Origin: a virus
Lineage: Duplodnaviria > Caudoviricetes
Virus record (IMG/VR): IMGVR_UViG_3300021091_000001
Coordinates: 32,001 to 96,000 of that record
Length of the DNA: 64,000 nt
Reading direction: 5' to 3' (one strand)
Every line of letters begins with the position of its first letter. Position 1 is the stretch's first letter. The position numbers and the translations under genes were made by a program. Below are positions 1-64,000 of the stretch, piece by piece. The notes beneath the pieces are model-generated. The model searched no databases. It worked only from the letters and a program-made list of their open reading frames with translations, and had not been told where the DNA came from.

Positions 1-1
1 A

Positions 2-103
2 GGAGATGGAATTCACTACCGCAAGGTGGTGGACCGGATCGAGGACTACGGGTGTATGAGGAGCAGGCGTTTCCTCATCGAAGGAAAGTGCCCCAACGAG
101 TGA
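2..103 (+). CDS. 3' end of a hypothetical protein (partial)
   Basis: Open frame from the window edge (GDGIHYRKVVDRIEDYG...CPNE*), followed by a terminator hairpin. Confidence 0.5.
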   Translation, partial: GDGIHYRKVVDRIEDYGCMRSRRFLIEGKCPNE

Positions 104-129
104 GCTGAAGAAAGGCAGCTCAGAAGAAG

Positions 130-160
130 GAGACCCCCCAAAAAGGGGGGTTTCCTCTTT
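130..160 (+). terminator. Intrinsic terminator
   Basis: C6/G6 stem (134-139/145-150) followed by a T-rich tract. Confidence 0.75.
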
Positions 161-199
161 ATGGGTAGTGATAAGACCTCAAACCTCAAAGGAGCAATA

Positions 200-631
200 A
201 TGAAACAGAAAGCTGTGTTAGTAGATATTGACGGTACTCTCGTCAGTATTACGGAGAATTGGAGTGCAGAAAGGGATAGTGAATGGGTTGAAGAAACGAT
301 GAATGCGGTGGGGTATGAAAAAGGTATTGAATTGGTGAAGGAGTACAGTAAGATAGGGTACAAGATTGTGATTGTTACAGCAAGGGGTCAGAGTTGTTAT
401 GAGAATACGGTTAAAAAGTTGAAAGAGATTGGTGTGTATGAGTATGTGGATGTGATGATGCACAGGACTGGCAAGTATGAGAGCACGAGGAGTGCTGTGT
501 GGAAGAAGGCAGCAATTAACATGCTGAAGCACAAATATGAATTTGTGTTTTCCTTGGAAGATGAAGAAGGCAACCAGAAAGTTATGCGGGATTATGGCAT
601 GATTGTCATCGATGCAAAGACCTGGTGGTAA
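200..631 (+). CDS. HAD-superfamily phosphatase (PNKP phosphatase-like)
   Basis: DIDGTL motif I, IVIVTARG motif II, LEDE motif IV; GGAG RBS at 191 favours ATG 200. Confidence 0.85.
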   Translation: MKQKAVLVDIDGTLVSITENWSAERDSEWVEETMNAVGYEKGIELVKEYSKIGYKIVIVTARGQSCYENTVKKLKEIGVYEYVDVMMHRTGKYESTRSAVWKKAAINMLKHKYEFVFSLEDEEGNQKVMRDYGMIVIDAKTWW

Positions 632-718
632 TAATAATCCTTAAAATATTGACCTCGTAAGAGGTTTCTCCTTTATGAATAGACATCCGGTCACTCAATC
701 CCTAAAAAGGAGGTCGCC

Positions 719-2533
719 ATGAGTGATAACAGTCCCATCCACAATCCAATTATCAACAACCCATTCGAGCCACGAAAGGAGCCCGAAACCATGAAGTACG
801 TAATCCGCAACGAACGAGGTGAGATGTATCAGAAGGAGGTATGGTACGCAGGTATGAATCCTGCAGAAATGCGGAGCATCGACATTATTAAAGCTCTGTG
901 GGATGCTGACAAGACTCTGCTTGAGATGTACCTGAATGAGCAGAGACACAACGACAAGCATCCAGAAAAGAAGGCCTTTGAGGGTGTAATGATGGTCGTT
1001 GATGATTCGTATCTGGACATGAGGTCAATCCTCAAGGAGTTTGCGGGAAAGGTCCGCATGAGTGGAATGGCGACACATGGAGAATGGGATTTCTCTCCCC
1101 TGCACGTTGTCTCGTACCGATTCCTGATGGAGGATTCATACATCAGGAAGATTGATGGGGAAAAGGTCAAGATCAACAGAATCAGCATGTATGAAATGCT
1201 GGTGACAGAAAAGAAAAGTGATAAAAAGCCTGGATTCGTTATTGAGTTCAGGAGTCATGTCAAGAATTCACTTGGTCAGGTGTATACAAAGAACTGGCCT
1301 GTGGTCTTCCACATCAACAAAACTCCAAATGGTGTTCGGTTTCTGTGGAGGAATAACAAAACTAAAGAAACACATTGGGGTGTGGGCTACTACTCCATAG
1401 CAAGAAAGAATGGTGTACCACAATTTCCGCTGGTGACAGAAAAGATGGCTAATGCATTTCAAAGTGTCAGGAACAAGATGGTCAAGCACCATGACATTCA
1501 TGAAATTCTCAAGTACATTCCGCTTCAAAGCATTGAGGGAGAGAGTCATCATCCAATGAGTGTTCTGCAAGATCAAAACGATACATGGTCATCGTATCCA
1601 TACCCGATTGATCAATTCAGCGTCTACTGGATTGGTGGTTCAACAAGTGTCAAGGACATCTTGAACAAGGCCTTTGATACTAAGCGGGATGAGCAAGGTA
1701 GACTTGTGGGTGGAATCACCAAGAAGGCATTTGGTGGTTTGAACAACATCGACAACTTCATTGATTTGCGTGCAGCAATTAACGTTGTGCGAGCATTGCG
1801 CGGGTTTGATCCACACATCTTTGAGAAGATGAATACAGAATACGTTGAGGTGTGGACTCACGAAGAAGACGGAATAAGATTTGTGGAGCCGCAAAACATT
1901 TCTCGGTTTGCATTCTCGACAACTAGGGATTTTGCTAATATCAGGTATCATTTTCAGCACTTTGGAAATGATGAGGATCTTGCTTTGAAATTCTTTATGG
2001 AGGGATCACCACGGGTGACATGGATGATAACTGACACTGTCCGCGCATTCAGAGGAATTCGGTCACAGAGGCTGCGTCGTGCGATCAAGGCTGAGATCAA
2101 GCGACAGAAAATGGATTACACTCAGATTCACGATTATGTTATGCAAGAATGGAATAAAATTAAGCACGAAAACCAGGTGTTTAGTTCCACGACACTGTGG
2201 AAGAAGCATGGGAAGCTTCAGCACACCTTGATCTCGCCAGATATTCAACTGGTGCTGCCGTCAACAACTCACGAGATGATTGAGTGGGGCAATACACAGT
2301 CCAACTGCATCGGCTCTTACGCTGATCGTGTTCTCAACAATGACACAATTATCGTTGGATTCAAGGACAGCAACGGTGAATGGATTGGACATGCGCAGTT
2401 CACGGAGAAAGGAGAACTCAACCAACTTCTCGGTAAGCACAATCAAAAGATTGAGGACTCATACAAGAAGGTGATTGTTGACTTCTTGGTCAATGAGTTT
2501 GAAGTATCAGCAGACCAATACTGGGGGAGGTGA
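719..2533 (+). CDS. PcfJ-like domain protein
   Basis: C-terminal EMIEWGNTQSNCIGSYADRV..IIVGF resembles the PcfJ L..EG..M.HCVGSY motif; AGGAGG RBS. Confidence 0.7.
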   Translation: MSDNSPIHNPIINNPFEPRKEPETMKYVIRNERGEMYQKEVWYAGMNPAEMRSIDIIKALWDADKTLLEMYLNEQRHNDKHPEKKAFEGVMMVVDDSYLDMRSILKEFAGKVRMSGMATHGEWDFSPLHVVSYRFLMEDSYIRKIDGEKVKINRISMYEMLVTEKKSDKKPGFVIEFRSHVKNSLGQVYTKNWPVVFHINKTPNGVRFLWRNNKTKETHWGVGYYSIARKNGVPQFPLVTEKMANAFQSVRNKMVKHHDIHEILKYIPLQSIEGESHHPMSVLQDQNDTWSSYPYPIDQFSVYWIGGSTSVKDILNKAFDTKRDEQGRLVGGITKKAFGGLNNIDNFIDLRAAINVVRALRGFDPHIFEKMNTEYVEVWTHEEDGIRFVEPQNISRFAFSTTRDFANIRYHFQHFGNDEDLALKFFMEGSPRVTWMITDTVRAFRGIRSQRLRRAIKAEIKRQKMDYTQIHDYVMQEWNKIKHENQVFSSTTLWKKHGKLQHTLISPDIQLVLPSTTHEMIEWGNTQSNCIGSYADRVLNNDTIIVGFKDSNGEWIGHAQFTEKGELNQLLGKHNQKIEDSYKKVIVDFLVNEFEVSADQYWGR

Positions 2534-2644
2534 TTAAATTGAGATACTTAACGCGTTTAACGCGTAACATATATAGATTATACCAATGCTTATGTCAATG
2601 TAATATAATAATTATTAATAACAAAATATATGTGATTCGGGTAG

Positions 2645-2692
2645 GCCTATACCTAAAAGCTAAAGCGGGTAAGCCTATACCTAAAAGCTAAA
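2645..2692. repeat. 20-bp direct repeat pair GCCTATACCTAAAAGCTAAA
   Basis: Identical copies at 2645-2664 and 2673-2692 in an AT-rich intergenic region. Confidence 0.9.
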
Positions 2693-2878
2693 ATTCTTTT
2701 TTATGGATAGATCCTAGATCTAATCCTAGGGGCCTGAGCCGAAACTACAGGAAAACCCTGGTTCTCTCCACCAGGCTGTATCGAGAGATGCAGCAAATAA
2801 AGTTGAGAGTCACAGTGAAGCGGACACGCTGTGGTTAAACAATAATGTTCGCCATTAGCATGCAACTGGGAGGTTGAC

Positions 2879-3301
2879 ATGTTTCTGTATCTGAACACCG
2901 CACCCAAGGCAAACGCCAAGAAGGATGGTGGAGTTTTCCACACCGTCCTCGTCGGCGTGAGCAAGGAGGTCCTTGCGGAGAAGACCGGCATCAGCCAGTC
3001 GGACCTCAAGGACCTCAACCTGAAGGTCACGATGGAGGTCTTCCCCGAAAAGGTGGACCTGTACACGCGGGCCTTCAAGAAGGCTCAGGCCAAGGGTGCC
3101 AAACTGGTGCTCAAGTGTGACGAGATCATCGTCACCGAGCTCAAGCCGAACGACTACACCACCCTCGACGGCAATCTCGTTAAGGGAATGCAGTGCTCGG
3201 TTTGGGCAGACGGTGAGTCCCAGCTGCAGATCAAGCGGGGATCGTTCACGGTCTCTGCGGAACTCGCAGAACTCCTCGAGGACGACGAGGACACGCTCTA
3301 G
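2879..3301 (+). CDS. Hypothetical protein, paralog of 6176..6604, acidic C-tail
   Basis: Alignable by eye over its full length with the 6176 ORF; strongly C/G-ending codons. Confidence 0.85.
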   Translation: MFLYLNTAPKANAKKDGGVFHTVLVGVSKEVLAEKTGISQSDLKDLNLKVTMEVFPEKVDLYTRAFKKAQAKGAKLVLKCDEIIVTELKPNDYTTLDGNLVKGMQCSVWADGESQLQIKRGSFTVSAELAELLEDDEDTL

Positions 3302-3340
3302 AGAGAGCAAAAACTTGCCTGGCTTAACTGCCAGAAGGAG

Positions 3341-3370
3341 AGAGAACCCCCTTCGGGGGGTTTTCTCTTT
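3341..3370 (+). terminator. Intrinsic terminator (UUCG loop)
   Basis: GAGAACCCCC-TTCG-GGGGG(G)TTTTCTC followed by TTT. Confidence 0.8.
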
Positions 3371-3419
3371 ATGGCTAGATACAAGATCCCTAGGACAGGG
3401 CTGGCCAAGGAGGTAAGTT

Positions 3420-3566
3420 ATGGCTTATAATTACAAGAATGCTCTCTGCAACAAATGCAAAGAGCTAGTCTTGAAAGGTGAAGGCAAATGGCTTAGCTGG
3501 CCATACCATCACACACTGTGCAATTCGTGTTACAACAAGAAGTTCAAGAAGGACAAATTGTTCTGA
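3420..3566 (+). CDS. Small CxxC/CxxC zinc-finger protein (48 aa, not in ORF track)
   Basis: AAGGAGG RBS; MAYNYKNALCNKC...LCNSCYNKKFKKDKLF*. Confidence 0.7.
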   Translation: MAYNYKNALCNKCKELVLKGEGKWLSWPYHHTLCNSCYNKKFKKDKLF

Positions 3567-3572
3567 TTCCTA

Positions 3573-3604
3573 GGAGATTACCCCCGAAAGGGGGTTTTCT
3601 CTTT
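3573..3604 (+). terminator. Intrinsic terminator (GAAA loop)
   Basis: CCCCC-GAAA-GGGGG followed by TTTTCTCTTT. Confidence 0.8.
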
Positions 3605-3695
3605 ATGGGTAGATTCTAGACTCCAAATCTAGCATCTAGATACCCAACCGCGCATGGACGGCCTCTATGCACTAAGCCACAAGGAGGTGGTAACG

Positions 3696-6062
3696 ATGTT
3701 TCACGGCATCGTAAACAGAGGTGATGGCTGGTTCCGGGTCATTACCTCTCTCAAGCTTCACGGGAAGGATAATGTTCTCGAAGAGTTTGAGGGTGGGCCT
3801 TACTGGCCCGCTTTCTTGGAACACTTCTTCCCTGATCGATACAGGGTTGAAGTCCGCAAGATCCACGGCAAGGGTCTCAACGGAGTGAAATCCGATGACC
3901 CCAAGTCTGCGTTAACACCAATAGCGCAAGAGGTGATCCGTTGGTCTACTGCTACAGACCAGTACAGCCTCCGCATTAAGAATGCCGAAGTTAAGAACAA
4001 TACAACCTGGCTCCATGAGCTTGAGAATATTGGTCTAATCATCGGTAATTCAAAGAAGATGAGCAAGAGGCTTTTGGAGCTTGTTCGTCTATCTTGTGCG
4101 GCAATGTACATTCCCAAGAATGAGCTGAAGGTTGAAGAGATTGATTATATCAGCCTTGGATGCATTGATTCCGATGTCGACGGAATTAGTGCTATTAGCA
4201 TGTCGTTGGCAGTTAGGTGCATCCTGGCCAATCCGATGGCAACGGAAGAATGGGTTCAAGAGCAGATCGAAAACATCTATTCTGGTGAAACTACAGTCGT
4301 TCAGCTTCGTGTGCTGACGCCAAGTGGTTTAATCAAGGGTAATGCTCTTGTTCTACCGGATGGTATGATGAAAGGATTTGATATCAGGACATTTGCTCCT
4401 AACATCAAGTCAGAAATTCGTACTGTTGGGTGGAATTGGATCACAATTGAGCCGTCGCACTCAGTGCTTCCCGTTAAGTCAGACGACTTGACTCACGCAA
4501 TTTATCAGGAAATTGATGGTTTGTATGCCGGAGACAACCTGATAAAGACACTTGAGAACGTCTTGGACAATGCGTTTGAAGACCTCAAGAGTGGCAAGCG
4601 TAGCAGGTGGATGACTAAGCTGGTGGACAGTGCTGAGATTATTGTGCGTTCCGACTCTGGTTTGCAAGAAGATAAGTACAGGACACCAAAGTCAACATTA
4701 AAGATGGTGCAAACAGCCATTGCAAAGTTGGATAAGCTTGGAATCCCCTTCGAGGCAAGTCAGACTCTGAGGTACTTGACTGTAAATGGACTGTCTATGC
4801 AGTTCCTGGGTCGTGAAACTGGTGTGGTTGGTAACGTCTGGAGACAGAAGAACAAGCACTGGATGCCAGTTCAATGGGCCTATAGTGCTCACATTGTGAC
4901 ACAAGAAGTCCTCAAGATCTTTGGTTTCAAGACAACCAAGGGTCATTGGGGTTATTATCATAATAAGACTCGTTGTTTTGTGGTTCCAGGCGATTATTTT
5001 GCCAGGAATTTGGTCAATCATGGTGGACCTGACGAGGACGATATCGTGAAAGTCCATGTCAGGATTGTTGATTTTGCTGACAGGCAGCAATTGATGGCAT
5101 TCATCCTCCGTAATCCGAACGATTTCGGTGAATGGAGCATGATTCCCATCAGAAAGTATGGCCCAGTGTTTCACAATTACACGGAAGTACCTCCTACAAT
5201 CAACTACCAGGAGCTGATAAGTAAAGTTCCTCAGATGACTACGCTGAATGCACAAAATGCAATCACCTACGGTCAACTTCCTGGAACTGCAAACCTTGTC
5301 ATTGGCAAGAAATACAGTCTTGCTGATGAATCTCGTTGCCGGTTGGCTTCAATAAACTTCCCTGGAGGTGTTGGTAGTTCAGTTCTGCCCAAAATGATGT
5401 GGTATGCACTCAATAAGACCTACATTCCCTACTGTATTGCAACGAATGAGGAAATCATCGACGCTCTTCAGCAGGGTCTTGCAACTCCAAGTGACGTTCT
5501 GCTAATCAAGAGCTGGTCAGAAAAGACATTTAGAGACCTGCTTGTCAATCATGGTAAGAATGGAACCAAGATGGACATGTTCTGGATGCAGACTCGTCTT
5601 CCTGACAAGTATGCCAAAGACATTGATGCTACAAGTATTCAGGACTCTCCGTGGTGTCAGCTTCACATTCAGCGAGAAATATTGGTAAGAACTAAGGTAT
5701 CAGCAATGCTTGACTTTATTAATAGTAGCATTGTTATGCCAGAAGTTCTGGTCAATCTTAACTTTACCGAGGAAGAGATTGATACTGCTACTAAGGATGT
5801 CGAGAAGATGTCTACCAAGTGCAGTACGATGTCTACAACCCAATGGGTTGAGTATGTCTGTGGCTTGTTTGATCGCGTGGATCAGAATCCTGAGAAGGGT
5901 ATCGAATACATGAACCGCAAGATCTTGGCTATGGCGTACTGCTCAATTATCAAGAAGCAGAAGTTTGTCAAGGCAAACCATGATCGTTGGCTCTACGCAT
6001 TTAGTTCGAAGAGCCATCGTCAGCCTACAGATTGGCTCATCCGAGCTCTGCAGGCTCTTTAA
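3696..6062 (+). CDS. Putative single-subunit two-barrel (YonO/QDE-1-like) RNA polymerase, copy 1
   Basis: Motifs SKRL, DGISAIS, QLR..IKGN, HGGPDEDD, LRNP; AAGGAGG RBS favours ATG 3696; paralog of 19234..21807. Confidence 0.65.
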   Translation: MFHGIVNRGDGWFRVITSLKLHGKDNVLEEFEGGPYWPAFLEHFFPDRYRVEVRKIHGKGLNGVKSDDPKSALTPIAQEVIRWSTATDQYSLRIKNAEVKNNTTWLHELENIGLIIGNSKKMSKRLLELVRLSCAAMYIPKNELKVEEIDYISLGCIDSDVDGISAISMSLAVRCILANPMATEEWVQEQIENIYSGETTVVQLRVLTPSGLIKGNALVLPDGMMKGFDIRTFAPNIKSEIRTVGWNWITIEPSHSVLPVKSDDLTHAIYQEIDGLYAGDNLIKTLENVLDNAFEDLKSGKRSRWMTKLVDSAEIIVRSDSGLQEDKYRTPKSTLKMVQTAIAKLDKLGIPFEASQTLRYLTVNGLSMQFLGRETGVVGNVWRQKNKHWMPVQWAYSAHIVTQEVLKIFGFKTTKGHWGYYHNKTRCFVVPGDYFARNLVNHGGPDEDDIVKVHVRIVDFADRQQLMAFILRNPNDFGEWSMIPIRKYGPVFHNYTEVPPTINYQELISKVPQMTTLNAQNAITYGQLPGTANLVIGKKYSLADESRCRLASINFPGGVGSSVLPKMMWYALNKTYIPYCIATNEEIIDALQQGLATPSDVLLIKSWSEKTFRDLLVNHGKNGTKMDMFWMQTRLPDKYAKDIDATSIQDSPWCQLHIQREILVRTKVSAMLDFINSSIVMPEVLVNLNFTEEEIDTATKDVEKMSTKCSTMSTTQWVEYVCGLFDRVDQNPEKGIEYMNRKILAMAYCSIIKKQKFVKANHDRWLYAFSSKSHRQPTDWLIRALQAL

Positions 6063-6175
6063 TAACTCCCTTCTAAAGGGGGTGGAGTGACTGTCTAGAC
6101 TATAGACTGTCTGTTTAGTTCCTTTCTTCTAAAAAGAACGGATGAGTCCCCTAACAATCACAACCACAAGGAGAA

Positions 6176-6604
6176 ATGTCCATGTCATCCAACCAGAATC
6201 TCATCTACATCAATACGCCCCCAAAAGTCAACCACAAGAAGGACGGGTCGGTTTTCTACACTGTCCTCTGTGGTCTGTCCAAGAAGTTTCTCGCGGACAA
6301 GGGCATCGATGTTGACCGCCTCACGATGAACATCTACGAGAACCAACTCGACAAGGTCACAAAAGCATTTGCGGCCTGCAAGAAGTCGGGTTTCAAACTC
6401 GCCATCGCAGCAGAAGACATCGTCGTCACCGAGCCCAAGGCGAACAGTTACGTGAACGCCCAAGGAGACCACGTCACCGAGATGCAGGCCTCTTGCTGGG
6501 GCGAAGGAGACACTAGGCTCGTCGTCGTAAAGAACAATCTCAGCGTGAGCGACGAACTGCAGGCCCTTCTCGACGAAGTCCAGCCAGACTCCGACACGCT
6601 GTAA
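6176..6604 (+). CDS. Hypothetical protein, paralog of 2879..3301
   Basis: Shared YxNTxPKxNxKKDGxVFxTVLxGxSK...IxVTExK...MQxSxWxxG...VSxEL..LL..DTL; AAGGAG RBS. Confidence 0.85.
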   Translation: MSMSSNQNLIYINTPPKVNHKKDGSVFYTVLCGLSKKFLADKGIDVDRLTMNIYENQLDKVTKAFAACKKSGFKLAIAAEDIVVTEPKANSYVNAQGDHVTEMQASCWGEGDTRLVVVKNNLSVSDELQALLDEVQPDSDTL

Positions 6605-6620
6605 TCCAACGTTCACCCCC

Positions 6621-6672
6621 GTCCCAGTAGATTCGTGCTCCGGCGCGAGTCTACTGGGACTTTCTCTTTTTT
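6621..6672 (+). terminator. Long-stem intrinsic terminator
   Basis: GTCCCAGTAGA/TCTACTGGGAC 11-bp stem followed by TTTCTCTTTTTT. Confidence 0.8.
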
Positions 6673-6695
6673 AGACTAGTCTTCAAAATTCAATT

Positions 6696-6719
6696 TAAAG
6701 TACATACAAAAAAGAAGGG
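6696..6719 (+). promoter_or_regulatory. Recurrent motif TAAAGTACATACAAAAAAGAAGGG (putative phage promoter)
   Basis: Identical 24-mer at 7772-7795; variants at 8127, 15462 and 19191; all upstream of start codons. Confidence 0.6.
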
Positions 6720-6747
6720 TGTAAACCCTTATCAAAGGAGAACAATC

Positions 6748-6933
6748 ATGAAACTGTCCGAAATGACCAAGCAATCTGTTCGTGCGCGTGATCTCATTGA
6801 GATTGCTGATGCACAAAACGAAATTGCACGCAGAGAACTAGAGCTCGTCTCTTGGGTTTCACCGCTGGGCGACTACTACATCGAGCCTCGGTCGGTGATT
6901 CAACAAATAATCGAAAGCCAGTCTTGGAGATAG
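6748..6933 (+). CDS. Hypothetical protein
   Basis: AAGGAG RBS, 61 aa. Confidence 0.7.
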   Translation: MKLSEMTKQSVRARDLIEIADAQNEIARRELELVSWVSPLGDYYIEPRSVIQQIIESQSWR

Positions 6934-7056
6934 TCAAACCATCTGCATGACACCTCCCAAGTGGGTGAGTGGTCGGTACCTTTCTGCCGGTCACTCACCC
7001 ACAGGTGACATATATTATTGTTTTTTTAACCTAAACCAAGAAACGGAGAATACAAG

Positions 7057-7242
7057 GTGCTGAAAGTATTGAATACACTACGCTGGGTGTATGTCGGATT
7101 TTTGCTTGGTGCAACTACCATGTGCTATCTGATATCTGAAGGCGAGAAAGTAGAAGAAAAAGAGAAGTTGAAAAAGAAGTCCAAATACGATGACCCGGAT
7201 TGGGTGCAAGAAAAGATGTATGGAGAATACTCACATGCGTAA
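7057..7242 (+). CDS. Small membrane protein
   Basis: GGAG RBS, N-terminal hydrophobic helix, charged tail. Confidence 0.6.
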   Translation: MLKVLNTLRWVYVGFLLGATTMCYLISEGEKVEEKEKLKKKSKYDDPDWVQEKMYGEYSHA

Positions 7243-7324
7243 GAAAATTGCAATGGTAATAACAACTATTTGTTTTGTTATCGGTTTATACGGTGGCAAT
7301 CGTTACATTACAAGGAGAAAATAA

Positions 7325-7627
7325 GTGAATACTAAAGAACAAGAATTTATTGATGCTGGCGATGCCTTTGATATCGCTGTCAGTGAAAGTAGATTGTTGC
7401 ACTTCAACGGCGGACAGGCTCACATTCAAATGTGGGAAAACCGCAATACAGTGCTTTCAATTGATTTTACTACACCCAGACCACAGATTACAATCTGGCT
7501 CAGTGAACGGTACGTTCAAGATAACAAGCACGCGTGTGCAAATTACAAAGAACGGTACAAAAACTGGTCAATGAAAGAACACCTGTTCAATCATTTCCAA
7601 AAATTTCCAATTGAGGAGGTAGCATAA
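7325..7627 (+). CDS. Hypothetical protein
   Basis: AAGGAG RBS, GTG start. Confidence 0.65.
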   Translation: MNTKEQEFIDAGDAFDIAVSESRLLHFNGGQAHIQMWENRNTVLSIDFTTPRPQITIWLSERYVQDNKHACANYKERYKNWSMKEHLFNHFQKFPIEEVA

Positions 7628-7771
7628 TGGCATTATTCATGCTGGGATTTATATCATGCTATGCGCTGATGGCAAGTCTCTACATTATGATGATCAGCAA
7701 CCGTAATGATCGTCGTCCTTTTCCCGCTCGTTGGGAAAAGTGACGATAATCTCTTTTTTCCCACTAACTTC

Positions 7772-7795
7772 TAAAGTACATACAAAAAAGAAGGG
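7772..7795 (+). promoter_or_regulatory. Second copy of TAAAGTACATACAAAAAAGAAGGG motif
   Basis: Identical to 6696-6719. Confidence 0.6.
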
Positions 7796-7900
7796 AAAGG
7801 AGTAACAATTGGATTGGTTGACCAACCTATTAACAGCAATACTTGAATTCTTCCTTCCAGGAAATAACACTGACTCATATTAAGTTAATAAAGGAGCAAT

Positions 7901-8125
7901 ATGAAAACTGAAAAAGCAACCAAATGGCTTGGCAAGGCGACAGCAAAAACAATCAATGCAACTGGTAGTCTGACCGGTAAAACTGTTAATATTGTTAAAT
8001 CTGCACCTGGCAAAACCACAAACAAAACAAAGTCGATGGTGACTTCGTTTTCTAGTGGATACAAGTCAGTCCGTCCAAAACTTGAAGTTTCAGACGAACT
8101 TGAAGAGCTTATCGATACAGTTTAA
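7901..8125 (+). CDS. Small basic Lys/Thr-rich protein
   Basis: AAGGAG RBS. Confidence 0.7.
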   Translation: MKTEKATKWLGKATAKTINATGSLTGKTVNIVKSAPGKTTNKTKSMVTSFSSGYKSVRPKLEVSDELEELIDTV

Positions 8126-8216
8126 CCAAAAAGAAGGGTATAGGACTGTCCTTACCCTTTGCACACAATAAAAACAAAATTACATACACAATAGATTATA
8201 TAAGGAGAAATATAAA

Positions 8217-9224
8217 ATGTCCACATCCATCCTGAGCAAGTTCAACCTGTCCAGCGACCTGTTCTCTGCAATCGCAGAAAACATCGACGCTCTTCAGTCC
8301 ACTGCTCGGACTCAGTCACTTTCCGTTGGTAAGACGGTTAAGTTCACTGGTTCGATCAACGGCACCGAAGTTCCCGCCGAAGTCACGCTGCGTGAAGCTG
8401 CACTTTCTCGTCTCTCGGTTCTTCGCCAGACCAGCCCGTACTCCGGCAAAGAGTACCTGCTCGTCACTGGTGTCATGAACCCCGTAAAGCTCGATCTCAA
8501 CGTCAACATCAACGGCGAACAGATGAGCATCATCAACCTGCTTCATGTCGCAGCCAAAGATTCTGGCTCGGACATCGACCGTGCAAAGTTTGAGTCCAGC
8601 CTTGTGGCAATGGGCATGAACTTCAGCGGTGGTATGCCCTTGTTCTTCCAGCAATTTGGTGCCAACGAAGACGGTATCAAGCATGCCATCAACGCCTTCA
8701 AGACTGCAGGCGCTGTTGACGTTATGAAGACGATGACAACTCCTGGCCGTATTGTGGCAGCATACCAGCACAAGTCTGGTGTTCCTGTCAGTTCGTTCGA
8801 GCTCGGTACAACCGACCGTAGCAAGAGCCGTACTAGCCAAGGATTCTTGAACCTTGTTGATGCAGCTATTGACACTTTCCAACGCGTCTACAGTCTGCGT
8901 CTTGAGGCTCACGTCCTCACCCAAAAGATTGCAAACCTGCCTCAGGCCAAGGTCAAAGATGCCGAAGCCAAGCGCAAGGAACTCATTGACCTGTCGCGTC
9001 AATGGGTTTCCAACTGGTCTGGTAGCCAGCAGCGCATTCAGGTTGCAAAGAACAATGCTCAGACTCCTCTATCCATCTACGACCCGGTGAATGCCCCTTG
9101 TGGCCGTTTCACTCTCGAAGTGGCTGGAGAGTCGGTGGCTTGCGACCTGTGGTCAAACTCGGCACGTGCTGAGCAGACATCACAGGTAGTCACCGAAGAG
9201 GTCAACGAAGAAGACCCCTTCTGA
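8217..9224 (+). CDS. Hypothetical protein with SSB-like acidic C-tail (EEVNEEDPF)
   Basis: AAGGAG RBS, strong codon bias, 335 aa. Confidence 0.85.
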   Translation: MSTSILSKFNLSSDLFSAIAENIDALQSTARTQSLSVGKTVKFTGSINGTEVPAEVTLREAALSRLSVLRQTSPYSGKEYLLVTGVMNPVKLDLNVNINGEQMSIINLLHVAAKDSGSDIDRAKFESSLVAMGMNFSGGMPLFFQQFGANEDGIKHAINAFKTAGAVDVMKTMTTPGRIVAAYQHKSGVPVSSFELGTTDRSKSRTSQGFLNLVDAAIDTFQRVYSLRLEAHVLTQKIANLPQAKVKDAEAKRKELIDLSRQWVSNWSGSQQRIQVAKNNAQTPLSIYDPVNAPCGRFTLEVAGESVACDLWSNSARAEQTSQVVTEEVNEEDPF

Positions 9225-9281
9225 GTTAATGTCGTGGTGGGAGTTCAGGTTTCGTGATTGTGCCTGAACTCCCATCACACC

Positions 9282-9379
9282 GCATCGGTAGGTTACATCT
9301 CATCAATGCATTCAGCACGCTTTTTGACGTAGGCAATGCATCTTGAGAACAAGCGGTTCGATTCTGCTTCGATGCGCCG
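9282..9379 (+). ncRNA. tRNA-like RNA (acceptor + T arm + long central stem)
   Basis: GCATCGG/TCGATGC acceptor, AGCGG-TTCGATT-CTGCT T arm, central TCTCA/TGAGA and ATGCATT/AATGCAT helices; no anticodon arm. Confidence 0.5.
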
Positions 9380-9483
9380 AGTATCCTGGATAAGACCAAG
9401 AACATGGCACTTATAACCATGTAACGATGCGGGTTATGTCCCGTAAGTTGTCGTGTGATTAAGATTGGCCTCACCGATCTTAG

Positions 9484-9680
9484 TCTACCTGTGAGGCAGG
9501 TAGTCCAGGGGAAAGTCTAAGTTGTTAGTCATCTCACAAATAGCATGAGTGTCTGGGGAGATCCCAGAACAGCTGTCCTTCAGCCGATGAAACACTATTT
9601 GTAAAAACTAACTGCAATACACAACTAGCTAATAGCCTGTAGCTTTGACTTGTGTATAAGATTTTGGCTTATACGGTAGA
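9484..9680 (+). ncRNA. Candidate minimal RNase P RNA-like element
   Basis: GGGGAAAGTC (CR-I-like) and GGCTTAT (CR-V-like) can form P4 with a bulged U; P1- and P2-like pairings possible; competing local hairpins exist. Confidence 0.35.
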
Positions 9681-9976
9681 TAACTGTAAACCCGTAATAT
9701 AGGAAACTATATTAATCCGATAATACATACGAGGGTTCTTACAAGTAGTATATATTGTCCAGTTAGATCTTTTTGTAGAAGATTGCGTGTATAACGCGTC
9801 TTAAACGACACTGTGGTGTGCCCTATAATACGTCCATGGTCGCAAGACGTTAAAATGCGTAACCTTGGCCTTTGGTACGAGGGTGACATTAGTGTCAGTG
9901 TCTGGTATATGCACAAACAGCGTCGTATCAATATACCATTAAGATCTTTTTAAAAAGTTCATACAAAGGAGAAAAC

Positions 9977-10216
9977 ATGCCAATCACCGAAGAAACCATC
10001 AACGAATACGTCTACAGCAGTGAACAAATGATTGAAAGTCAACGGCAAATGATCGAAAAACTCAAAGAAGCCATTGAACTCAAAAACAAACTGTACAATA
10101 CTGCCATCGAATACGCTCAACTCATCTACAAAGGTCTACAATCAACCAATTCCGAGACCAAAGCCAATGCCATGTGGCACCTAGCCAATCTCGCTCAACA
10201 TGAGGAGACAAAATGA
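9977..10216 (+). CDS. Coiled-coil hypothetical protein
   Basis: AAGGAG RBS. Confidence 0.7.
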   Translation: MPITEETINEYVYSSEQMIESQRQMIEKLKEAIELKNKLYNTAIEYAQLIYKGLQSTNSETKANAMWHLANLAQHEETK

Positions 10217-10443
10217 GGCAACCAATACTTCCATGTATTGTATGCAACAAAAAAATGAATTACCTATGGCCAGAAGAAGAACTAACCAACGTAGATGATG
10301 GAGTTGACTTCTACATGACTGGCTGCTACGGATCCAAATTCGACCTACAGGAATTTACAGCTATCCTCTGCGATACCTGTCTAGAGACTGCCTACAATAA
10401 AGGACATGTAAGGTTCGTTAAAGAATATGACATACTATTCTAA
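10213..10443 (+). CDS. Zinc-finger (CxxC...CxxC) hypothetical protein
   Basis: ATGA overlap with the upstream gene; CIVC and CDTC. Confidence 0.7.
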   Translation: MRQPILPCIVCNKKMNYLWPEEELTNVDDGVDFYMTGCYGSKFDLQEFTAILCDTCLETAYNKGHVRFVKEYDILF

Positions 10444-10448
10444 TGTAC

Positions 10449-10497
10449 TTACCAGTGTATATGGCTTAGGCTGTATACACTGGTAAATATTTTTTTC
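10449..10497 (+). terminator. Terminator hairpin
   Basis: 13-bp perfect stem 10449-10461/10474-10486 followed by a T run. Confidence 0.7.
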
Positions 10498-10572
10498 TAT
10501 AGAGCGAGAATCGCCGCAATTAAAACTTTAATTTTAATGCATATGATTCGAGCGATTTATTTCGTCTATGGC

Positions 10573-10601
10573 TTGCATACAAAGGAACAATATGATATAT
10601 T
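10573..10601 (+). promoter_or_regulatory. Sigma70/SigA-type promoter
   Basis: TTGCAT-N17-TATATT with extended -10 TG, upstream of the 10649 ORF. Confidence 0.55.
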
Positions 10602-10648
10602 ATTGTTCCCAAGTAAGCTAGTCATATAAAAGGAGAAGTAAAAAGACT

Positions 10649-10864
10649 ATGCCTCGGCAACATCAATCTTCAAGCATGAAGAAAGTCCTTACCGAGTTGT
10701 TGCGGTTAGGATTCACAGTTGAAAGAGCTAAGTCGGGCGTTTATAAAATTGTCCCCCCTCCGACAATTAAAGGCCCTATGTACACAACTCATGGCACAGA
10801 GTCCGCTCTGCACCCAATGAGACGTGACTTTAAAAGAATATATAATATAGATATCCGAGTATGA
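10649..10864 (+). CDS. HicA-like (dsRBD-fold) small protein
   Basis: KKVLTELLRLGFTVERAKSGVYKI resembles the HicA N-terminus; canonical GSH histidine absent. Confidence 0.45.
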   Translation: MPRQHQSSSMKKVLTELLRLGFTVERAKSGVYKIVPPPTIKGPMYTTHGTESALHPMRRDFKRIYNIDIRV

Positions 10865-11422
10865 TTTAAACAGTTTATGCGGGCCAATAAAGAGTCGGTG
10901 TAGGTTTGGTGGTCACCTGCATCGACTCTTTATTACTTGCCCCTGAATAATAATATTATTATAATTTTTTATTCTAGGGCGAGAATCGCCGCAAAACAAT
11001 AATGCTATATCTAATATACATATATACATACATAACAGACAATAACAAGACATAATAAAGCATAAAAACCCAATATACCACATTTTTGTTAATTAAAACT
11101 ATTTTTAGGTCCCCTTCCACGTGGGGGCCCAGTTGTAAGGTATATAAACTTGTTATTATCTGTTGGGGATTTTGTCCACGAAGTGGGGCAAAGTGGGGAT
11201 TCAAACAATGCTTAATACATTAGAGATAATGTTGAGGGTTCACAATGTTTCCTGTCAACTTTAATCCTTTAGCAACTTATATTGGTTATATTCATATACG
11301 CATATATTTAAAGTAAGGTTTTGATTTGCGGCGATGTCATATTTTGGATGGTTTTTATTGGCCCATACAAAAAGACGGATACGAGTTATTAATAGATCTA
11401 CCCAATATACAAGGAGCCGTCT

Positions 11423-11659
11423 ATGACAAACGCAATGTATAAGCTAGGTTCATTTGCAGGCAACTCCGCAAACTATCTGAACCGTCGGCGTTCTAAAAAG
11501 CTTGCTTTAAGTTCCTATCTCACAGTAGAAGCAGGCTTCACCACACTATCCATAGCTGCACTGTTATCCACAAAGATGTACCTGTCGGCTATCTTAGGAG
11601 TACTCCTACTAACATTCCTACTCTACGTCACTTATGGCGTACTCACAGAATTGAACTAG
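11423..11659 (+). CDS. Small membrane protein
   Basis: AAGGAG RBS, two hydrophobic segments. Confidence 0.7.
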   Translation: MTNAMYKLGSFAGNSANYLNRRRSKKLALSSYLTVEAGFTTLSIAALLSTKMYLSAILGVLLLTFLLYVTYGVLTELN

Positions 11660-11666
11660 ATTACAT

Positions 11667-11798
11667 ATGATTATTCCACCCGAATACCGCATCTCTAAAA
11701 CCAGAGACTTCGAATGGCTTTACGAAAAGATGTACGGTGAAGAACCAATAGACCCATCCGACATTATTGTTACAGATGACCAAGAAGACCCCTTCTAA
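11667..11798 (+). CDS. 43-aa acidic peptide ending DDQEDPF (not in ORF track)
   Basis: MIIPPEYRISKTRDFEWLYEKMYGEEPIDPSDIIVTDDQEDPF*; starts 7 nt after the upstream stop. Confidence 0.6.
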   Translation: MIIPPEYRISKTRDFEWLYEKMYGEEPIDPSDIIVTDDQEDPF

Positions 11799-11850
11799 AT
11801 CTATTCAAAAAAAAAATTATGCGTCGAATTTGGCATGTGAGGGCAAATTT

Positions 11851-12042
11851 ATGGATGTTTGGTCTGTTGTTCAGATGATCGAAGAGCCAAGATATAAAGA
11901 GATTCTTACAGAAGCTCTGCTGGTATATCAAAACCAGTTAGATTTAAACCAACCAAACTTATCTTCTCTGATTAAGATTAAAGATATAGATACTATTCTT
12001 GATATTATTGAAGAATATACTTTAAGACAAAATCTTGTTTGA
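11851..12042 (+). CDS. Hypothetical protein
   Basis: GAGG RBS before ATG 11851, in frame with the track ORF. Confidence 0.6.
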   Translation: MDVWSVVQMIEEPRYKEILTEALLVYQNQLDLNQPNLSSLIKIKDIDTILDIIEEYTLRQNLV

Positions 12043-12179
12043 AGTTGAATTTGGTTCGTATAAAAGACCGGAAAACGTTTTGGTTGACGATTTGAACTGA
12101 GTTGATTTTATCCCCTCCTTTGATCAACTCCTGAACACAGTCCCTCAGACATCAGTAGCCGTTTAATATCAACCTTAAC

Positions 12180-12240
12180 GAGCTAGTCCCTGGTTGCAGT
12201 TCCCCCTACAGCCAGGGACTGGCTCTTCCTACTTTTTTAT
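12180..12240 (+). terminator. Terminator hairpin
   Basis: GAGCTAGTCCCTGGTTG/CAGCCAGGGACTGGCTC stem with a downstream T tract. Confidence 0.6.
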
Positions 12241-12265
12241 TTTATAAAGGGATGAGATTATTACT

Positions 12266-12709
12266 ATGATATTATCGCAGGAAACTATTGACGAAATATT
12301 GTCTGTTCATCACACTCTGTGGGATGCATTGACGACAAGTTGTCCAAATCCTTGTGTTACATACAATAATGAAACATATGATGTACGCATTCCTCCTCAT
12401 GGAGGATACGCTTCAGCTATTTTACCCAACAAGAATGGTACTCCGTTCTTGTGGATAACTCAGAACTTAAACAAAACATCTTATGGTACTTTGCAGATTG
12501 AGCGTCAAGCCAAACTAAACAATGACCATAGGATTAGCTGGATTGTCGACACTCGCAATGGTGGCTTTAAATATATCTTTAATATATCCACAACCACCAA
12601 CGACACTGGTCATTGTATCAATGGTACAATTGAGATGTATGACCAGTTCGGTACATCCACAGTATGGTCGACTAACCCACTTATGATTAGTAAGAAATCG
12701 GAATTTTAA
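12266..12709 (+). CDS. Hypothetical protein
   Basis: 147-aa ORF abutting the next gene. Confidence 0.75.
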   Translation: MILSQETIDEILSVHHTLWDALTTSCPNPCVTYNNETYDVRIPPHGGYASAILPNKNGTPFLWITQNLNKTSYGTLQIERQAKLNNDHRISWIVDTRNGGFKYIFNISTTTNDTGHCINGTIEMYDQFGTSTVWSTNPLMISKKSEF

Positions 12710-12961
12710 ATGGACAACATTACCAGTCTTGAAGAACAAATTGGTGTGCTAGAAGCGGATTTTCTTCGCTCTTTTTCAGAGTTCGAGAACATACTTTCAA
12801 AGTATCACGACCAACTCTTTACACTCAGTTTTACTCAAGACAAAGAGCCACAGATTCAGGCTATTAGCCGTGGACTCAAGTCTATGGCATTAGGGCTTTC
12901 TGCTCTTGCAGAAGCCTTTCCTGTTATGTGTCAAGCTCGAGGACTTAATGTCCCTGATTAA
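12710..12961 (+). CDS. Hypothetical protein
   Basis: Translationally coupled to the upstream ORF. Confidence 0.7.
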   Translation: MDNITSLEEQIGVLEADFLRSFSEFENILSKYHDQLFTLSFTQDKEPQIQAISRGLKSMALGLSALAEAFPVMCQARGLNVPD

Positions 12962-13147
12962 AAATTTGTTAAATCCTTCATTTTATACGACTTGATCTGT
13001 TTTTATACTATATAATATATATGCTTTGTAATGATAGTTTTTTAAAAACTTTAGATATTTTAGTTTTTAACTAAGATATCTAACTATTATTATATATGTT
13101 TATATACTACAAATAACAAACAAATCACCTCATAGAGGAGTATCAAA

Positions 13148-13390
13148 ATGCCAAGAGGTAAAACAAATGCGATTGAACAGCTTATCAATACCAAGTACAG
13201 CAGCGGAGTTGAAATCACTGTTGCTGACTTTGCAGCAGAAATTGGTTGCACTGTTCAAAACGTTTATATCTACATCCGAAAGAATCCTTCTCGATTCTCT
13301 CAAATTCGTAGAGGCTTATATCAAATTCATCCATCTGTGCCTAACACTGCTCACCAAAGCGGCAGTGGCGGCATGAGTATGAATGCTTAA
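13148..13390 (+). CDS. HTH DNA-binding protein
   Basis: ITVADFAAEIGCTVQNVYIYIRK helix-turn-helix pattern; GAGGAG RBS. Confidence 0.7.
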   Translation: MPRGKTNAIEQLINTKYSSGVEITVADFAAEIGCTVQNVYIYIRKNPSRFSQIRRGLYQIHPSVPNTAHQSGSGGMSMNA

Positions 13391-13602
13391 TTTACTTTAA
13401 TATTGTTGACCAAAACTTTGTATTATTTTAATTTAAAGTTACTATTTATAGAACGTAATTAGATTATTACGAAGCGCAGGAGTACAATGTCTTAATGTAG
13501 ATGTGTCCCCGAGCGACTGCCCGAAGGGCAGAAGCCGGGGACATACCATCTTGTAAGAGATGTATTCCTTTTTCCATTTTATGTTAGCCTTTGGAGGTTG
13601 TC

Positions 13603-13794
13603 ATGAAAAAGTCAAAGTCAGTTAATGACTTCAATGATTTAAATGACAAACAGTATAAAGCTATACTCTTGCTTGTAAAGCTAGTGTCATCTTTGTCTGT
13701 TGAGGTCCATGACCTCACCAAAGAGTTAAAAAGACAATCACAATTAATTGATCGTCTTTTGGCTAACACTCCATTGGAGGAAGACCCTGTTTAG
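13603..13794 (+). CDS. Coiled-coil hypothetical protein
   Basis: GGAGG RBS before ATG 13603. Confidence 0.65.
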   Translation: MKKSKSVNDFNDLNDKQYKAILLLVKLVSSLSVEVHDLTKELKRQSQLIDRLLANTPLEEDPV

Positions 13795-13796
13795 TT

Positions 13797-13826
13797 TTGA
13801 CCACACTATCACCAATATGATACAAT
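13797..13826 (+). promoter_or_regulatory. Sigma70/SigA-type promoter
   Basis: TTGACC-N18-TACAAT about 200 nt upstream of the Rpf/SLT gene. Confidence 0.55.
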
Positions 13827-14025
13827 ATACCATGCCCGTTAGCAGCGGGCAGGGGGAAGTTCCCCTATCTAATAGATAGTGATATCTAGAAGTCGGAGAG
13901 GCAACCTTGCCACTGTGATGGGCATCTCGTATGTGTCCATGCAATCTTCGGTTTCGCAAACCTGCGCGATGATAATGCTAGTCGGATTATTGACTAGCAG
14001 AAACAGACGAAAGGAGCGATACCAA

Positions 14026-14859
14026 ATGCGCATACTTAAAACATTAATTATATCATTAATTATAATAACTTCATTAACATTTGCCAGTTCTGCCAATGCT
14101 TCAGCTTGGGAGTATGTCACCTTCAGAATGGGTGCACCCGCTAGCTACTGGAAAGATGTAGCTCAATGTCAGGCTGGCAACAAAAATCAGGTCAACTGGA
14201 AACAGCTTGGTATACAATCTGGAGGACTTCAGATTCATACCAATTCTTCTTTCGGTCAACCCGATATGGGCATATGGGAGCAATATGGTGGTGAGCAATT
14301 TGCGCCATCTCCAGATAAAGCATCTGTGGATCAGCAGATTATTATTGCCAACCGTATTGCTATCACAGGCTTCAAAACCAAACAAATTAACAGCTTTACC
14401 ATTAGGCCATTAAGAGATGTTTATATTAAACATCCTCTTGGTTTTAATCATTGGTCATGTATTGCAACTAGTGAGCTTGATTCATATTCCAAAATTGAAT
14501 ACACTGTAAGAATATCTACTGATCCAACTTTCTCATGTCCTAAATATGAGAACTTGTTCAGAAAATATGGTTTACCACCCAAGGTATTTTCCTATATTGC
14601 TTACAGAGAATCACGTTGCAATACTAATGCTGTTAACGCTAGGTGGAAAGATGGTAAACTCATCTGGACATTAAATAATAACAAAACTTATGATTCTGGG
14701 TTGTTACAAATCAATTCATCTTGGATTGGAACACTCAAGAGAGAGTTTGGTTATTCTTCATCTGATTTATTTAAAGCAGATGTTAATGCCCGATTTGCCA
14801 GCTGGATACTTAACAATACATCAGGTAGATTGCGTAACTGGTCTCTGTACGCAAAATAG
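14026..14859 (+). CDS. Secreted Rpf-like + SLT/lysozyme-like double-domain transglycosylase
   Basis: Signal peptide; WKDVAQCQAG..GGLQI..WEQYGG..APSPDKASVDQQIIIA (Rpf pattern); second domain IAYRESRC..DSGLLQINS; AAGGAG RBS. Confidence 0.8.
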   Translation: MRILKTLIISLIIITSLTFASSANASAWEYVTFRMGAPASYWKDVAQCQAGNKNQVNWKQLGIQSGGLQIHTNSSFGQPDMGIWEQYGGEQFAPSPDKASVDQQIIIANRIAITGFKTKQINSFTIRPLRDVYIKHPLGFNHWSCIATSELDSYSKIEYTVRISTDPTFSCPKYENLFRKYGLPPKVFSYIAYRESRCNTNAVNARWKDGKLIWTLNNNKTYDSGLLQINSSWIGTLKREFGYSSSDLFKADVNARFASWILNNTSGRLRNWSLYAK

Positions 14860-14907
14860 TTTGTACAGAAAATTGACCACTCCATCCATATCAATTAGGA
14901 GATTACA

Positions 14908-15252
14908 ATGGCGTTTGTCCCAAGCATTGAAACACAAGTTAGTAAGAATCCTCGAAAGTTTGCGATGGCTCAGCCATCCAAGCTTTTGACAAAGATTAAA
15001 GGTGAGCCGCCCTTCAACATTTCAAAGGGCAGACGGCGTAACCCTGTCAACACTACAATTTACAACGAGCTCATCGCTAATCGTAACGAATGGTTCCATG
15101 TGAATGTTCAAATTGTTGACAAAAAGCAGCTTGCATCTATCCGTTCATCGCTTTCATTCCGTGCTAGGAAGGATAATCTTACACTTGCCACTGCTTCACT
15201 CTTCAATGAAGAAACGCAGACCATTGATCTTTGGGTTATGCTCGTAGCGTAA
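14908..15252 (+). CDS. Hypothetical basic protein
   Basis: AGGAG RBS. Confidence 0.75.
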   Translation: MAFVPSIETQVSKNPRKFAMAQPSKLLTKIKGEPPFNISKGRRRNPVNTTIYNELIANRNEWFHVNVQIVDKKQLASIRSSLSFRARKDNLTLATASLFNEETQTIDLWVMLVA

Positions 15253-15667
15253 CCTAAAGACCAATTATTATTGCGTTATCGTAATTTCTTTGAAGTTCAT
15301 ATCTTACTTCGTCTCGTTATTAAACTATATTCGATGCGCTGTAAGTTACAGGGATGGCCGTAAGCCCTGGTAAAATGAACGGACGGAGTTTGCATGTTCT
15401 CTGCACAAAAACATGCACATCATGCACACGGTTTTTCTATTTGTAAACTTTCTTTTTTGTTCATACAGAAAAGAAGGGAATAGTCACATTTATTAGGGAG
15501 AAGCTGATGCCTTTTAAATCTGTTGTTGATATCGTCATATTTTCAACTATATGTTTTTTTCTTTTGTCTTGGTATGTTATCAACGCCAGCGATTACAAAA
15601 AGAAAAAGAAAAATAAACCTTAGTTGTTTATACAAAATATTGATCCATCTACCTACATAGGAGAATC

Positions 15668-16117
15668 ATGTTTGCTTTCGCTATTATGCTAGCTGTTGCT
15701 TCAACTATTGTAGAAATGATGTTTGCTGCTAATTTTCCGACTTGGCGTCGCCTTGCTTATGAATTCAAATGGTTTAATATGATTATTTCAATCATGTTGT
15801 CATTTCTCATTGGCTTGGCGTTCGGTGCTGCTGGTTTGATTGCCATGACTGCAGGCTTGATTTCTACAGTGTTATCAATTCCAGGTTATGCTTTCTTGCA
15901 CTGGAATTGTGACACTCCTAAAGCTCAAACTCTTGGCACCACTAGAACTAATTATATAAAGACCAAGACTAAAACTAAATTTGCTAAAGGCAAAGAACTT
16001 GCTTCTGACTTGGGAAAGGTTGCTTACGCTACTGGAAAAGTTATTACTGCTCCTATTTGGATTCCACGTAAAGCATCCCACAAGTACAAAGCATTTAAAG
16101 CTAGGTATAATTCATAA
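15668..16117 (+). CDS. Membrane protein with basic C-terminus
   Basis: AGGAG RBS, three hydrophobic helices. Confidence 0.75.
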   Translation: MFAFAIMLAVASTIVEMMFAANFPTWRRLAYEFKWFNMIISIMLSFLIGLAFGAAGLIAMTAGLISTVLSIPGYAFLHWNCDTPKAQTLGTTRTNYIKTKTKTKFAKGKELASDLGKVAYATGKVITAPIWIPRKASHKYKAFKARYNS

Positions 16118-16149
16118 AACAAATAACATTTAATATTATATATTAGGAG

Positions 16150-16908
16150 ATGATTGGCTTGTCCACACAATCAACACTCGATGACGCTTCTATTCGTAGA
16201 ATTATTGCTTCCTATAATAAGGTATACGATGCTCGCGTTGCAATTGAAGCAATTGCAGCCAATGGAGAATCAAATTCCTACATTGATCGTATTCTTGAAG
16301 TTACAGAATCCGTTGACCTTATTGTCAAGCGACCTTTGTCTAATCGCGTAACAAAATTTATTGTTGGCAAATGGTCAATGTCACAAATCGGTGTTGGACC
16401 TGTATTTACTGCAGGTCTAATGTCTTACATTGATGTCACTAAAGCCAAGACAGCTACATCAGTCTGGCGTTATGCTGGATTTGATCCTACATTTAATTCA
16501 TCTACTCGCATGTCATATAACGGCGATCTTAAAAATATTTGTTTAAAGATTGGTCATAGTTTTTCTCGAAACGTTGATAAGAAAAATGCTTTTTATGGCA
16601 AACTTTATTTGCAGGATAAAATTCGTCGTGTTCGCAACAATGAAAATGGCGAATATGCAGAACACGCATATGAAACACTTATCAATGTAAATTCGAAGAA
16701 TAAGGATACTATTGCTATTCTACAATCTGGTAAGTTGCCTGATGAACAAATTGAACAACAAGCTCGTAGATTTGCAGTAAAAATTTTTCTTAGTCATTAT
16801 CACACAATAGCATATCAGGAACATTACGGAACTGCTCCTTATCGTCCTAACTCTATCACTATTGATGGAATTGAACAACATATTGAAATTCCCAACAATC
16901 CATTCTAA
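16150..16908 (+). CDS. IS110-family transposase C-terminal (Transposase_20/HhH)-like protein
   Basis: GVGPVFTAGLMSYID..ATSVWRYAGFDP..YN..LK..FYGKLY..ARRFAVKIFL; no N-terminal DEDD RuvC domain visible. Confidence 0.65.
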   Translation: MIGLSTQSTLDDASIRRIIASYNKVYDARVAIEAIAANGESNSYIDRILEVTESVDLIVKRPLSNRVTKFIVGKWSMSQIGVGPVFTAGLMSYIDVTKAKTATSVWRYAGFDPTFNSSTRMSYNGDLKNICLKIGHSFSRNVDKKNAFYGKLYLQDKIRRVRNNENGEYAEHAYETLINVNSKNKDTIAILQSGKLPDEQIEQQARRFAVKIFLSHYHTIAYQEHYGTAPYRPNSITIDGIEQHIEIPNNPF

Positions 16909-16916
16909 GGAGTTTT

Positions 16917-17501
16917 ATGTTTAATCACATTACAACAATTAGTCCAGAGCGAGTTGCTAAGGCCATCAAATACTTTGATAATAACATCGAACCACTCCTT
17001 GGTACAGATGTTTCTAGCTATGCTCCTGGACGTCGTCGTATATGGTTTCCTTACGAAGCTCCTTTGAGCAATAATCGTACCTTTGAGCTTGCTCTTCCTG
17101 ACCAAAAGATTTGGGCATTTGTCAAAAACATTTGTGCATCTTTTGGTTGGGAGCCTGAGCTTGCTCTTATCTCTAAAGGTGGAGAAATTTCTGCACACCG
17201 AGATGCAGCTTATGCTGATTTCCGATCTATCGGAATCAATCTTGGTTCTGTCACTTGGTGTTATGAAAGAATTTATCCAGCATTTGGATGGGCTGAGCCG
17301 TCCAAATGCATCGATCCTTCCGAGATAACTAAGGTACCCATGACTGGTGGAGAAGTCTTTGAGTTCAATTGTAAAAATCCACATTGGACTGAGGACGTTG
17401 ATCCTAACCGTTGGGCTATTAACGCTTGGAGAATTTCTGCTAAGAAACGAATTGAATTTACCGATTTTCTCAAATCGTTGACTGTTCATACAAAAGAATG
17501 A
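16917..17501 (+). CDS. 2OG-Fe(II) dioxygenase (AlkB-like fold)
   Basis: ISAHRD (HxD), NPHW (distal His), RWAINAW (2OG-binding Arg). Confidence 0.7.
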   Translation: MFNHITTISPERVAKAIKYFDNNIEPLLGTDVSSYAPGRRRIWFPYEAPLSNNRTFELALPDQKIWAFVKNICASFGWEPELALISKGGEISAHRDAAYADFRSIGINLGSVTWCYERIYPAFGWAEPSKCIDPSEITKVPMTGGEVFEFNCKNPHWTEDVDPNRWAINAWRISAKKRIEFTDFLKSLTVHTKE

Positions 17502-17528
17502 CACAATTGACCCTACAAGGAACATTTT

Positions 17529-17933
17529 ATGACTAAAGAAAGTACTTTGCCCACCGACTGGAAGAACTGCTATCTTGTTTTTCATGGAGCAGCAGATGAG
17601 AATGGCTATGGCGATTCTCTCTATGCTCGTTCTCTTCAAGGTTTTAACCGCAAGAAAAATGGAAACACAAATGGCCCAGATTTTTATTCCATCCGTTCTT
17701 CTAGCTATGGAATCAAAGTTCCTACCGCAGCAGTAGGTTGGGCTATTGTTCGCATGACCAGTAGCACTGTCAAAACTCTTGTTATAGGTGAGATTCCTCA
17801 GCCCATGACTAAGGTTGTTCAAACTCTTTCTGATGGACGTGCTATTTATATGCGTCGTTCTGAGGCGAACATGTGGTTCACGATTACTGTTGAAAACGTT
17901 CATGCTAAGATTCCTCTTCACGTGGAATCTTAA
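17529..17933 (+). CDS. Hypothetical protein
   Basis: AAGG RBS, 134 aa. Confidence 0.75.
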   Translation: MTKESTLPTDWKNCYLVFHGAADENGYGDSLYARSLQGFNRKKNGNTNGPDFYSIRSSSYGIKVPTAAVGWAIVRMTSSTVKTLVIGEIPQPMTKVVQTLSDGRAIYMRRSEANMWFTITVENVHAKIPLHVES

Positions 17934-17965
17934 TAAGATCTTTGGAGTTAAATGAATGTAGGTTG

Positions 17966-18059
17966 TGGTGAACTTACTCCGTTGTCACCATTCCAAAGAA
18001 GGTAAGTCATATGCCTTCCTTTCGCTCAGCGCCAGCCTGAGTCAAATATGACAGCTGGC
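17966..18059 (+). ncRNA. Candidate multi-pseudoknot structured RNA
   Basis: Three hairpins whose loops each have a perfect 6-7 nt complement downstream. Confidence 0.45.
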
Positions 18060-18094
18060 ATTTAAATTATATTTATCCTATTAAGGAGGATAAT

Positions 18095-18379
18095 ATGTAT
18101 ACACTGGCGCTTGCAGTCTTCCTTGGACTCATCGCTTCGCAAGTTACAGCATTTGCCTTGGTCAATGTTCCCGCATTGGAAAAGGTTCCTGTTTTGCGAA
18201 ATGGTGATAACTGGTTTATTGCGGTTTCCATTCTTGTTGTTTGGCTCACTAACACAAGCATTCTTGGTGCTTATGGTATTGCTTCAAACGCTGAGTGGAT
18301 TGACACTGTTGGTTCTGGTCTTGTTGTTGCAGGACTGGCCAATGTGACAAACGCCCTTGTCAATTCATTTGACAAGTAA
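18095..18379 (+). CDS. Small multi-pass membrane protein (holin-like)
   Basis: AAGGAGG RBS, three hydrophobic helices. Confidence 0.75.
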   Translation: MYTLALAVFLGLIASQVTAFALVNVPALEKVPVLRNGDNWFIAVSILVVWLTNTSILGAYGIASNAEWIDTVGSGLVVAGLANVTNALVNSFDK

Positions 18380-18417
18380 ACCTATTCCAGGGATGCGTCT
18401 GGATTAAAAACGCACAA

Positions 18418-18538
18418 GGAAGCGTATTCAGGAGTTTACAAAGACTCTCATTACACCTTTGGTGCTGTAAAGTTGGTGCTTTTTCACAAATGAGATCAAG
18501 TTTTTGTAAAGTGAGTTCGACTCTCACCGCTTCCACCA
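18418..18538 (+). ncRNA. tRNA-like RNA (121 nt) with encoded CCA and no anticodon arm
   Basis: GGAAGCG/CGCTTCC acceptor, GTGAG-TTCGACT-CTCAC T arm, A-CCA end, 12-bp + 6-bp central helices. Confidence 0.75.
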
Positions 18539-18581
18539 TAGTTTTTATTATTTATATTCATACAAAGGATAAGGGATTAAT

Positions 18582-18833
18582 ATGCATTCAAATCATCACA
18601 CGCAGTTTAGGATTGCCACTAAAGCATATGAACTGATCATACAAGACATCTTTAAAACCGTAGGTTTTATTGGTGGCGGATTTTGTCCTGAGCCTTGCGA
18701 ACATACAACTCTTCAAGATACAGATCCAGAGATGTATATGAAATTGTACAAACTTTGGATTAGTACGCAAACTGTTAATCGCACTGTTAAAGACATTTTG
18801 AACAACAAAGGCGACTTTTATGGAGGAGACTGA
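18582..18833 (+). CDS. Hypothetical protein
   Basis: 83-aa ORF overlapping the next gene. Confidence 0.65.
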   Translation: MHSNHHTQFRIATKAYELIIQDIFKTVGFIGGGFCPEPCEHTTLQDTDPEMYMKLYKLWISTQTVNRTVKDILNNKGDFYGGD

Positions 18834-19116
18834 TTCTTTTGATCAACATATACAGAAATTAGATAAAGAAGGCGAAATGCCAGATGATTGGTGTATTGAT
18901 TGTGATATTAACACTGTTACCGCAGGTGAATATTACATGGTCAATGACCATGTTTGGTCTCAAACTGGCATCGATACATATGGCGGAATGCTCTGCATTT
19001 TGTGTTTGGAAAAACGAATAGGTAGAAATCTTATTTCTGAAGATTTTCTTGATATTCCCATTAATCATATACCATTGTTTCGTTCTAATTTACTTCTTGA
19101 AAGGATGTCATTTTGA
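18820..19116 (+). CDS. Zinc-binding hypothetical protein
   Basis: CIDC...YMVNDHVW...LCILCLEKRIGR. Confidence 0.75.
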   Translation: MEETDSFDQHIQKLDKEGEMPDDWCIDCDINTVTAGEYYMVNDHVWSQTGIDTYGGMLCILCLEKRIGRNLISEDFLDIPINHIPLFRSNLLLERMSF

Positions 19117-19190
19117 ATACAAAATATGTTGAATTTTGTTCCAATCCAGTTGGTGGAAACTAAATAAAAAAAATTACCAAGGCAATAGTA

Positions 19191-19206
19191 TATACAAAAA
19201 GAAGGG
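19191..19206 (+). promoter_or_regulatory. TATACAAAAAGAAGGG motif upstream of polymerase-like gene 2
   Basis: Variant of the 6696/7772 motif, 27 nt before the ATG. Confidence 0.5.
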
Positions 19207-19233
19207 TTTATTCCCGTAGTTCAAAGGAGGACT

Positions 19234-21807
19234 ATGAACTTTAGCACTTACCGTCCGGACGTTCGGCTCAAAGCATTTAAGGATGCTCCGCTTCGTTCCA
19301 AGGATAATTATCAGATTGGCTTTTATGACATTGGCGTTTTGCGTCAACTTATGAACAGCTCTGATGCAAATGAATTTCGTGTAGCAGCATTGCCCATTCC
19401 TCAAAACGTCTTTGACCGTGCGGAACTAGAAAAAATTGTTCGTCACCCTTCTGTGCAGTACGCGCTTGTTGACAAAACGAAGATTGTTCTTTGTTCTATT
19501 AAGGGTTGTAACGGATGGCTTGGTGCAATCAATGAAGCTGGTTTTAAAGTAAAAGGTGGTGGAAAGACAGCGAAGCGATTGAAGTCATTTCACCGCGCTT
19601 CGCTAATTAACGCTCATTACGACCACCTTCGTATTCAATGGGTTGAACCGACAGCTTACACCCGTTATGACTTTGAAAATGGCGATTGGTCCCCTTGGGT
19701 CAAAGAAGCCACTTCTCGTTTGCTTGATGGCGGTTTTGTTATTTCATCCCGTTTGATTCACAAAGCTCTTGCCGACCAGCCACTGTATTATACAAACAAT
19801 GAGACTTTGGATCCTAATGACGTTTATTATGATCCAGAGATTCGCCGTAAGCTTCGTGCTTTTCTTGTTGCTTCAAAGGTTTTCAACGGACGCATTTTCA
19901 CTCCAGAAGGTGTAATCAAGGGCAATTTTATTGTTTCTGATAATCTTCCTGAGTATGTGGACGTTATTACCTCTCGTGAGAATCTCAAGAAAGAAATCGA
20001 ATATCATAATGGCTATCGACTCATTGCAGAGCCTCAAGGTCCCAAGACATCTGTTATTACAGATGACCAAACTGTTATCAATCTTCCTAAGTTGTTTCGC
20101 AAGAGCGACTTGGAATTCTGGCTAAAAGAACAATATGAAATCATGTTTGAAGATGCTAAAAATGATCGTCTTCTACAGGATTGGAAATTTGTTTTTGTTC
20201 GCCAGTTTTCAAAAGCTGATAACTATGGATCAAAGAAGAAGGAACAAACTCCTGCAGATTTGGAAGCCCAGACTCGCGTTAACTACGTAGGTTATCGTTG
20301 GAAGAGCATGGGTCTTTCAATTACTGATTCGCCGTGGTTGTTTAAGACCTTGGCAATTTCTCATGCACGTCCGCTTGAGAATCGTATTCCGATTCCTTGC
20401 AGTGTGTATGAGCAGATTATTCCTGAATCTTTGGCTCGTATGGCAGGGTTTGATATCATTGTCGAAGAGGGTACCATTCGCAGAATCAATTCTGTTGGTA
20501 TTCATGTGGTCAACGATTTCGATTGGCTTGAGATGTACGAGTCGCACGGCGGTCACGATCAGGACGACTTCTTTAAGTTGTTTTATCGTACCATGAAATC
20601 CGGATCCAAAGACGGAAAGAAAGTTGTTATAGTCGCTCGTAGCCCAAATGGTTATGGCGAGTATTCAATATTTGATTACGTTGAAGGTGAATGGTATCCT
20701 AAATGGAAGAAGTCTGATGGAGAAGTTGTAACTTTTCCTGAAGTCAATGGCCGTAACTGGCCAGTACGTCTTTCTGATGCAATTCGCGCACGTAAGGTTC
20801 GTTACGTTGGTCTTCCCAGCGATAACAATCCTTCTCCCAAGCCTTCTGAAGGAGAACAGTACTCTGTTGAAGACTTTATGTCTGATGTTGACACTGCTAT
20901 GAACGGTGGAAACGTTGGTCGTTTTGTTAACTCTTCTATGCTCCATTCTAATTCATTAGCCAAGCATCGCCCAGTTCAGGTTTGTTCTCTCGAGTCAGCC
21001 ATCGATGGTTGCACTCAAACATCAAACCCACTGGATCGCACAGCTATTGATGCAGAAGCAGAAATAATTCTTCAAGAAGTCATTGATTCTGGTGCTAAGG
21101 TTGATCACGACCTTTGGTATGGTCGCTTTGCAAACTTTGCCAAAAAGCATCCTGAAGTCGAGACGTATGAAGGAACTCTTACACATATGAATAATTTGTG
21201 CAAGACTTACTTTAACAAGTATGTTGATCGGGTCACTAAGTATTCTCAAACAGAGATTGCAATTGCTGATCCAATCAACAAACTTGCTAACCGTTTGCGT
21301 TTTCATGCACTTCCTACATTTCGCAGATTCAACATGAGTATTTATAATACCAACTCTGGCGAATTTGCTCAAAGCTCTGGAACTATTTCTCGAGAAGAAT
21401 GGGATTACATTTACGGAAACGTCGTCAAAGACATTGAATCATTTGTACGAATTGAAGATCGTCACGATTTCGTGATTGCTCTTTATGCAGTTTGTATGAC
21501 TGAGAAGAATGGTTCTGGTCGTGTTTCTGATCAGATTATGATGAATCCGGTTATCTATCCATATCTTGAGCGTGCTCTTATTCACTATGGTATTGCTAGC
21601 CGAGTTCTTATGACCTTCAACAATGGCAAATACGCAGCCGAACAAACTAAGTATGATAAGTGGACTCATATTGATCCCGACGGTAGTCAGCACTCGTTTA
21701 CTGATGTGTTTGAATATCAAGATCATCATGCGCAGTTTTCGCCTATCGTATTTACAAACGTTGATTCTGCTGTAAAGCGTGAGCGTAGAACTGAATCACA
21801 ATTTTAG
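19234..21807 (+). CDS. Putative single-subunit two-barrel RNA polymerase, copy 2
   Basis: AKRL, DGGFVIS, GRIFTPEGVIKGN, HGGHDQDD, ARSP; same motif order as the 3696 protein. Confidence 0.65.
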   Translation: MNFSTYRPDVRLKAFKDAPLRSKDNYQIGFYDIGVLRQLMNSSDANEFRVAALPIPQNVFDRAELEKIVRHPSVQYALVDKTKIVLCSIKGCNGWLGAINEAGFKVKGGGKTAKRLKSFHRASLINAHYDHLRIQWVEPTAYTRYDFENGDWSPWVKEATSRLLDGGFVISSRLIHKALADQPLYYTNNETLDPNDVYYDPEIRRKLRAFLVASKVFNGRIFTPEGVIKGNFIVSDNLPEYVDVITSRENLKKEIEYHNGYRLIAEPQGPKTSVITDDQTVINLPKLFRKSDLEFWLKEQYEIMFEDAKNDRLLQDWKFVFVRQFSKADNYGSKKKEQTPADLEAQTRVNYVGYRWKSMGLSITDSPWLFKTLAISHARPLENRIPIPCSVYEQIIPESLARMAGFDIIVEEGTIRRINSVGIHVVNDFDWLEMYESHGGHDQDDFFKLFYRTMKSGSKDGKKVVIVARSPNGYGEYSIFDYVEGEWYPKWKKSDGEVVTFPEVNGRNWPVRLSDAIRARKVRYVGLPSDNNPSPKPSEGEQYSVEDFMSDVDTAMNGGNVGRFVNSSMLHSNSLAKHRPVQVCSLESAIDGCTQTSNPLDRTAIDAEAEIILQEVIDSGAKVDHDLWYGRFANFAKKHPEVETYEGTLTHMNNLCKTYFNKYVDRVTKYSQTEIAIADPINKLANRLRFHALPTFRRFNMSIYNTNSGEFAQSSGTISREEWDYIYGNVVKDIESFVRIEDRHDFVIALYAVCMTEKNGSGRVSDQIMMNPVIYPYLERALIHYGIASRVLMTFNNGKYAAEQTKYDKWTHIDPDGSQHSFTDVFEYQDHHAQFSPIVFTNVDSAVKRERRTESQF

Positions 21808-21818
21808 TTTAAAGACTG

Positions 21819-21868
21819 AGAGTGTCTGGGAAGTGTTTATCTTCCCAGACACTCTGGTTTTTATTTTT
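21819..21868 (+). terminator. Long-stem terminator
   Basis: 15-bp perfect stem 21819-21833/21841-21855 followed by a T-rich tract. Confidence 0.75.
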
Positions 21869-22094
21869 AATAGGAGACCCTTGAATTACACAGAAATTTA
21901 TTGTACCATATATGCTGCAATTAAGACAGATGCTGTTTCTCACGAAAAAGCACACGTTGCATCAATACGCATTACTGATGCTATTGTCGATCTTCATTAT
22001 ACAAAATTGGGTGGTTATGATCTTGACGACAAATCTATTACGGGCGTAAGCCCTCCACTATAACCTTTAAAATTATTAGATTGAGTGATATTTT

Positions 22095-22757
22095 ATGTCA
22101 GAATCAGATGATGAAGTACTTTACAATTTTGTAGATAAGAATCATTTTAACCAAAAAACATCTCCTCTTATTTCTGATGCTTGGGCAGAAGTAGAGAAAT
22201 CTACTAAATTTTTTTCTACTTATATCAAACAAAATGGTTTAAATAGCTTTTTAACAACCGTAGTTGTATTCAACAATAACAAAGAATTTGTTGGCGTTGT
22301 TACATCACGTCCAGTTACTGACAAAGAAGATCTTTATAGAGCTCTTTGTGAGATTCTCTTTTTTCCTGTTGCCATCAGATCTCAACTATTTATAGTTATT
22401 ACCGATATAGTTACACGAGATCCTAATACAGGAGAAAAGAAATCAGATGCTTTGAGCATTTCGTTTATTTCACCCAATTTTTGTTTGATTTATTCTTTGC
22501 CTTATGCAATAAGTGCAAATAACGATGTTGAATATGACTATGAAAACTCATACTTTGTTTCCGTTGTCAAATCAACTAGGTCAAACCAAGTGTCAACATC
22601 TTCGGATATGATAGAACTATTCTACGTATTCTCTCATGTTGATAATTTTGGTCCATTTACATACGATGAAGTTCTAGCTTATTTTGATGACAATAATTTT
22701 ACTTGTGAAATCGTTAATAAAGATAATCTTTATACTAGTTTAACTTCATTGGTTTAA
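22095..22757 (+). CDS. Hypothetical protein
   Basis: 220-aa ORF. Confidence 0.75.
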   Translation: MSESDDEVLYNFVDKNHFNQKTSPLISDAWAEVEKSTKFFSTYIKQNGLNSFLTTVVVFNNNKEFVGVVTSRPVTDKEDLYRALCEILFFPVAIRSQLFIVITDIVTRDPNTGEKKSDALSISFISPNFCLIYSLPYAISANNDVEYDYENSYFVSVVKSTRSNQVSTSSDMIELFYVFSHVDNFGPFTYDEVLAYFDDNNFTCEIVNKDNLYTSLTSLV

Positions 22758-22958
22758 CATAATACTGAGGTAATATATGATTGTACGTTATGAAATATCT
22801 GAAGGTAAAAGTTACAAACCTATTGAGAAAGAGGTTTGTTTTCAAGAATCAAATACTATAGTTTGTGGCAAGCTTATCTTTTATGATCATGATAAAATAG
22901 AAAAAGAGCTTACCGTAGAGCCTTTTTATGGAGATTGTGATTTGTTTGGTTTCTAAAT

Positions 22959-24641
22959 ATGAATGTTAAACTACGCCCATATCAACAAGAGGCATTAGAT
23001 AGTATTGTTTCTAATTCAGACAATGGTATCAACAAACAGCTTGTTGTTTTACCCACCGGTGCAGGCAAAACAGTAATATTTAGTCATTTACCACTTATTA
23101 AACAAGACTTGCTTCCTATGCTTGTTTTGGCTCACAGATCTGAGTTGCTAGATCAGGCTCGTGAAAAGATTCTTATTTCTAATCCTAATCTCTCAGTAGA
23201 AATAGAACAAGCTGAAAGAGAAGCTGGACACGTTGATATTGTTGTTGCTTCTGTTGCTACACTTGGTCGCAACAATACTCCTCGTATTACAAATTATCCT
23301 AGTGAATATTTCAAGTCAATTGTTATTGATGAAGCACATCATGCTGCAGCTCCTACGTACAGACGAATAGTCGATTATTTTAATCCTCCATTTATATTGG
23401 GAGTCACTGCTACTCCTCAGCGTTCAGATTCTACGAGATTAACTGATGTATTTGAAGAGATCGTTTATTACAAAACAATACAGGATCTAATCCAAGACGG
23501 GTGGTTATCTCCACTTGTTGGATATAGAGTAAAAACAAATACCGATATTTCAGAAGTGGAGATTCAAAATGGAGAGTATGTCCAATCTCAGTTGGAAGAC
23601 AAAATTGATAATCCTGAGCGTAACGCTTATATCGTGTCTTCCTATCTTTCTTTGGCTATGGCTAAGAAAGCCCTTGTTTTCGCTGCCGGGGTCAAGCACG
23701 CCGAAAACTTGGCCTTATCCTTTAGGTCCGCGTCGTTAGAGACCGCCGTAATCTTAGGTACAACTCCTCGAGAAGAACGAGAGAAAATCCTAAAGAATTT
23801 TTCTTTGGGTTTGATTAAAGTTATTATTAATGTTGGTGTTCTAACGGAAGGTTTTGATGAGCCTTCTGTCGAAGCAATTATACTTGCAAGACCTACTAGA
23901 TCTTCTCTTCTATATACTCAGATAGTTGGACGAGGTACTCGTTTACATCCAGGAAAAGAACATTGTCTTGTTATAGATATTGCAGACACAACAAAAGGCA
24001 AGAAGCCTATTGGACTTCCAACTCTTTTGGGTTTGCCTCCAGAGTTCGATCTGCAGGGTCAATCTTTAACAGACGTTGCTAAGAAGTTTGAAGAACTTGA
24101 AAATTTTTGTCCTGGTGAAGCAGTAAGAGTTTTAAATCCACAAGACATTGATTTGGCATACACGAGAATTAATTTGTTTATGCCACCACCACCTAATCCA
24201 GTTGTTCAAGAATATTCTAAACTGATTTGGGCAGAGGTAGCAGAAAACGAGTTTTATCTTCGTCTTCATTCATTTGAGTCCCTTAAGATATACTGTGATG
24301 CTCTTGGTCGATGGACTACAGAATTAAAAATGCGTTCTGGTGATGTTTATCATACAAAGATTCTTGGAACTACTGTTAGCATAAGAGAATCTTTTGCTCG
24401 TACAGATAAGTGGATTCAGAATAATAGATCAACAGTATTGAACCTTATAGATTCTAATGCTGCTTGGCGTTCTGATTCTCCAACTGATAAACAGCAAAAG
24501 TTTTTACGACGCATTGGTGTTCCTTTTACTTCAGACATGACTAAGGGGATGGCCAGTCAAATTATTTCTCGCTATTATGAGAACAATCCTAAGCCTAAAT
24601 GGCTTCAAGATAAAATAGATTATTCTAAAAGAAGATATTAA
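22959..24641 (+). CDS. SF2 DEAD/DEAH-box helicase (ResIII/Irc3-like)
   Basis: LRPYQ, PTGAGKT, DEAHH, TATP, EGFD, QIVGRGTR. Confidence 0.95.
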   Translation: MNVKLRPYQQEALDSIVSNSDNGINKQLVVLPTGAGKTVIFSHLPLIKQDLLPMLVLAHRSELLDQAREKILISNPNLSVEIEQAEREAGHVDIVVASVATLGRNNTPRITNYPSEYFKSIVIDEAHHAAAPTYRRIVDYFNPPFILGVTATPQRSDSTRLTDVFEEIVYYKTIQDLIQDGWLSPLVGYRVKTNTDISEVEIQNGEYVQSQLEDKIDNPERNAYIVSSYLSLAMAKKALVFAAGVKHAENLALSFRSASLETAVILGTTPREEREKILKNFSLGLIKVIINVGVLTEGFDEPSVEAIILARPTRSSLLYTQIVGRGTRLHPGKEHCLVIDIADTTKGKKPIGLPTLLGLPPEFDLQGQSLTDVAKKFEELENFCPGEAVRVLNPQDIDLAYTRINLFMPPPPNPVVQEYSKLIWAEVAENEFYLRLHSFESLKIYCDALGRWTTELKMRSGDVYHTKILGTTVSIRESFARTDKWIQNNRSTVLNLIDSNAAWRSDSPTDKQQKFLRRIGVPFTSDMTKGMASQIISRYYENNPKPKWLQDKIDYSKRRY

Positions 24642-24643
24642 CA

Positions 24644-25111
24644 ATGTCTTTTACCGCTCATGAACTTATACCATTTCCTTATGACGCATATTCTTACACT
24701 TTATATGAATGTGTCTCATTAAAAGATAAATCATTTCTTGCTGCAGCTGCCAAGCTTGCACAAACTTCTGATAATAGATTTAAAATGGCTTGTCTAGCTG
24801 TAAGGGGTGGATCTGTTTTAGCTGCAGATATTAATGTTACTAAAAAACATCCTACCACTCCACCCAATAGATTCAGCACTCATGCTGAAATCGGAGCAAT
24901 GACTGCTTGTTCAGATCCTTCTGGATCTACTCTTTATATTGCTCGTCTTAAACTGGATGGTACTACAGCTATAGCAAGACCTTGTTCTTGGTGTATGCAG
25001 CAAATACAAAAGAATGATATATATCGAGTTGTTTACACAACAGATACAGATATTCCAGAATCATTTTATATATCTACCGTAGAATGGAACTATAATGTTC
25101 TTGAAGCTTAA
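24644..25111 (+). CDS. Cytidine/dCMP deaminase-family protein
   Basis: HAE and PCSWC zinc motifs. Confidence 0.9.
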   Translation: MSFTAHELIPFPYDAYSYTLYECVSLKDKSFLAAAAKLAQTSDNRFKMACLAVRGGSVLAADINVTKKHPTTPPNRFSTHAEIGAMTACSDPSGSTLYIARLKLDGTTAIARPCSWCMQQIQKNDIYRVVYTTDTDIPESFYISTVEWNYNVLEA

Positions 25112-26639
25112 ATATATTTTTATTGCTTTTATTTTACTTTTTATTACAATTTCTTTTGCTGCAGCAGATGCAAAAGAGCAACTTTACGATGTTGCTCCAG
25201 CTAAAGGTCCTGTTAAGTTTACTTTTACCCTTGCATCTTCAGATCTTACTACTTCTATGAATCTTCCTTATAATTTAAATTATAAAGGTCAAGATTCATA
25301 TATAGCAATTATTGATACCGGTATTCAAACTAATCATCCGTTTTTCCAGAACAGAGTTGTTTTAGAAGCTTGTTTTGCAACATCTTGCCCCAATGGACAA
25401 ACTCAGATGATTGGACCTGGGGCAGCAAAGCCAGTTCATTATCATGGCACTCATGTTGCTGGCATTGCTGCAGGCTACAGTAATACCGTTCATGGGGTAG
25501 CTCCATTGGCCAATATTATTGCTATCAATATATTTGATTCCACTGGAGCAGCATATGATACTAATATTGTTAAAGCTCTTAACTGGTTATCTTCTATATC
25601 ATCACAATACAATATTGTTTCCGTTAATATGTCAATCGGTGGATTTCAAACTTATTTAACCACTTGTGATGACTATATTCCTGCTATGACACAAGCTATT
25701 CAAGATCTTAGATCTAAGAATATTGCTACTGTCATATCTTCTGGCAACTCGTATGCTCATGGCATGAGTGCACCTGCATGTATTTCTTCTGCCGTTTCTG
25801 TTGCAGCTACATACAAAACACTTCCTGCAAAGATCACCAACTTTTCTAACATTAATCAATACACCACTATTGCAGCTCCTGGATCTTCTATTTACTCATC
25901 TAAGACATCTTCTACATATGGTTCAGCGTCTGGAACATCTATGGCTGCTCCATTTATCGCCGGAGCAATTGCTGTTTACAGATCTAAATTTGGAATTCAA
26001 TCCGTAGATAAAATTGTTTCTGATTTTAGATCTACTTCCAAAAGAGCAACAGACGCTTACACTGGAATATCAATTCCTTATTTAAATTTTGATCATTTGT
26101 TTGGTACTGATCTTTCTACTACTACCACCACTTCTACTACACTTCCTATCACAACTACCACTGTAAATTATTCTTCAACAACTTTACCCATTTCTACTAC
26201 TACATCTTCGTCTTCTACCACAACTACACTTCCTATTACTACTACCCTTCCTTCTACTACAACTACAACAACTTCTACTACTACTACAACAACCTTACCT
26301 CCTACAACAACTACTCTTCCTCCTACCACACCTCTTTTGCGCGTTGTTCCTCCACTTGTCAGTGAAATAAATTCTAATTTTGGCAATATTACTAAAATTT
26401 ACTTTAGAGATCCTAGAGTACATTTTAAGAATATAGCTTATTACAATTTAACCTGTAATGATACTTTGACCTATCAAGTTCCTATGCTTACCTCTCCCCG
26501 ATGGAGAGCTTACAATATTCCTTCTAAATCTATTAGACATTGTTATATGACATCTATGTCTAAAGATGGTGTTTCTACCGCTAAATCAAGTACAGTTTCT
26601 TTGTACTCTGTCAATAAAATTATTACAAGTTCAAGATAA
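25095..26639 (+). CDS. Secreted subtilisin-like S8 protease with Thr-rich linker
   Basis: Signal peptide; IIDTG, HGTHVAG, SGN, GTSMAAP; poly-Thr tract. Confidence 0.92.
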   Translation: MFLKLKYIFIAFILLFITISFAAADAKEQLYDVAPAKGPVKFTFTLASSDLTTSMNLPYNLNYKGQDSYIAIIDTGIQTNHPFFQNRVVLEACFATSCPNGQTQMIGPGAAKPVHYHGTHVAGIAAGYSNTVHGVAPLANIIAINIFDSTGAAYDTNIVKALNWLSSISSQYNIVSVNMSIGGFQTYLTTCDDYIPAMTQAIQDLRSKNIATVISSGNSYAHGMSAPACISSAVSVAATYKTLPAKITNFSNINQYTTIAAPGSSIYSSKTSSTYGSASGTSMAAPFIAGAIAVYRSKFGIQSVDKIVSDFRSTSKRATDAYTGISIPYLNFDHLFGTDLSTTTTTSTTLPITTTTVNYSSTTLPISTTTSSSSTTTTLPITTTLPSTTTTTTSTTTTTTLPPTTTTLPPTTPLLRVVPPLVSEINSNFGNITKIYFRDPRVHFKNIAYYNLTCNDTLTYQVPMLTSPRWRAYNIPSKSIRHCYMTSMSKDGVSTAKSSTVSLYSVNKIITSSR

Positions 26640-26640
26640 C

Positions 26641-26979
26641 ATGACTTTACAATCTACTAAGATTCGTACTTTGCATATACCTTACGATGATTATCCATCT
26701 TATCTATATGACACTTATCCTAAGTTAAAGTCATATATATTTAAAGATGATGCAACTTACATTATGCAAGTATCTTCTTCTTTTTCATATATTCTTTCTT
26801 GTCATGATTTTGCAAATCTAAAAAAACAAAATCTATGTGCGACTAATATCTATAGAGCTTATAACCATCTTGATTATCGAGATATTATTTATGGAGATGT
26901 TCTTGTTATAGGACAAAATTACTCATCTATTGCAGACAATATTCTTGATTCTCTTTCTTACATTCTTGGTACAAAATAG
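26641..26979 (+). CDS. Hypothetical protein
   Basis: ATG immediately after the subtilase stop. Confidence 0.6.
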   Translation: MTLQSTKIRTLHIPYDDYPSYLYDTYPKLKSYIFKDDATYIMQVSSSFSYILSCHDFANLKKQNLCATNIYRAYNHLDYRDIIYGDVLVIGQNYSSIADNILDSLSYILGTK

Positions 26980-27021
26980 TGGGAGGAATATATAAAATGG
27001 AAACAAAAAGGAAACATTAAA

Positions 27022-27276
27022 ATGTCTACTGCAATAATGATTACGTCTTCACCAGAAGATTTAAAAGTTTTGAAAACTACCATGAATATCATTTCTTTTA
27101 TGAAAGAGATGATTGTAAAAGGTACTTCTCAATTTTATCTCGATTACAGTTCTTCTGTTATCACCCCAGAAGATATTAATGCTCTTGACATTTATTACAA
27201 CAATATGTATACTTTTCTTTGCAACCCTGGTATGACACAAGAAGAGTATTCGTTGTATGAATCGTCAAACACCTAA
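27022..27276 (+). CDS. Hypothetical protein
   Basis: AAGG RBS. Confidence 0.65.
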   Translation: MSTAIMITSSPEDLKVLKTTMNIISFMKEMIVKGTSQFYLDYSSSVITPEDINALDIYYNNMYTFLCNPGMTQEEYSLYESSNT

Positions 27277-27422
27277 ACAACCTCACACCTACAAAGAACG
27301 AAACAGAAAATGTTCTGATTGTTTTATTGTTTCTTCTTTTGTTAATAGATCCATAAAATACAAAGTTTTGCTTTGTATGGATTGTTTAAAAGAAAGAATG
27401 ATCAGCAGTTCTTTGTAGGCAT

Positions 27423-27508
27423 GCCCGAGTGGCGGAATAGGCAGACGCAAGAGACTTAAAATCTTTCGCCCCTTACCGGGCGTGCCGGTTCAAGTCCGGC
27501 CTCGGGTA
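27423..27508 (+). tRNA. tRNA-Leu(TAA)
   Basis: Cloverleaf with long variable arm, anticodon loop CT-TAA-AA. Confidence 0.93.
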
Positions 27509-27546
27509 CTACATGTGCAAACAATTTTGTGCTAGAATAGGATTTT

Positions 27547-28269
27547 ATGAATTTCGTTCTTTTTTCTTATCCTAGAACTGGTTCTACAGTTCTTCAAAGA
27601 TTAATAAATACAAGTGATAATTTTATTTGTATTGGCGAAAAACCACGAGTCATAAATAATCTTTATTCTTTTTTTGCTAGTGTTAATGACGCAATGACTG
27701 TAGTTGCGGATGGTCTTTTTCCTGGTATACCTATTGATGATGATAGAAATCCTGTTTATCTTTCAGATAAAGTGGATCTTGATTTGTTAGCTGATGATAT
27801 AAAGCATTTGTATCTTAAGCATATACTCGGTGTTGTTCAATCCCAAAATGTAGGATGGAAAGAAACGTTTATTTCTCCTTACCCTAATGTATCTCTAGCT
27901 AATAGACAAGTAAATTTTTTGCGCAGACTTTTTCCTGACATGTTATTTATACTTAATGTTAGGGATCCATATAAATGTTCTTTGTCTCCGATTTGGCAGT
28001 GTGTGCCAGATGCATTGGACGAATTGATTCAAACTAAAAATTGGATTATTCAAGGCTACAAAGATGGATTGTTTGGTTTAAATTCTATTCTCTTAGATTA
28101 CGATCATTGGTCTGTTGATCCTTCTGATCTTATCAATCAGTTTCTTTCTCTAGGTATCAACTTAGATATAGAACAGTCTAATAAAGTCTTATCTGAAAAG
28201 TTAAATCATCTTTCTTATGTTAGTCCAGAACTTGCTGCTTGGACCAGAAAAATAAAAAGAGGAATTTAA
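27547..28269 (+). CDS. Sulfotransferase-family protein
   Basis: N-terminal PAPS loop SYPRTGST; LNVRDP. Confidence 0.7.
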   Translation: MNFVLFSYPRTGSTVLQRLINTSDNFICIGEKPRVINNLYSFFASVNDAMTVVADGLFPGIPIDDDRNPVYLSDKVDLDLLADDIKHLYLKHILGVVQSQNVGWKETFISPYPNVSLANRQVNFLRRLFPDMLFILNVRDPYKCSLSPIWQCVPDALDELIQTKNWIIQGYKDGLFGLNSILLDYDHWSVDPSDLINQFLSLGINLDIEQSNKVLSEKLNHLSYVSPELAAWTRKIKRGI

Positions 28270-28278
28270 ATTTCATAT

Positions 28279-28351
28279 TCCCAGGTAGCTCAGATGGCAG
28301 AGCAGCGGACTGTTAATCCGTCGGTCGCAGGTTCAATCCCTGCCCTGGGAG
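28279..28351 (+). tRNA. tRNA-Asn(GTT)
   Basis: Canonical cloverleaf TCCCAGG/CCTGGGA. Confidence 0.95.
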
Positions 28352-28394
28352 CTATGCAAAAAATAAATAAAGAATTAAAGCATTGGAGCCGATA

Positions 28395-28700
28395 ATGATT
28401 AAAAAAATTTCTAACGCTATTAACGCTGCTAAAGAAGCTTTTTCTCAGGATGTTTCTATCGAAGATATTAATAAATCTAAGATAGATTTTTATAAAGACT
28501 TTTCTTATGATCGATACGATAATACAATGGTTTATATTGTTTCTTATCGTGATTATGACAACTCTGTTAATTGGGGACCATTTTCCACAATGGAGCATGC
28601 ACAGAACTGGAACAAGAAGCTTGCAGAGAACTTCAATATGAAGGCTCAGGTTGTTTCAGTGCTTAGTCCTGATTCAGATCCCCTGTTGTGGATGTTATAA
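28395..28700 (+). CDS. Hypothetical protein
   Basis: GGAG RBS before ATG 28395. Confidence 0.6.
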   Translation: MIKKISNAINAAKEAFSQDVSIEDINKSKIDFYKDFSYDRYDNTMVYIVSYRDYDNSVNWGPFSTMEHAQNWNKKLAENFNMKAQVVSVLSPDSDPLLWML

Positions 28701-28754
28701 TAATATTTTAATTTTAATAAAATTATACTATATCAACTTTTGAAAAGGTTACCA

Positions 28755-29018
28755 ATGAGTAGACCCCTATGGTTTAATGATGCTTTATGTGTAGGAAAAA
28801 CTAATATGTTTTTTCCTCGTTACAACGAAAGACCTACCGCAAGAAAAAAGAGAGAACAGAAAGCAATACAAATATGTTTGTCTTGTCCTGTCAAAGAACC
28901 TTGTAGACAATATGCTAGAACACATTCTGAATATGGAGTTTGGGGAGCAGAGACAGAATACCAAAGACAGCTTGCTGGATATATCCCTGTTAAAATTTCT
29001 ATAAGGAACGTTTATTAA
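28755..29018 (+). CDS. whiB: WhiB-family transcription factor
   Basis: Cys pattern LC..MFF..IC..CPVKEPC and GVWGA turn. Confidence 0.88.
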   Translation: MSRPLWFNDALCVGKTNMFFPRYNERPTARKKREQKAIQICLSCPVKEPCRQYARTHSEYGVWGAETEYQRQLAGYIPVKISIRNVY

Positions 29019-29030
29019 ACGTGTACTTTT

Positions 29031-29056
29031 GACCCTTATAGCTCAGTTTGGAGAGA
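29031..29056 (+). pseudogene. tRNA 5'-half remnant
   Basis: GACCCTTATAGCTCAGTTTGGAGAG resembles the 5' end of the 31315 tRNA; no 3' half. Confidence 0.35.
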
Positions 29057-29223
29057 AGAATGACATCTCAGCTTCATGAAGATAAAAGGATTGACATTAT
29101 TGCTCACGCATTAGTTCATAAAGGTATATCTATTTGGCACGGGATTCCAGAGCATATTATTGAAGAACTTAAACTTCATGGTTACAAAATTAAAAAACGT
29201 AAATCTTATCGTAAACTGATTTA

Positions 29224-29296
29224 GGGTCTTTAGCTCAGTTGGTAGAGCAGCGGACTTTTAATCCGTTGGTCGTGGGTTCAACCCCCACAGGGCCCA
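29224..29296 (+). tRNA. tRNA-Lys(TTT)
   Basis: Canonical cloverleaf, loop CT-TTT-AA. Confidence 0.95.
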
Positions 29297-29298
29297 CT

Positions 29299-29571
29299 AT
29301 GACAAATCAAACATTAATTACTCAACTTCATGTAGGCGATATAGTAGGCGACACCGGAAGAATGGTTCTTGCTTATTCCAAAAAATATGATAGAATTCCC
29401 GGTGATACATATGACACATGGGTAGCTATTTGTTACCAATCAGGTGTACTACATCCTTATGTAGTTTGGAATATAATTTCTACACCTAGGGGTTTGATAG
29501 CTGAAACTGGAAATTATTGTTTAAACATAGAACAAGCAATCACTGCTTACAATAGGAGGGTGAACAAATGA
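29299..29571 (+). CDS. Hypothetical protein
   Basis: ATG just after tRNA-Lys, in frame with the track ORF. Confidence 0.65.
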   Translation: MTNQTLITQLHVGDIVGDTGRMVLAYSKKYDRIPGDTYDTWVAICYQSGVLHPYVVWNIISTPRGLIAETGNYCLNIEQAITAYNRRVNK

Positions 29572-29723
29572 ACGAACAAAAAACCGCCGTAGAACTTGTC
29601 GATCAAGCAATAAAAGATATCGCTGGTAGAGAAATTGTTTCTACTTCAGAGATGACTGATCTTTTGCTTGACATTCGTTTGTATCTCATGACAGAAGAAG
29701 CTACTCCTGCATATGAAAGCTAA
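29568..29723 (+). CDS. Small hypothetical protein (51 aa)
   Basis: AGGAGG RBS; overlaps both neighbours. Confidence 0.55.
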   Translation: MNEQKTAVELVDQAIKDIAGREIVSTSEMTDLLLDIRLYLMTEEATPAYES

Positions 29724-29946
29724 AGTTACAGTTGAGCTTGAATTGTACTTGCCCAATGAACTTTTAGATAAGACCGATAAAGAGGTTGTAGATTTTATAG
29801 ACCAAAGTCTTCGTGATCAACTTTATGTTGGTGTCGTCTATTGCGAAGAAGACCCTTGGCCATATGCTCAACCGTCAGAGCTTACAATTAGATCTTATTA
29901 TAATCTTGATCGTAAATACGACGATAGAGATTATAACCTATGTTAG
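29713..29946 (+). CDS. Hypothetical protein
   Basis: 77-aa ORF. Confidence 0.65.
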   Translation: MKAKVTVELELYLPNELLDKTDKEVVDFIDQSLRDQLYVGVVYCEEDPWPYAQPSELTIRSYYNLDRKYDDRDYNLC

Positions 29947-30052
29947 CGATAATGTAGACAGAGATCTACATCGCTGCCTTGGGAGTCAACAGTCCCCTTT
30001 AAGCCATACCAACCTAAGTGACTGGGCAATGCGCTTAGTGGCACTGTTAATT

Positions 30053-30247
30053 TTATTTGAAGTAGAACGAATCTTTGTTATAGCGTTCAAAGTCTTTAAT
30101 GGCATTAGAGCCATACTCGTATTCTTTGACCGCTTTATTTGCCATTCCAAAGATTCCTAATATTAATGTTGAAAGTATAGTTATTGTAAGCATGATGTAT
30201 ATAGTATCATCTTGATTCATTTTTTTATTTGCAGTTTTTTCAAACAT
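30053..30247 (-). CDS. Small single-pass membrane protein
   Basis: Only minus-strand ORF in this block with a plausible TM helix. Confidence 0.5.
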   Translation of the reverse strand: MFEKTANKKMNQDDTIYIMLTITILSTLILGIFGMANKAVKEYEYGSNAIKDFERYNKDSFYFK

Positions 30248-30283
30248 TGGTCACATGTGTCTAATGTTATATTAATTAAATGA

Positions 30284-30505
30284 TTGGACAATTGCATGAC
30301 AATAGACGATATTATTAGTCGACTTAGAATAAGTTCATCATTATTGGATGAAGATCTAAACAGCGATTTATATATTCGCAAACTTTTACCTCCAGCAGAA
30401 ATTTGTTTAGCTGCTGCTACAGAATTAGAGCTTCTTCAAGCTCGTTGTGTAGTTTATGAGGAAACCATCCGTCGATTGACGGCCGAGCTGAACCAAGTCA
30501 GATAA
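30284..30505 (+). CDS. Hypothetical protein
   Basis: 73-aa ORF, coiled-coil C-terminus. Confidence 0.6.
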   Translation: MDNCMTIDDIISRLRISSSLLDEDLNSDLYIRKLLPPAEICLAAATELELLQARCVVYEETIRRLTAELNQVR

Positions 30506-30527
30506 ACAAACAACAAAAAGGAAAACA

Positions 30528-30719
30528 ATGAAACCCGTTAAAATCCTTAAGTCAACTACAATCCTTGCAGCCTTTACTGGTTTGATTTTGAGTATATCTC
30601 TTTTCTTCAGCGGTGATACCAACGAAGATAAGCTTAATGGCATTTATGTTGGTATTTGGGTACCATCAATTCTTGCTCTTGGCACTTTCATGCTTGCATT
30701 AAAAGATAGGGACTGGTGA
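30528..30719 (+). CDS. Small two-helix membrane protein
   Basis: AAGGA RBS; GIYVGIWVPSIL. Confidence 0.75.
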   Translation: MKPVKILKSTTILAAFTGLILSISLFFSGDTNEDKLNGIYVGIWVPSILALGTFMLALKDRDW

Positions 30720-30922
30720 TTGTGTCTGAAGCAACTCTTTTCTGTTTTGGAGCGGTAATTTTTCTTATCGCTTTTACAGGAGCAATTCTATATGGTATGT
30801 CCGCCACGGAGCAGCGGTTTTTAAAGGAAACAAAACCTCAGACACGTAGCACTTGGGAAGTTTCTTCCAATGGTGTTATTAATGGCTCATTTCGTTCACG
30901 AAAAAAAGTAGGTCCTTCATGA
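30716..30922 (+). CDS. Small membrane protein
   Basis: GTGA overlap, N-terminal TM helix. Confidence 0.65.
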   Translation: MIVSEATLFCFGAVIFLIAFTGAILYGMSATEQRFLKETKPQTRSTWEVSSNGVINGSFRSRKKVGPS

Positions 30923-31110
30923 CAAGCAGAGATACTCATGACATTCAAGCTTATGCCGAAGAGTCTAAGGGAGAAAACATTCAGCCAGAACTTCTTGTAC
31001 AGTTAATGATCGAATCAGAACCATGTCTTTTTTTCAACAAGTCACAGCCTATTCCAGTCACTCAAATAGATAAAAAAATTATTGAATTTGAAAATTGGGG
31101 TGAAGGGTGA
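30919..31110 (+). CDS. Hypothetical protein
   Basis: ATGA overlap. Confidence 0.6.
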   Translation: MTSRDTHDIQAYAEESKGENIQPELLVQLMIESEPCLFFNKSQPIPVTQIDKKIIEFENWGEG

Positions 31111-31292
31111 CAACGACTGAATTTTTATGGTTTGCGTTTAGTTTATGCACAATGCTTGTTTTGGGCTGTCTGTTGATAAAACTGATGCTACGATCAATTA
31201 AACAACGAGTTTTAGAGTTGGAACTGAAACAGCGCAAACAGGAGCTACCTCAAATTCGACCCTTTGATAATGTGATTTGGCGTGAAGAATAA
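31107..31292 (+). CDS. Small membrane protein
   Basis: GTGA overlap, TM helix. Confidence 0.6.
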   Translation: MTTTEFLWFAFSLCTMLVLGCLLIKLMLRSIKQRVLELELKQRKQELPQIRPFDNVIWREE

Positions 31293-31314
31293 TTAGTGTC
31301 CAGATTTTAACTTA

Positions 31315-31391
<77 letters not shown>

Positions 31392-31410
31392 CAATGGAAG
31401 GTTTATAACT

Positions 31411-31671
31411 GTGTCTGTAGTGACTTTTTATCGTGTTGCTGGAAATCCAAACGTTTCTGCTCCAGCACACGTTTTTAGATCCTGTGTTGTATGTAGTAAT
31501 GAAGTTGTTTTTCTTATGACTCAAGATCAGTATGATCGTTGGCAGAAGAATAAAGAATACGTACAAGATGTTTTTTCTCATATTGAACCAGATATTCATG
31601 AGTGGATGATTTCTGGCACTCATCCTGATTGTTGGAACCAACTTATGGCACAGCACGATGCCCAGATATAA
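31411..31671 (+). CDS. Zinc-binding hypothetical protein
   Basis: CVVC...HPDCW. Confidence 0.65.
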   Translation: MSVVTFYRVAGNPNVSAPAHVFRSCVVCSNEVVFLMTQDQYDRWQKNKEYVQDVFSHIEPDIHEWMISGTHPDCWNQLMAQHDAQI

Positions 31672-31861
31672 TCTTAATCAAGATGATATTAAAATACTTG
31701 TAGATTCTCTAACCGCTAATATGTTAAATTGTTCATCTACAAAACAGTGGGAACGAATCAAAAAATTAAAAGATAGACTTTCTGCAAAGGTTGAAAATTT
31801 TGAACACCCTGTTATTTATGATGATCCGCTTTGGTCTTACTATCAGAGAAAAAATTTGTGA
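31658..31861 (+). CDS. Hypothetical protein
   Basis: Overlapping start. Confidence 0.6.
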   Translation: MPRYNLNQDDIKILVDSLTANMLNCSSTKQWERIKKLKDRLSAKVENFEHPVIYDDPLWSYYQRKNL

Positions 31862-31953
31862 TGTCGTATATCAACAAGTTAAAATACGGAGACATTAAAA
31901 CTTCTTACATGCCGGCTTAATATTATTTATTTTAATTAAAATTAGGAGTTTTT

Positions 31954-32424
31954 ATGGGCATGGATGTTTATGGCCGTAAGCCTAAAAACGACCTTGGTAA
32001 GTATTTTCGAGCCAATTTATGGTATTGGCGTCCTTTGTGGATGTATGTAGAACATGCTCATCCACTTATAGCATCAAGAGTAGAAAGTCCTCAGCTTAAT
32101 GATGGATCTGGTTTAAACTCTAAAGATTCATACACTTTAGCTCGTCTTTTAAAAAAAGATATTGAATCTGGTGCACTTGAAAAGTACATTGAAGATTTTC
32201 ATTCTTATCTTAATGCTCTTCCTTTAGAAGACTGCACATATTGTGATGAAAATGGGAATCTTTCTGCGACTATTTCCTCTGGAGCAACTTCTCTTGTTCA
32301 GTGCAACACCTGTAAAGGTACCAAGAAAAGAGAGTCTATTCTCACTTGGTACCGTATGAATCTTAATCTCATGAAAGAATTTCAACAGTTTCTTGAAAAC
32401 TGTGGCGGATTTGAGATTTGGTAA
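31954..32424 (+). CDS. Conserved phage-type protein with CxxC...CxxC insert
   Basis: MGMDVYG..YFRANLWYWRPLW; CTYC/CNTC; AGGAG RBS. Confidence 0.8.
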   Translation: MGMDVYGRKPKNDLGKYFRANLWYWRPLWMYVEHAHPLIASRVESPQLNDGSGLNSKDSYTLARLLKKDIESGALEKYIEDFHSYLNALPLEDCTYCDENGNLSATISSGATSLVQCNTCKGTKKRESILTWYRMNLNLMKEFQQFLENCGGFEIW

Positions 32425-32426
32425 GT

Positions 32427-32555
32427 TTGATGGTAGCTGGCTATGTAATCATTTATTCACCAACTTTTAAAACAAAGTTCAGAGTTAATGACGTTGCATG
32501 ACGGAACGAAGTAGTGATGTCAGTAGCCCCATATCGCTCCACTACCTACCATCAA
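32427..32555. ncRNA. Candidate structured intergenic RNA
   Basis: 10-bp closing stem TTGATGGTAG/CTACCATCAA enclosing two further multi-helix arms. Confidence 0.35.
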
Positions 32556-32583
32556 TTTATTTTTATATTTTTATAGGAGATTT

Positions 32584-32847
32584 ATGAAACTCATCAAGCG
32601 TAATTCTACGGTTCATATTGCTTTGCAATATCTGTGCATGAAGCGAACATGGGTAACAAAAGAAAATCTTTTCGCATTATCTCCTACAAAGTATAATAAA
32701 GCCAGCGAAGCAGAAGAATCTTTGAATGAATTAGTTACAATGGGCTTTGCACGAAAAAATGATTTGTGCTATATTATTACTAATGACGGTATAAATTATT
32801 TACCTATAATTGTAAAAGAACAGAAATATATCCCTACAGGAGAATAA
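32584..32847 (+). CDS. Winged-helix-like hypothetical protein
   Basis: AGGAG RBS; LNELVTMGFARK..YIITNDG pattern. Confidence 0.6.
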   Translation: MKLIKRNSTVHIALQYLCMKRTWVTKENLFALSPTKYNKASEAEESLNELVTMGFARKNDLCYIITNDGINYLPIIVKEQKYIPTGE

Positions 32848-32897
32848 TGCCAACCACATATTTTCGAATATGCACTAGCCAACTAGAAATTTTTCTA

Positions 32898-32970
32898 GGG
32901 CTAGTAGCTCAGTGGTAAGAGCAGCATCCTTATAAGATGTTGGTCGCGAGTTCAATTCTCGCTTAGCCCA
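32898..32970 (+). tRNA. tRNA-Ile(TAT)
   Basis: Canonical cloverleaf GGGCTAG/TTAGCCC, loop CT-TAT-AA. Confidence 0.9.
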
Positions 32971-33011
32971 CTCTTGTACAAAAAACAGACCTTTAAAAGA
33001 TAGGAATATTC

Positions 33012-33686
33012 ATGCCCTCCTATTCTGACAATGATGATGATCTTTTTGAAGAATCCACAAATTCTTCGACCGATTCATCTTCATTTCATGATTTATTTGC
33101 TCACTCCAATTACTCTTCTGATACTTTTTCTAATTCTTTTGTAGAATCCACAAAAGATATACTTTCACCCAAGTCTATTGACTCTGATCAATTTCGTTAT
33201 CGTACCGGTATCGTTACTTCTTTCTATGAAGTTTGCAATCGGTTTTCGTTCGCAAATGATAATTTTTTAAGAGTTGAGTATGATTATCTCAACTCTATTT
33301 CTAACAATCATTTTAGCAAATTGCTTTATTTTGCTTTCTTAGAAGAAAGTATTATCAAACGCTTTTCTATTCAGAACTTTTTACGTGTTGTTATTGAAAC
33401 TGATAATAGCAAAGTATTTAAAGAAGCAGCAGAGCAACTTAAAATAAATGTCGATGACTTTTTTATTAGAGTTTATTTTGGTTCTATTTATAAACTTCTT
33501 AATCACGCAATAGACCGAAATATTGCTATATATGAAAAGCTTTGTACAGAACTTCAGAGACCACCAATGCAAGCTATTCTTGATAAGAATTATGATTCAC
33601 TAGATATTACTTTTGAATCACCTTCTTCTTATATTTTGAGAAGCTTTGATTCTATTAAAGAGTCTCTTGGTTTTAAAACTTTCTAG
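33012..33686 (+). CDS. Hypothetical protein
   Basis: 224-aa ORF, Ser/Asp-rich N-terminus. Confidence 0.75.
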   Translation: MPSYSDNDDDLFEESTNSSTDSSSFHDLFAHSNYSSDTFSNSFVESTKDILSPKSIDSDQFRYRTGIVTSFYEVCNRFSFANDNFLRVEYDYLNSISNNHFSKLLYFAFLEESIIKRFSIQNFLRVVIETDNSKVFKEAAEQLKINVDDFFIRVYFGSIYKLLNHAIDRNIAIYEKLCTELQRPPMQAILDKNYDSLDITFESPSSYILRSFDSIKESLGFKTF

Positions 33687-33698
33687 GAGGAGATATAA

Positions 33699-34094
33699 TT
33701 GTATCCTGAAAAGATTCCCAATTCTTTGACACCTTTGAATACTTTCAAGTTCAACTTGGAATCTTCACGTGATGTTAAAAAACAACTAGAGTCTCAAATC
33801 GCAAGTCTCGATGAACGTATTGAAAAGATCGTTGATCATTTTACAATCCAAGACATGCCGATTATACGTTTTATTCTTAATGTTTCTGAAGAACGTGAAG
33901 AACTTAAAAAAGTTTCTAGGGCATTGGATAGAATAGCAGATCTTATTCACGTTAAAAATGAACTACTTCCAAAACTAGAGGTAATCAAAATAGCGGAAAA
34001 AGATCCCAATTGGTTTGCATGGACTTTTGGTGATTTTGATTCTGATATTGATTCTGAATTACAAAACTTTACGGACGGAAATTTTGATGACTGA
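33699..34094 (+). CDS. Coiled-coil hypothetical protein
   Basis: AGGAGG RBS, TTG start; overlaps the E2-like gene start. Confidence 0.7.
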   Translation: MYPEKIPNSLTPLNTFKFNLESSRDVKKQLESQIASLDERIEKIVDHFTIQDMPIIRFILNVSEEREELKKVSRALDRIADLIHVKNELLPKLEVIKIAEKDPNWFAWTFGDFDSDIDSELQNFTDGNFDD

Positions 34095-35907
34095 TAATTT
34101 TAATTATACTCTTCTTTCTAAAGAAGACGGCACTTATGCTCTTCGGTCTGTTGTAACTTCTTTTGGCCTTGACCATGTGACTGACAAAGATATTGTATCT
34201 TTTTATACTACTTTTTCTCAATATGCTTCTTTTGACACTGGTCTTTTGCCTTTAGATGGTACTGGCATTCTTGCCATTCGCAATGCTGGTCCACATACTC
34301 AAGTTGTTGCTCAACATGCTCCTGGATTGTATTATATAAATTGGGGTAGTTTTGAAGGCGACAAGCAAGCTAAGGCATACTATGTCGCTCAACCTTATCG
34401 CATAATTATTGGCGACTTTAGAGATGGTAATCTTTTAGGCGCTAGAATGTTTTATTCTCCTGTGCCAATCACCTCTCCTCAAAATCAGCTCTATCATGTT
34501 AACCTTCCCAATATTAATTGCAAAGGTTATCGCGGCAATGCTGTAGGCTGGATTTGTCTTTATCATAAAGATGATTGGTCTCATCTTCCATTTAACGAAA
34601 AAGTATCACGTTTCATTGAACGTTGTTCTGGCGTAGAAACATACAACGATGCAAATATGAACGAGACAGATGGTCCTCGTTTCTATGATTCTTGCGGATA
34701 TCCTTCTTATATTACTGATCCCGTTCTTTGGCAAAAGAAGTCAGAGGAAGAGGGATATCAATGGACTTTAGATTCTTCTGTTTGGATTCCAGTAAAAGTT
34801 ACTGGAATTGATAATCAGGGTTGCCATAATCCCAAAGGTGAATTACTCACTTTGGGAATGGCTATCTTGGGAAACTATCAAGCTTATTATACAGATACTG
34901 AAATCCCCAAGATGTACAATATTGTTTCTCGTCTTGATTTTACTGTTAAGAACGACAACATAGCTGACTTCTTTAAAAAGTCATTTGCTTCTGCTCCCTC
35001 TATTTGGTCTCACACCCCTAAAGATAATCCTTATGCTTTCACTGTAGAATCTAGAATCAATAATTCTTCAGAAACCCTTCAGTTGAATTTTAATTCTGAT
35101 GAAGAAGATCCCCATAAGGCTGTTTGCAATAATTGTGATGAGGTCTTTGACTATGAAGTAGCTACTATCGATGCGTACGATGAAACTATTTGTCCTAGTT
35201 GCATTAATGATCGTTATGTATACGTAGAATCTGTAGGTAAATATTTTCATTGTGAAGATGAAGATCTTTATTATTCAGAACATGATGATAACTACTACCA
35301 TTCTAAGCACGATGTTTGTTTTCATTGTCCAAATTGTATGGTCACTTATGGTTATTCAGGTACCAGTGAAAAAGCCGTTGAGTATATTCACAATTTAACT
35401 CGTAAAGACAATTATTCTGAATTAATTTGCGCAGTTTGTTTTGATCGAAATATTGAAGAAAATGATCTTTCTTCTACTGAATGTGTTGTATGTAAGAAGA
35501 AAGTTATTACATCTGTTGGATGGAATGATGTTCATCCTACTGTAAGAACCATTGATCATGATGTAGATTCAAATACTTATACTTCTACTTATTCTACATT
35601 TTGTGAAAGTTGTTCTCCTAAGCACTTTGTTTGTCCTTGCGGAAAAGTTAAGTCAGACGATACTGAAGATTTTAATTCTTGTAGTTCCAGTATGATTTAT
35701 TCTGAGTTAGATGCTAATAATAAACTTGTTTTTACGGCTTCTGTTCATCAGTGCTGTGCAAGTTGTCTTTCAGCGCCTATTCTCCAAGATGGAGAACTAG
35801 TAGCTGCTTATGTCCCACCTCCAGAAGTATTTAAGCTTGTCGTCAATAATAAATTGTTTAATTCTACTGGAATTACTGTTATTCAGTCAGAAGATGGTTT
35901 ATTCTGA
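34087..35907 (+). CDS. Prokaryotic E2-like (E2 family D/PRTRC protein B-like) protein with C-terminal CxxC repeats
   Basis: QLYHVNLPNIN..GWICL resembles the E2 HPNI..G.ICL active-site region (Cys codon 34555); several CxxC pairs after it; context. Confidence 0.7.
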   Translation: MTDNFNYTLLSKEDGTYALRSVVTSFGLDHVTDKDIVSFYTTFSQYASFDTGLLPLDGTGILAIRNAGPHTQVVAQHAPGLYYINWGSFEGDKQAKAYYVAQPYRIIIGDFRDGNLLGARMFYSPVPITSPQNQLYHVNLPNINCKGYRGNAVGWICLYHKDDWSHLPFNEKVSRFIERCSGVETYNDANMNETDGPRFYDSCGYPSYITDPVLWQKKSEEEGYQWTLDSSVWIPVKVTGIDNQGCHNPKGELLTLGMAILGNYQAYYTDTEIPKMYNIVSRLDFTVKNDNIADFFKKSFASAPSIWSHTPKDNPYAFTVESRINNSSETLQLNFNSDEEDPHKAVCNNCDEVFDYEVATIDAYDETICPSCINDRYVYVESVGKYFHCEDEDLYYSEHDDNYYHSKHDVCFHCPNCMVTYGYSGTSEKAVEYIHNLTRKDNYSELICAVCFDRNIEENDLSSTECVVCKKKVITSVGWNDVHPTVRTIDHDVDSNTYTSTYSTFCESCSPKHFVCPCGKVKSDDTEDFNSCSSSMIYSELDANNKLVFTASVHQCCASCLSAPILQDGELVAAYVPPPEVFKLVVNNKLFNSTGITVIQSEDGLF

Positions 35908-35930
35908 ATCAACAAAATATTGGAGATTTT

Positions 35931-37625
35931 ATGACTAATCAACAAGAAACAACAAACGTCACCTTAAATGACCTTAATTATTTTTGGACTAAGTCTGGAG
36001 TTCCATGTTTTATGGCAACTCGAGACGATATTCAAGATGTAGTTCAGGCTCTTGGTTTTAATATTTATTATCTTATTTGCAATGTTGCGGAAGATAAAAA
36101 GAATGAAACCACAACTTATGTCAATGGTAAGAGTCAAACAACTACTTCTTATGTCACTAATATGAAGACCAAAATTGTCAAGGTTGTAAACAACTTTGTT
36201 GGTCATTCAATTACTGTTGTAGAAGATGAAGAAATTTATGATTTTACTCCAATACGTGAAATAGGCGAATATAATCTTCCTCCTATTCCTCGCGATATAG
36301 TTACTAAGCTCGATGAGTTCTTTAGACTTGTCGACGCACAGCATGGCACAGAGTCAATTGTCATATTGACCTTTGATCCTAATTTTGAAGATTCCCGTGG
36401 TTGGGGTGTTCTTGTTCCAGAACAGACAAATACTTCTGTTCACTGCAAGTACGACCCAGATAGCATTGTTGATCAAAAACCTGAGCATGTGATGATTGTT
36501 GGATCTGTTCACAGTCATCCCGGCATGCCTGCTTATGCATCTGGTACAGACCATGCTGATCAAGCAGATTTTGATGGCATTCATATTACTTATGGATGGC
36601 AGAAGTCTATTAATAACAATGCAACTCAATATCATATTGAGCTTCAAATGGCTGGATATTCTTGGACTCTTAAGCCAGATGATGTTTTTGAATCATTTGT
36701 TTACAATAAATCTCCCGATCCTCAGGTCGTAGAATGGAGCGAAAAAGTAAAAAAAGCATACCCCCCTCAGGGGGGTTCGGTTTCTCTAGTGGCTCACACA
36801 CCAGCACATTCGCTACATCAGACTCCTCCTCGGGACTTTATTCCAACTGGTATTACTAGTCCTTTATCAAAAGGAACTTCCACTTGGGAATCTACCAATT
36901 CTCCTCGTGTTTCTCAGTTTAATTCTCGTACTCAGAATTATCCTAACCCTCATGATGACGATGACCATATTGTCATAGCAGAAGTTCAAATTGAATCAGG
37001 CGGTTTTGCTTCATGTCCTTCTTGTAATTCTGAAGTGGCTTATTTTATTAATACTGTTCCATTTTACTGCGACGTTTGTGATATGCCTCTTTGTTTTCCT
37101 AATAACGCATATTCTGAGATAATTTCTTCTGCTGAAGAATATCTTAAAGAACGTAATCTTAAATCTAACTGCAATTATTATATTTGGACTAAAGATGATA
37201 ATGATGCAGATTTGTTAATGCGCATTAAAGAAAAAAATTACGTATCTGATTCTTCTGATTACATATCTTTAGACGCTCGTGTCGAAACTCTTGATGAATA
37301 TTATTACGAAGGTTTTTCTCACGAAAGATTAGTTTGTTGTGATCTTCCTATTGAAGAAATTTCTTATTGTACATGTTCTACTCCTGTTTATTATGATGAC
37401 GTCATTTCTTTTGATGTTGCTCATCCCCATAGTGTTTACGATTCAAACGATTCTTGTATAGAATGTGAATTCTATTACTCTAGGAATTGTAAGCCTTATC
37501 TACAAGCCATTGTAGATTTTGCGGCACGTGATCGTGTTATGGACGCTAAAATAACTGAGTGTGAGGACTTTATTCCGTATGAACGTTCTGCTGTCAAATA
37601 CGACTTCGACCGAGATTATTATTAA
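35931..37625 (+). CDS. JAB/MPN+ metallopeptidase (deubiquitinase-like) with Cys-rich C-terminus
   Basis: E(S)IVIL...GSVHSHP..AYASGTD (E..HxH..S..D JAMM motif). Confidence 0.88.
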   Translation: MTNQQETTNVTLNDLNYFWTKSGVPCFMATRDDIQDVVQALGFNIYYLICNVAEDKKNETTTYVNGKSQTTTSYVTNMKTKIVKVVNNFVGHSITVVEDEEIYDFTPIREIGEYNLPPIPRDIVTKLDEFFRLVDAQHGTESIVILTFDPNFEDSRGWGVLVPEQTNTSVHCKYDPDSIVDQKPEHVMIVGSVHSHPGMPAYASGTDHADQADFDGIHITYGWQKSINNNATQYHIELQMAGYSWTLKPDDVFESFVYNKSPDPQVVEWSEKVKKAYPPQGGSVSLVAHTPAHSLHQTPPRDFIPTGITSPLSKGTSTWESTNSPRVSQFNSRTQNYPNPHDDDDHIVIAEVQIESGGFASCPSCNSEVAYFINTVPFYCDVCDMPLCFPNNAYSEIISSAEEYLKERNLKSNCNYYIWTKDDNDADLLMRIKEKNYVSDSSDYISLDARVETLDEYYYEGFSHERLVCCDLPIEEISYCTCSTPVYYDDVISFDVAHPHSVYDSNDSCIECEFYYSRNCKPYLQAIVDFAARDRVMDAKITECEDFIPYERSAVKYDFDRDYY

Positions 37626-37645
37626 GACAAAATATAGGAACTGTT

Positions 37646-38392
37646 ATGGAAACTAAAAGAGTTGTATTGGTTGGAGCCGGAGGCATAGGCACTTGGCTTG
37701 CTCCTGGTGTTGTTCGTTTACTTGAGTGGAAGTATCCTGGTTCTGCTTTTATTATCGTCGATGGTGACAATTTTGAGCAGAAAAATTTAGAGCGTCAGTC
37801 TTTTACACAAATGGGAAACAAGGCTTCTGTTAAAGCATTAGAACTTTCTTCTCAGTTTACAAATACTCTTGTTATTCCAGTCCCTAAATGGGTTGTTTCT
37901 GACGATCATCCAGAGACAGATGATAATTCTAACAAGATCAAAGCTTCTCAACTTCTTGTTGAAGGAGATATTGTTCTTGCTGTTGTTGACAATTTTTCTG
38001 CACGTAAAATTCTTTTTGACGCTGCATCTAAATTAGACAACGTTGATGTTTTAACTGGTGGAAATGATGACGCTTTATATGGAAGTATTTATCATTACCG
38101 TCGTAGAAATGGTATAGACATTACTTCTCATCCAGTTGAAACACACCCAGAATACCAGAATCCGCCGGATCGTAATCCCGGTGAGATGTCTTGTCAGGAG
38201 CGAGCAGAAATAGAAGGTGGCACTCAGATTCTTGCCACTAATATGGCTGTTGCTTCTTATATTCTTGGTCGAATACAACACACTATAGTGTTCGACCAAA
38301 ATCCAGAACAGTCCGAGATTTATTTTGATCTAGGGCTTGGCATGGCACAACCCTACAACCGTATGGTTGAAAACGCATCACTTAATGTATAG
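37646..38392 (+). CDS. ThiF/E1-like ubiquitin-activating enzyme
   Basis: VLVGAGGIG, DGD.FE.KNL.RQ, NKA, AVVDN..AR; candidate catalytic Cys in SCQE; no zinc CxxC pairs. Confidence 0.9.
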   Translation: METKRVVLVGAGGIGTWLAPGVVRLLEWKYPGSAFIIVDGDNFEQKNLERQSFTQMGNKASVKALELSSQFTNTLVIPVPKWVVSDDHPETDDNSNKIKASQLLVEGDIVLAVVDNFSARKILFDAASKLDNVDVLTGGNDDALYGSIYHYRRRNGIDITSHPVETHPEYQNPPDRNPGEMSCQERAEIEGGTQILATNMAVASYILGRIQHTIVFDQNPEQSEIYFDLGLGMAQPYNRMVENASLNV

Positions 38393-38403
38393 GAGAAATC
38401 AAA

Positions 38404-38655
38404 ATGGAAATGAATTCCATGCAGAACAATACAAATGCAGCACAGGGCGTAGCTAATCTTCGCTATGGTGTTTACAACCAGCCAGCTCCAGTTTCTGGCA
38501 AGACTGTTGGCGAAGTTCGTCAGCAGTTCTCCAAGCTTTGGGGAATCAGCGCAGACGCCATTGCCTACAAGGGCAAAGACAAGCTTGACGAAAATTATAT
38601 CATTCAGCCCGGCGATAACGTTGAATTCCATCGCCGTGCTGGTGAAAAGGGCTGA
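38404..38655 (+). CDS. Ubiquitin-like (beta-grasp) protein ending in Gly
   Basis: 83 aa, GKTVGEVR..LDENYIIQPGDNVEFHRRAGEKG*; AGGAG RBS; directly after E1. Confidence 0.82.
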   Translation: MEMNSMQNNTNAAQGVANLRYGVYNQPAPVSGKTVGEVRQQFSKLWGISADAIAYKGKDKLDENYIIQPGDNVEFHRRAGEKG

Positions 38656-38670
38656 TTAAGCTCTACATTC

Positions 38671-38764
38671 GTGGGGGGGGATTTCGGCTTAAATGCCGTT
38701 CAATCTAACATTATAGATGATTTTAATCTGAAAAATGTTAGAATGGTCCCCCCCCACTTTTTTT
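38671..38764 (+). terminator. Branched hairpin with G8/C8 closing stem and U-tract
   Basis: 11-bp stem 38671-38681/38747-38757 enclosing two internal hairpins, followed by a T run. Confidence 0.5.
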
Positions 38765-38804
38765 ATAAAGCCTACAGTTAGTTACTTTATATGAAGAGGA
38801 CTTT

Positions 38805-40406
38805 ATGCTCCACCAACAAATCCAACTTGGTATTCCTGCCATATGGATTAAAACTACAGACCCTTTCCGTATAGAAGAAAATATTTTATCTATTTCAAAA
38901 AGAGATTTTTTTTCTATAACAAAGGATGGTTTTTCACATTATTCTGATAATGTTTGGAAACCCATTCTAGTATCTATTTCTAACCCTGAAGATTCTTCTT
39001 CTCCAATAATTAAAACGACCACAGATTTTTCTGTGTCTTTTGATTTTCTTTTTAATTCTCCTGACTTTAAAGATCGTCCAAAAACGTTTATTAACCACCT
39101 AGTTAGTGATCCAAATTCTTTTGCAATGATGTTTGCTCCTTTTATTGCAAATCTTCATTCTGATTATCGCAATTCTTTTAAAAAAGACGATCTTTCTTTA
39201 CTTCCTCTTCAAATAATTGTCATATCTTCTGCCAATCCTCCAGAAGACATTGCTCATCTTTTCTATGTTCACGAAGATACTTATCCTTCTTTGGAAGAAC
39301 TTACTGATATTCTCTATCATATGCATTCTTCTACAAATGGAGAAATAGTAGATTCTGCCAAAACAAAAGATATAGCTCGTTCTGGTCTTGGTTTAACAGA
39401 GTCTAAGTTTATTAACTTGTCTTTGCTTTCTGTTTTAGAATGCGGAACTATCGATTCTGCTTACATTTATTCTGCTAAAATGGCAGATGTCAAAAAGAAT
39501 GGCATTCTTGAAATTCTTAAGCCTAAAATAACATTTGATAATATTGGCGGTCTTGATAACATTAAGAATGTTATTTTTAAAAATCTTTATTTTTGGAATA
39601 ATCCCCAAGAAGCTGAAAAATTTGGTATTCAACCAATAAGACGTTTGCTTACCGTTGGTATTCCTGGCACTGGTAAGTCTGCCATTTGCGAAGCAACTGC
39701 AAATGCTTTAGGTCTAGATCTCGCTCGCACTGGTGTCAGTCAAGTAATGAATTCTTTCATTGGCCAGTCAGAAGCTAATATGCGAGCAGTTTTTCAGCAG
39801 ATAAAAGCAATGGCTCCACTTTGCGTTTGGATTGACGAGTTCGGTCGTGATATGTCTGGTGGCCAGTCGTCTAGTCACGTAGACGGTGGCACCACAGACC
39901 GTGTTCACGGCGAGTTCTTGACAGGCTTGCAGGAACTTCCTGACAATGTCTTTTTGATGTGTGCTGCAAATCAACTCAATCACCTTAGGCCAGAGATGCT
40001 TCGCGCAGAACGCTTTGATAAGATTTTCTTTGTTGGTTTGCCTTCATTTGAAGAGCGAATTGAAATTATCAAAATTTATCTTCCGGAAAATAATTATGAT
40101 TATCAAGCCGTTGCTCATGCTACCAAGTATTTTACTGGTGCAGAAATTAAATCTCTTATCAAAGAAGTGAACTTTAATGTAGTATCTACTTATCATCGCT
40201 CTGTTACTGATAAGGATATTATTTCTTACGCTCCTAGCATAAGGAATATTCTTTGGAATAAAGAACGCGACATGATTAAAGAGTTATATCGCTACGCCTA
40301 TGAGAACTGGGATTGGGCTTCTAATTTCCAATACAATGAAATAGATGATATACTTGGTAAAGCTCCAGCAAAGTCACAAGTTTCGTCTTGGGACGTAAAG
40401 ATATAA
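38805..40406 (+). CDS. AAA+ ATPase (Ycf46/SpoVK/Cdc48-like), degenerate N-terminal module
   Basis: IGGLDNIK, GIPGTGKS, VWIDE, AAN..LRPEMLRAERFD. Confidence 0.92.
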   Translation: MLHQQIQLGIPAIWIKTTDPFRIEENILSISKRDFFSITKDGFSHYSDNVWKPILVSISNPEDSSSPIIKTTTDFSVSFDFLFNSPDFKDRPKTFINHLVSDPNSFAMMFAPFIANLHSDYRNSFKKDDLSLLPLQIIVISSANPPEDIAHLFYVHEDTYPSLEELTDILYHMHSSTNGEIVDSAKTKDIARSGLGLTESKFINLSLLSVLECGTIDSAYIYSAKMADVKKNGILEILKPKITFDNIGGLDNIKNVIFKNLYFWNNPQEAEKFGIQPIRRLLTVGIPGTGKSAICEATANALGLDLARTGVSQVMNSFIGQSEANMRAVFQQIKAMAPLCVWIDEFGRDMSGGQSSSHVDGGTTDRVHGEFLTGLQELPDNVFLMCAANQLNHLRPEMLRAERFDKIFFVGLPSFEERIEIIKIYLPENNYDYQAVAHATKYFTGAEIKSLIKEVNFNVVSTYHRSVTDKDIISYAPSIRNILWNKERDMIKELYRYAYENWDWASNFQYNEIDDILGKAPAKSQVSSWDVKI

Positions 40407-40415
40407 AGGAATATT

Positions 40416-41033
40416 ATGTCTATTGAAGAAAATGTCGAAGAATTTCTCTCTACTTTAGAACCAGATCAGCAAGACGATAAGCCAAAGTATGCAAATACTC
40501 TTTATAAGAAATGGTTTAAGTCTAAGACTCAAAGTGGTTTTGTTTCTATTCGTCCTTGGTTTCAAGGAATGAAATTTTCTATTGATATTGGAAAAACCAA
40601 TTCATCAGGAAAACTAGAAAGTAACACAAACTGTTTTGTTGATGCAATAGATTTTGCCGCTTATCTTCGTAGTATTGTTACAAACACAGCTTCTTTTAAT
40701 TTTCCCGTAAATGAAAGAATGGGATTAACAACTCCTGAATCTTTTGTTTCTTATGGTGGAACCACTTTACAATCTGGTCAGCAAATCAGCAGAATTTTTA
40801 AATGCCAACACTGGCAAAGTGGTGATAATGTAGATTCTTCTGCTTTTATTTGGAAAGCTGGCCATTTTAAAGCTAGGAAATCAGATACTGGAGCTTTCAT
40901 TCCTGATATGAAATCACCATTGTCTGTAGATTCGATTAAAGTTACTCGTCAAGATATTGTTAGTATTTCATATCTTTTGGATATGTCTTTGATTTCTTAT
41001 GTAACTAATAACACAGAATGGTATGATGCCTAG
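40416..41033 (+). CDS. Hypothetical protein
   Basis: AAGGA RBS, 205 aa. Confidence 0.8.
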   Translation: MSIEENVEEFLSTLEPDQQDDKPKYANTLYKKWFKSKTQSGFVSIRPWFQGMKFSIDIGKTNSSGKLESNTNCFVDAIDFAAYLRSIVTNTASFNFPVNERMGLTTPESFVSYGGTTLQSGQQISRIFKCQHWQSGDNVDSSAFIWKAGHFKARKSDTGAFIPDMKSPLSVDSIKVTRQDIVSISYLLDMSLISYVTNNTEWYDA

Positions 41034-41416
41034 TGGAAGAAAACATATTTGATTCAGCTGATACTTTTGATTCTTTAAAGAATAATCTTCATGAACTTGT
41101 TATTGCTTTAGCTTCTAGAGTTGAAGAACGTCTGCAAGATTTGGATGAAGCAATTCAAAAGCTTGAAAAACAGATTGCTACTCTTATTCTTGGTTTTGGA
41201 GAACAAGCTGTTAATATGGAAGGACTTCTTGCCCAGATTAAATTCTCCAGTCCTGAAGCCCAAAAAGAGTTCATGAATACTATTTCTGCTAGTAGAAAAC
41301 AAATGCTTGAGACAATGAAGGAAGGCGCCAGTGGTTTATTGGCTGGAGAAAGTCCAGGAATTGCCTCAGCCGTTGAAGACTTGGTTAACGAAAAGTTATC
41401 TGACTCAGCCGATTAA
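41033..41416 (+). CDS. Coiled-coil hypothetical protein
   Basis: TAGTG overlap. Confidence 0.7.
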   Translation: MEENIFDSADTFDSLKNNLHELVIALASRVEERLQDLDEAIQKLEKQIATLILGFGEQAVNMEGLLAQIKFSSPEAQKEFMNTISASRKQMLETMKEGASGLLAGESPGIASAVEDLVNEKLSDSAD

Positions 41417-41608
41417 TGGCACTTCTGTTCTTTTTGTAGACAAGCAGAATATTATTATATTGAATAATATTTATTATCTGCAAAAGATTTATTCTATTGC
41501 AAAGTTTATTTATCCAGAGATGTTATCTTTACATTTATCTTCTCTACCTATTTCTGATTCGTTAAAAAATAGGGTCATTTCTTTTGAATCTATATCTATG
41601 GAGACATA

Positions 41609-42250
41609 ATGATATCTATATCTAATTTTTCTGACACTCCATATATCACTAATCACATTAATGATATATTTGACAATATGGATGATTCTTTATATCCCCT
41701 TAATGCTTATTTTGCACATTTTTTTCGGATTAAAGATCTTAACTCACTAAAATCAGTTCTTTCTCATACTCCTAGTTCTCAGTTTACTGTAGAAACATAT
41801 AGATCATTAGAATCTAATCTTCTTTCTATCGAAAGAGAACTTGCTTATATTTATATTAAAACTACTTTTTTTGATTCAGATAGAATGTATTTTTATCTAG
41901 GTTCTAAGAATTCTTTCAAACTAAATTATTTTTCTGATTTTTTACCCAGTGCTTTTAATCATCTTTTTAATCATTGGATTCACAATAGTTTTGTTAAAGT
42001 AATGGGCCCTGGACACGGTTCTTATATAGTATTTGATCTTTCAAAGCCTTTTACTCTTCCTACTGTAGAATCATCTTCTTTTCAAGATAGTATAACTTCC
42101 TTCATAAACTCATACAACCAAATGAAAAGTGACAATCAGTATCTTACTGAATTGAATTCTTACAAAGATGGAGTTATACATTCTCTTCAGTTGAAGATTG
42201 AAGAATTACAAAATCAAAATTTTATAACATCTCAAATCACTTGGAGATAA
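41609..42250 (+). CDS. Hypothetical protein, C-terminal coiled coil
   Basis: GGAG RBS. Confidence 0.75.
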   Translation: MISISNFSDTPYITNHINDIFDNMDDSLYPLNAYFAHFFRIKDLNSLKSVLSHTPSSQFTVETYRSLESNLLSIERELAYIYIKTTFFDSDRMYFYLGSKNSFKLNYFSDFLPSAFNHLFNHWIHNSFVKVMGPGHGSYIVFDLSKPFTLPTVESSSFQDSITSFINSYNQMKSDNQYLTELNSYKDGVIHSLQLKIEELQNQNFITSQITWR

Positions 42251-42251
42251 T

Positions 42252-42803
42252 ATGGATACTACTTCTTATACTGATTCTCAAGCAGCTGTTCTCGCCGCTC
42301 AGTTCCCAATTGTTTGCAAATATTATTCTAATAATATTCCTTTAAATCCTAGTTCTCATTATCAGTATGCCAACAACCCTGGCATACGTTGTTGTTCTAG
42401 TTCTCAACGTTTAGCAGTTGCTTCTCCAACAAAACCTCCTTTATTTTGTGATATGTCTCCTGTCACAATGTCTACCTGCATATTTTATTCTTCTGATTTT
42501 AAAATTCTTAAAAAGATTAAAGCTTCAAATCAGACAGTTTATTTCATGACTCGTTATAGAACTGAGCAAGAGTCTTATATTTATAAGCTTTATGGCGAAG
42601 ATGCTGTTGTGTATCTTGAGTTAAATTACTCTGATATTAAATCTATCGATGATAATATCGATACAGAAGCTATTAGAGTATTTGAAGATTTTATTGTTAA
42701 TGAACTTGGTTTTACTTTTGATCTTCAAGAAATTGATGAAGAATGTCTTGATCGCAAGCTACAAAATACAACCAATTCATTTTTTAAAGCAATTTTAACC
42801 TAG
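42252..42803 (+). CDS. Cys-containing hypothetical protein
   Basis: Coupled to the upstream ORF; five Cys in the N-terminal half. Confidence 0.75.
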   Translation: MDTTSYTDSQAAVLAAQFPIVCKYYSNNIPLNPSSHYQYANNPGIRCCSSSQRLAVASPTKPPLFCDMSPVTMSTCIFYSSDFKILKKIKASNQTVYFMTRYRTEQESYIYKLYGEDAVVYLELNYSDIKSIDDNIDTEAIRVFEDFIVNELGFTFDLQEIDEECLDRKLQNTTNSFFKAILT

Positions 42804-42812
42804 GATTATTTT

Positions 42813-43994
42813 ATGATCTATGACTATAATTTGTTTACTCCAGAAAATGTTTTTACCTTAACTCTTCGCGGAAATCCTCAGTTTATAGAATCATCTATGG
42901 TTGCCAAGTATACTTGTTCTATATACGACATGAAAAAAAGATATGATTCTTTGCATCCTTCCATGACACTTCGGGATCAAGACCATCTGTATCCTTTAGC
43001 TGTTAGGTATATATCTCCTATGCGAGACTTCTACGTCATAGAACGTCCTCCGTTTCTTTTGGATGAGGTAGATTTTTCTACAGCTAAATCTTACAGGCAA
43101 AGAAAAACTCCGAAACTACTCAATAATAGATCTATTTGGATTCCTTGGACTATTGCCATTATTGCCATAAGAAATGGCGTGTATTCTTTTTATCTGTTTT
43201 TCAATGATGGTCCGCTTCAATCTATAGACGATAAGATTGTTTCAGCTTATCTTCCCAACATTGGCCATGGCGGCCAAGTATGTATGGGCCAAGATTCCAG
43301 TACAGCAATGGATAAATTTCAAGAAACACTTTCTGTTACAGAAATGTATAAGTCTTTGTTTAACATGTATTTTTCTGGTTGGAACACTGACATTTGGAAT
43401 TCTAGTTACAATATCAAATATTTTGATGATAACGGTATTCTTAAGAGAATTCAGTCTCTTAAATCATCTCCTAAAGATTTTTACGAAATTTTAGTGTATG
43501 GTCGATCTAGTGTTGCTAAGTATTTTAAATCTTTTTTGTTTCTTCTTTCTCATCTTACTTTACAAGAACATTTAGATTATGTTACTCATATTAAAAACAA
43601 TTCTCATAATGTTTTCAAGTTGTCTAAAGTTATTTCTCAACAACTTCCTGGTGGTTTAATTCTAGAGGAAGTTATTGTCAGAAAAATAGACAGATCTTTT
43701 TCCAAACAACAAATTGGTTATACAAATAGTCTTTTTTCTGAACATTTTGAATCTAGTCAAGTATCTAAAAGCATAACTCTTTATGTGAATAATATCCCAT
43801 TTTTTGATGGCCAACCGCCTTTGCGATACGATAATGATAAAGTTTATTCTATGGTTAGCGATCCTAAAGCAATTGCTGAGATTTATCAGCAGATGATGGC
43901 TCAATACAAAAATTCTGATTCTTCCTTTGTTCAAAACATTCATATGAATTATTCTGATCTTCACAGCGTTGTTGTTCAAGAAGGAGCGTTATGA
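42813..43994 (+). CDS. E2-like (family D) paralog 2
   Basis: WIPWTIAII..FFNDGPL..YLPNIGHGGQVCMG (Cys codon 43281)..FSGWNTD. Confidence 0.62.
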   Translation: MIYDYNLFTPENVFTLTLRGNPQFIESSMVAKYTCSIYDMKKRYDSLHPSMTLRDQDHLYPLAVRYISPMRDFYVIERPPFLLDEVDFSTAKSYRQRKTPKLLNNRSIWIPWTIAIIAIRNGVYSFYLFFNDGPLQSIDDKIVSAYLPNIGHGGQVCMGQDSSTAMDKFQETLSVTEMYKSLFNMYFSGWNTDIWNSSYNIKYFDDNGILKRIQSLKSSPKDFYEILVYGRSSVAKYFKSFLFLLSHLTLQEHLDYVTHIKNNSHNVFKLSKVISQQLPGGLILEEVIVRKIDRSFSKQQIGYTNSLFSEHFESSQVSKSITLYVNNIPFFDGQPPLRYDNDKVYSMVSDPKAIAEIYQQMMAQYKNSDSSFVQNIHMNYSDLHSVVVQEGAL

Positions 43995-45217
43995 TAACCC
44001 CATCTACTTACATTTTTGCTGACGATATCTCTTATCCATATGCAGAACTAACTACTGGCAATACAAATCTACAATACTCTTATGCTAATACTCAACGTTC
44101 TGAAGCTTCTAGGTTCATGAATTTAAAGTTAAGTAGCAATTATTCTATCAAAGAATCTACAATTTCTTATGAAAACGATTCTTACATTGATATATTTGAC
44201 GACTATCTTTCCATACTCAATACAGAGAACCAATATAATGACTTGATATTTCCTGGTTTAAGATACGCTTCTGAGGGAATATTAATCTTTGAAAGACCTC
44301 CTACTTACAAAGTTTTAGACATTAGTAGAGACTATCAGGCGAACATAAATTCTCATACTTTGCAATCGGAATATTATTTGCCAATTCCTTGGCAGGTATA
44401 CATTGCAATGTACAATCCTGCAACCATGCGACTAGTTGCAGTAAAAATGTTTTTTACATCTACTTCATTGTTTGATTTTAATCAAGCTGTTTTTGCTCCT
44501 CCTTTGTATAATTTTTATTCTAACGGAATGTTATGTAGACCATTCTTTGAGTCTATAGACGATATTGAGAAATATCCTAAAACATATTCTGGCGTTATTG
44601 CTTCTGCTTACGATTGGATCTGGAACAGTGGTTTCAACTTTGATATTACTGAAAATATTTCTCAATTTCTTCAAAGCAAAAATTTCTATTCTTTTGAACC
44701 ATATTTGACAAGCGCTTCTGCTAAAGCTTCTTACCATCTACTTGTTAATAATCCCATTCATGCAATTCTCAACAGATTAGATTTTATCTATGCTAAGAAT
44801 TTCTACAATTGTTGGCAGAATATAGCTCTTAAAGATATTTCTTCTGTTTCTTGGTCACCATATACATATTCGGATTTTTATTATCAAGAGCGAGATACTA
44901 TTTCTGACTATGCACTAGATATTTATTTGGATCAAACAGGAAACTCTTATTGTTCCTGTGACTGTGAGAGTTGTTTAGAATACTCGCAATGTTGTACTGA
45001 CGAAGATAATCTTCATCTTTCGGATATACATCATGACCCTTTATACATTAAAATTGTTGACAATTTAGTGAATAAAGATCCTAAACCTCTTCAAAAAGCT
45101 TATAAAGATTCTGTTTTGTTTTTAGCAAAAAACAAGATTTCTATGAAAAGTGCTTTTAAATCTAAGTCTTATGAAGTTTTTGCTAAAATGTCTGAAAAAA
45201 TACAGATTACTTCTTGA
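43991..45217 (+). CDS. E2-like (family D) paralog 3
   Basis: PIPWQVYIA..KMFF..PPLYNFYSNGMLC (Cys codon 44534)..WNSGFNFD. Confidence 0.62.
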   Translation: MITPSTYIFADDISYPYAELTTGNTNLQYSYANTQRSEASRFMNLKLSSNYSIKESTISYENDSYIDIFDDYLSILNTENQYNDLIFPGLRYASEGILIFERPPTYKVLDISRDYQANINSHTLQSEYYLPIPWQVYIAMYNPATMRLVAVKMFFTSTSLFDFNQAVFAPPLYNFYSNGMLCRPFFESIDDIEKYPKTYSGVIASAYDWIWNSGFNFDITENISQFLQSKNFYSFEPYLTSASAKASYHLLVNNPIHAILNRLDFIYAKNFYNCWQNIALKDISSVSWSPYTYSDFYYQERDTISDYALDIYLDQTGNSYCSCDCESCLEYSQCCTDEDNLHLSDIHHDPLYIKIVDNLVNKDPKPLQKAYKDSVLFLAKNKISMKSAFKSKSYEVFAKMSEKIQITS

Positions 45218-45274
45218 TTTTTATATACCTTTTTGGTATTATATATAATATAAACTTTAAAAAAGGTATTTAAA

Positions 45275-45589
45275 ATGTCTAAGACAAAGGCTATTCAGCC
45301 TACTTTCAATAGATCAGAAGTTGCTAAAATACTTAACGTTTCAACATTAACGATAGCTAACAGAGAAAAAAATAAAAAGTATCCAAATCCTAAGAGAGAT
45401 CTTAATAACTATCGTTTATATACTATTAATGACGTTTTGAATTTGCAACTTATCACATATAATCATGTAGATCCAAAGCCTATTATTTCTGTTCTTTACG
45501 ATAAAGGATACAGAGACTCAAAGCATCTAGCTCAAATCATCGATGATGCGCTATCAAACAGAGTGAGTTCAAATGCCAACAGAAAATGA
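45275..45589 (+). CDS. MerR-like HTH DNA-binding protein
   Basis: RSEVAKILNVSTLTIANRE...RDLNNYRLYT..DV. Confidence 0.8.
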   Translation: MSKTKAIQPTFNRSEVAKILNVSTLTIANREKNKKYPNPKRDLNNYRLYTINDVLNLQLITYNHVDPKPIISVLYDKGYRDSKHLAQIIDDALSNRVSSNANRK

Positions 45590-45809
45590 ACAGTATATAC
45601 AGGAAGAAGAGAATTTTAAATTAGTAGAAGAAGTTCCTGAGGGAACAACTACTGATGTTGTAACAGACCTTAAGTCAGGCATATATAATTTGTTTGTCAA
45701 TTTGCTAAACCATTATATAATTGACTTTGGACCAATAGAAGCCGTAAAGCTTTCTACTGGATTTTTAGATCAAATATCTAATACTTTTAAAGAAACATTA
45801 ACAGACTAA
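45573..45809 (+). CDS. Hypothetical protein
   Basis: Overlapping start. Confidence 0.65.
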   Translation: MPTENEQYIQEEENFKLVEEVPEGTTTDVVTDLKSGIYNLFVNLLNHYIIDFGPIEAVKLSTGFLDQISNTFKETLTD

Positions 45810-45824
45810 TTGGAGATAAAATAA

Positions 45825-46262
45825 ATGATTGATCCACGTAACAACGTAATATTAAGCGCTGGTATCGTAACTGATCCAGAACTTGTAGCTAACGGAAACA
45901 TTGCAAAGTTTCGCATTGCAGTAGACTTTGCTGGTTCTGAAAAGGGTGCAGGAGTATCTTCTGGATATTTCGATATTGTTTACTATCTTAAGGATGGTTC
46001 TGATTTTGCATCAAAGAATGCTTCCTTTGTCGCTAAGCAGATTGCTGAAGGCAAAATGAAGAAAGGTTCTCAGATTCAGCTTGTTGGCCGTCTTGTTCAA
46101 GAAAGATGGCAGCAAGAGGGTCAGGGTCGTTCAAAGGTTGTTGTTGTAGCAGAAGCTGTTACCTACGCGACTTCTGCATATTCAAAGTCTGATTCTAATT
46201 CCGGTTCATCTGAGGCTCCTAAGCAGGCTTCTTCTAGCTATTCAGTTCCGGATGAGTTCTGA
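45825..46262 (+). CDS. ssb: Single-stranded DNA-binding protein
   Basis: NNVILSAGIVTDPE..AKFRIAV..KGSQIQLVGRL..ERW..RSKVVVVAE; acidic tail VPDEF. Confidence 0.9.
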   Translation: MIDPRNNVILSAGIVTDPELVANGNIAKFRIAVDFAGSEKGAGVSSGYFDIVYYLKDGSDFASKNASFVAKQIAEGKMKKGSQIQLVGRLVQERWQQEGQGRSKVVVVAEAVTYATSAYSKSDSNSGSSEAPKQASSSYSVPDEF

Positions 46263-47001
46263 GGAATTTGACCCAACAATTCTTCAGGACATATTAGATG
46301 AGGCTATGTCTGTAGACAGATCCTATGGTCAACTTGGATTTATGGAGACAGACATAGTTTCTTCTATCTTTTCTGCCCTAAGCAATAAGCTTACCAATGC
46401 AGATATTTTGGAAGTAATACAGGATGCTAGAGTTTCTATTAACTCTTATAAGGTTCCAAATAAAATAACTGATCTTCATACAGTTGTTCACAACTGTAGA
46501 AAGTGTTCTTTTTCTGGACCTACTCCTGTGCTTCCAAAATGGAATCTTATTAATCCTGATGTTTTGTTTATTTTTGAGACATCTTATTTAGATCAACAAT
46601 CTACTGATTTTTTCATTAAAACTTTAAAAGAGATTGGTTTTTCTTCTTCTAATATTTGTATGACATATCTTTTGAGATGTCCTACAAGAGATGTAAATAA
46701 ACAATATATAGACAATTGTTCTCAATATTTACATAGCGAGATTCAAATTATGAATCCTAAGGTTATTGCTCCTTTAGGCAATACAGTTTTATCTTCTTTA
46801 TTTGGAACTACGTTGCAAATAAAAGATTATAAACAAAAACTTACCTGGTTTGGTAGTTGGGCAATTTATCCATTATATTCTATACCTTATATTTTGAAAT
46901 CTGGAGAACAAGCTCAGTCTTCTTTTTATGAAGATTTAGCTCAGCTTTATCAATTCTGTTACAAAAGAGGTAATTCAATTGAACTTAAAACTTCTCAATA
47001 A
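46252..47001 (+). CDS. Uracil-DNA glycosylase family 4-like
   Basis: CRKC, LRCP..CSQYLHSEIQIMNPKVIAPLG; catalytic GE.P and HP motifs appear degenerate. Confidence 0.75.
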   Translation: MSSEEFDPTILQDILDEAMSVDRSYGQLGFMETDIVSSIFSALSNKLTNADILEVIQDARVSINSYKVPNKITDLHTVVHNCRKCSFSGPTPVLPKWNLINPDVLFIFETSYLDQQSTDFFIKTLKEIGFSSSNICMTYLLRCPTRDVNKQYIDNCSQYLHSEIQIMNPKVIAPLGNTVLSSLFGTTLQIKDYKQKLTWFGSWAIYPLYSIPYILKSGEQAQSSFYEDLAQLYQFCYKRGNSIELKTSQ

Positions 47002-47359
47002 CAAAAACATTAAAGATATTACTACTCAAGAAATGGATACTTTCTATAATATTGTTGTTAACGATATTAAGAATGAAAATCAAACTTCTTCTCAAGTAAA
47101 AGACTATCTTCATGATCATGCGAATTTATGGTATTATTGTTTAGTTCTTATAAGAAGAGACATAGAGCTTCAACTCTCTTGTCAAAAGTCAAAAGTTCAA
47201 ATGCATAAAAACAATATCAAAAATAATACTTCCGAATTTCCCGAATCAGAAGTATTAGCTTACGTTAATAAACAGGAAAACTGGAGAATGACTGCAGTTA
47301 AATTTCTATCCAAGATAGAACGCAGAATGCTTTACGTAAAGATTTTAATGAAGTCATGA
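46979..47359 (+). CDS. Hypothetical helical protein
   Basis: AGAGG RBS, TTG start. Confidence 0.65.
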   Translation: MNLKLLNNKNIKDITTQEMDTFYNIVVNDIKNENQTSSQVKDYLHDHANLWYYCLVLIRRDIELQLSCQKSKVQMHKNNIKNNTSEFPESEVLAYVNKQENWRMTAVKFLSKIERRMLYVKILMKS

Positions 47360-47796
47360 CCTATTTATACTCTATAGATATACTAGATTCACTAGACTCC
47401 TCTTATTATGAGGAGGAGTCTAGTGAATTTTTAGTTTTTTATCAGCTGTATAAAGACTGGACAGTTTATGACTCTTATCAGATTCATCCTGAAATAGTTT
47501 TAACTCTTACTGAAAACTTCATAAACTTTCATGGTAAAATAGATTTTCCTGATGATATACCCATTAAAGAGGGCTATTGGACGACAGTTCCTTTGGGTAT
47601 ATTTAGGTATAGAATGCTTGCTGATGGTTCTTCTTACATTGTCGAAAATTCTTCTAAAGAAGGATATATTGTTGAGGGAATGTATTGGAGTAACGGTTTT
47701 TTCTATCGTGTTAAAGACAAAGAAAAAACAATTCAGTTAAAATTATTTGTTGATTCCACTACAAGGTATTACCATTCTTATCCTTATCCGCTATAA
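47356..47796 (+). CDS. Hypothetical protein
   Basis: ATGA overlap. Confidence 0.7.
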   Translation: MTYLYSIDILDSLDSSYYEEESSEFLVFYQLYKDWTVYDSYQIHPEIVLTLTENFINFHGKIDFPDDIPIKEGYWTTVPLGIFRYRMLADGSSYIVENSSKEGYIVEGMYWSNGFFYRVKDKEKTIQLKLFVDSTTRYYHSYPYPL

Positions 47797-47805
47797 TAAC
47801 ATTAT

Positions 47806-47877
47806 GCCTCTATAGTTAAAAGGATATAACGTGGGACTTCTAATCCCTTGTTTCAGGTTCGAGTCCTGATGGAGGCG
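47806..47877 (+). tRNA. tRNA-Arg(TCT)
   Basis: GCCTCTA/TGGAGGC acceptor, loop CT-TCT-AA, TTCGAGT T loop. Confidence 0.88.
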
Positions 47878-47903
47878 CTTATGTTACAGCATAAGGAGGA
47901 TTT

Positions 47904-48173
47904 ATGGCACATAAACGGAAGTCAATATATAGTAACTTTCCATTAGATAGTTCTTTTATACAAAGCATTTCTTGGTATGAAGACGCTAATATTCTAATGC
48001 TTTATTTTAATACCGGATCTGTTTGGTTTTATTATGATGTTCCTTTTGAAATATATTCTGCTTTTACTACTGCTCCATCTCTCGGAAGATATTTCAATGC
48101 TAACGTAAGAAATGAATATTCTTCTCAAAAACTCGCTTATCATGAACACTTTCAGGTTTTAAAATATGTCTAA
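47904..48173 (+). CDS. KTSC-domain protein
   Basis: SSFIQSISW..LYF..GSVW.YYDVP.EIY.AF..APSLGRYFN..VR. Confidence 0.85.
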   Translation: MAHKRKSIYSNFPLDSSFIQSISWYEDANILMLYFNTGSVWFYYDVPFEIYSAFTTAPSLGRYFNANVRNEYSSQKLAYHEHFQVLKYV

Positions 48174-48361
48174 AAAAAAGAAACGAAAAAATAAACATAA
48201 AACATTTAATACTAAAATAAAACAAAAGCATGTTTCTTCTCATGACATAAACCAAATTGCTAATAAAGTTTTTGGATCTACTTATTATACTTCTGTCTGA
48301 CTTTCTTCTCTCAATTAAATGTAGTATAATTTTTCTGGATCTCAATTTTTGAAGGATTAGT

Positions 48362-48973
48362 ATGACTACTATAATTGGAGTACAAGGAGAAGGTTTCAGC
48401 ATTATATGTACTGATTCAAGAATATCTTCAATCGACGAGGGCGGATTTGCCTCTCAAATTACAACCCTAGGAAGAAATACTTCTAAAGTAGCTTCCAATG
48501 GAAAGTACCTTCTTGGCGCTGCTGGAGATGTAAGAGCTATTAATATTTTACATCATGCTTTTGTTCCACCCCCACCCACTCCTGGTCTTTCTGGTTCTAA
48601 GCTTGACCATTTCTTTACCACTAAGTTTATTCCATCTCTTAGAGAATGCTTTGAAAAGCAAGGATATGCTGCTCCTGAACGAGATACCTCTGCTCACATA
48701 GCTGAACATGGTTCTACAATAATATGTTCTTTACACGGCAATATATATGTTGTGGAAGGAGATTATTCGTGGACCTCTGATGTAAATGGTTTATATGCTT
48801 TGGGAACAGGTAGCGCTTACGCATTAGGTGCAATGCAGATTCTTTTTGCTGGCTCTAAAAAAATGGATACGCCAGCAGTTGTTAAAAAACTTTGTTTAAA
48901 AGCAATAGCAGTAGCTGCAAAATTTGACCCTTATACTGGTTCTCCTTATTATTGTTATATACAGGAACAATAA
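48362..48973 (+). CDS. Proteasome beta/HslV-like Ntn threonine protease
   Basis: M-TTIIGV, TDSR, SKV, GAAG, ALGTGS, DPYTG. Confidence 0.88.
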   Translation: MTTIIGVQGEGFSIICTDSRISSIDEGGFASQITTLGRNTSKVASNGKYLLGAAGDVRAINILHHAFVPPPPTPGLSGSKLDHFFTTKFIPSLRECFEKQGYAAPERDTSAHIAEHGSTIICSLHGNIYVVEGDYSWTSDVNGLYALGTGSAYALGAMQILFAGSKKMDTPAVVKKLCLKAIAVAAKFDPYTGSPYYCYIQEQ

Positions 48974-49001
48974 CAAATTTATTTTAGAACGGCAATAGAA
49001 A

Positions 49002-49328
49002 ATGGATATTGAGATTTTAGTATGCAGCTCTTGTTCCAAGAAATGGGAAAGACACAAGACAAGAGGAAGAAAACCTCTAGTTTGCCCCGAGTGTGTTTCT
49101 CTTTCTGTTTCTAACAAGGATTCATCTTCTTCTGTTAAGCAGAAAGCTGAACCTTTCCAACAAAAACAGGTTTCTAAAAAAGATAATTCTATAAAATATC
49201 CTGCCCCTTCTCATTGGATATGCAAGTCTTGTCTTATTTCTGTTAAGATACATATACGCTTAGAATATCCACCAATACATCTTTGTAAAAAGAGACTCTC
49301 TAAAGAGTTTCCGTTAGAAATGGTATAA
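49002..49328 (+). CDS. Zinc-finger protein
   Basis: CSSC..CPEC; second C/H cluster. Confidence 0.7.
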   Translation: MDIEILVCSSCSKKWERHKTRGRKPLVCPECVSLSVSNKDSSSSVKQKAEPFQQKQVSKKDNSIKYPAPSHWICKSCLISVKIHIRLEYPPIHLCKKRLSKEFPLEMV

Positions 49329-49331
49329 CTT

Positions 49332-49739
49332 ATGATTAAATCTCAATGGACTATCGATAACGAGCATTTGCAGGAAGTAAAAAATGAAAAACAACCAGAA
49401 AAACTCATTAAAGAATCTAAAAAACATCAACAGAAAATTTCATTCAAGACTATCTCCGTTAATCAGCCTTTTACGGATTTTAGTTTCGATATTGATTCTT
49501 TCGTTAAAGGAATTCTTGCATCTACCAAAAATCCCGTCACTCTCTCCGATAAAGTTTTAAAAGAATCATTTCCATTTATCGCTGGAGCAATGGCTGTTAC
49601 TCAAGAAGATTGTATAGCTATTTGTAAACAGTACGGCGTCGATCCATCTGATGTTAAATCTATATCTGTTTCTGTATCGACAAACTCAGATGATGGAACT
49701 AATCTTCATAAAGTTACTTTTGAAAAATACGTTTACTGA
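49332..49739 (+). CDS. Hypothetical protein
   Basis: 135-aa ORF. Confidence 0.7.
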   Translation: MIKSQWTIDNEHLQEVKNEKQPEKLIKESKKHQQKISFKTISVNQPFTDFSFDIDSFVKGILASTKNPVTLSDKVLKESFPFIAGAMAVTQEDCIAICKQYGVDPSDVKSISVSVSTNSDDGTNLHKVTFEKYVY

Positions 49740-49750
49740 TATAATATTTT

Positions 49751-49966
49751 ATGGATAAAGATATTTTAGAAAAAGTTTCTACTTTGATTTCAGTTCTTTC
49801 AAATGAAGCTGATAAAAACTTTCACGATTCTATTCATATACACAATCTTTTGAATTCTACTGTCAATAATTTATCTTATCTTTTAACTCACATTGGCTAC
49901 CTAGAGTCTAAATTAGAAAATGCAATTGCAGAAATTCAAAGATTAACTCAAATATCAACCTATTAG
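49751..49966 (+). CDS. Coiled-coil hypothetical protein
   Basis: 71-aa ORF. Confidence 0.6.
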   Translation: MDKDILEKVSTLISVLSNEADKNFHDSIHIHNLLNSTVNNLSYLLTHIGYLESKLENAIAEIQRLTQISTY

Positions 49967-50123
49967 AAATTTGACATACGAAAAAGTGGAGATTATCAAC
50001 TATGGCCGTTGATCACTACGAGATGCGTCAAGCTTGTTTGCGAGCTTTAGACCATCAGACAAAGCAACAAGAAGACTTACAAAAAGAATCACAAGAAGAC
50101 TTACAAGAAGAGTTAGTGGAATA

Positions 50124-50417
50124 ATGACAAATAAAAATCAAGATCCTTCCGTTTCTAGTGAAGAGTGGGTTGCTGTTGATGTTATATTAAAAGTATCTAA
50201 TGCAAAAGAAATGACCCAATTACTTCTTTCTGTTCATGCTGCAATTCTCAAAGTTCAAAGTGAAAATATTGAACTAATGGAAGCTGACATTGTTGTAATT
50301 GACCCAGATACTTACTTACCTCGTTATGAGCGTGATGATAACGTTAAACCTAACGTAATGTATTCTACTCAAGATCCAAAAATTTTTTATAGTGTAGACG
50401 GATTTTATACAATATAA
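50124..50417 (+). CDS. Hypothetical protein
   Basis: ATG 50124 in frame with the track ORF; last + strand gene of the block. Confidence 0.6.
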   Translation: MTNKNQDPSVSSEEWVAVDVILKVSNAKEMTQLLLSVHAAILKVQSENIELMEADIVVIDPDTYLPRYERDDNVKPNVMYSTQDPKIFYSVDGFYTI

Positions 50418-50597
50418 ATCAGACAAAAAAATTTGTTCGTTCAAAATAGAATTTAAATTATTTTAAAATCCTATATAGAGTAAAATTAAGAAAAAATTTT
50501 CGAAGCCGATTTTCATTTTAGACTTTTTTCGAAAAACTGAGAATCAAAATAGTTTTTTTTAAAATTTAAAACTCTAGAGCCCCAAATCACCGCAAAA

Positions 50598-52247
50598 CTA
50601 TCTCATTACTTTAGCAGCTGTTTCTCCTGCTTGAATTAACATATCTAAAGTTTTTCTACCCATAACAGCAACTCTTCGTTTAACTTTTTCTATTGGTCTA
50701 ACTGTTTCTATTGGTCTTGATTCACTTTTCACAACCTTAGAAGCTTGTGATACTGCAGCTTTAATTGATACTCCTGTTTGTGTAGCTTTATCTAAAGATT
50801 TAGAAAGTCCTGTTCTAAAAGGAATTTGTGTCAAACCTGGAAGTCCACCAAGAGCTGAGGCATTGCGACCGAAAGTTCTTGTGGGATCAAGATATAAATC
50901 TGTATCTAATACATTTTCATAAGCTTCAAATGCTGGACCCAACATGGTGCTATCAGATAATGAACTTAAAAGAGATCTATTGTAAGCTGCAGCAGCATCT
51001 ACGCTAGCAAGATTGACCATAGCTTTAATTGGTGAACTAACAGAAACAATATCTGTAGTAATATTATCCCAATAATTGTGAGCTAATTTTTCATATCCTG
51101 TTAAATGAATAGGAACTTCTCTAGTAATCAATCCTGCTCTATTGTCCAGTTCCTGCAAGTTATTAACAATTCTGCCACCATAAGTGGAACTCGAATGAAA
51201 ACCTCTATACGAAACATATACACTTGGTTCAGCAGCATCTGCTATGGCTGATTCAGTTAAATTGGGTATCATTGATACCATTTTTAATCCGACAGACTCT
51301 GCTCTAGCTTCCTCTAAACCATGTTGGATAAGCATGTTCCCTATTGATTTTGTTAATCCTTTAACAACCGGATGGCCAACATCAATGGGTTCGCCACCAG
51401 CACGAACTAGTTCATCAATAAGATCTACACCTGATTTACCAACGGCAATTTCGGCTTTATTTTTACCTATTTGAGCTCCAGAGAGATCACCTATTTGAGC
51501 TCCAGAGAGATCACTAAGAGCATGACCAATCTCATGACCAAATAAACCCACAGCTTTTGGTAAACTAGAAACTTTAGGTCCTTGAACAACTCCAAAAGGA
51601 GAAACAACAGTACTTGCTATGCTTGTTCTTATTGATTGGGGAGTAGCAAAAATAAAACTAGATACTTCATCAGGATTAGAAATTGAAATTCCTTGTGATC
51701 TATAAAAATCAACCAATCTTTTATGAAAATCAGTACCTGGTGTAGCAGGTTGGTGATATGCTGAACCTAGTTTTGAAAAACCAGCTCCTTCAACAGTAAG
51801 AGGATCAAATACTCCTATTATTGTTGACCTGATTACATCAGAACCTCTAACAGCTTTACCAAGAGGTAGAGGTTTTGATCCTGGGTAACCATGAGGTAGA
51901 GGTTTTGATGTACGAACAATTCCAAAAGGACTAACAATAGTGTTTGGACCTTCAAATTGAAATTCTAAATTTTCAAAATCTATTTCTTTTAAAAATTGCG
52001 TAACTTCTTGAGCTATTTCAGAGGAACTTGCACCTGCTGCTGAAACACCTCTACTAACCCCTATAAAATCATCAATTGTTTGTGTAAAAGTATCTAAAAT
52101 ATCAACCGTAGATGGAATTGATGATCTAGGCTTGGGTAGAACTTCCTGAAAAGGAATTTTACGTGTTGATACTGTGCCCGTAGAAAGTTTATTATTAGCA
52201 TCTAGTTGGTTAATAAGATTATTAAGAATATTAGATATTAAACCCAT
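50598..52247 (-). CDS. Putative virion-associated protein with HExxH motif
   Basis: GHEIGHAL and a downstream EE; small tandem duplications (KPLPHGYPGSKPLP; GDLSGAQI x2). Confidence 0.7.
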   Translation of the reverse strand: MGLISNILNNLINQLDANNKLSTGTVSTRKIPFQEVLPKPRSSIPSTVDILDTFTQTIDDFIGVSRGVSAAGASSSEIAQEVTQFLKEIDFENLEFQFEGPNTIVSPFGIVRTSKPLPHGYPGSKPLPLGKAVRGSDVIRSTIIGVFDPLTVEGAGFSKLGSAYHQPATPGTDFHKRLVDFYRSQGISISNPDEVSSFIFATPQSIRTSIASTVVSPFGVVQGPKVSSLPKAVGLFGHEIGHALSDLSGAQIGDLSGAQIGKNKAEIAVGKSGVDLIDELVRAGGEPIDVGHPVVKGLTKSIGNMLIQHGLEEARAESVGLKMVSMIPNLTESAIADAAEPSVYVSYRGFHSSSTYGGRIVNNLQELDNRAGLITREVPIHLTGYEKLAHNYWDNITTDIVSVSSPIKAMVNLASVDAAAAYNRSLLSSLSDSTMLGPAFEAYENVLDTDLYLDPTRTFGRNASALGGLPGLTQIPFRTGLSKSLDKATQTGVSIKAAVSQASKVVKSESRPIETVRPIEKVKRRVAVMGRKTLDMLIQAGETAAKVMR

Positions 52248-52366
52248 TTACATGTAGCCTATCCACTCAGGAAGAAATGAAAACTTGTCTCGCAGCAGCA
52301 TGTAATATGTTTTAAAAGCAACATATAAACTTATTATATTAAAGAACACATATATCAGTTCCATTT

Positions 52367-53171
52367 TTATCCGCCAGACCCTGCGAATACAGAAACACCA
52401 TGCTTATACATAGCATATCCTCCAGCTGCTGCTCCTGCAGCCATGCCAAGACCCATTATTGCTTTTGATCCTAATCTCAATCCCCTTAATTGACCAACGT
52501 TAGCTGCTTGTCTTCGTGCCTCTGCTGCTCTTGATCCAGCTGCTCTAAATGCTACTCCAGCACCAATTCCTGCAACACCAGCAGCTCCAGCATACTTAAG
52601 ACCTGTGTTGTACTCTCCTTGATCACTTTTTCTTAAAGCTTGAGCTCCAGAAACAGCTGCTATTCCACCAGCAACAAAGCCAGCTTTTCTAAAGCCTCCT
52701 GCTTTTTGATATAGATCAGCCACTCCCTTCATCGCTTTGGCATTTCTGGACATTCCACGACCGCTCATATACATTTGTGCACCGACTCCACCAGCAATTG
52801 CAGTCATGGCAAGCTTTCCTTTAGATTTATTATATTCTCCCTGTTGGATATCTCTAATTCCAGAAAAAGCTGCCATTCCACCAGCAAGACCAATGGCACC
52901 TACAGATTTATATCTTCTCATAGCTGCAGCAGAAAGGGCTCCTGCGCTTTTTTCAGCTTTTGCAGCACTACTTGCATAGCCAGATAGGCTGGCCATTCCA
53001 CGACCCCTGGACATCAGCATTGCTCCACCAGCAAAGCTAGCAGTCGCTATACCTGCCCCAGTCATCATATTGACTGGATTGCCAGAGCTAAACTTTTGAG
53101 CTCCGATAACCTCCTCCAGCGAGCGCTAAGCCAGCGCCTGCTCCAGTTACCATACCGCCTACAGATGGCAT
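52367..53171 (-). CDS. Gly/Ala-rich membrane-active virion-type protein, interrupted by a 1-nt insertion
   Basis: AAGGAG RBS before ATG 53171; extra G near 53110; span 805 nt = 3n+1; internal QGEYN repeat. Confidence 0.65.
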
Positions 53172-53230
53172 AAAAATCTCCTTAGATACTTAATCTACAT
53201 ATATAGTACTTCAATTGCCAAAAATCTATA

Positions 53231-53239
53231 TGATATAAT
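53231..53239 (+). promoter_or_regulatory. Extended -10 promoter TGATATAAT
   Basis: Ends 8 nt before the tRNA-Gly. Confidence 0.5.
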
Positions 53240-53247
53240 CATCTCAT

Positions 53248-53320
53248 GCGGTTGTAACTTAACAGTAGAGTACGTGTGCTTCCGACCCACGGTGTGAGGG
53301 TGCAAATCCCTTCAACCGCT
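53248..53320 (+). tRNA. Atypical tRNA-Gly(TCC)
   Basis: GCGGTTG/CAACCGC + U73; loop CTTCCGA; D loop lacks GG; T loop TGCAAAT. Confidence 0.7.
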
Positions 53321-53391
53321 CTATTTTAAATTAATTAATCCTTCGAGTAAGTTACTATTATTATGTAATGTAACTTGTTTGGAGATATTTT

Positions 53392-53607
53392 ATGGCAGGC
53401 AAAAAGCCAGCAAAAAGAAATGTATCGAATACAGAAAAAGCTAAAGTAGAACTTCCCGGAAAAGCAGTTAAAGTTTATGGTTATAGTTCAAATAGCTTTG
53501 CATGTGTTGCTTGTTCAAAGTCAATAGGTAAGGGTATTATGTATGAGCACACTGATGGAAAATTATATTGTTCCAGAAATTGTATACAGAAATTAAAAAC
53601 AACATAA
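53392..53607 (+). CDS. Small zinc-finger protein
   Basis: CVAC...YCSRNC; GGAG RBS. Confidence 0.7.
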   Translation: MAGKKPAKRNVSNTEKAKVELPGKAVKVYGYSSNSFACVACSKSIGKGIMYEHTDGKLYCSRNCIQKLKTT

Positions 53608-53619
53608 GATTAATACTAT

Positions 53620-54390
53620 ATGGCAGAAAATCCTGAATTACCAATAAAAAATATAGCTGGCTCAGCAAAAGAACCTGGGTTAAAAATTCCAAAAGTCAGT
53701 GGAGACAAAGCAAAAACTCCTGAAGATATATCTACACCCGAAAGAATCCTTCTCGATTCTCTAAGACAAGAAGAAGAGCAAGAAGAAGAAGAAAGTCGTC
53801 TTAATAAAAAAGTAAAAGAAAAAGTTTCTGATTCTGTCAAAGAAAAAGCTAAAGAACTTGCTGGAATTGGTGACGAAAAGGAAGGAAAAAAAGAACTAGT
53901 AGATAGAATTATCGCTAGAGACAATGAACGAATTGCTAAAAAAGCAGCTACACAATCAGGCTTAAGAACAGATGTTGGAGTACCAACACAAAGTGTTTCA
54001 ACTGTTACTGGACAACCTCCTCCATCTCCAGCTTCTTTAATGGAAATGTCTGGACCATCAGCCAAAGCTACTGCTGATCCTGGAGCAGAAAAGATGGCTT
54101 CTAGAGCTGGAAGGGCAAGAGCAGCTGCTGGAACTAGTGATGATGCAGCAAGTAGATTTGCAAAATCAACATCGGGAGCAATTGATGAGCTCATAGGATT
54201 TGGTAAAACTTTAGCGACTGAAGTGGTCCAGGGGATGAAAAATTCTAAAAACATTAGAGCTGTAGGTCTTGCAGCATTAATGGGCACTGCGGGTTTTGCT
54301 TCTGGTAAAGCGAAAGATAGACAACAAAAAGTAAAACAAGAATTTAATAGGCAGCAAGCTATTAGACAACAATTAATGAAGGATGGATAG
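53620..54390 (+). CDS. Charged low-complexity protein
   Basis: 256 aa, Glu/Lys-rich, C-terminal amphipathic helix. Confidence 0.75.
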   Translation: MAENPELPIKNIAGSAKEPGLKIPKVSGDKAKTPEDISTPERILLDSLRQEEEQEEEESRLNKKVKEKVSDSVKEKAKELAGIGDEKEGKKELVDRIIARDNERIAKKAATQSGLRTDVGVPTQSVSTVTGQPPPSPASLMEMSGPSAKATADPGAEKMASRAGRARAAAGTSDDAASRFAKSTSGAIDELIGFGKTLATEVVQGMKNSKNIRAVGLAALMGTAGFASGKAKDRQQKVKQEFNRQQAIRQQLMKDG

Positions 54391-54712
54391 CGTGATAATT
54401 GACACATGGTTAGCTGATTTTCTAGAGGAAATGGAAAAGAAACTTCCTCCTGCAGAACAAGAGTATGTTAACGCAATGTTAACTATTGTCTCAAAGTACG
54501 GTAAGCTTTCCAATGGCGATGGCAATGGTATCTGGGTGGGTTATGTTCCTGGTATTGAGAATGATAATCTTCCTATTGGCGTTAAATGTGGCAACTGTGC
54601 TTTATATGAGGGTAATGGTGTCTGCAAGATTGTGGCTCAAACCGTAGAGGACAATGGATATTGTCGACTTGCCGCGATTCCAGATGGAGTTGTAAAGAGG
54701 TATGGAAAGTGA
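54383..54712 (+). CDS. HiPIP-like 4-Cys protein, paralog 1
   Basis: CGNCALY..GVCKIV..VEDNGYC. Confidence 0.6.
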   Translation: MDSVIIDTWLADFLEEMEKKLPPAEQEYVNAMLTIVSKYGKLSNGDGNGIWVGYVPGIENDNLPIGVKCGNCALYEGNGVCKIVAQTVEDNGYCRLAAIPDGVVKRYGK

Positions 54713-55089
54713 TCAGAAACTATTGGCTGTCTGAGTATGTATCTCCAGATGATGAAGAGATGCCAGATGAGGAAATGCCTGAGGAAGAACCAAAAGACGA
54801 GGAAGAGGATCCAGATGATCCTGAAACAAAACTAAATCCCCGTCAAAAAATGATGTACGAACACTACGAGTCATGCGTAGAAATGCATGGCAAGTATGAT
54901 CAAACAGCTCTAGGTAATGGTGCGCATTATGCGCCAGCTGCTAAAAATCCTTTTATTAAAGAAGGATTAGTTTGTTCAAACTGCGTGTTTTTTATGGGCG
55001 GACAAGGCTGTAAAATAGTCGCTGGCAAAATAGAAGCCAACGCTATTTGCAAGCTTTGGATTATTCCTCAGGATCTTATTAAGAAATAG
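54709..55089 (+). CDS. HiPIP-like 4-Cys protein, paralog 2, acidic N-terminus
   Basis: CSNCVFF..GCKIVAGKIEANAICKLW; GTG start overlaps the upstream stop. Confidence 0.6.
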   Translation: MIRNYWLSEYVSPDDEEMPDEEMPEEEPKDEEEDPDDPETKLNPRQKMMYEHYESCVEMHGKYDQTALGNGAHYAPAAKNPFIKEGLVCSNCVFFMGGQGCKIVAGKIEANAICKLWIIPQDLIKK

Positions 55090-55112
55090 TAATTAGACTT
55101 CTTCAAAAAATC

Positions 55113-55985
55113 TTAGGCCATTAAATCGCCTATTAAAACATAGCTAGAATTGTCTGTTATACAAATCAAAGAACCACCAGAATATTGAGCTCTTAACTTT
55201 AATCCTGGAGTTGCATTAACAGTAACTCCAGATGCAGATATAGTTACAGTTCCAGAACCTAAGTTTAATATGTCTATTCTGTCTCCTGCAACTAAATTAG
55301 TAGAAGTATTAACATATACAGTTACATTAGAGGAACTATTAAATGTAACTATTTTTCCCTTATCGCTACTAACTAAATACACTGAAGTATTAGTTCCTTG
55401 ACTATTAAATGCTTGTCTGTATTTTAGAGAGCCATTTATTTCTACATCTGAATTAATCGTTGTCGTAGTGCCATTGACTGTCAAGTTACCAGAAACGGTA
55501 GCACTTGAAGAAAAACTTGCCGGTCCAGTAAAGTTAGGAGTTGCTGCCGTAAGAGCACCAATAGAAGTTAGTGTTCCAGTAAAACTTCCGTCACCCTCAG
55601 CATTTAAAGTAAAATTTCCTCCAGTAAATACTGCCGGTCCAACAAAGTATGGCGTAGCAGCAGTCAGTGAAGTTAGGCTTCCAACGGAAGTTAAAGAAGA
55701 TCCTGTAATTCCAGAACCCAATGTAGTTCCAGATAAAACATCTGCTCCATCAACCTTGTAGGTTTGACCAGATCCAATTTCGAAACTATCATCAGTCTTT
55801 AATGTATCGGCTGCAGATCTATAAAGAGTTGTATCAGCTGTAGCTGAACCAGAGGACCATTTTAATTTACCTCCTGCTTCAATGACAAAATTAGGAGTTG
55901 CACTATCGTAAGGAGCAATCTCTACTGCTGTGTCTGCTGCAGTAGTAAATTTTCGTGCACGTAAAAGATTGTAAAAATTTGGCAT
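55113..55985 (-). CDS. Tail fibre/virion decoration-type protein
   Basis: ITGSSLTSVGSLTSL, GNLTVNGTTTTINS and a C-terminal DKGK..V..GDRIDILNLGSGTVTI module. Confidence 0.7.
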   Translation of the reverse strand: MPNFYNLLRARKFTTAADTAVEIAPYDSATPNFVIEAGGKLKWSSGSATADTTLYRSAADTLKTDDSFEIGSGQTYKVDGADVLSGTTLGSGITGSSLTSVGSLTSLTAATPYFVGPAVFTGGNFTLNAEGDGSFTGTLTSIGALTAATPNFTGPASFSSSATVSGNLTVNGTTTTINSDVEINGSLKYRQAFNSQGTNTSVYLVSSDKGKIVTFNSSSNVTVYVNTSTNLVAGDRIDILNLGSGTVTISASGVTVNATPGLKLRAQYSGGSLICITDNSSYVLIGDLMA

Positions 55986-56029
55986 TGGCCTCGACCAATC
56001 CTTTCTAATTTAGTTTTAATCCCTCAAGA

Positions 56030-57577
56030 TTAAAAGAATACTTTAACAACCAAAGAGTTGCTTGGCGGCGGAGATGCAAACAGTAACGTTACTGTATTGA
56101 CACTTGTAGCTTCCCAATCTAAATAGTAAAACTCATATGGGCTTGAGGCACTTCTTGCAGCGACAAAGACTTCTCTGGTCCCAAGATTGTGTGTTACAAC
56201 AATTGAGCTTGAAGAGCCATCTCCTACAGTCTCTTGATGGAGTGTGGCTGGAGGAAGAGCTGAATTGACCCAGTTTGTCCCATCATATTTTAAAATCTGG
56301 TTTGCAGCTACAGATGCAATTGTTACGTCTCCCAAATTATTCAAAGACGCTGAGCTTAAACCAGTCGTATGATCAAAGGAAATATTAGGAGTTGCGCCTT
56401 CACCAGAATTATTTGTTATGGTTATTCCAGTTCCAGCAGCTAGATGAGAAACATAATCTCCAACGGTATCAGTTGTAAGATTAACTGGATCATTAATCCA
56501 ATTTGCACCGTTATACCTAAGAAAATCTCCGTTGGTAGGAGAAGATAAAGTAACGTCAGAAAGGTTATTAATAACATGATTTGATATATCAGAAACAGTT
56601 CCACTTACGTTTCCAGTTACATTTCCAGTTAAGTTTCCTGTTACGTTACCCGTGACGTTACCCGTGACGTTGCCAGTCAACGGTGCAGTGACACCTGCGA
56701 AAGTTACGGTAGAGTCAGTACCCACCGCTTGACCGATTGCAATGGTCGGCGTCGTTGTTTCTCCAGAGTTATCGCTAATCGTTACGCCTGTACCCGCGAC
56801 CAATGAAGAAACATAATCACCAGTCGTATCAGTGCCCAAAGCAACAGAGTTTGGCTGAATTGTCGCAGCAATTGATGCGTTTGCAGAGCCATTAAATGAA
56901 GCAGAACCAGCTATATCACCAGTAAGTTCAATCGTTCGCGAGGTGGCGAGGGCCGTTGCGGTATCTGCGTTACCCGTGACGTTGCCTGTGACGTTGCCAG
57001 TAAGTGGTGCAGTTACGGCAGCAAAAGTAACACTAGAGCCGGTGCCGACTGCCTGGCCAATTGCAATTGTTGGGCTAGAACCTTCACCTGGAGTGTGTGT
57101 GACGGTGACGCCAGTACCAGGAGTTACATTAGAAACATAATTTCCAACAGTATGAAGCCCTAATGTAACAGAGTTTTCTATAATTGAACTTATATCATAA
57201 AAAGTAGTTCCATCATTTGTGAACTGCCATTTATCTGTAGTTTCATTCCAGCGGATTTGAACATTTGTTGATGTTCCTCGTTCAACTTCTATGCCAGAGT
57301 CTTCTGATGGAACACCAGTAACATTGCTATTCAATATTAGAACATTATCAGCAACTACTACGTTTTCCACATTTACGGATACAGTTGTTCCGCTAACTGT
57401 TAGGTTTCCAGTTATTGTAACATTGTCATCTGTTCTAACTTCATCTAGATCTTGTCTTAACCAAGACCATGTAGTGGCTACAACATCGTTGTTATCATTT
57501 TTATAATAGACAACTCCATTAATTGGATCTAGAGCTATTTGTCCTTGAGAAATGTTAGGAGGAAGAGGTAATGGCAT
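56030..57577 (-). CDS. Tail fibre-like protein with internal repeats
   Basis: GNLTVSGTTVSVN, SGIEVERG, WNETTDKWQFTNDG; three G(N/D)YVS..AGTG repeats and TGNV tetrapeptide runs. Confidence 0.75.
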   Translation of the reverse strand: MPLPLPPNISQGQIALDPINGVVYYKNDNNDVVATTWSWLRQDLDEVRTDDNVTITGNLTVSGTTVSVNVENVVVADNVLILNSNVTGVPSEDSGIEVERGTSTNVQIRWNETTDKWQFTNDGTTFYDISSIIENSVTLGLHTVGNYVSNVTPGTGVTVTHTPGEGSSPTIAIGQAVGTGSSVTFAAVTAPLTGNVTGNVTGNADTATALATSRTIELTGDIAGSASFNGSANASIAATIQPNSVALGTDTTGDYVSSLVAGTGVTISDNSGETTTPTIAIGQAVGTDSTVTFAGVTAPLTGNVTGNVTGNVTGNLTGNVTGNVSGTVSDISNHVINNLSDVTLSSPTNGDFLRYNGANWINDPVNLTTDTVGDYVSHLAAGTGITITNNSGEGATPNISFDHTTGLSSASLNNLGDVTIASVAANQILKYDGTNWVNSALPPATLHQETVGDGSSSSIVVTHNLGTREVFVAARSASSPYEFYYLDWEATSVNTVTLLFASPPPSNSLVVKVFF

Positions 57578-57586
57578 GAAAGTTCC

Positions 57587-57836
57587 TTATTGGTTTTTAT
57601 TAGATTTTTTATCTACCTTATTAAATACTTCATTGATTTCAGAAACAGACAGCTTTCCATCATCAAGAAATGCTCTTGATAAACCTTCTACTACTGTTGC
57701 TACACCAGCCATTCCGTGCCATAAAACAAGCTTTCCATAATGGAACTCCTGCTATAGCACCAGCCCCTATAACGCTTAGTCCGGATGCGGCAAAAGTAGC
57801 TACAATTCTCAGTATTATATTGGTAATTGATTTCAT
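57587..57836 (-). CDS. Small membrane (holin-like) protein interrupted by a 1-nt insertion
   Basis: MKSITNIILRIVATFAASGLSVIGAGAIAGVPLWKACFMA/GMAGVATVVEGLSRAFLDDGKLS..; extra base at 57716; span 250 nt = 3n+1. Confidence 0.7.
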
Positions 57837-57930
57837 TTTACCCTCCTATAGTAATTAACTTAAATACTTTTCCTTTGAATTAGGTACATTTCAATACAAA
57901 TTAAACCAAATTTTATATTTAATTTTCTCC

Positions 57931-60225
57931 TCATTTATCGTTTTGTATCATTGCATTTAGGTAGTGTATGGCAAAAGCAATACTGGTAGCTATAACAGTG
58001 ATCCTTCTGGTATCTCCAGAAAGAGTGGCAAACACTATTACTGTACCTGATATAGTAAAGGCTAATGCTGCAGTTTCCTTTGCAAATTTCTTGATAAAGC
58101 CCAAAGGACTAAATCTTTTTTCCATGGTTCCCTCCGTGTATTTAAATATACTGTTACGAGTAAAATTACTTTCTTCTTCGTCCCCTTCTGGACCCTCTAT
58201 TTCGGCTTCCTCTTCTTCCTCTTCTGGCTCATCTTCTTTTCTGGCAGCATTATTTGAGCTTGATTGACCAGGCCCGTCACCACCAGACGGAGAAGGGTTG
58301 CGGGAAGCTGTTCCACCAGATCCGCTAGTTGCAGCTCCGGCAGTTATTGTTGAAAGAACGGTTGTGGCAGCTATTAAAGTCCTTCTAGTTCCAACATCAA
58401 TATTAGAACCAACTGGCACATAGTCATCAAATCCTTCAGCATAGATATTAATCTCTTCCTCAAAAACGTTCTTAACTTCTTGCGAGGCATTTTGAATAGC
58501 TTCAGTAATTTCAGACTTTTGCTCATCTGTTATATTACCTGCATCAACTGCATCAAATATTTTAGCTGCTTGTTCAGCTGTAACTGACTCTAAAACTTCT
58601 GAAGAAGTAGCAAGTTCAGTAGCTACTTCTGAGTCTAGCTTTTCTGCTTCAATAAGAGTATCAACCAACTCAACGACTTGCTCTTCTGTTGCGTCTCCGC
58701 TAGTTAAAAGATCTACCAGTTGATTGGTTACTTCATCAGTGATTTCAATATCACCAGATGTAATTCCATCCAAGACAGCATCAACCTCTTCTGGTGTAAC
58801 TTCTCCATCTAAAACTTCATCTAAATTATCAACGGTAACCTGAACAGTTCCTTCATTTGGCGTTTCTGGATCAGGTTCTGGTACTGTAGTTTGATCTTCT
58901 GGTTGAACCTCAGTTGTTGTCGTTGTATCTAGCTCTTGTTCTGGCTCTGTGGTGGTTGTTATTTCAGGTTCAGTGGTAGTCGTGGTTCCAGTGGGTGGTG
59001 ATTCTGGAACTGTAGTGGTTGTTTGAGGAACAGTTGTGGTGGTTGTTTCAGGAACAGTTGTGGTGGTTGTTTCAGGAACAGTTGTGGTGGTTGTTTCGGG
59101 AACGGTTGTAGTGGTTGTTTCAGGAACGGTTGTAGTGGTTGTTTCAGGAACGGTTGTAGTGGTTGTTTCAGGAACGGTTGTGGTTGTAGTGGTAGTAGGT
59201 GGAATAGTAGTTGTAGTAGTAGTTGTAGTGGTTGTCGTTGTAGTAGTAGTTGTAGTGGTTGTCGTTGTAGTAGTAGTGGTAGTAGTGGGCGGAGTAGGGT
59301 CAATCACCACAGCATCAACAGTTGCCTGGGGCCCGTACATACAGGACCCAGCACCCTCTCCGACGCATGGGGCTGTTCCTGCCTGAATCTTAAATCTGAC
59401 TGGTCCGTATCCAGTTGTTCCAGGCCACATCCATGGGCCGAGGCTGTATGAAGTATTTACGGCGTATGTCCACACTCCCCAACCACCAGCTTCTACCCCA
59501 TCAACGAGGTCATAAAACAAAATGTTGTACATATATGGGGCAGTGTTGCTTGGTGTTGGGGCGTTCCAACTCAAAACAACATTTCCATCGTTGTCTGCCA
59601 CTGCTGTGAGATTTTGAACAGAGTTAAAGTATGGCGCTATCGTTGTAGTTGTAGTACTGGTAGTAGTCGTGGTTGGCACAACGACAGTCTTTGTAAAAGC
59701 AGAGGCGGGAACTACCTGCCATCCCGAACCTATATCCCAGTAGAGAGTCGTATTGGCTCCGCCACCATTTTCGTAATACCAATATGTGATTGGCTTGGAA
59801 ACTCCAGCGGTAAAAGAAACGTACTGTGACGGGTTGCCCCAGCCGCCCTTGTCAACCCAGTTGTTGTCTATCAAAACATTGTCTATATAGAGTTTGCTTC
59901 CGTCATCCGCAGCGGGCAAGAACCTAAACGAGCCAGTCACGGGCAGGGTTATGTGACCTTCATACTTAACAATAAAGTCTTCATACATGTTGAACAGCGG
60001 TGCACTGTCAAAGCTCTGATTAATCTGAGTGAGAGTGGTGGTTCCAACGACCGGACGACCGGTGACCGTGGGGAGTGGAGGCGAATTGTTGTAGCCAAAG
60101 TTGTTGTAAACGGTTACATTAAGTCCTGGTTCGACTTGAGCAGAAGCAGAAAAATTTGGAAAAATAATACCAATAAAAAAGAGTACGCCAAGAATCCAGG
60201 AACCTTTTTGTAGTTTGATTCGCAT
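57931..60225 (-). CDS. Secreted/membrane-anchored PA14-domain protein with Thr-rich stalk
   Basis: Signal peptide; FIVKYEGHI..ADDGSKLYID..YYENGGGA (PA14); FN3-like strand; PETTTTTV repeats; two C-terminal TM helices. Confidence 0.82.
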   Translation of the reverse strand: MRIKLQKGSWILGVLFFIGIIFPNFSASAQVEPGLNVTVYNNFGYNNSPPLPTVTGRPVVGTTTLTQINQSFDSAPLFNMYEDFIVKYEGHITLPVTGSFRFLPAADDGSKLYIDNVLIDNNWVDKGGWGNPSQYVSFTAGVSKPITYWYYENGGGANTTLYWDIGSGWQVVPASAFTKTVVVPTTTTTSTTTTTIAPYFNSVQNLTAVADNDGNVVLSWNAPTPSNTAPYMYNILFYDLVDGVEAGGWGVWTYAVNTSYSLGPWMWPGTTGYGPVRFKIQAGTAPCVGEGAGSCMYGPQATVDAVVIDPTPPTTTTTTTTTTTTTTTTTTTTTTTTTTTIPPTTTTTTTVPETTTTTVPETTTTTVPETTTTTVPETTTTTVPETTTTTVPETTTTTVPQTTTTVPESPPTGTTTTTEPEITTTTEPEQELDTTTTTEVQPEDQTTVPEPDPETPNEGTVQVTVDNLDEVLDGEVTPEEVDAVLDGITSGDIEITDEVTNQLVDLLTSGDATEEQVVELVDTLIEAEKLDSEVATELATSSEVLESVTAEQAAKIFDAVDAGNITDEQKSEITEAIQNASQEVKNVFEEEINIYAEGFDDYVPVGSNIDVGTRRTLIAATTVLSTITAGAATSGSGGTASRNPSPSGGDGPGQSSSNNAARKEDEPEEEEEEAEIEGPEGDEEESNFTRNSIFKYTEGTMEKRFSPLGFIKKFAKETAALAFTISGTVIVFATLSGDTRRITVIATSIAFAIHYLNAMIQNDK
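59004..59290 (-). repeat. Coding tandem repeat (24-bp PETTTTTV units) and poly-Thr tract
   Basis: About seven near-identical 24-bp units inside the PA14 gene. Confidence 0.9.
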
Positions 60226-60290
60226 TTTTATCCCTCTAGGTAGTCATATCTTATAGTAATGAGCAAACTGAAATATATTGCTATGACACA

Positions 60291-60328
60291 AAGAGAAAAG
60301 CCCCAGCAGATTCATTTCTGCTGGGGCT
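60291..60328 (-). terminator. Intrinsic terminator after the endolysin
   Basis: 12-bp stem 60299-60310/60317-60328 with a U-tract on the minus strand. Confidence 0.8.
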
Positions 60329-60409
60329 CAGCGCCGGCCTCCGTACTAGTTATTATATCACATGATGTTACTCACGAGTGTCTACTAGTGTCAATAAGTT
60401 CTTCCTGGT

Positions 60410-61192
60410 TTAGTCTAGATCAAGAATAGCAAATACTTTTGCACCAGCAATAGTATCATTATTCAAACCATTAACTCCTTTGAGCTTACGTACAGCTTCT
60501 CCAGTTGCTGCATCGTAAGTACCAGTTGCTTCACCTGCATAGAAGCCAGCCTTTTTCAAAGCCGCTTGAAGTCTTTTGACATCTTCCCCAGTAGAACCAA
60601 CATTAAGCTTATCTCTCATTGGAACTTCTGCAACTTCTCCTGCAGCTGGTGCACCACCCGCAAAAGCTTGTGGCTGTTTATCACCTAGGCAATACTGCCA
60701 GTGCCATGCCTCATACTCTGGGTTGGGCTTGCCATCTGCTTTAGTGGGAGCTCCCTGCAAATAGAAACCATATCTAGGAGCGTTCTCACACATCCACTTA
60801 TATCTCTTTGTATCCTGCATATTGAGATCTATTGCAAGACCAAGACCATGATTTGACGTGCCGGGAGTGCCAGAAGGACTCATGCCTTCCTTAAGATACC
60901 ATGTCTTACCCTGGTAGGTACGAGTAATTTCTGGACTACGCTTAGTCTTTTTGTCATCATAGCGAGACATAAACATTGAAAGCTGTGCCTCAAATGGACG
61001 ATAGTCGCCAATATTCTGAAGCTTATGACCAGCCTTTACTGCTTCGTCATATAGTGCATTAAAAGCGTTTGCTGCTTTAACCCACATCTGACCACCACAT
61101 TTTACTTTAGCTAATTGATTAGGTTTTAGCTTGCCATTCTCTACATTTTGTAGTTCTTTTGGTATAACCATTTTTTGTACTGGGTGTTCCAT
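60410..61192 (-). CDS. Endolysin: M15 (VanY-like) peptidase + peptidoglycan-binding domain
   Basis: YRPFEAQ, GTSNHGLGLAID, EAWHWQY; GSTGEDVKRLQAAL..G.Y..AT. Confidence 0.9.
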   Translation of the reverse strand: MEHPVQKMVIPKELQNVENGKLKPNQLAKVKCGGQMWVKAANAFNALYDEAVKAGHKLQNIGDYRPFEAQLSMFMSRYDDKKTKRSPEITRTYQGKTWYLKEGMSPSGTPGTSNHGLGLAIDLNMQDTKRYKWMCENAPRYGFYLQGAPTKADGKPNPEYEAWHWQYCLGDKQPQAFAGGAPAAGEVAEVPMRDKLNVGSTGEDVKRLQAALKKAGFYAGEATGTYDAATGEAVRKLKGVNGLNNDTIAGAKVFAILDLD

Positions 61193-62002
61193 TTATTCTC
61201 CTTGGAAACTGGGTAACTTGACATCTATAGTAATCAAATTATGAATATTTTTTAAGACAGTTTCAGGATATGTGTGATCTATTTCTTGATATTTTAGCGG
61301 AAATCTATCAAATGGGTCAATTCCATATTTAATTCTATTCATTATTGATTCATAAGATTTAAACTCTTCTTTATCATATTCTGTATGAGCAAAAGATTCT
61401 ATTTTATTTTTAATATTATCTTCTTCCCCAAAGAATGAAAAATGCCATCCCCCATTAGGGATCAATGGCAGCTGCATCGACCTTAATTCTTGAGGAGTCT
61501 TGGATAAGATGTGTTGTTTTTTGCAAACCACAGGTCTTGCTCCCTGATTACAGTGTTGAGGTACTTGCCAATGATAATTCCAAAAGTATTGATTTACATC
61601 TAATCTCACTGGAATATAATCTATTTTAAGGCTAGATACTGTTTTAGTATTCCATATTTCATCCACATCTGAAATGATGATTAGGTCATTATCATATATA
61701 TCTAGGTTATTTAACGCACCAAGTATAGAATTTCTTTGCAAGTATTCCCTATCCCACGAAGAAAGGTTTTCTTGATCAAGAAAAACTCTATGTATAATAA
61801 TTTTTTCATACCATTTAGATATATCTTCTAAAATATTGTCTAGATAAAATGGTTTATTTTTTCCCGTAAAAGTTTGAGACGCCTCTACGATTACAAAATA
61901 ATCTACATGATCACCAAGTTCTTCAAGCCTTAGCTTGAGAATTTCATATTCATTGAAATATGTAAAACAATCAAATATTTTCATATATAAAAACTTCTTC
62001 AT
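61193..62002 (-). CDS. Glycosyltransferase family 17 (MGAT3-like)
   Basis: FDCFTYFNE.EIL.LRL, VEASQTFTGKNKP, REYLQR, SDVDEI, GWHFS. Confidence 0.85.
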   Translation of the reverse strand: MKKFLYMKIFDCFTYFNEYEILKLRLEELGDHVDYFVIVEASQTFTGKNKPFYLDNILEDISKWYEKIIIHRVFLDQENLSSWDREYLQRNSILGALNNLDIYDNDLIIISDVDEIWNTKTVSSLKIDYIPVRLDVNQYFWNYHWQVPQHCNQGARPVVCKKQHILSKTPQELRSMQLPLIPNGGWHFSFFGEEDNIKNKIESFAHTEYDKEEFKSYESIMNRIKYGIDPFDRFPLKYQEIDHTYPETVLKNIHNLITIDVKLPSFQGE

Positions 62003-62438
62003 TAGAAAACATAGAATATTTTTTTGCCTCTCTTGTTAAAGATTCATTTAAGTCAAGATAGGAATTAATACAAGAAGCCCATTTACCAGGATTAACAATA
62101 AACGTATGTCCGCCAGACCTAAGTATACCCCTGATCTGTTCTCCTATAAATTTATAATTATTATTAGATAATTCTGGATTATAGTCTACAGATATAAATA
62201 GATCAGCATAATTATACCCCATGTATGGAGCGTTCAATCCTATTTCCCAGTAAGCTATTCCATCAATATGCTGCTGACTGTTTCTTTCAGTGTGCAATAT
62301 AAAGCTACCCATAGAGTGTTCACTGTTTGCCATAATGCTTCTTAGTTCAGAAGATTTATATAAATCTCCATATATAACTATATTAGATCTATTTATAAAT
62401 AAGTCTCTAATTATGTGACAAAGAAAATTGTTATTCAT
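61971..62438 (-). CDS. Hypothetical protein in the glycosylation cluster
   Basis: Packed between methyltransferase and GT17; ILRSGG resembles a methyltransferase strand. Confidence 0.6.
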   Translation of the reverse strand: MNNNFLCHIIRDLFINRSNIVIYGDLYKSSELRSIMANSEHSMGSFILHTERNSQQHIDGIAYWEIGLNAPYMGYNYADLFISVDYNPELSNNNYKFIGEQIRGILRSGGHTFIVNPGKWASCINSYLDLNESLTREAKKYSMFSNEEVFIYENI

Positions 62439-62439
62439 A

Positions 62440-62976
62440 CTACAATGGCTTTTTGGCATCTACTTTCAGCCAACCCCATTCATCTCCTCTTTGAATATCA
62501 ATAATCTCAAAACCCATATTTTTAAAATCATCTTCCAACATTCTATGAGTTAGGCCTACAAAATGAAAATCAAAAGGATTAAGCTGTTCAGCAAAAAAAA
62601 TCTGCTGCATTCTTCTGTCTCCCTCTAAAGAGTCCCAACTAAGTATTTGCTGACAAGCAAGCAAAAAATCTGGTACTTCAATCCTAATCATTCCACCTGG
62701 CTTAACTATTCTGCACCATTCAGCAAGAACGCTTTGATATTCTTTCCATGGAAAGTGTTCCAGACATTCTGAATTGTAAACTATATCAGCATACCCATCT
62801 GGAAGATTTATTTTTCTAGCATCACAAACAACATCTACTGGAACATATCTTCTATTTACGTGATCATACAAAGGAGTTGGATCTATATCTATATGAGTCC
62901 AATCAGGTCCAAGGTATGTTCTTGTACCTATTACAACTTTAGTTCCCTCACCTTGGGGAATTGTTTCTAATCTCAT
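62440..62976 (-). CDS. SAM-dependent methyltransferase (type 11-like)
   Basis: HIDID, CDARKINLPDG, SECLEH, RIVKPGG.IRIEVPD. Confidence 0.82.
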   Translation of the reverse strand: MRLETIPQGEGTKVVIGTRTYLGPDWTHIDIDPTPLYDHVNRRYVPVDVVCDARKINLPDGYADIVYNSECLEHFPWKEYQSVLAEWCRIVKPGGMIRIEVPDFLLACQQILSWDSLEGDRRMQQIFFAEQLNPFDFHFVGLTHRMLEDDFKNMGFEIIDIQRGDEWGWLKVDAKKPL

Positions 62977-62981
62977 TTTTC

Positions 62982-63533
62982 CTAAGTTCTTAGTGGCCAG
63001 AATGGCATCTTGAGTAGTTCGATATCTTTTAGATATGGATTTGTATTATCTCTTGTAGATAAAATTGGATTTTGAACAGACCAATCAGCGTTTATTTTTG
63101 GATCATCCCACGCAACTCCCAATTCATCTGCTTGATTATAATAGTTGTCTACTAGATAAGTCAATATCATGTCAGTAGTAGCAGAAAAACCATGGGCAAC
63201 TCCTGGTGGAATATATAACCCAAGATTATTATCTCCAGTTAAATCTATAGAATAGATCTCCCCTTCTGTTGGAGAACCTATTCTTAAATCGTAAAGAATA
63301 GCTCTTGCTTCTCCGTATGGAACATACCAGTAATCTGATTGATGCAGATGATAGTGAAAACCTGCTAGTGCACCAGCTGATTTAGAAGACCTATTTGTTT
63401 GAATGACTTCTCTGGCTCCTGGTATCCAATCTCTTCTATAAGACTCAGTAAAGAATCCCCTATCATCGCCAAATTTTTGCGGCTCCACTAAATATGCATT
63501 TGCTATGCAGAGTTCTTGTACTTTTGCGCCCAT
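62982..63533 (-). CDS. rmlC: dTDP-4-dehydrorhamnose 3,5-epimerase
   Basis: FGDDRGFFTE, Q.N.S, G.HYH, YDLRIGSPT, IPPGVAHGF, WDDP.I..DW. Confidence 0.92.
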   Translation of the reverse strand: MGAKVQELCIANAYLVEPQKFGDDRGFFTESYRRDWIPGAREVIQTNRSSKSAGALAGFHYHLHQSDYWYVPYGEARAILYDLRIGSPTEGEIYSIDLTGDNNLGLYIPPGVAHGFSATTDMILTYLVDNYYNQADELGVAWDDPKINADWSVQNPILSTRDNTNPYLKDIELLKMPFWPLRT

Positions 63534-64000
63534 TAAATTACTCTTCCTCTATAAAGATGTTGCCATCTTGGAACTTTTATTAAATCAACTTCTCTTCCTA
63601 ATCCAGCTATAAATAGAGTCTCTGGATTATCATTTAATCCCTGAAGTTCTGGTTGAAGTTGGTACCATTCTTCCATATATATGGCAGTCCAATCTTCAAA
63701 TCGTGTTACATTAGGGCTGTGGTAAGTTACATGTGGACCTACATAGTATCTATTCCATTTGTTAACCCAATTGACAACACCTTGATTAATTCTTTCTTGA
63801 GATGCAGGATCCCTAGTGCTGCTGGCATCATGGTGAACTAAAACAGATGAGTCAGCAACTATTCTCCAACCACCAAGTCTAATTCTTGTTTGATAATCGA
63901 CCTCTTCTTGGTGACCTATCTCTGTATCAAAACCACCAATTTCTTTATATCTTTGCCTATTTAGCATCCAGCAGAATCCAACTCCCCAAAGTATTTCTGT
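63533..64000 (-). CDS. Glycosyltransferase family 2, C-terminal part (partial)
   Basis: IGGFD..EEVDYQTR..GWRIV..VHH; frame runs off the window edge. Confidence 0.75.
   Translation of the reverse strand, partial: TEILWGVGFCWMLNRQRYKEIGGFDTEIGHQEEVDYQTRIRLGGWRIVADSSVLVHHDASSTRDPASQERINQGVVNWVNKWNRYYVGPHVTYHSPNVTRFEDWTAIYMEEWYQLQPELQGLNDNPETLFIAGLGREVDLIKVPRWQHLYRGRVI

What the first reader, a model, noticed from the sequence alone, without database searches (positions are those of the whole stretch)
42813..45217. Two further E2-like paralogs 2.4 kb downstream of the operon
Both adjacent ORFs show the same pattern as the 34087 protein: [IP]W..I, a hydrophobic FF strand, then (L)PN/YN..G.(V/L)C with the Cys retained. 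Both also carry a downstream W/F-N-x-D motif. One E1 and one Ubl with three divergent E2s would resemble eukaryotic E2 diversification for different substrates, which is unusual for a prokaryotic cassette (inference).
Basis: partly seen in the sequence, partly recalled or inferred. Interest (0 to 1): 0.75.

Follow-up and report, generated by a model that had tools for sequence, protein, structure and literature searches.

The report
Two extra phage E2-like enzymes
A 202-kb lake-water phage that has one activating enzyme and one ubiquitin-like tag also carries two adjacent, fast-evolving genes with a ubiquitin-conjugating (E2) fold and a fully conserved catalytic cysteine, so it may attach its tag to several kinds of target.

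Summary
ORFs 42813-43994 (E2b, 393 aa) and 43991-45217 (E2c, 408 aa) are real, homologous genes that overlap by ATGA.

- **Fold:** AlphaFold models (pLDDT 81 and 84) match E2 enzymes, PRTRC protein B and "UBC core" entries.
- **Homology:** Their shared core matches genuine PRTRC-B (Pfam Prok-E2_D) at hhalign 86%, E 5e-6. It matches the E2-like gene of a cultured Bacillus jumbo phage at 95%.
- **Catalytic motif:** An Asn, then a Cys eight residues later (the E2 HPN...Cys spacing), is kept in 275/275 and 274/275 homologues.
- **Gene count:** The complete genome has one ThiF E1, one Ubl, one JAB and exactly three E2-like genes.
- **Synteny:** The pair follows the E2Zn-JAB-E1-Ubl-AAA+ block in every related contig examined.
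- **Evolutionary rate:** The pair evolves much faster (32-36% identity) than E1 and Ubl (71%). The change is concentrated in the domains flanking a conserved core.

Most likely they are Ubl-conjugating enzymes with built-in target-recognition domains. No transfer has been shown.

They fall below the Pfam and NCBIfam cut-offs and lack PRTRC-B's conserved His. I therefore call them a new phage-restricted sister family, not members.

This scan has already noted multi-E2 phage cassettes on other DNA (e1-4420029). I found no published description.

The parts
42813..43994 (+). E2b (P0001, 393 aa): an N-terminal beta domain, a UBC-like core at about residues 55-215, and a variable helical C-terminal domain.
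43257..43283 (+). E2b predicted active-site stretch, N149 to C157 (LPNIGHGGQVC).
   Evidence: N149 and C157 are invariant in 58/58 E2b-type sequences. The spacing of 8 is the same as in the nine PRTRC-B sequences aligned. A weak alignment places it on the HPN...Cys stretch of UBE2L6.
43991..45217 (+). E2c (P0002, 408 aa): a variable N-terminus, a UBC-like core at about residues 80-236, and a variable helical C-terminal domain.
44510..44536 (+). E2c predicted active-site stretch, N174 to C182 (LYNFYSNGMLC).
   Evidence: N is kept in 217/217 and C in 216/217 E2c-type sequences. It aligns with the E2b Cys.
34087..35907 (+). E2Zn (606 aa): the third and most divergent E2-like protein, with a Cys-rich C-terminal half. 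It is the first gene of the conjugation block.
   Evidence: Core profile A3 against its family A4: hhalign 86%, E 5e-6, with LPN and Cys aligned and a 7-residue insert between them. It is the only other A3 hit in the genome.
35931..37625 (+). JAB/MPN peptidase (564 aa), the only one in the genome.
   Evidence: Prok-JAB 28 bits, above cut-off. Single hit in the genome.
37646..38392 (+). ThiF-type E1 (248 aa), the only one in the genome, with a single invariant Cys183.
   Evidence: ThiF E 4e-11. One hit in the genome. C183 and the Gly-rich loop are kept in 24/24 orthologues.
38404..38655 (+). The 83-aa protein taken as the Ubl tag, ending ...GEKG. Its ubiquitin fold was not tested here.
Evidence: The C-terminal Gly is conserved in all 25 sequences compared. 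Three relatives carry a 2-residue tail after it. No paralogue in the genome. No library names it.
38805..40406 (+). AAA+ ATPase (533 aa).
   Evidence: AAA E 2e-23.
41609..42803 (+). Two unknown genes (213 and 183 aa) directly upstream of E2b. Together with E2b and E2c they form the fast-evolving segment of the block.
   Evidence: Median identity to orthologues is 26% and 32%, against 71% for E1. No family hit. Not E2-like (hhalign 0.5% or less).

Best explanation
E2b and E2c are an anciently duplicated, translationally coupled pair of divergent E2 (UBC-fold) proteins of the Prok-E2_D/PRTRC-B lineage.

Each has a conserved catalytic core: ERPP, PW, an Asn, a Cys eight residues later, then N-x-D. 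This core sits between rapidly diverging N- and C-terminal domains.

The most likely mechanism has three steps, all of them inferred:
1. The phage's single ThiF-type E1 adenylates the C-terminal Gly of the 83-aa Ubl. The E1's lone invariant Cys183 may carry it as an intermediate.
2. The Ubl passes to Cys157 of E2b and Cys182 of E2c as a thioester.
3. Each E2 transfers it to lysines of its own targets. The variable flanking domains would act as built-in substrate receptors, because no E3 is evident.

The two proteins may work as a heterodimer. The JAB peptidase would trim or remove the tag, and the AAA+ ATPase and HslV-like protease nearby could act on tagged proteins.

What is shown: the fold, the homology, the motif conservation, the gene counts and the synteny.
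For: **Fold**
- Both models return E2 enzymes as the dominant class in an all-against-all structural search.
- Both hit PRTRC protein B and UBC-core clusters in AFDB at probability 1.0.
- The E2b model hits Prok-E2_D clusters by shape in the Atlas (TM 0.60 by hit). A feature search with E2c does too.

**Sequence**
- Prok-E2_D is the only recurring Pfam hit: 9/37 and 30/55 members.
- Core profile against true PRTRC-B: 86%, E 5e-6 over 114 columns, with Asn and Cys aligned.
- Core profile against Bacillus phage vB_BceM_WH1 gp214, which sits beside a JAB-like gene and a ThiF: 94.6%, E 7e-8.
- Unrelated neighbouring genes score 1.2% or less in the same test.

**Active site**
- Asn kept in 275/275 and Cys in 274/275.

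**Partners**
- One E1 with an invariant Cys, a tag protein ending in Gly, and one JAB.
- No terminator-like site with a strong stem lies between the AAA+ gene and E2c. Only a few weak predictions fall in that span.
- The E2b-E2c pair follows the E1 block in all 40-odd related loci examined.

**Specificity domains**
- Cores are 46-58% identical across the family, flanks only 16-23%.
- The pair evolves at about half the identity of E1 and Ubl.
Against: - No biochemical evidence exists for any Prok-E2_D protein, as far as I know.
- Pfam and NCBIfam thresholds are not reached.
- PRTRC-B's conserved His after the Cys is replaced by Gly, so the chemistry may differ.
- The pair lies 2.4 kb and four genes from the Ubl. 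Its other neighbours are DNA-metabolism genes (MerR-like, SSB, UDG).
- All examples come from one phage clade with frozen gene order, so co-occurrence is not independent evidence.
- The operon already has its own E2-like protein next to the JAB and E1.
Confidence: 0.55

Rival explanations
1. E2b and E2c are non-catalytic or regulatory E2-like partners, comparable to UEV/Mms2 or RWD domains. They would bind the charged operon E2 (E2Zn), the Ubl or substrates and direct the reaction, without carrying the Ubl on their own cysteine.
For: The operon already has an E2-like protein beside the JAB and E1. E2b and E2c come as a coupled pair, as E2-UEV pairs do. The models also hit RWD-bearing RBR ligases weakly.
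Against: As far as I know, UEV and RWD domains have lost the catalytic Cys. Here the Cys and the Asn eight residues before it are kept in 274-275 of 275 sequences, although overall identity falls below 30%. E2b and E2c are also closer to the single E2 of simpler cassettes than E2Zn is.
Confidence: 0.12
2. E2b and E2c are cysteine enzymes on an E2 scaffold whose substrate is not the phage Ubl. They might act on a host modifier or host E1/E2 pathway as counter-defence decoys or traps. Or they might carry out another thiol-dependent reaction tied to the neighbouring DNA-metabolism genes.
For: Rapid divergence of the pair and of the two genes upstream (26-36% identity against 71% for E1) is what host-interacting proteins typically show. 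The pair is separated from the Ubl by four genes and is followed by MerR-like, SSB and UDG genes. The His conserved in PRTRC-B is absent.
Against: In the 31 distinct related IMG/VR and metagenome loci compared, the pair is not seen without the E1/Ubl/JAB block wherever the contig reaches that far. I saw no host-encoded partner. The WhiB genes point to actinobacterial hosts, which as far as I know tag proteins with Pup rather than a ubiquitin-fold tag.
Confidence: 0.2
3. The resemblance to E2 enzymes is a chance similarity or a modelling artefact, and the two genes encode an unrelated fold.
Against: Independent lines agree: Pfam, two profile-profile comparisons with controls, AFDB, Atlas and VIA-align. 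All place the invariant Asn and Cys on the E2 catalytic positions.
Confidence: 0.03

Closest known systems
PRTRC system protein B / Pfam Prok-E2_D (PF14460, TIGR03737). This appears to be the E2-like protein of operon type '6d' (Ubl, JAB, E1-like, E2-like) in Iyer, Burroughs and Aravind 2006 (PMC1779556).
   Same: UBC-like core. P-x-x-N then Cys eight residues later, followed by C-x-G in E2b. No His in the HPN position. An F-x-S-x-F...N segment after the Cys. Encoded with a small ThiF-type E1, a JAB peptidase and a small tag protein ending in Gly. Profile-profile 86%, E 5e-6.
   Different: Below the Pfam cut-off, and no TIGR03737 hit. The invariant His of PRTRC-B (T-H-P-N) is Gly in E2b and E2c. 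They are about 400 aa with extra N- and C-terminal domains, against about 240 aa. There are two copies plus a third E2-like gene. No NCBIfam match to PRTRC ParB, E or F was seen among the nearby genes scanned. The element is a phage, not a plasmid or ICE. Homologues seen so far are only on phage-like contigs.
Bacillus phage vB_BceM_WH1 gp214 (241 aa, annotated hypothetical), in gp213-gp214-gp215 (JAB-like)-gp216 (ThiF).
   Same: Closest named relative of the E2b/E2c core: hhalign 94.6%, E 7e-8, with the same N...C and N-x-D motifs. Jumbo phage. E2-like gene next to a JAB-like gene and a ThiF.
   Different: A single short E2-like gene directly upstream of the JAB-like gene. No tandem pair and no long flanking domains. 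Firmicute host.
Eukaryotic E2 ubiquitin-conjugating enzymes (for example UBE2S, UbcH5, UbcH7, UBE2L6).
   Different: Sequence identity is about 10%. There is no His in HPN. The conserved N-x-D segment differs. Large appended domains are present, and no RING or HECT partner is evident.
Bacterial antiviral Ubl systems with an E2: Bil, the Bub operons (PDB 9eav) and CBASS Cap2.
   Different: Those are host defence systems with one E2 or an E1-E2 fusion. Here the system is encoded by the phage and has three E2-like genes. I found no detectable sequence similarity to them.

Membership tests
E2/UBC-fold superfamily | UBC-like alpha/beta core (N-terminal helix, four-strand meander, helices after the active-site loop). 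| tested here: met
E2/UBC-fold superfamily | Catalytic Cys about 8 residues after the Asn of the (H)PN motif. | tested here: met
   N149/C157 and N174/C182. Asn kept in 275/275 and Cys in 274/275. Aligned to YHPNVDENGQIC of UBE2L6 at E 0.15, which is not significant on its own.
E2/UBC-fold superfamily | His of the HPN motif. | tested here: not met
   The motif is LPN in E2b and LYN in E2c. Operon type 6d of Iyer 2006 also lacks this His.
E2/UBC-fold superfamily | Forms a thioester with a Ubl charged by an E1. | not testable with these tools
   This needs biochemistry.
Pfam Prok-E2_D (PF14460) / NCBIfam PRTRC_B (TIGR03737) | Score above the curated cut-off. | tested here: not met
   E2b scores 16.7 bits against a cut-off of 25. 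E2c has no hit at E 0.1 or better in hmmscan, and 13.3 bits in the genome scan. Neither hits any NCBIfam model.
Pfam Prok-E2_D (PF14460) / NCBIfam PRTRC_B (TIGR03737) | Detectable homology to genuine PRTRC-B sequences. | tested here: met
   hhalign of the core (A3) against nine annotated PRTRC-B proteins (A5): 86.2%, E 4.9e-6, 114 columns. Prok-E2_D is the only recurrent Pfam hit.
Pfam Prok-E2_D (PF14460) / NCBIfam PRTRC_B (TIGR03737) | Invariant His C-terminal to the Cys (T-H-P-N). | tested here: not met
   H188 is invariant in A5. By eye, the corresponding position is Gly in 54/58 E2b-type and 193/217 E2c-type sequences (S-G-W-N and S-G-F-N). The hhalign match ends just before it.
Pfam Prok-E2_D (PF14460) / NCBIfam PRTRC_B (TIGR03737) | Encoded with a ThiF-type E1, a JAB peptidase and a small tag protein ending in Gly. 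| tested here: met
   E1, JAB and the tag gene lie 4-7 kb upstream on the same strand. This holds in all related loci. They are not adjacent as in PRTRC.
PRTRC cassette as a whole | ParB-family protein plus PRTRC proteins E and F beside B, A and ThiF. | tested here: not met
   Three of the four genes between the AAA+ gene and E2b gave no NCBIfam hit. PRTRC-F shows no similarity to E2b or E2c. I did not search the whole genome for a ParB.
UEV / RWD pseudo-E2 domains | UBC-like fold that has lost the catalytic Cys. | tested here: not met
   The Cys is retained in 274 of 275 sequences.

The most novel reading that the evidence does not exclude
The phage runs its own ubiquitin-proteasome-like pathway with substrate-specific E2s. 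One E1 and one Ubl would feed three E2-like enzymes. The fast-evolving E2b-E2c pair, possibly a heterodimer acting without an E3, would use its variable domains to tag particular host or phage proteins. The adjacent AAA+ unfoldase and HslV-like protease would then process those proteins. This would be E2 diversification for target choice arising in a bacterial virus, independently of eukaryotes.
Probability: 0.15. Interest if true: 0.9.

Novelty: new variant of a known kind. Interest (0 to 1): 0.6.

Why it matters
Prokaryotic E1/E2/Ubl systems studied so far (Bil, Bub, CBASS Cap2) are host defences with a single E2. The PRTRC/Prok-E2_D type has, to my knowledge, never been tested.

Here a whole clade of roughly 200-kb phages, probably infecting Actinobacteria, keeps three E2-like genes for one E1 and one Ubl. 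Two of them form a large phage-only family: 1,344 clusters at 50% identity match the core profile. The catalytic residues of that family are frozen while the flanking domains change fast.

If these enzymes are active, phages use ubiquitin-style tagging offensively or for their own regulation. The choice of target would then be built into diversified E2s rather than E3s.

A related cassette in a cultured Bacillus cereus phage (vB_BceM_WH1 gp213-216) makes the chemistry testable.

Tried and rejected
**Searches that gave nothing**
- PHROGs: no family for either protein.
- NCBIfam: nothing for either protein.
- PDB sequence search with single proteins: nothing meaningful.
- Foldseek against PDB with both whole models: no match at E 0.001 or better, probably because the models have several domains.
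- tblastn of E2b against 50,697 deposited phage genomes: no match.
- Pattern scan of 185,579 species-representative bacterial and archaeal genomes with the E2c family: no relative.
- RNA runs: no RNA holder was listed for 42252-45589. This says nothing about expression.

**Ideas rejected**
- The four genes between the AAA+ gene and E2b, and the gene after E2c, might be further E2-like or related proteins. hhalign gives 1.2% or less against all E2 profiles.
- The helical C-terminal domains might correspond to PRTRC protein F. I found no similarity.
- The Cys cluster at E2c residues 320-334 might be a zinc finger. It is not conserved in the family consensus and the model confidence there is lower.

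**Limits**
- The search for related loci with the combined core alignment failed because no stretch was conserved enough.
- 'relatives' cannot be drawn for a virus record.
- Only the best 150 of the 1,344 profile hits were listed. I could not see whether the tail merges into bacterial PRTRC-B.

Full report
**Setting**

The window is bases 32001-96000 of a complete 202,043-bp virus record with direct terminal repeats. Bases 10-52 kb are low in G+C, lie almost entirely on one strand and carry scattered tRNA genes. The genome has a WhiB gene (window about 28770-28970) and so do its relatives. This points to an actinobacterial host.

Upstream of the finding lies a conjugation block:
- a 606-aa E2-like protein with a Cys-rich tail (E2Zn, 34087-35907)
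- a JAB peptidase
- a 248-aa ThiF-type E1
- an 83-aa Ubl
- an AAA+ ATPase

An earlier agent of this scan has already described that block (e1-5337974).

**The observation**

ORFs 42813-43994 (E2b, 393 aa) and 43991-45217 (E2c, 408 aa) exist as stated. The stop of E2b overlaps the start of E2c (ATGA), and a GGAG sits upstream.

The two proteins are homologous:
- BLASTP between them gives E 1e-3.
- Profiles of their families (37 and 55 sequences) match at hhalign 97.5%, E 8e-12, with the cysteines aligned.
- A joint alignment of the core has eight invariant columns: E77, P80, P111, W112, N149, C157, N191 and D193.
- In 275 homologues the Asn is kept in all and the Cys in 274.
- The Asn-to-Cys distance is 8 in both, the same as in PRTRC-B. 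A weak alignment places it on the HPN...Cys stretch of UBE2L6.

**Fold**

The AlphaFold2 models have mean pLDDT 81 and 84.
- Foldseek against PDB found nothing.
- AlphaFold DB clusters gave 'PRTRC system protein B' and 'UBC core domain' at probability 1.0, with E down to 8e-8.
- The ESM Atlas gave Prok-E2_D clusters by shape for E2b and by features for E2c.

**Family**

Prok-E2_D is the only Pfam family that recurs: 9 of 37 E2b-type and 30 of 55 E2c-type members. It is always below the cut-off.

To test membership directly I fetched a canonical PRTRC cassette from a Cupriavidus plasmid, ordered ParB-E-C-F-B-A-ThiF. I then aligned nine annotated PRTRC-B proteins. The table gives the profile-profile results.

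| Profile or protein | vs PRTRC-B | vs vB_BceM_WH1 gp214 |
|---|---|---|
| E2b/E2c core | 86%, E 5e-6 | 94.6%, E 7e-8 |
| E2Zn family | 0.4% | 0.2% |
| gp214 | 62% | n/a |

- The E2b/E2c match to PRTRC-B covers 114 columns, with Asn and Cys aligned.
- gp214 is a 241-aa protein of the cultured Bacillus phage vB_BceM_WH1. It sits directly upstream of a JAB-like gene and a ThiF.
- E2Zn connects only to the E2b/E2c core: 86%, E 5e-6, and E 8.5e-5 in a genome scan.
- Five neighbouring genes score 1.2% or less against all E2 profiles in the same test, which serves as a control.

So E2b and E2c are the more canonical E2-like genes of this phage, and E2Zn is the outlier.

They still fail two membership tests for Prok-E2_D/PRTRC-B. 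They miss the curated score, and the invariant His after the Cys (T-H-P-N) is Gly here. I therefore treat them as a sister family.

**Gene counts and distribution**

Six-frame searches of the complete genome find one ThiF, one Prok-JAB, one copy of the Ubl and exactly three matches to the E2 core profile.
- The E1 has a single Cys, C183, invariant in 24 orthologues.
- The Ubl ends in ...GEKG in all 25 sequences compared. Three relatives have a two-residue tail after it that would need trimming.
- The core profile matches 1,344 clusters at 50% identity among 1.84 billion proteins.
- Every contig examined keeps the same order: E2Zn-JAB-E1-Ubl-AAA-205-127-(213)-(183)-E2b-E2c-104-80-SSB-UDG...HslV-like. 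That covers 35 IMG/VR loci and several others, with E2c identity down to 28%.
- With profiles, an E2b-type gene precedes the E2c-type gene in every locus that reaches far enough.
- No relative was found in the species-representative bacterial and archaeal genomes. E2b also had no match in deposited phage genomes.

This co-occurrence is perfect, but it comes from one clade with frozen synteny. It is therefore weak evidence for a functional link.

**Rates**

The table shows median identity to the window's proteins across 31 distinct loci.

| Protein | Median identity |
|---|---|
| E1 | 71% |
| Ubl | 71% |
| p104 | 72% |
| HslV-like | 63% |
| s205 | 60% |
| AAA+ | 56% |
| E2c | 36% |
| E2b | 32% |
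| s183 | 32% |
| s213 | 26% |

Within E2b and E2c the core is 46-58% identical, while the N- and C-terminal domains are only 16-23%. A frozen active site between fast-changing domains is what one expects of enzymes whose partners or targets change.

**Interpretation**

The best reading (confidence about 0.55) is that both proteins are Ubl-conjugating enzymes charged by the single E1. Their variable domains would choose the targets, and the two may act as a heterodimer.

The rivals are:
- non-catalytic adaptors of E2Zn (0.12), which the invariant Cys argues against
- cysteine enzymes aimed at something other than the phage Ubl, such as a host pathway (0.2)
- a chance resemblance (0.03)

None of the transfer steps has been shown.

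**Novelty**

Iyer et al. 2006 (PMC1779556) predicted operons with a Ubl, a JAB, an E1-like and a single E2-like gene. My literature searches found no description of phage cassettes with several E2-like genes.

This scan has noted similar things on other DNA, so the theme recurs:
- a phage with four E2-like paralogues (e1-4420029)
- tandem giant E2-like genes in a CPR bacterium (e1-4484345)

Noticed in passing
window 41609-45217: Four consecutive genes (213 aa, 183 aa, E2b, E2c) form a fast-evolving island at 26-36% median identity. It sits inside a slowly evolving block where E1, Ubl and p104 are 71-72% identical. The two unknown genes may work with the E2 pair.
   Followed up: partly
L061 (Bacillus phage vB_BceM_WH1, LC597490) 3156-9933: This cultured jumbo phage has gp213 (509 aa), gp214 (241 aa, E2-like, annotated hypothetical), gp215 (weak Prok-JAB) and gp216 (ThiF). 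They are followed by a NADAR protein and a Band 7 protein. It is a tractable relative of the cassette. Bacillus phage Edson has a similar ThiF.
   Followed up: partly
window 37646-38655: The E1 has one cysteine only (C183), invariant in 24 orthologues. The Ubl ends in GEKG at the very C-terminus in most relatives, but three have a two-residue tail (SL or NI) after the Gly.
   Followed up: yes
window 34015-34087: The longest ORF of the operon's E2-like gene starts at TTG 34015. The database record and all homologues begin at the ATG at 34087 (606 aa).
   Followed up: partly
window 28740-29018: A WhiB-family gene (51 bits, above cut-off) suggests an actinobacterial host. A second weak WhiB-like match lies elsewhere in the genome, at G000 112608-112733.
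   Followed up: partly
L047 (Butyrivibrio hungatei plasmid pNP144) 5974-6705: The best plasmid match to the phage E1 (31% identity) is a ThiF gene set among Rad52, helicase, DNA polymerase III delta and SSB genes. It is not in a PRTRC cassette. The record may be a phage-plasmid.
   Followed up: no
window 47385-47430: A perfect 20-bp stem-loop followed by a T-run is the strongest terminator-like site of the region. It lies after the UDG cluster and just before tRNA-Arg.
   Followed up: no
window 44948-44992 (E2c residues 320-334): There is a dense Cys cluster (CSCDCESCLEYSQCC) in the C-terminal domain of E2c. It is not conserved in the family consensus.
   Followed up: partly
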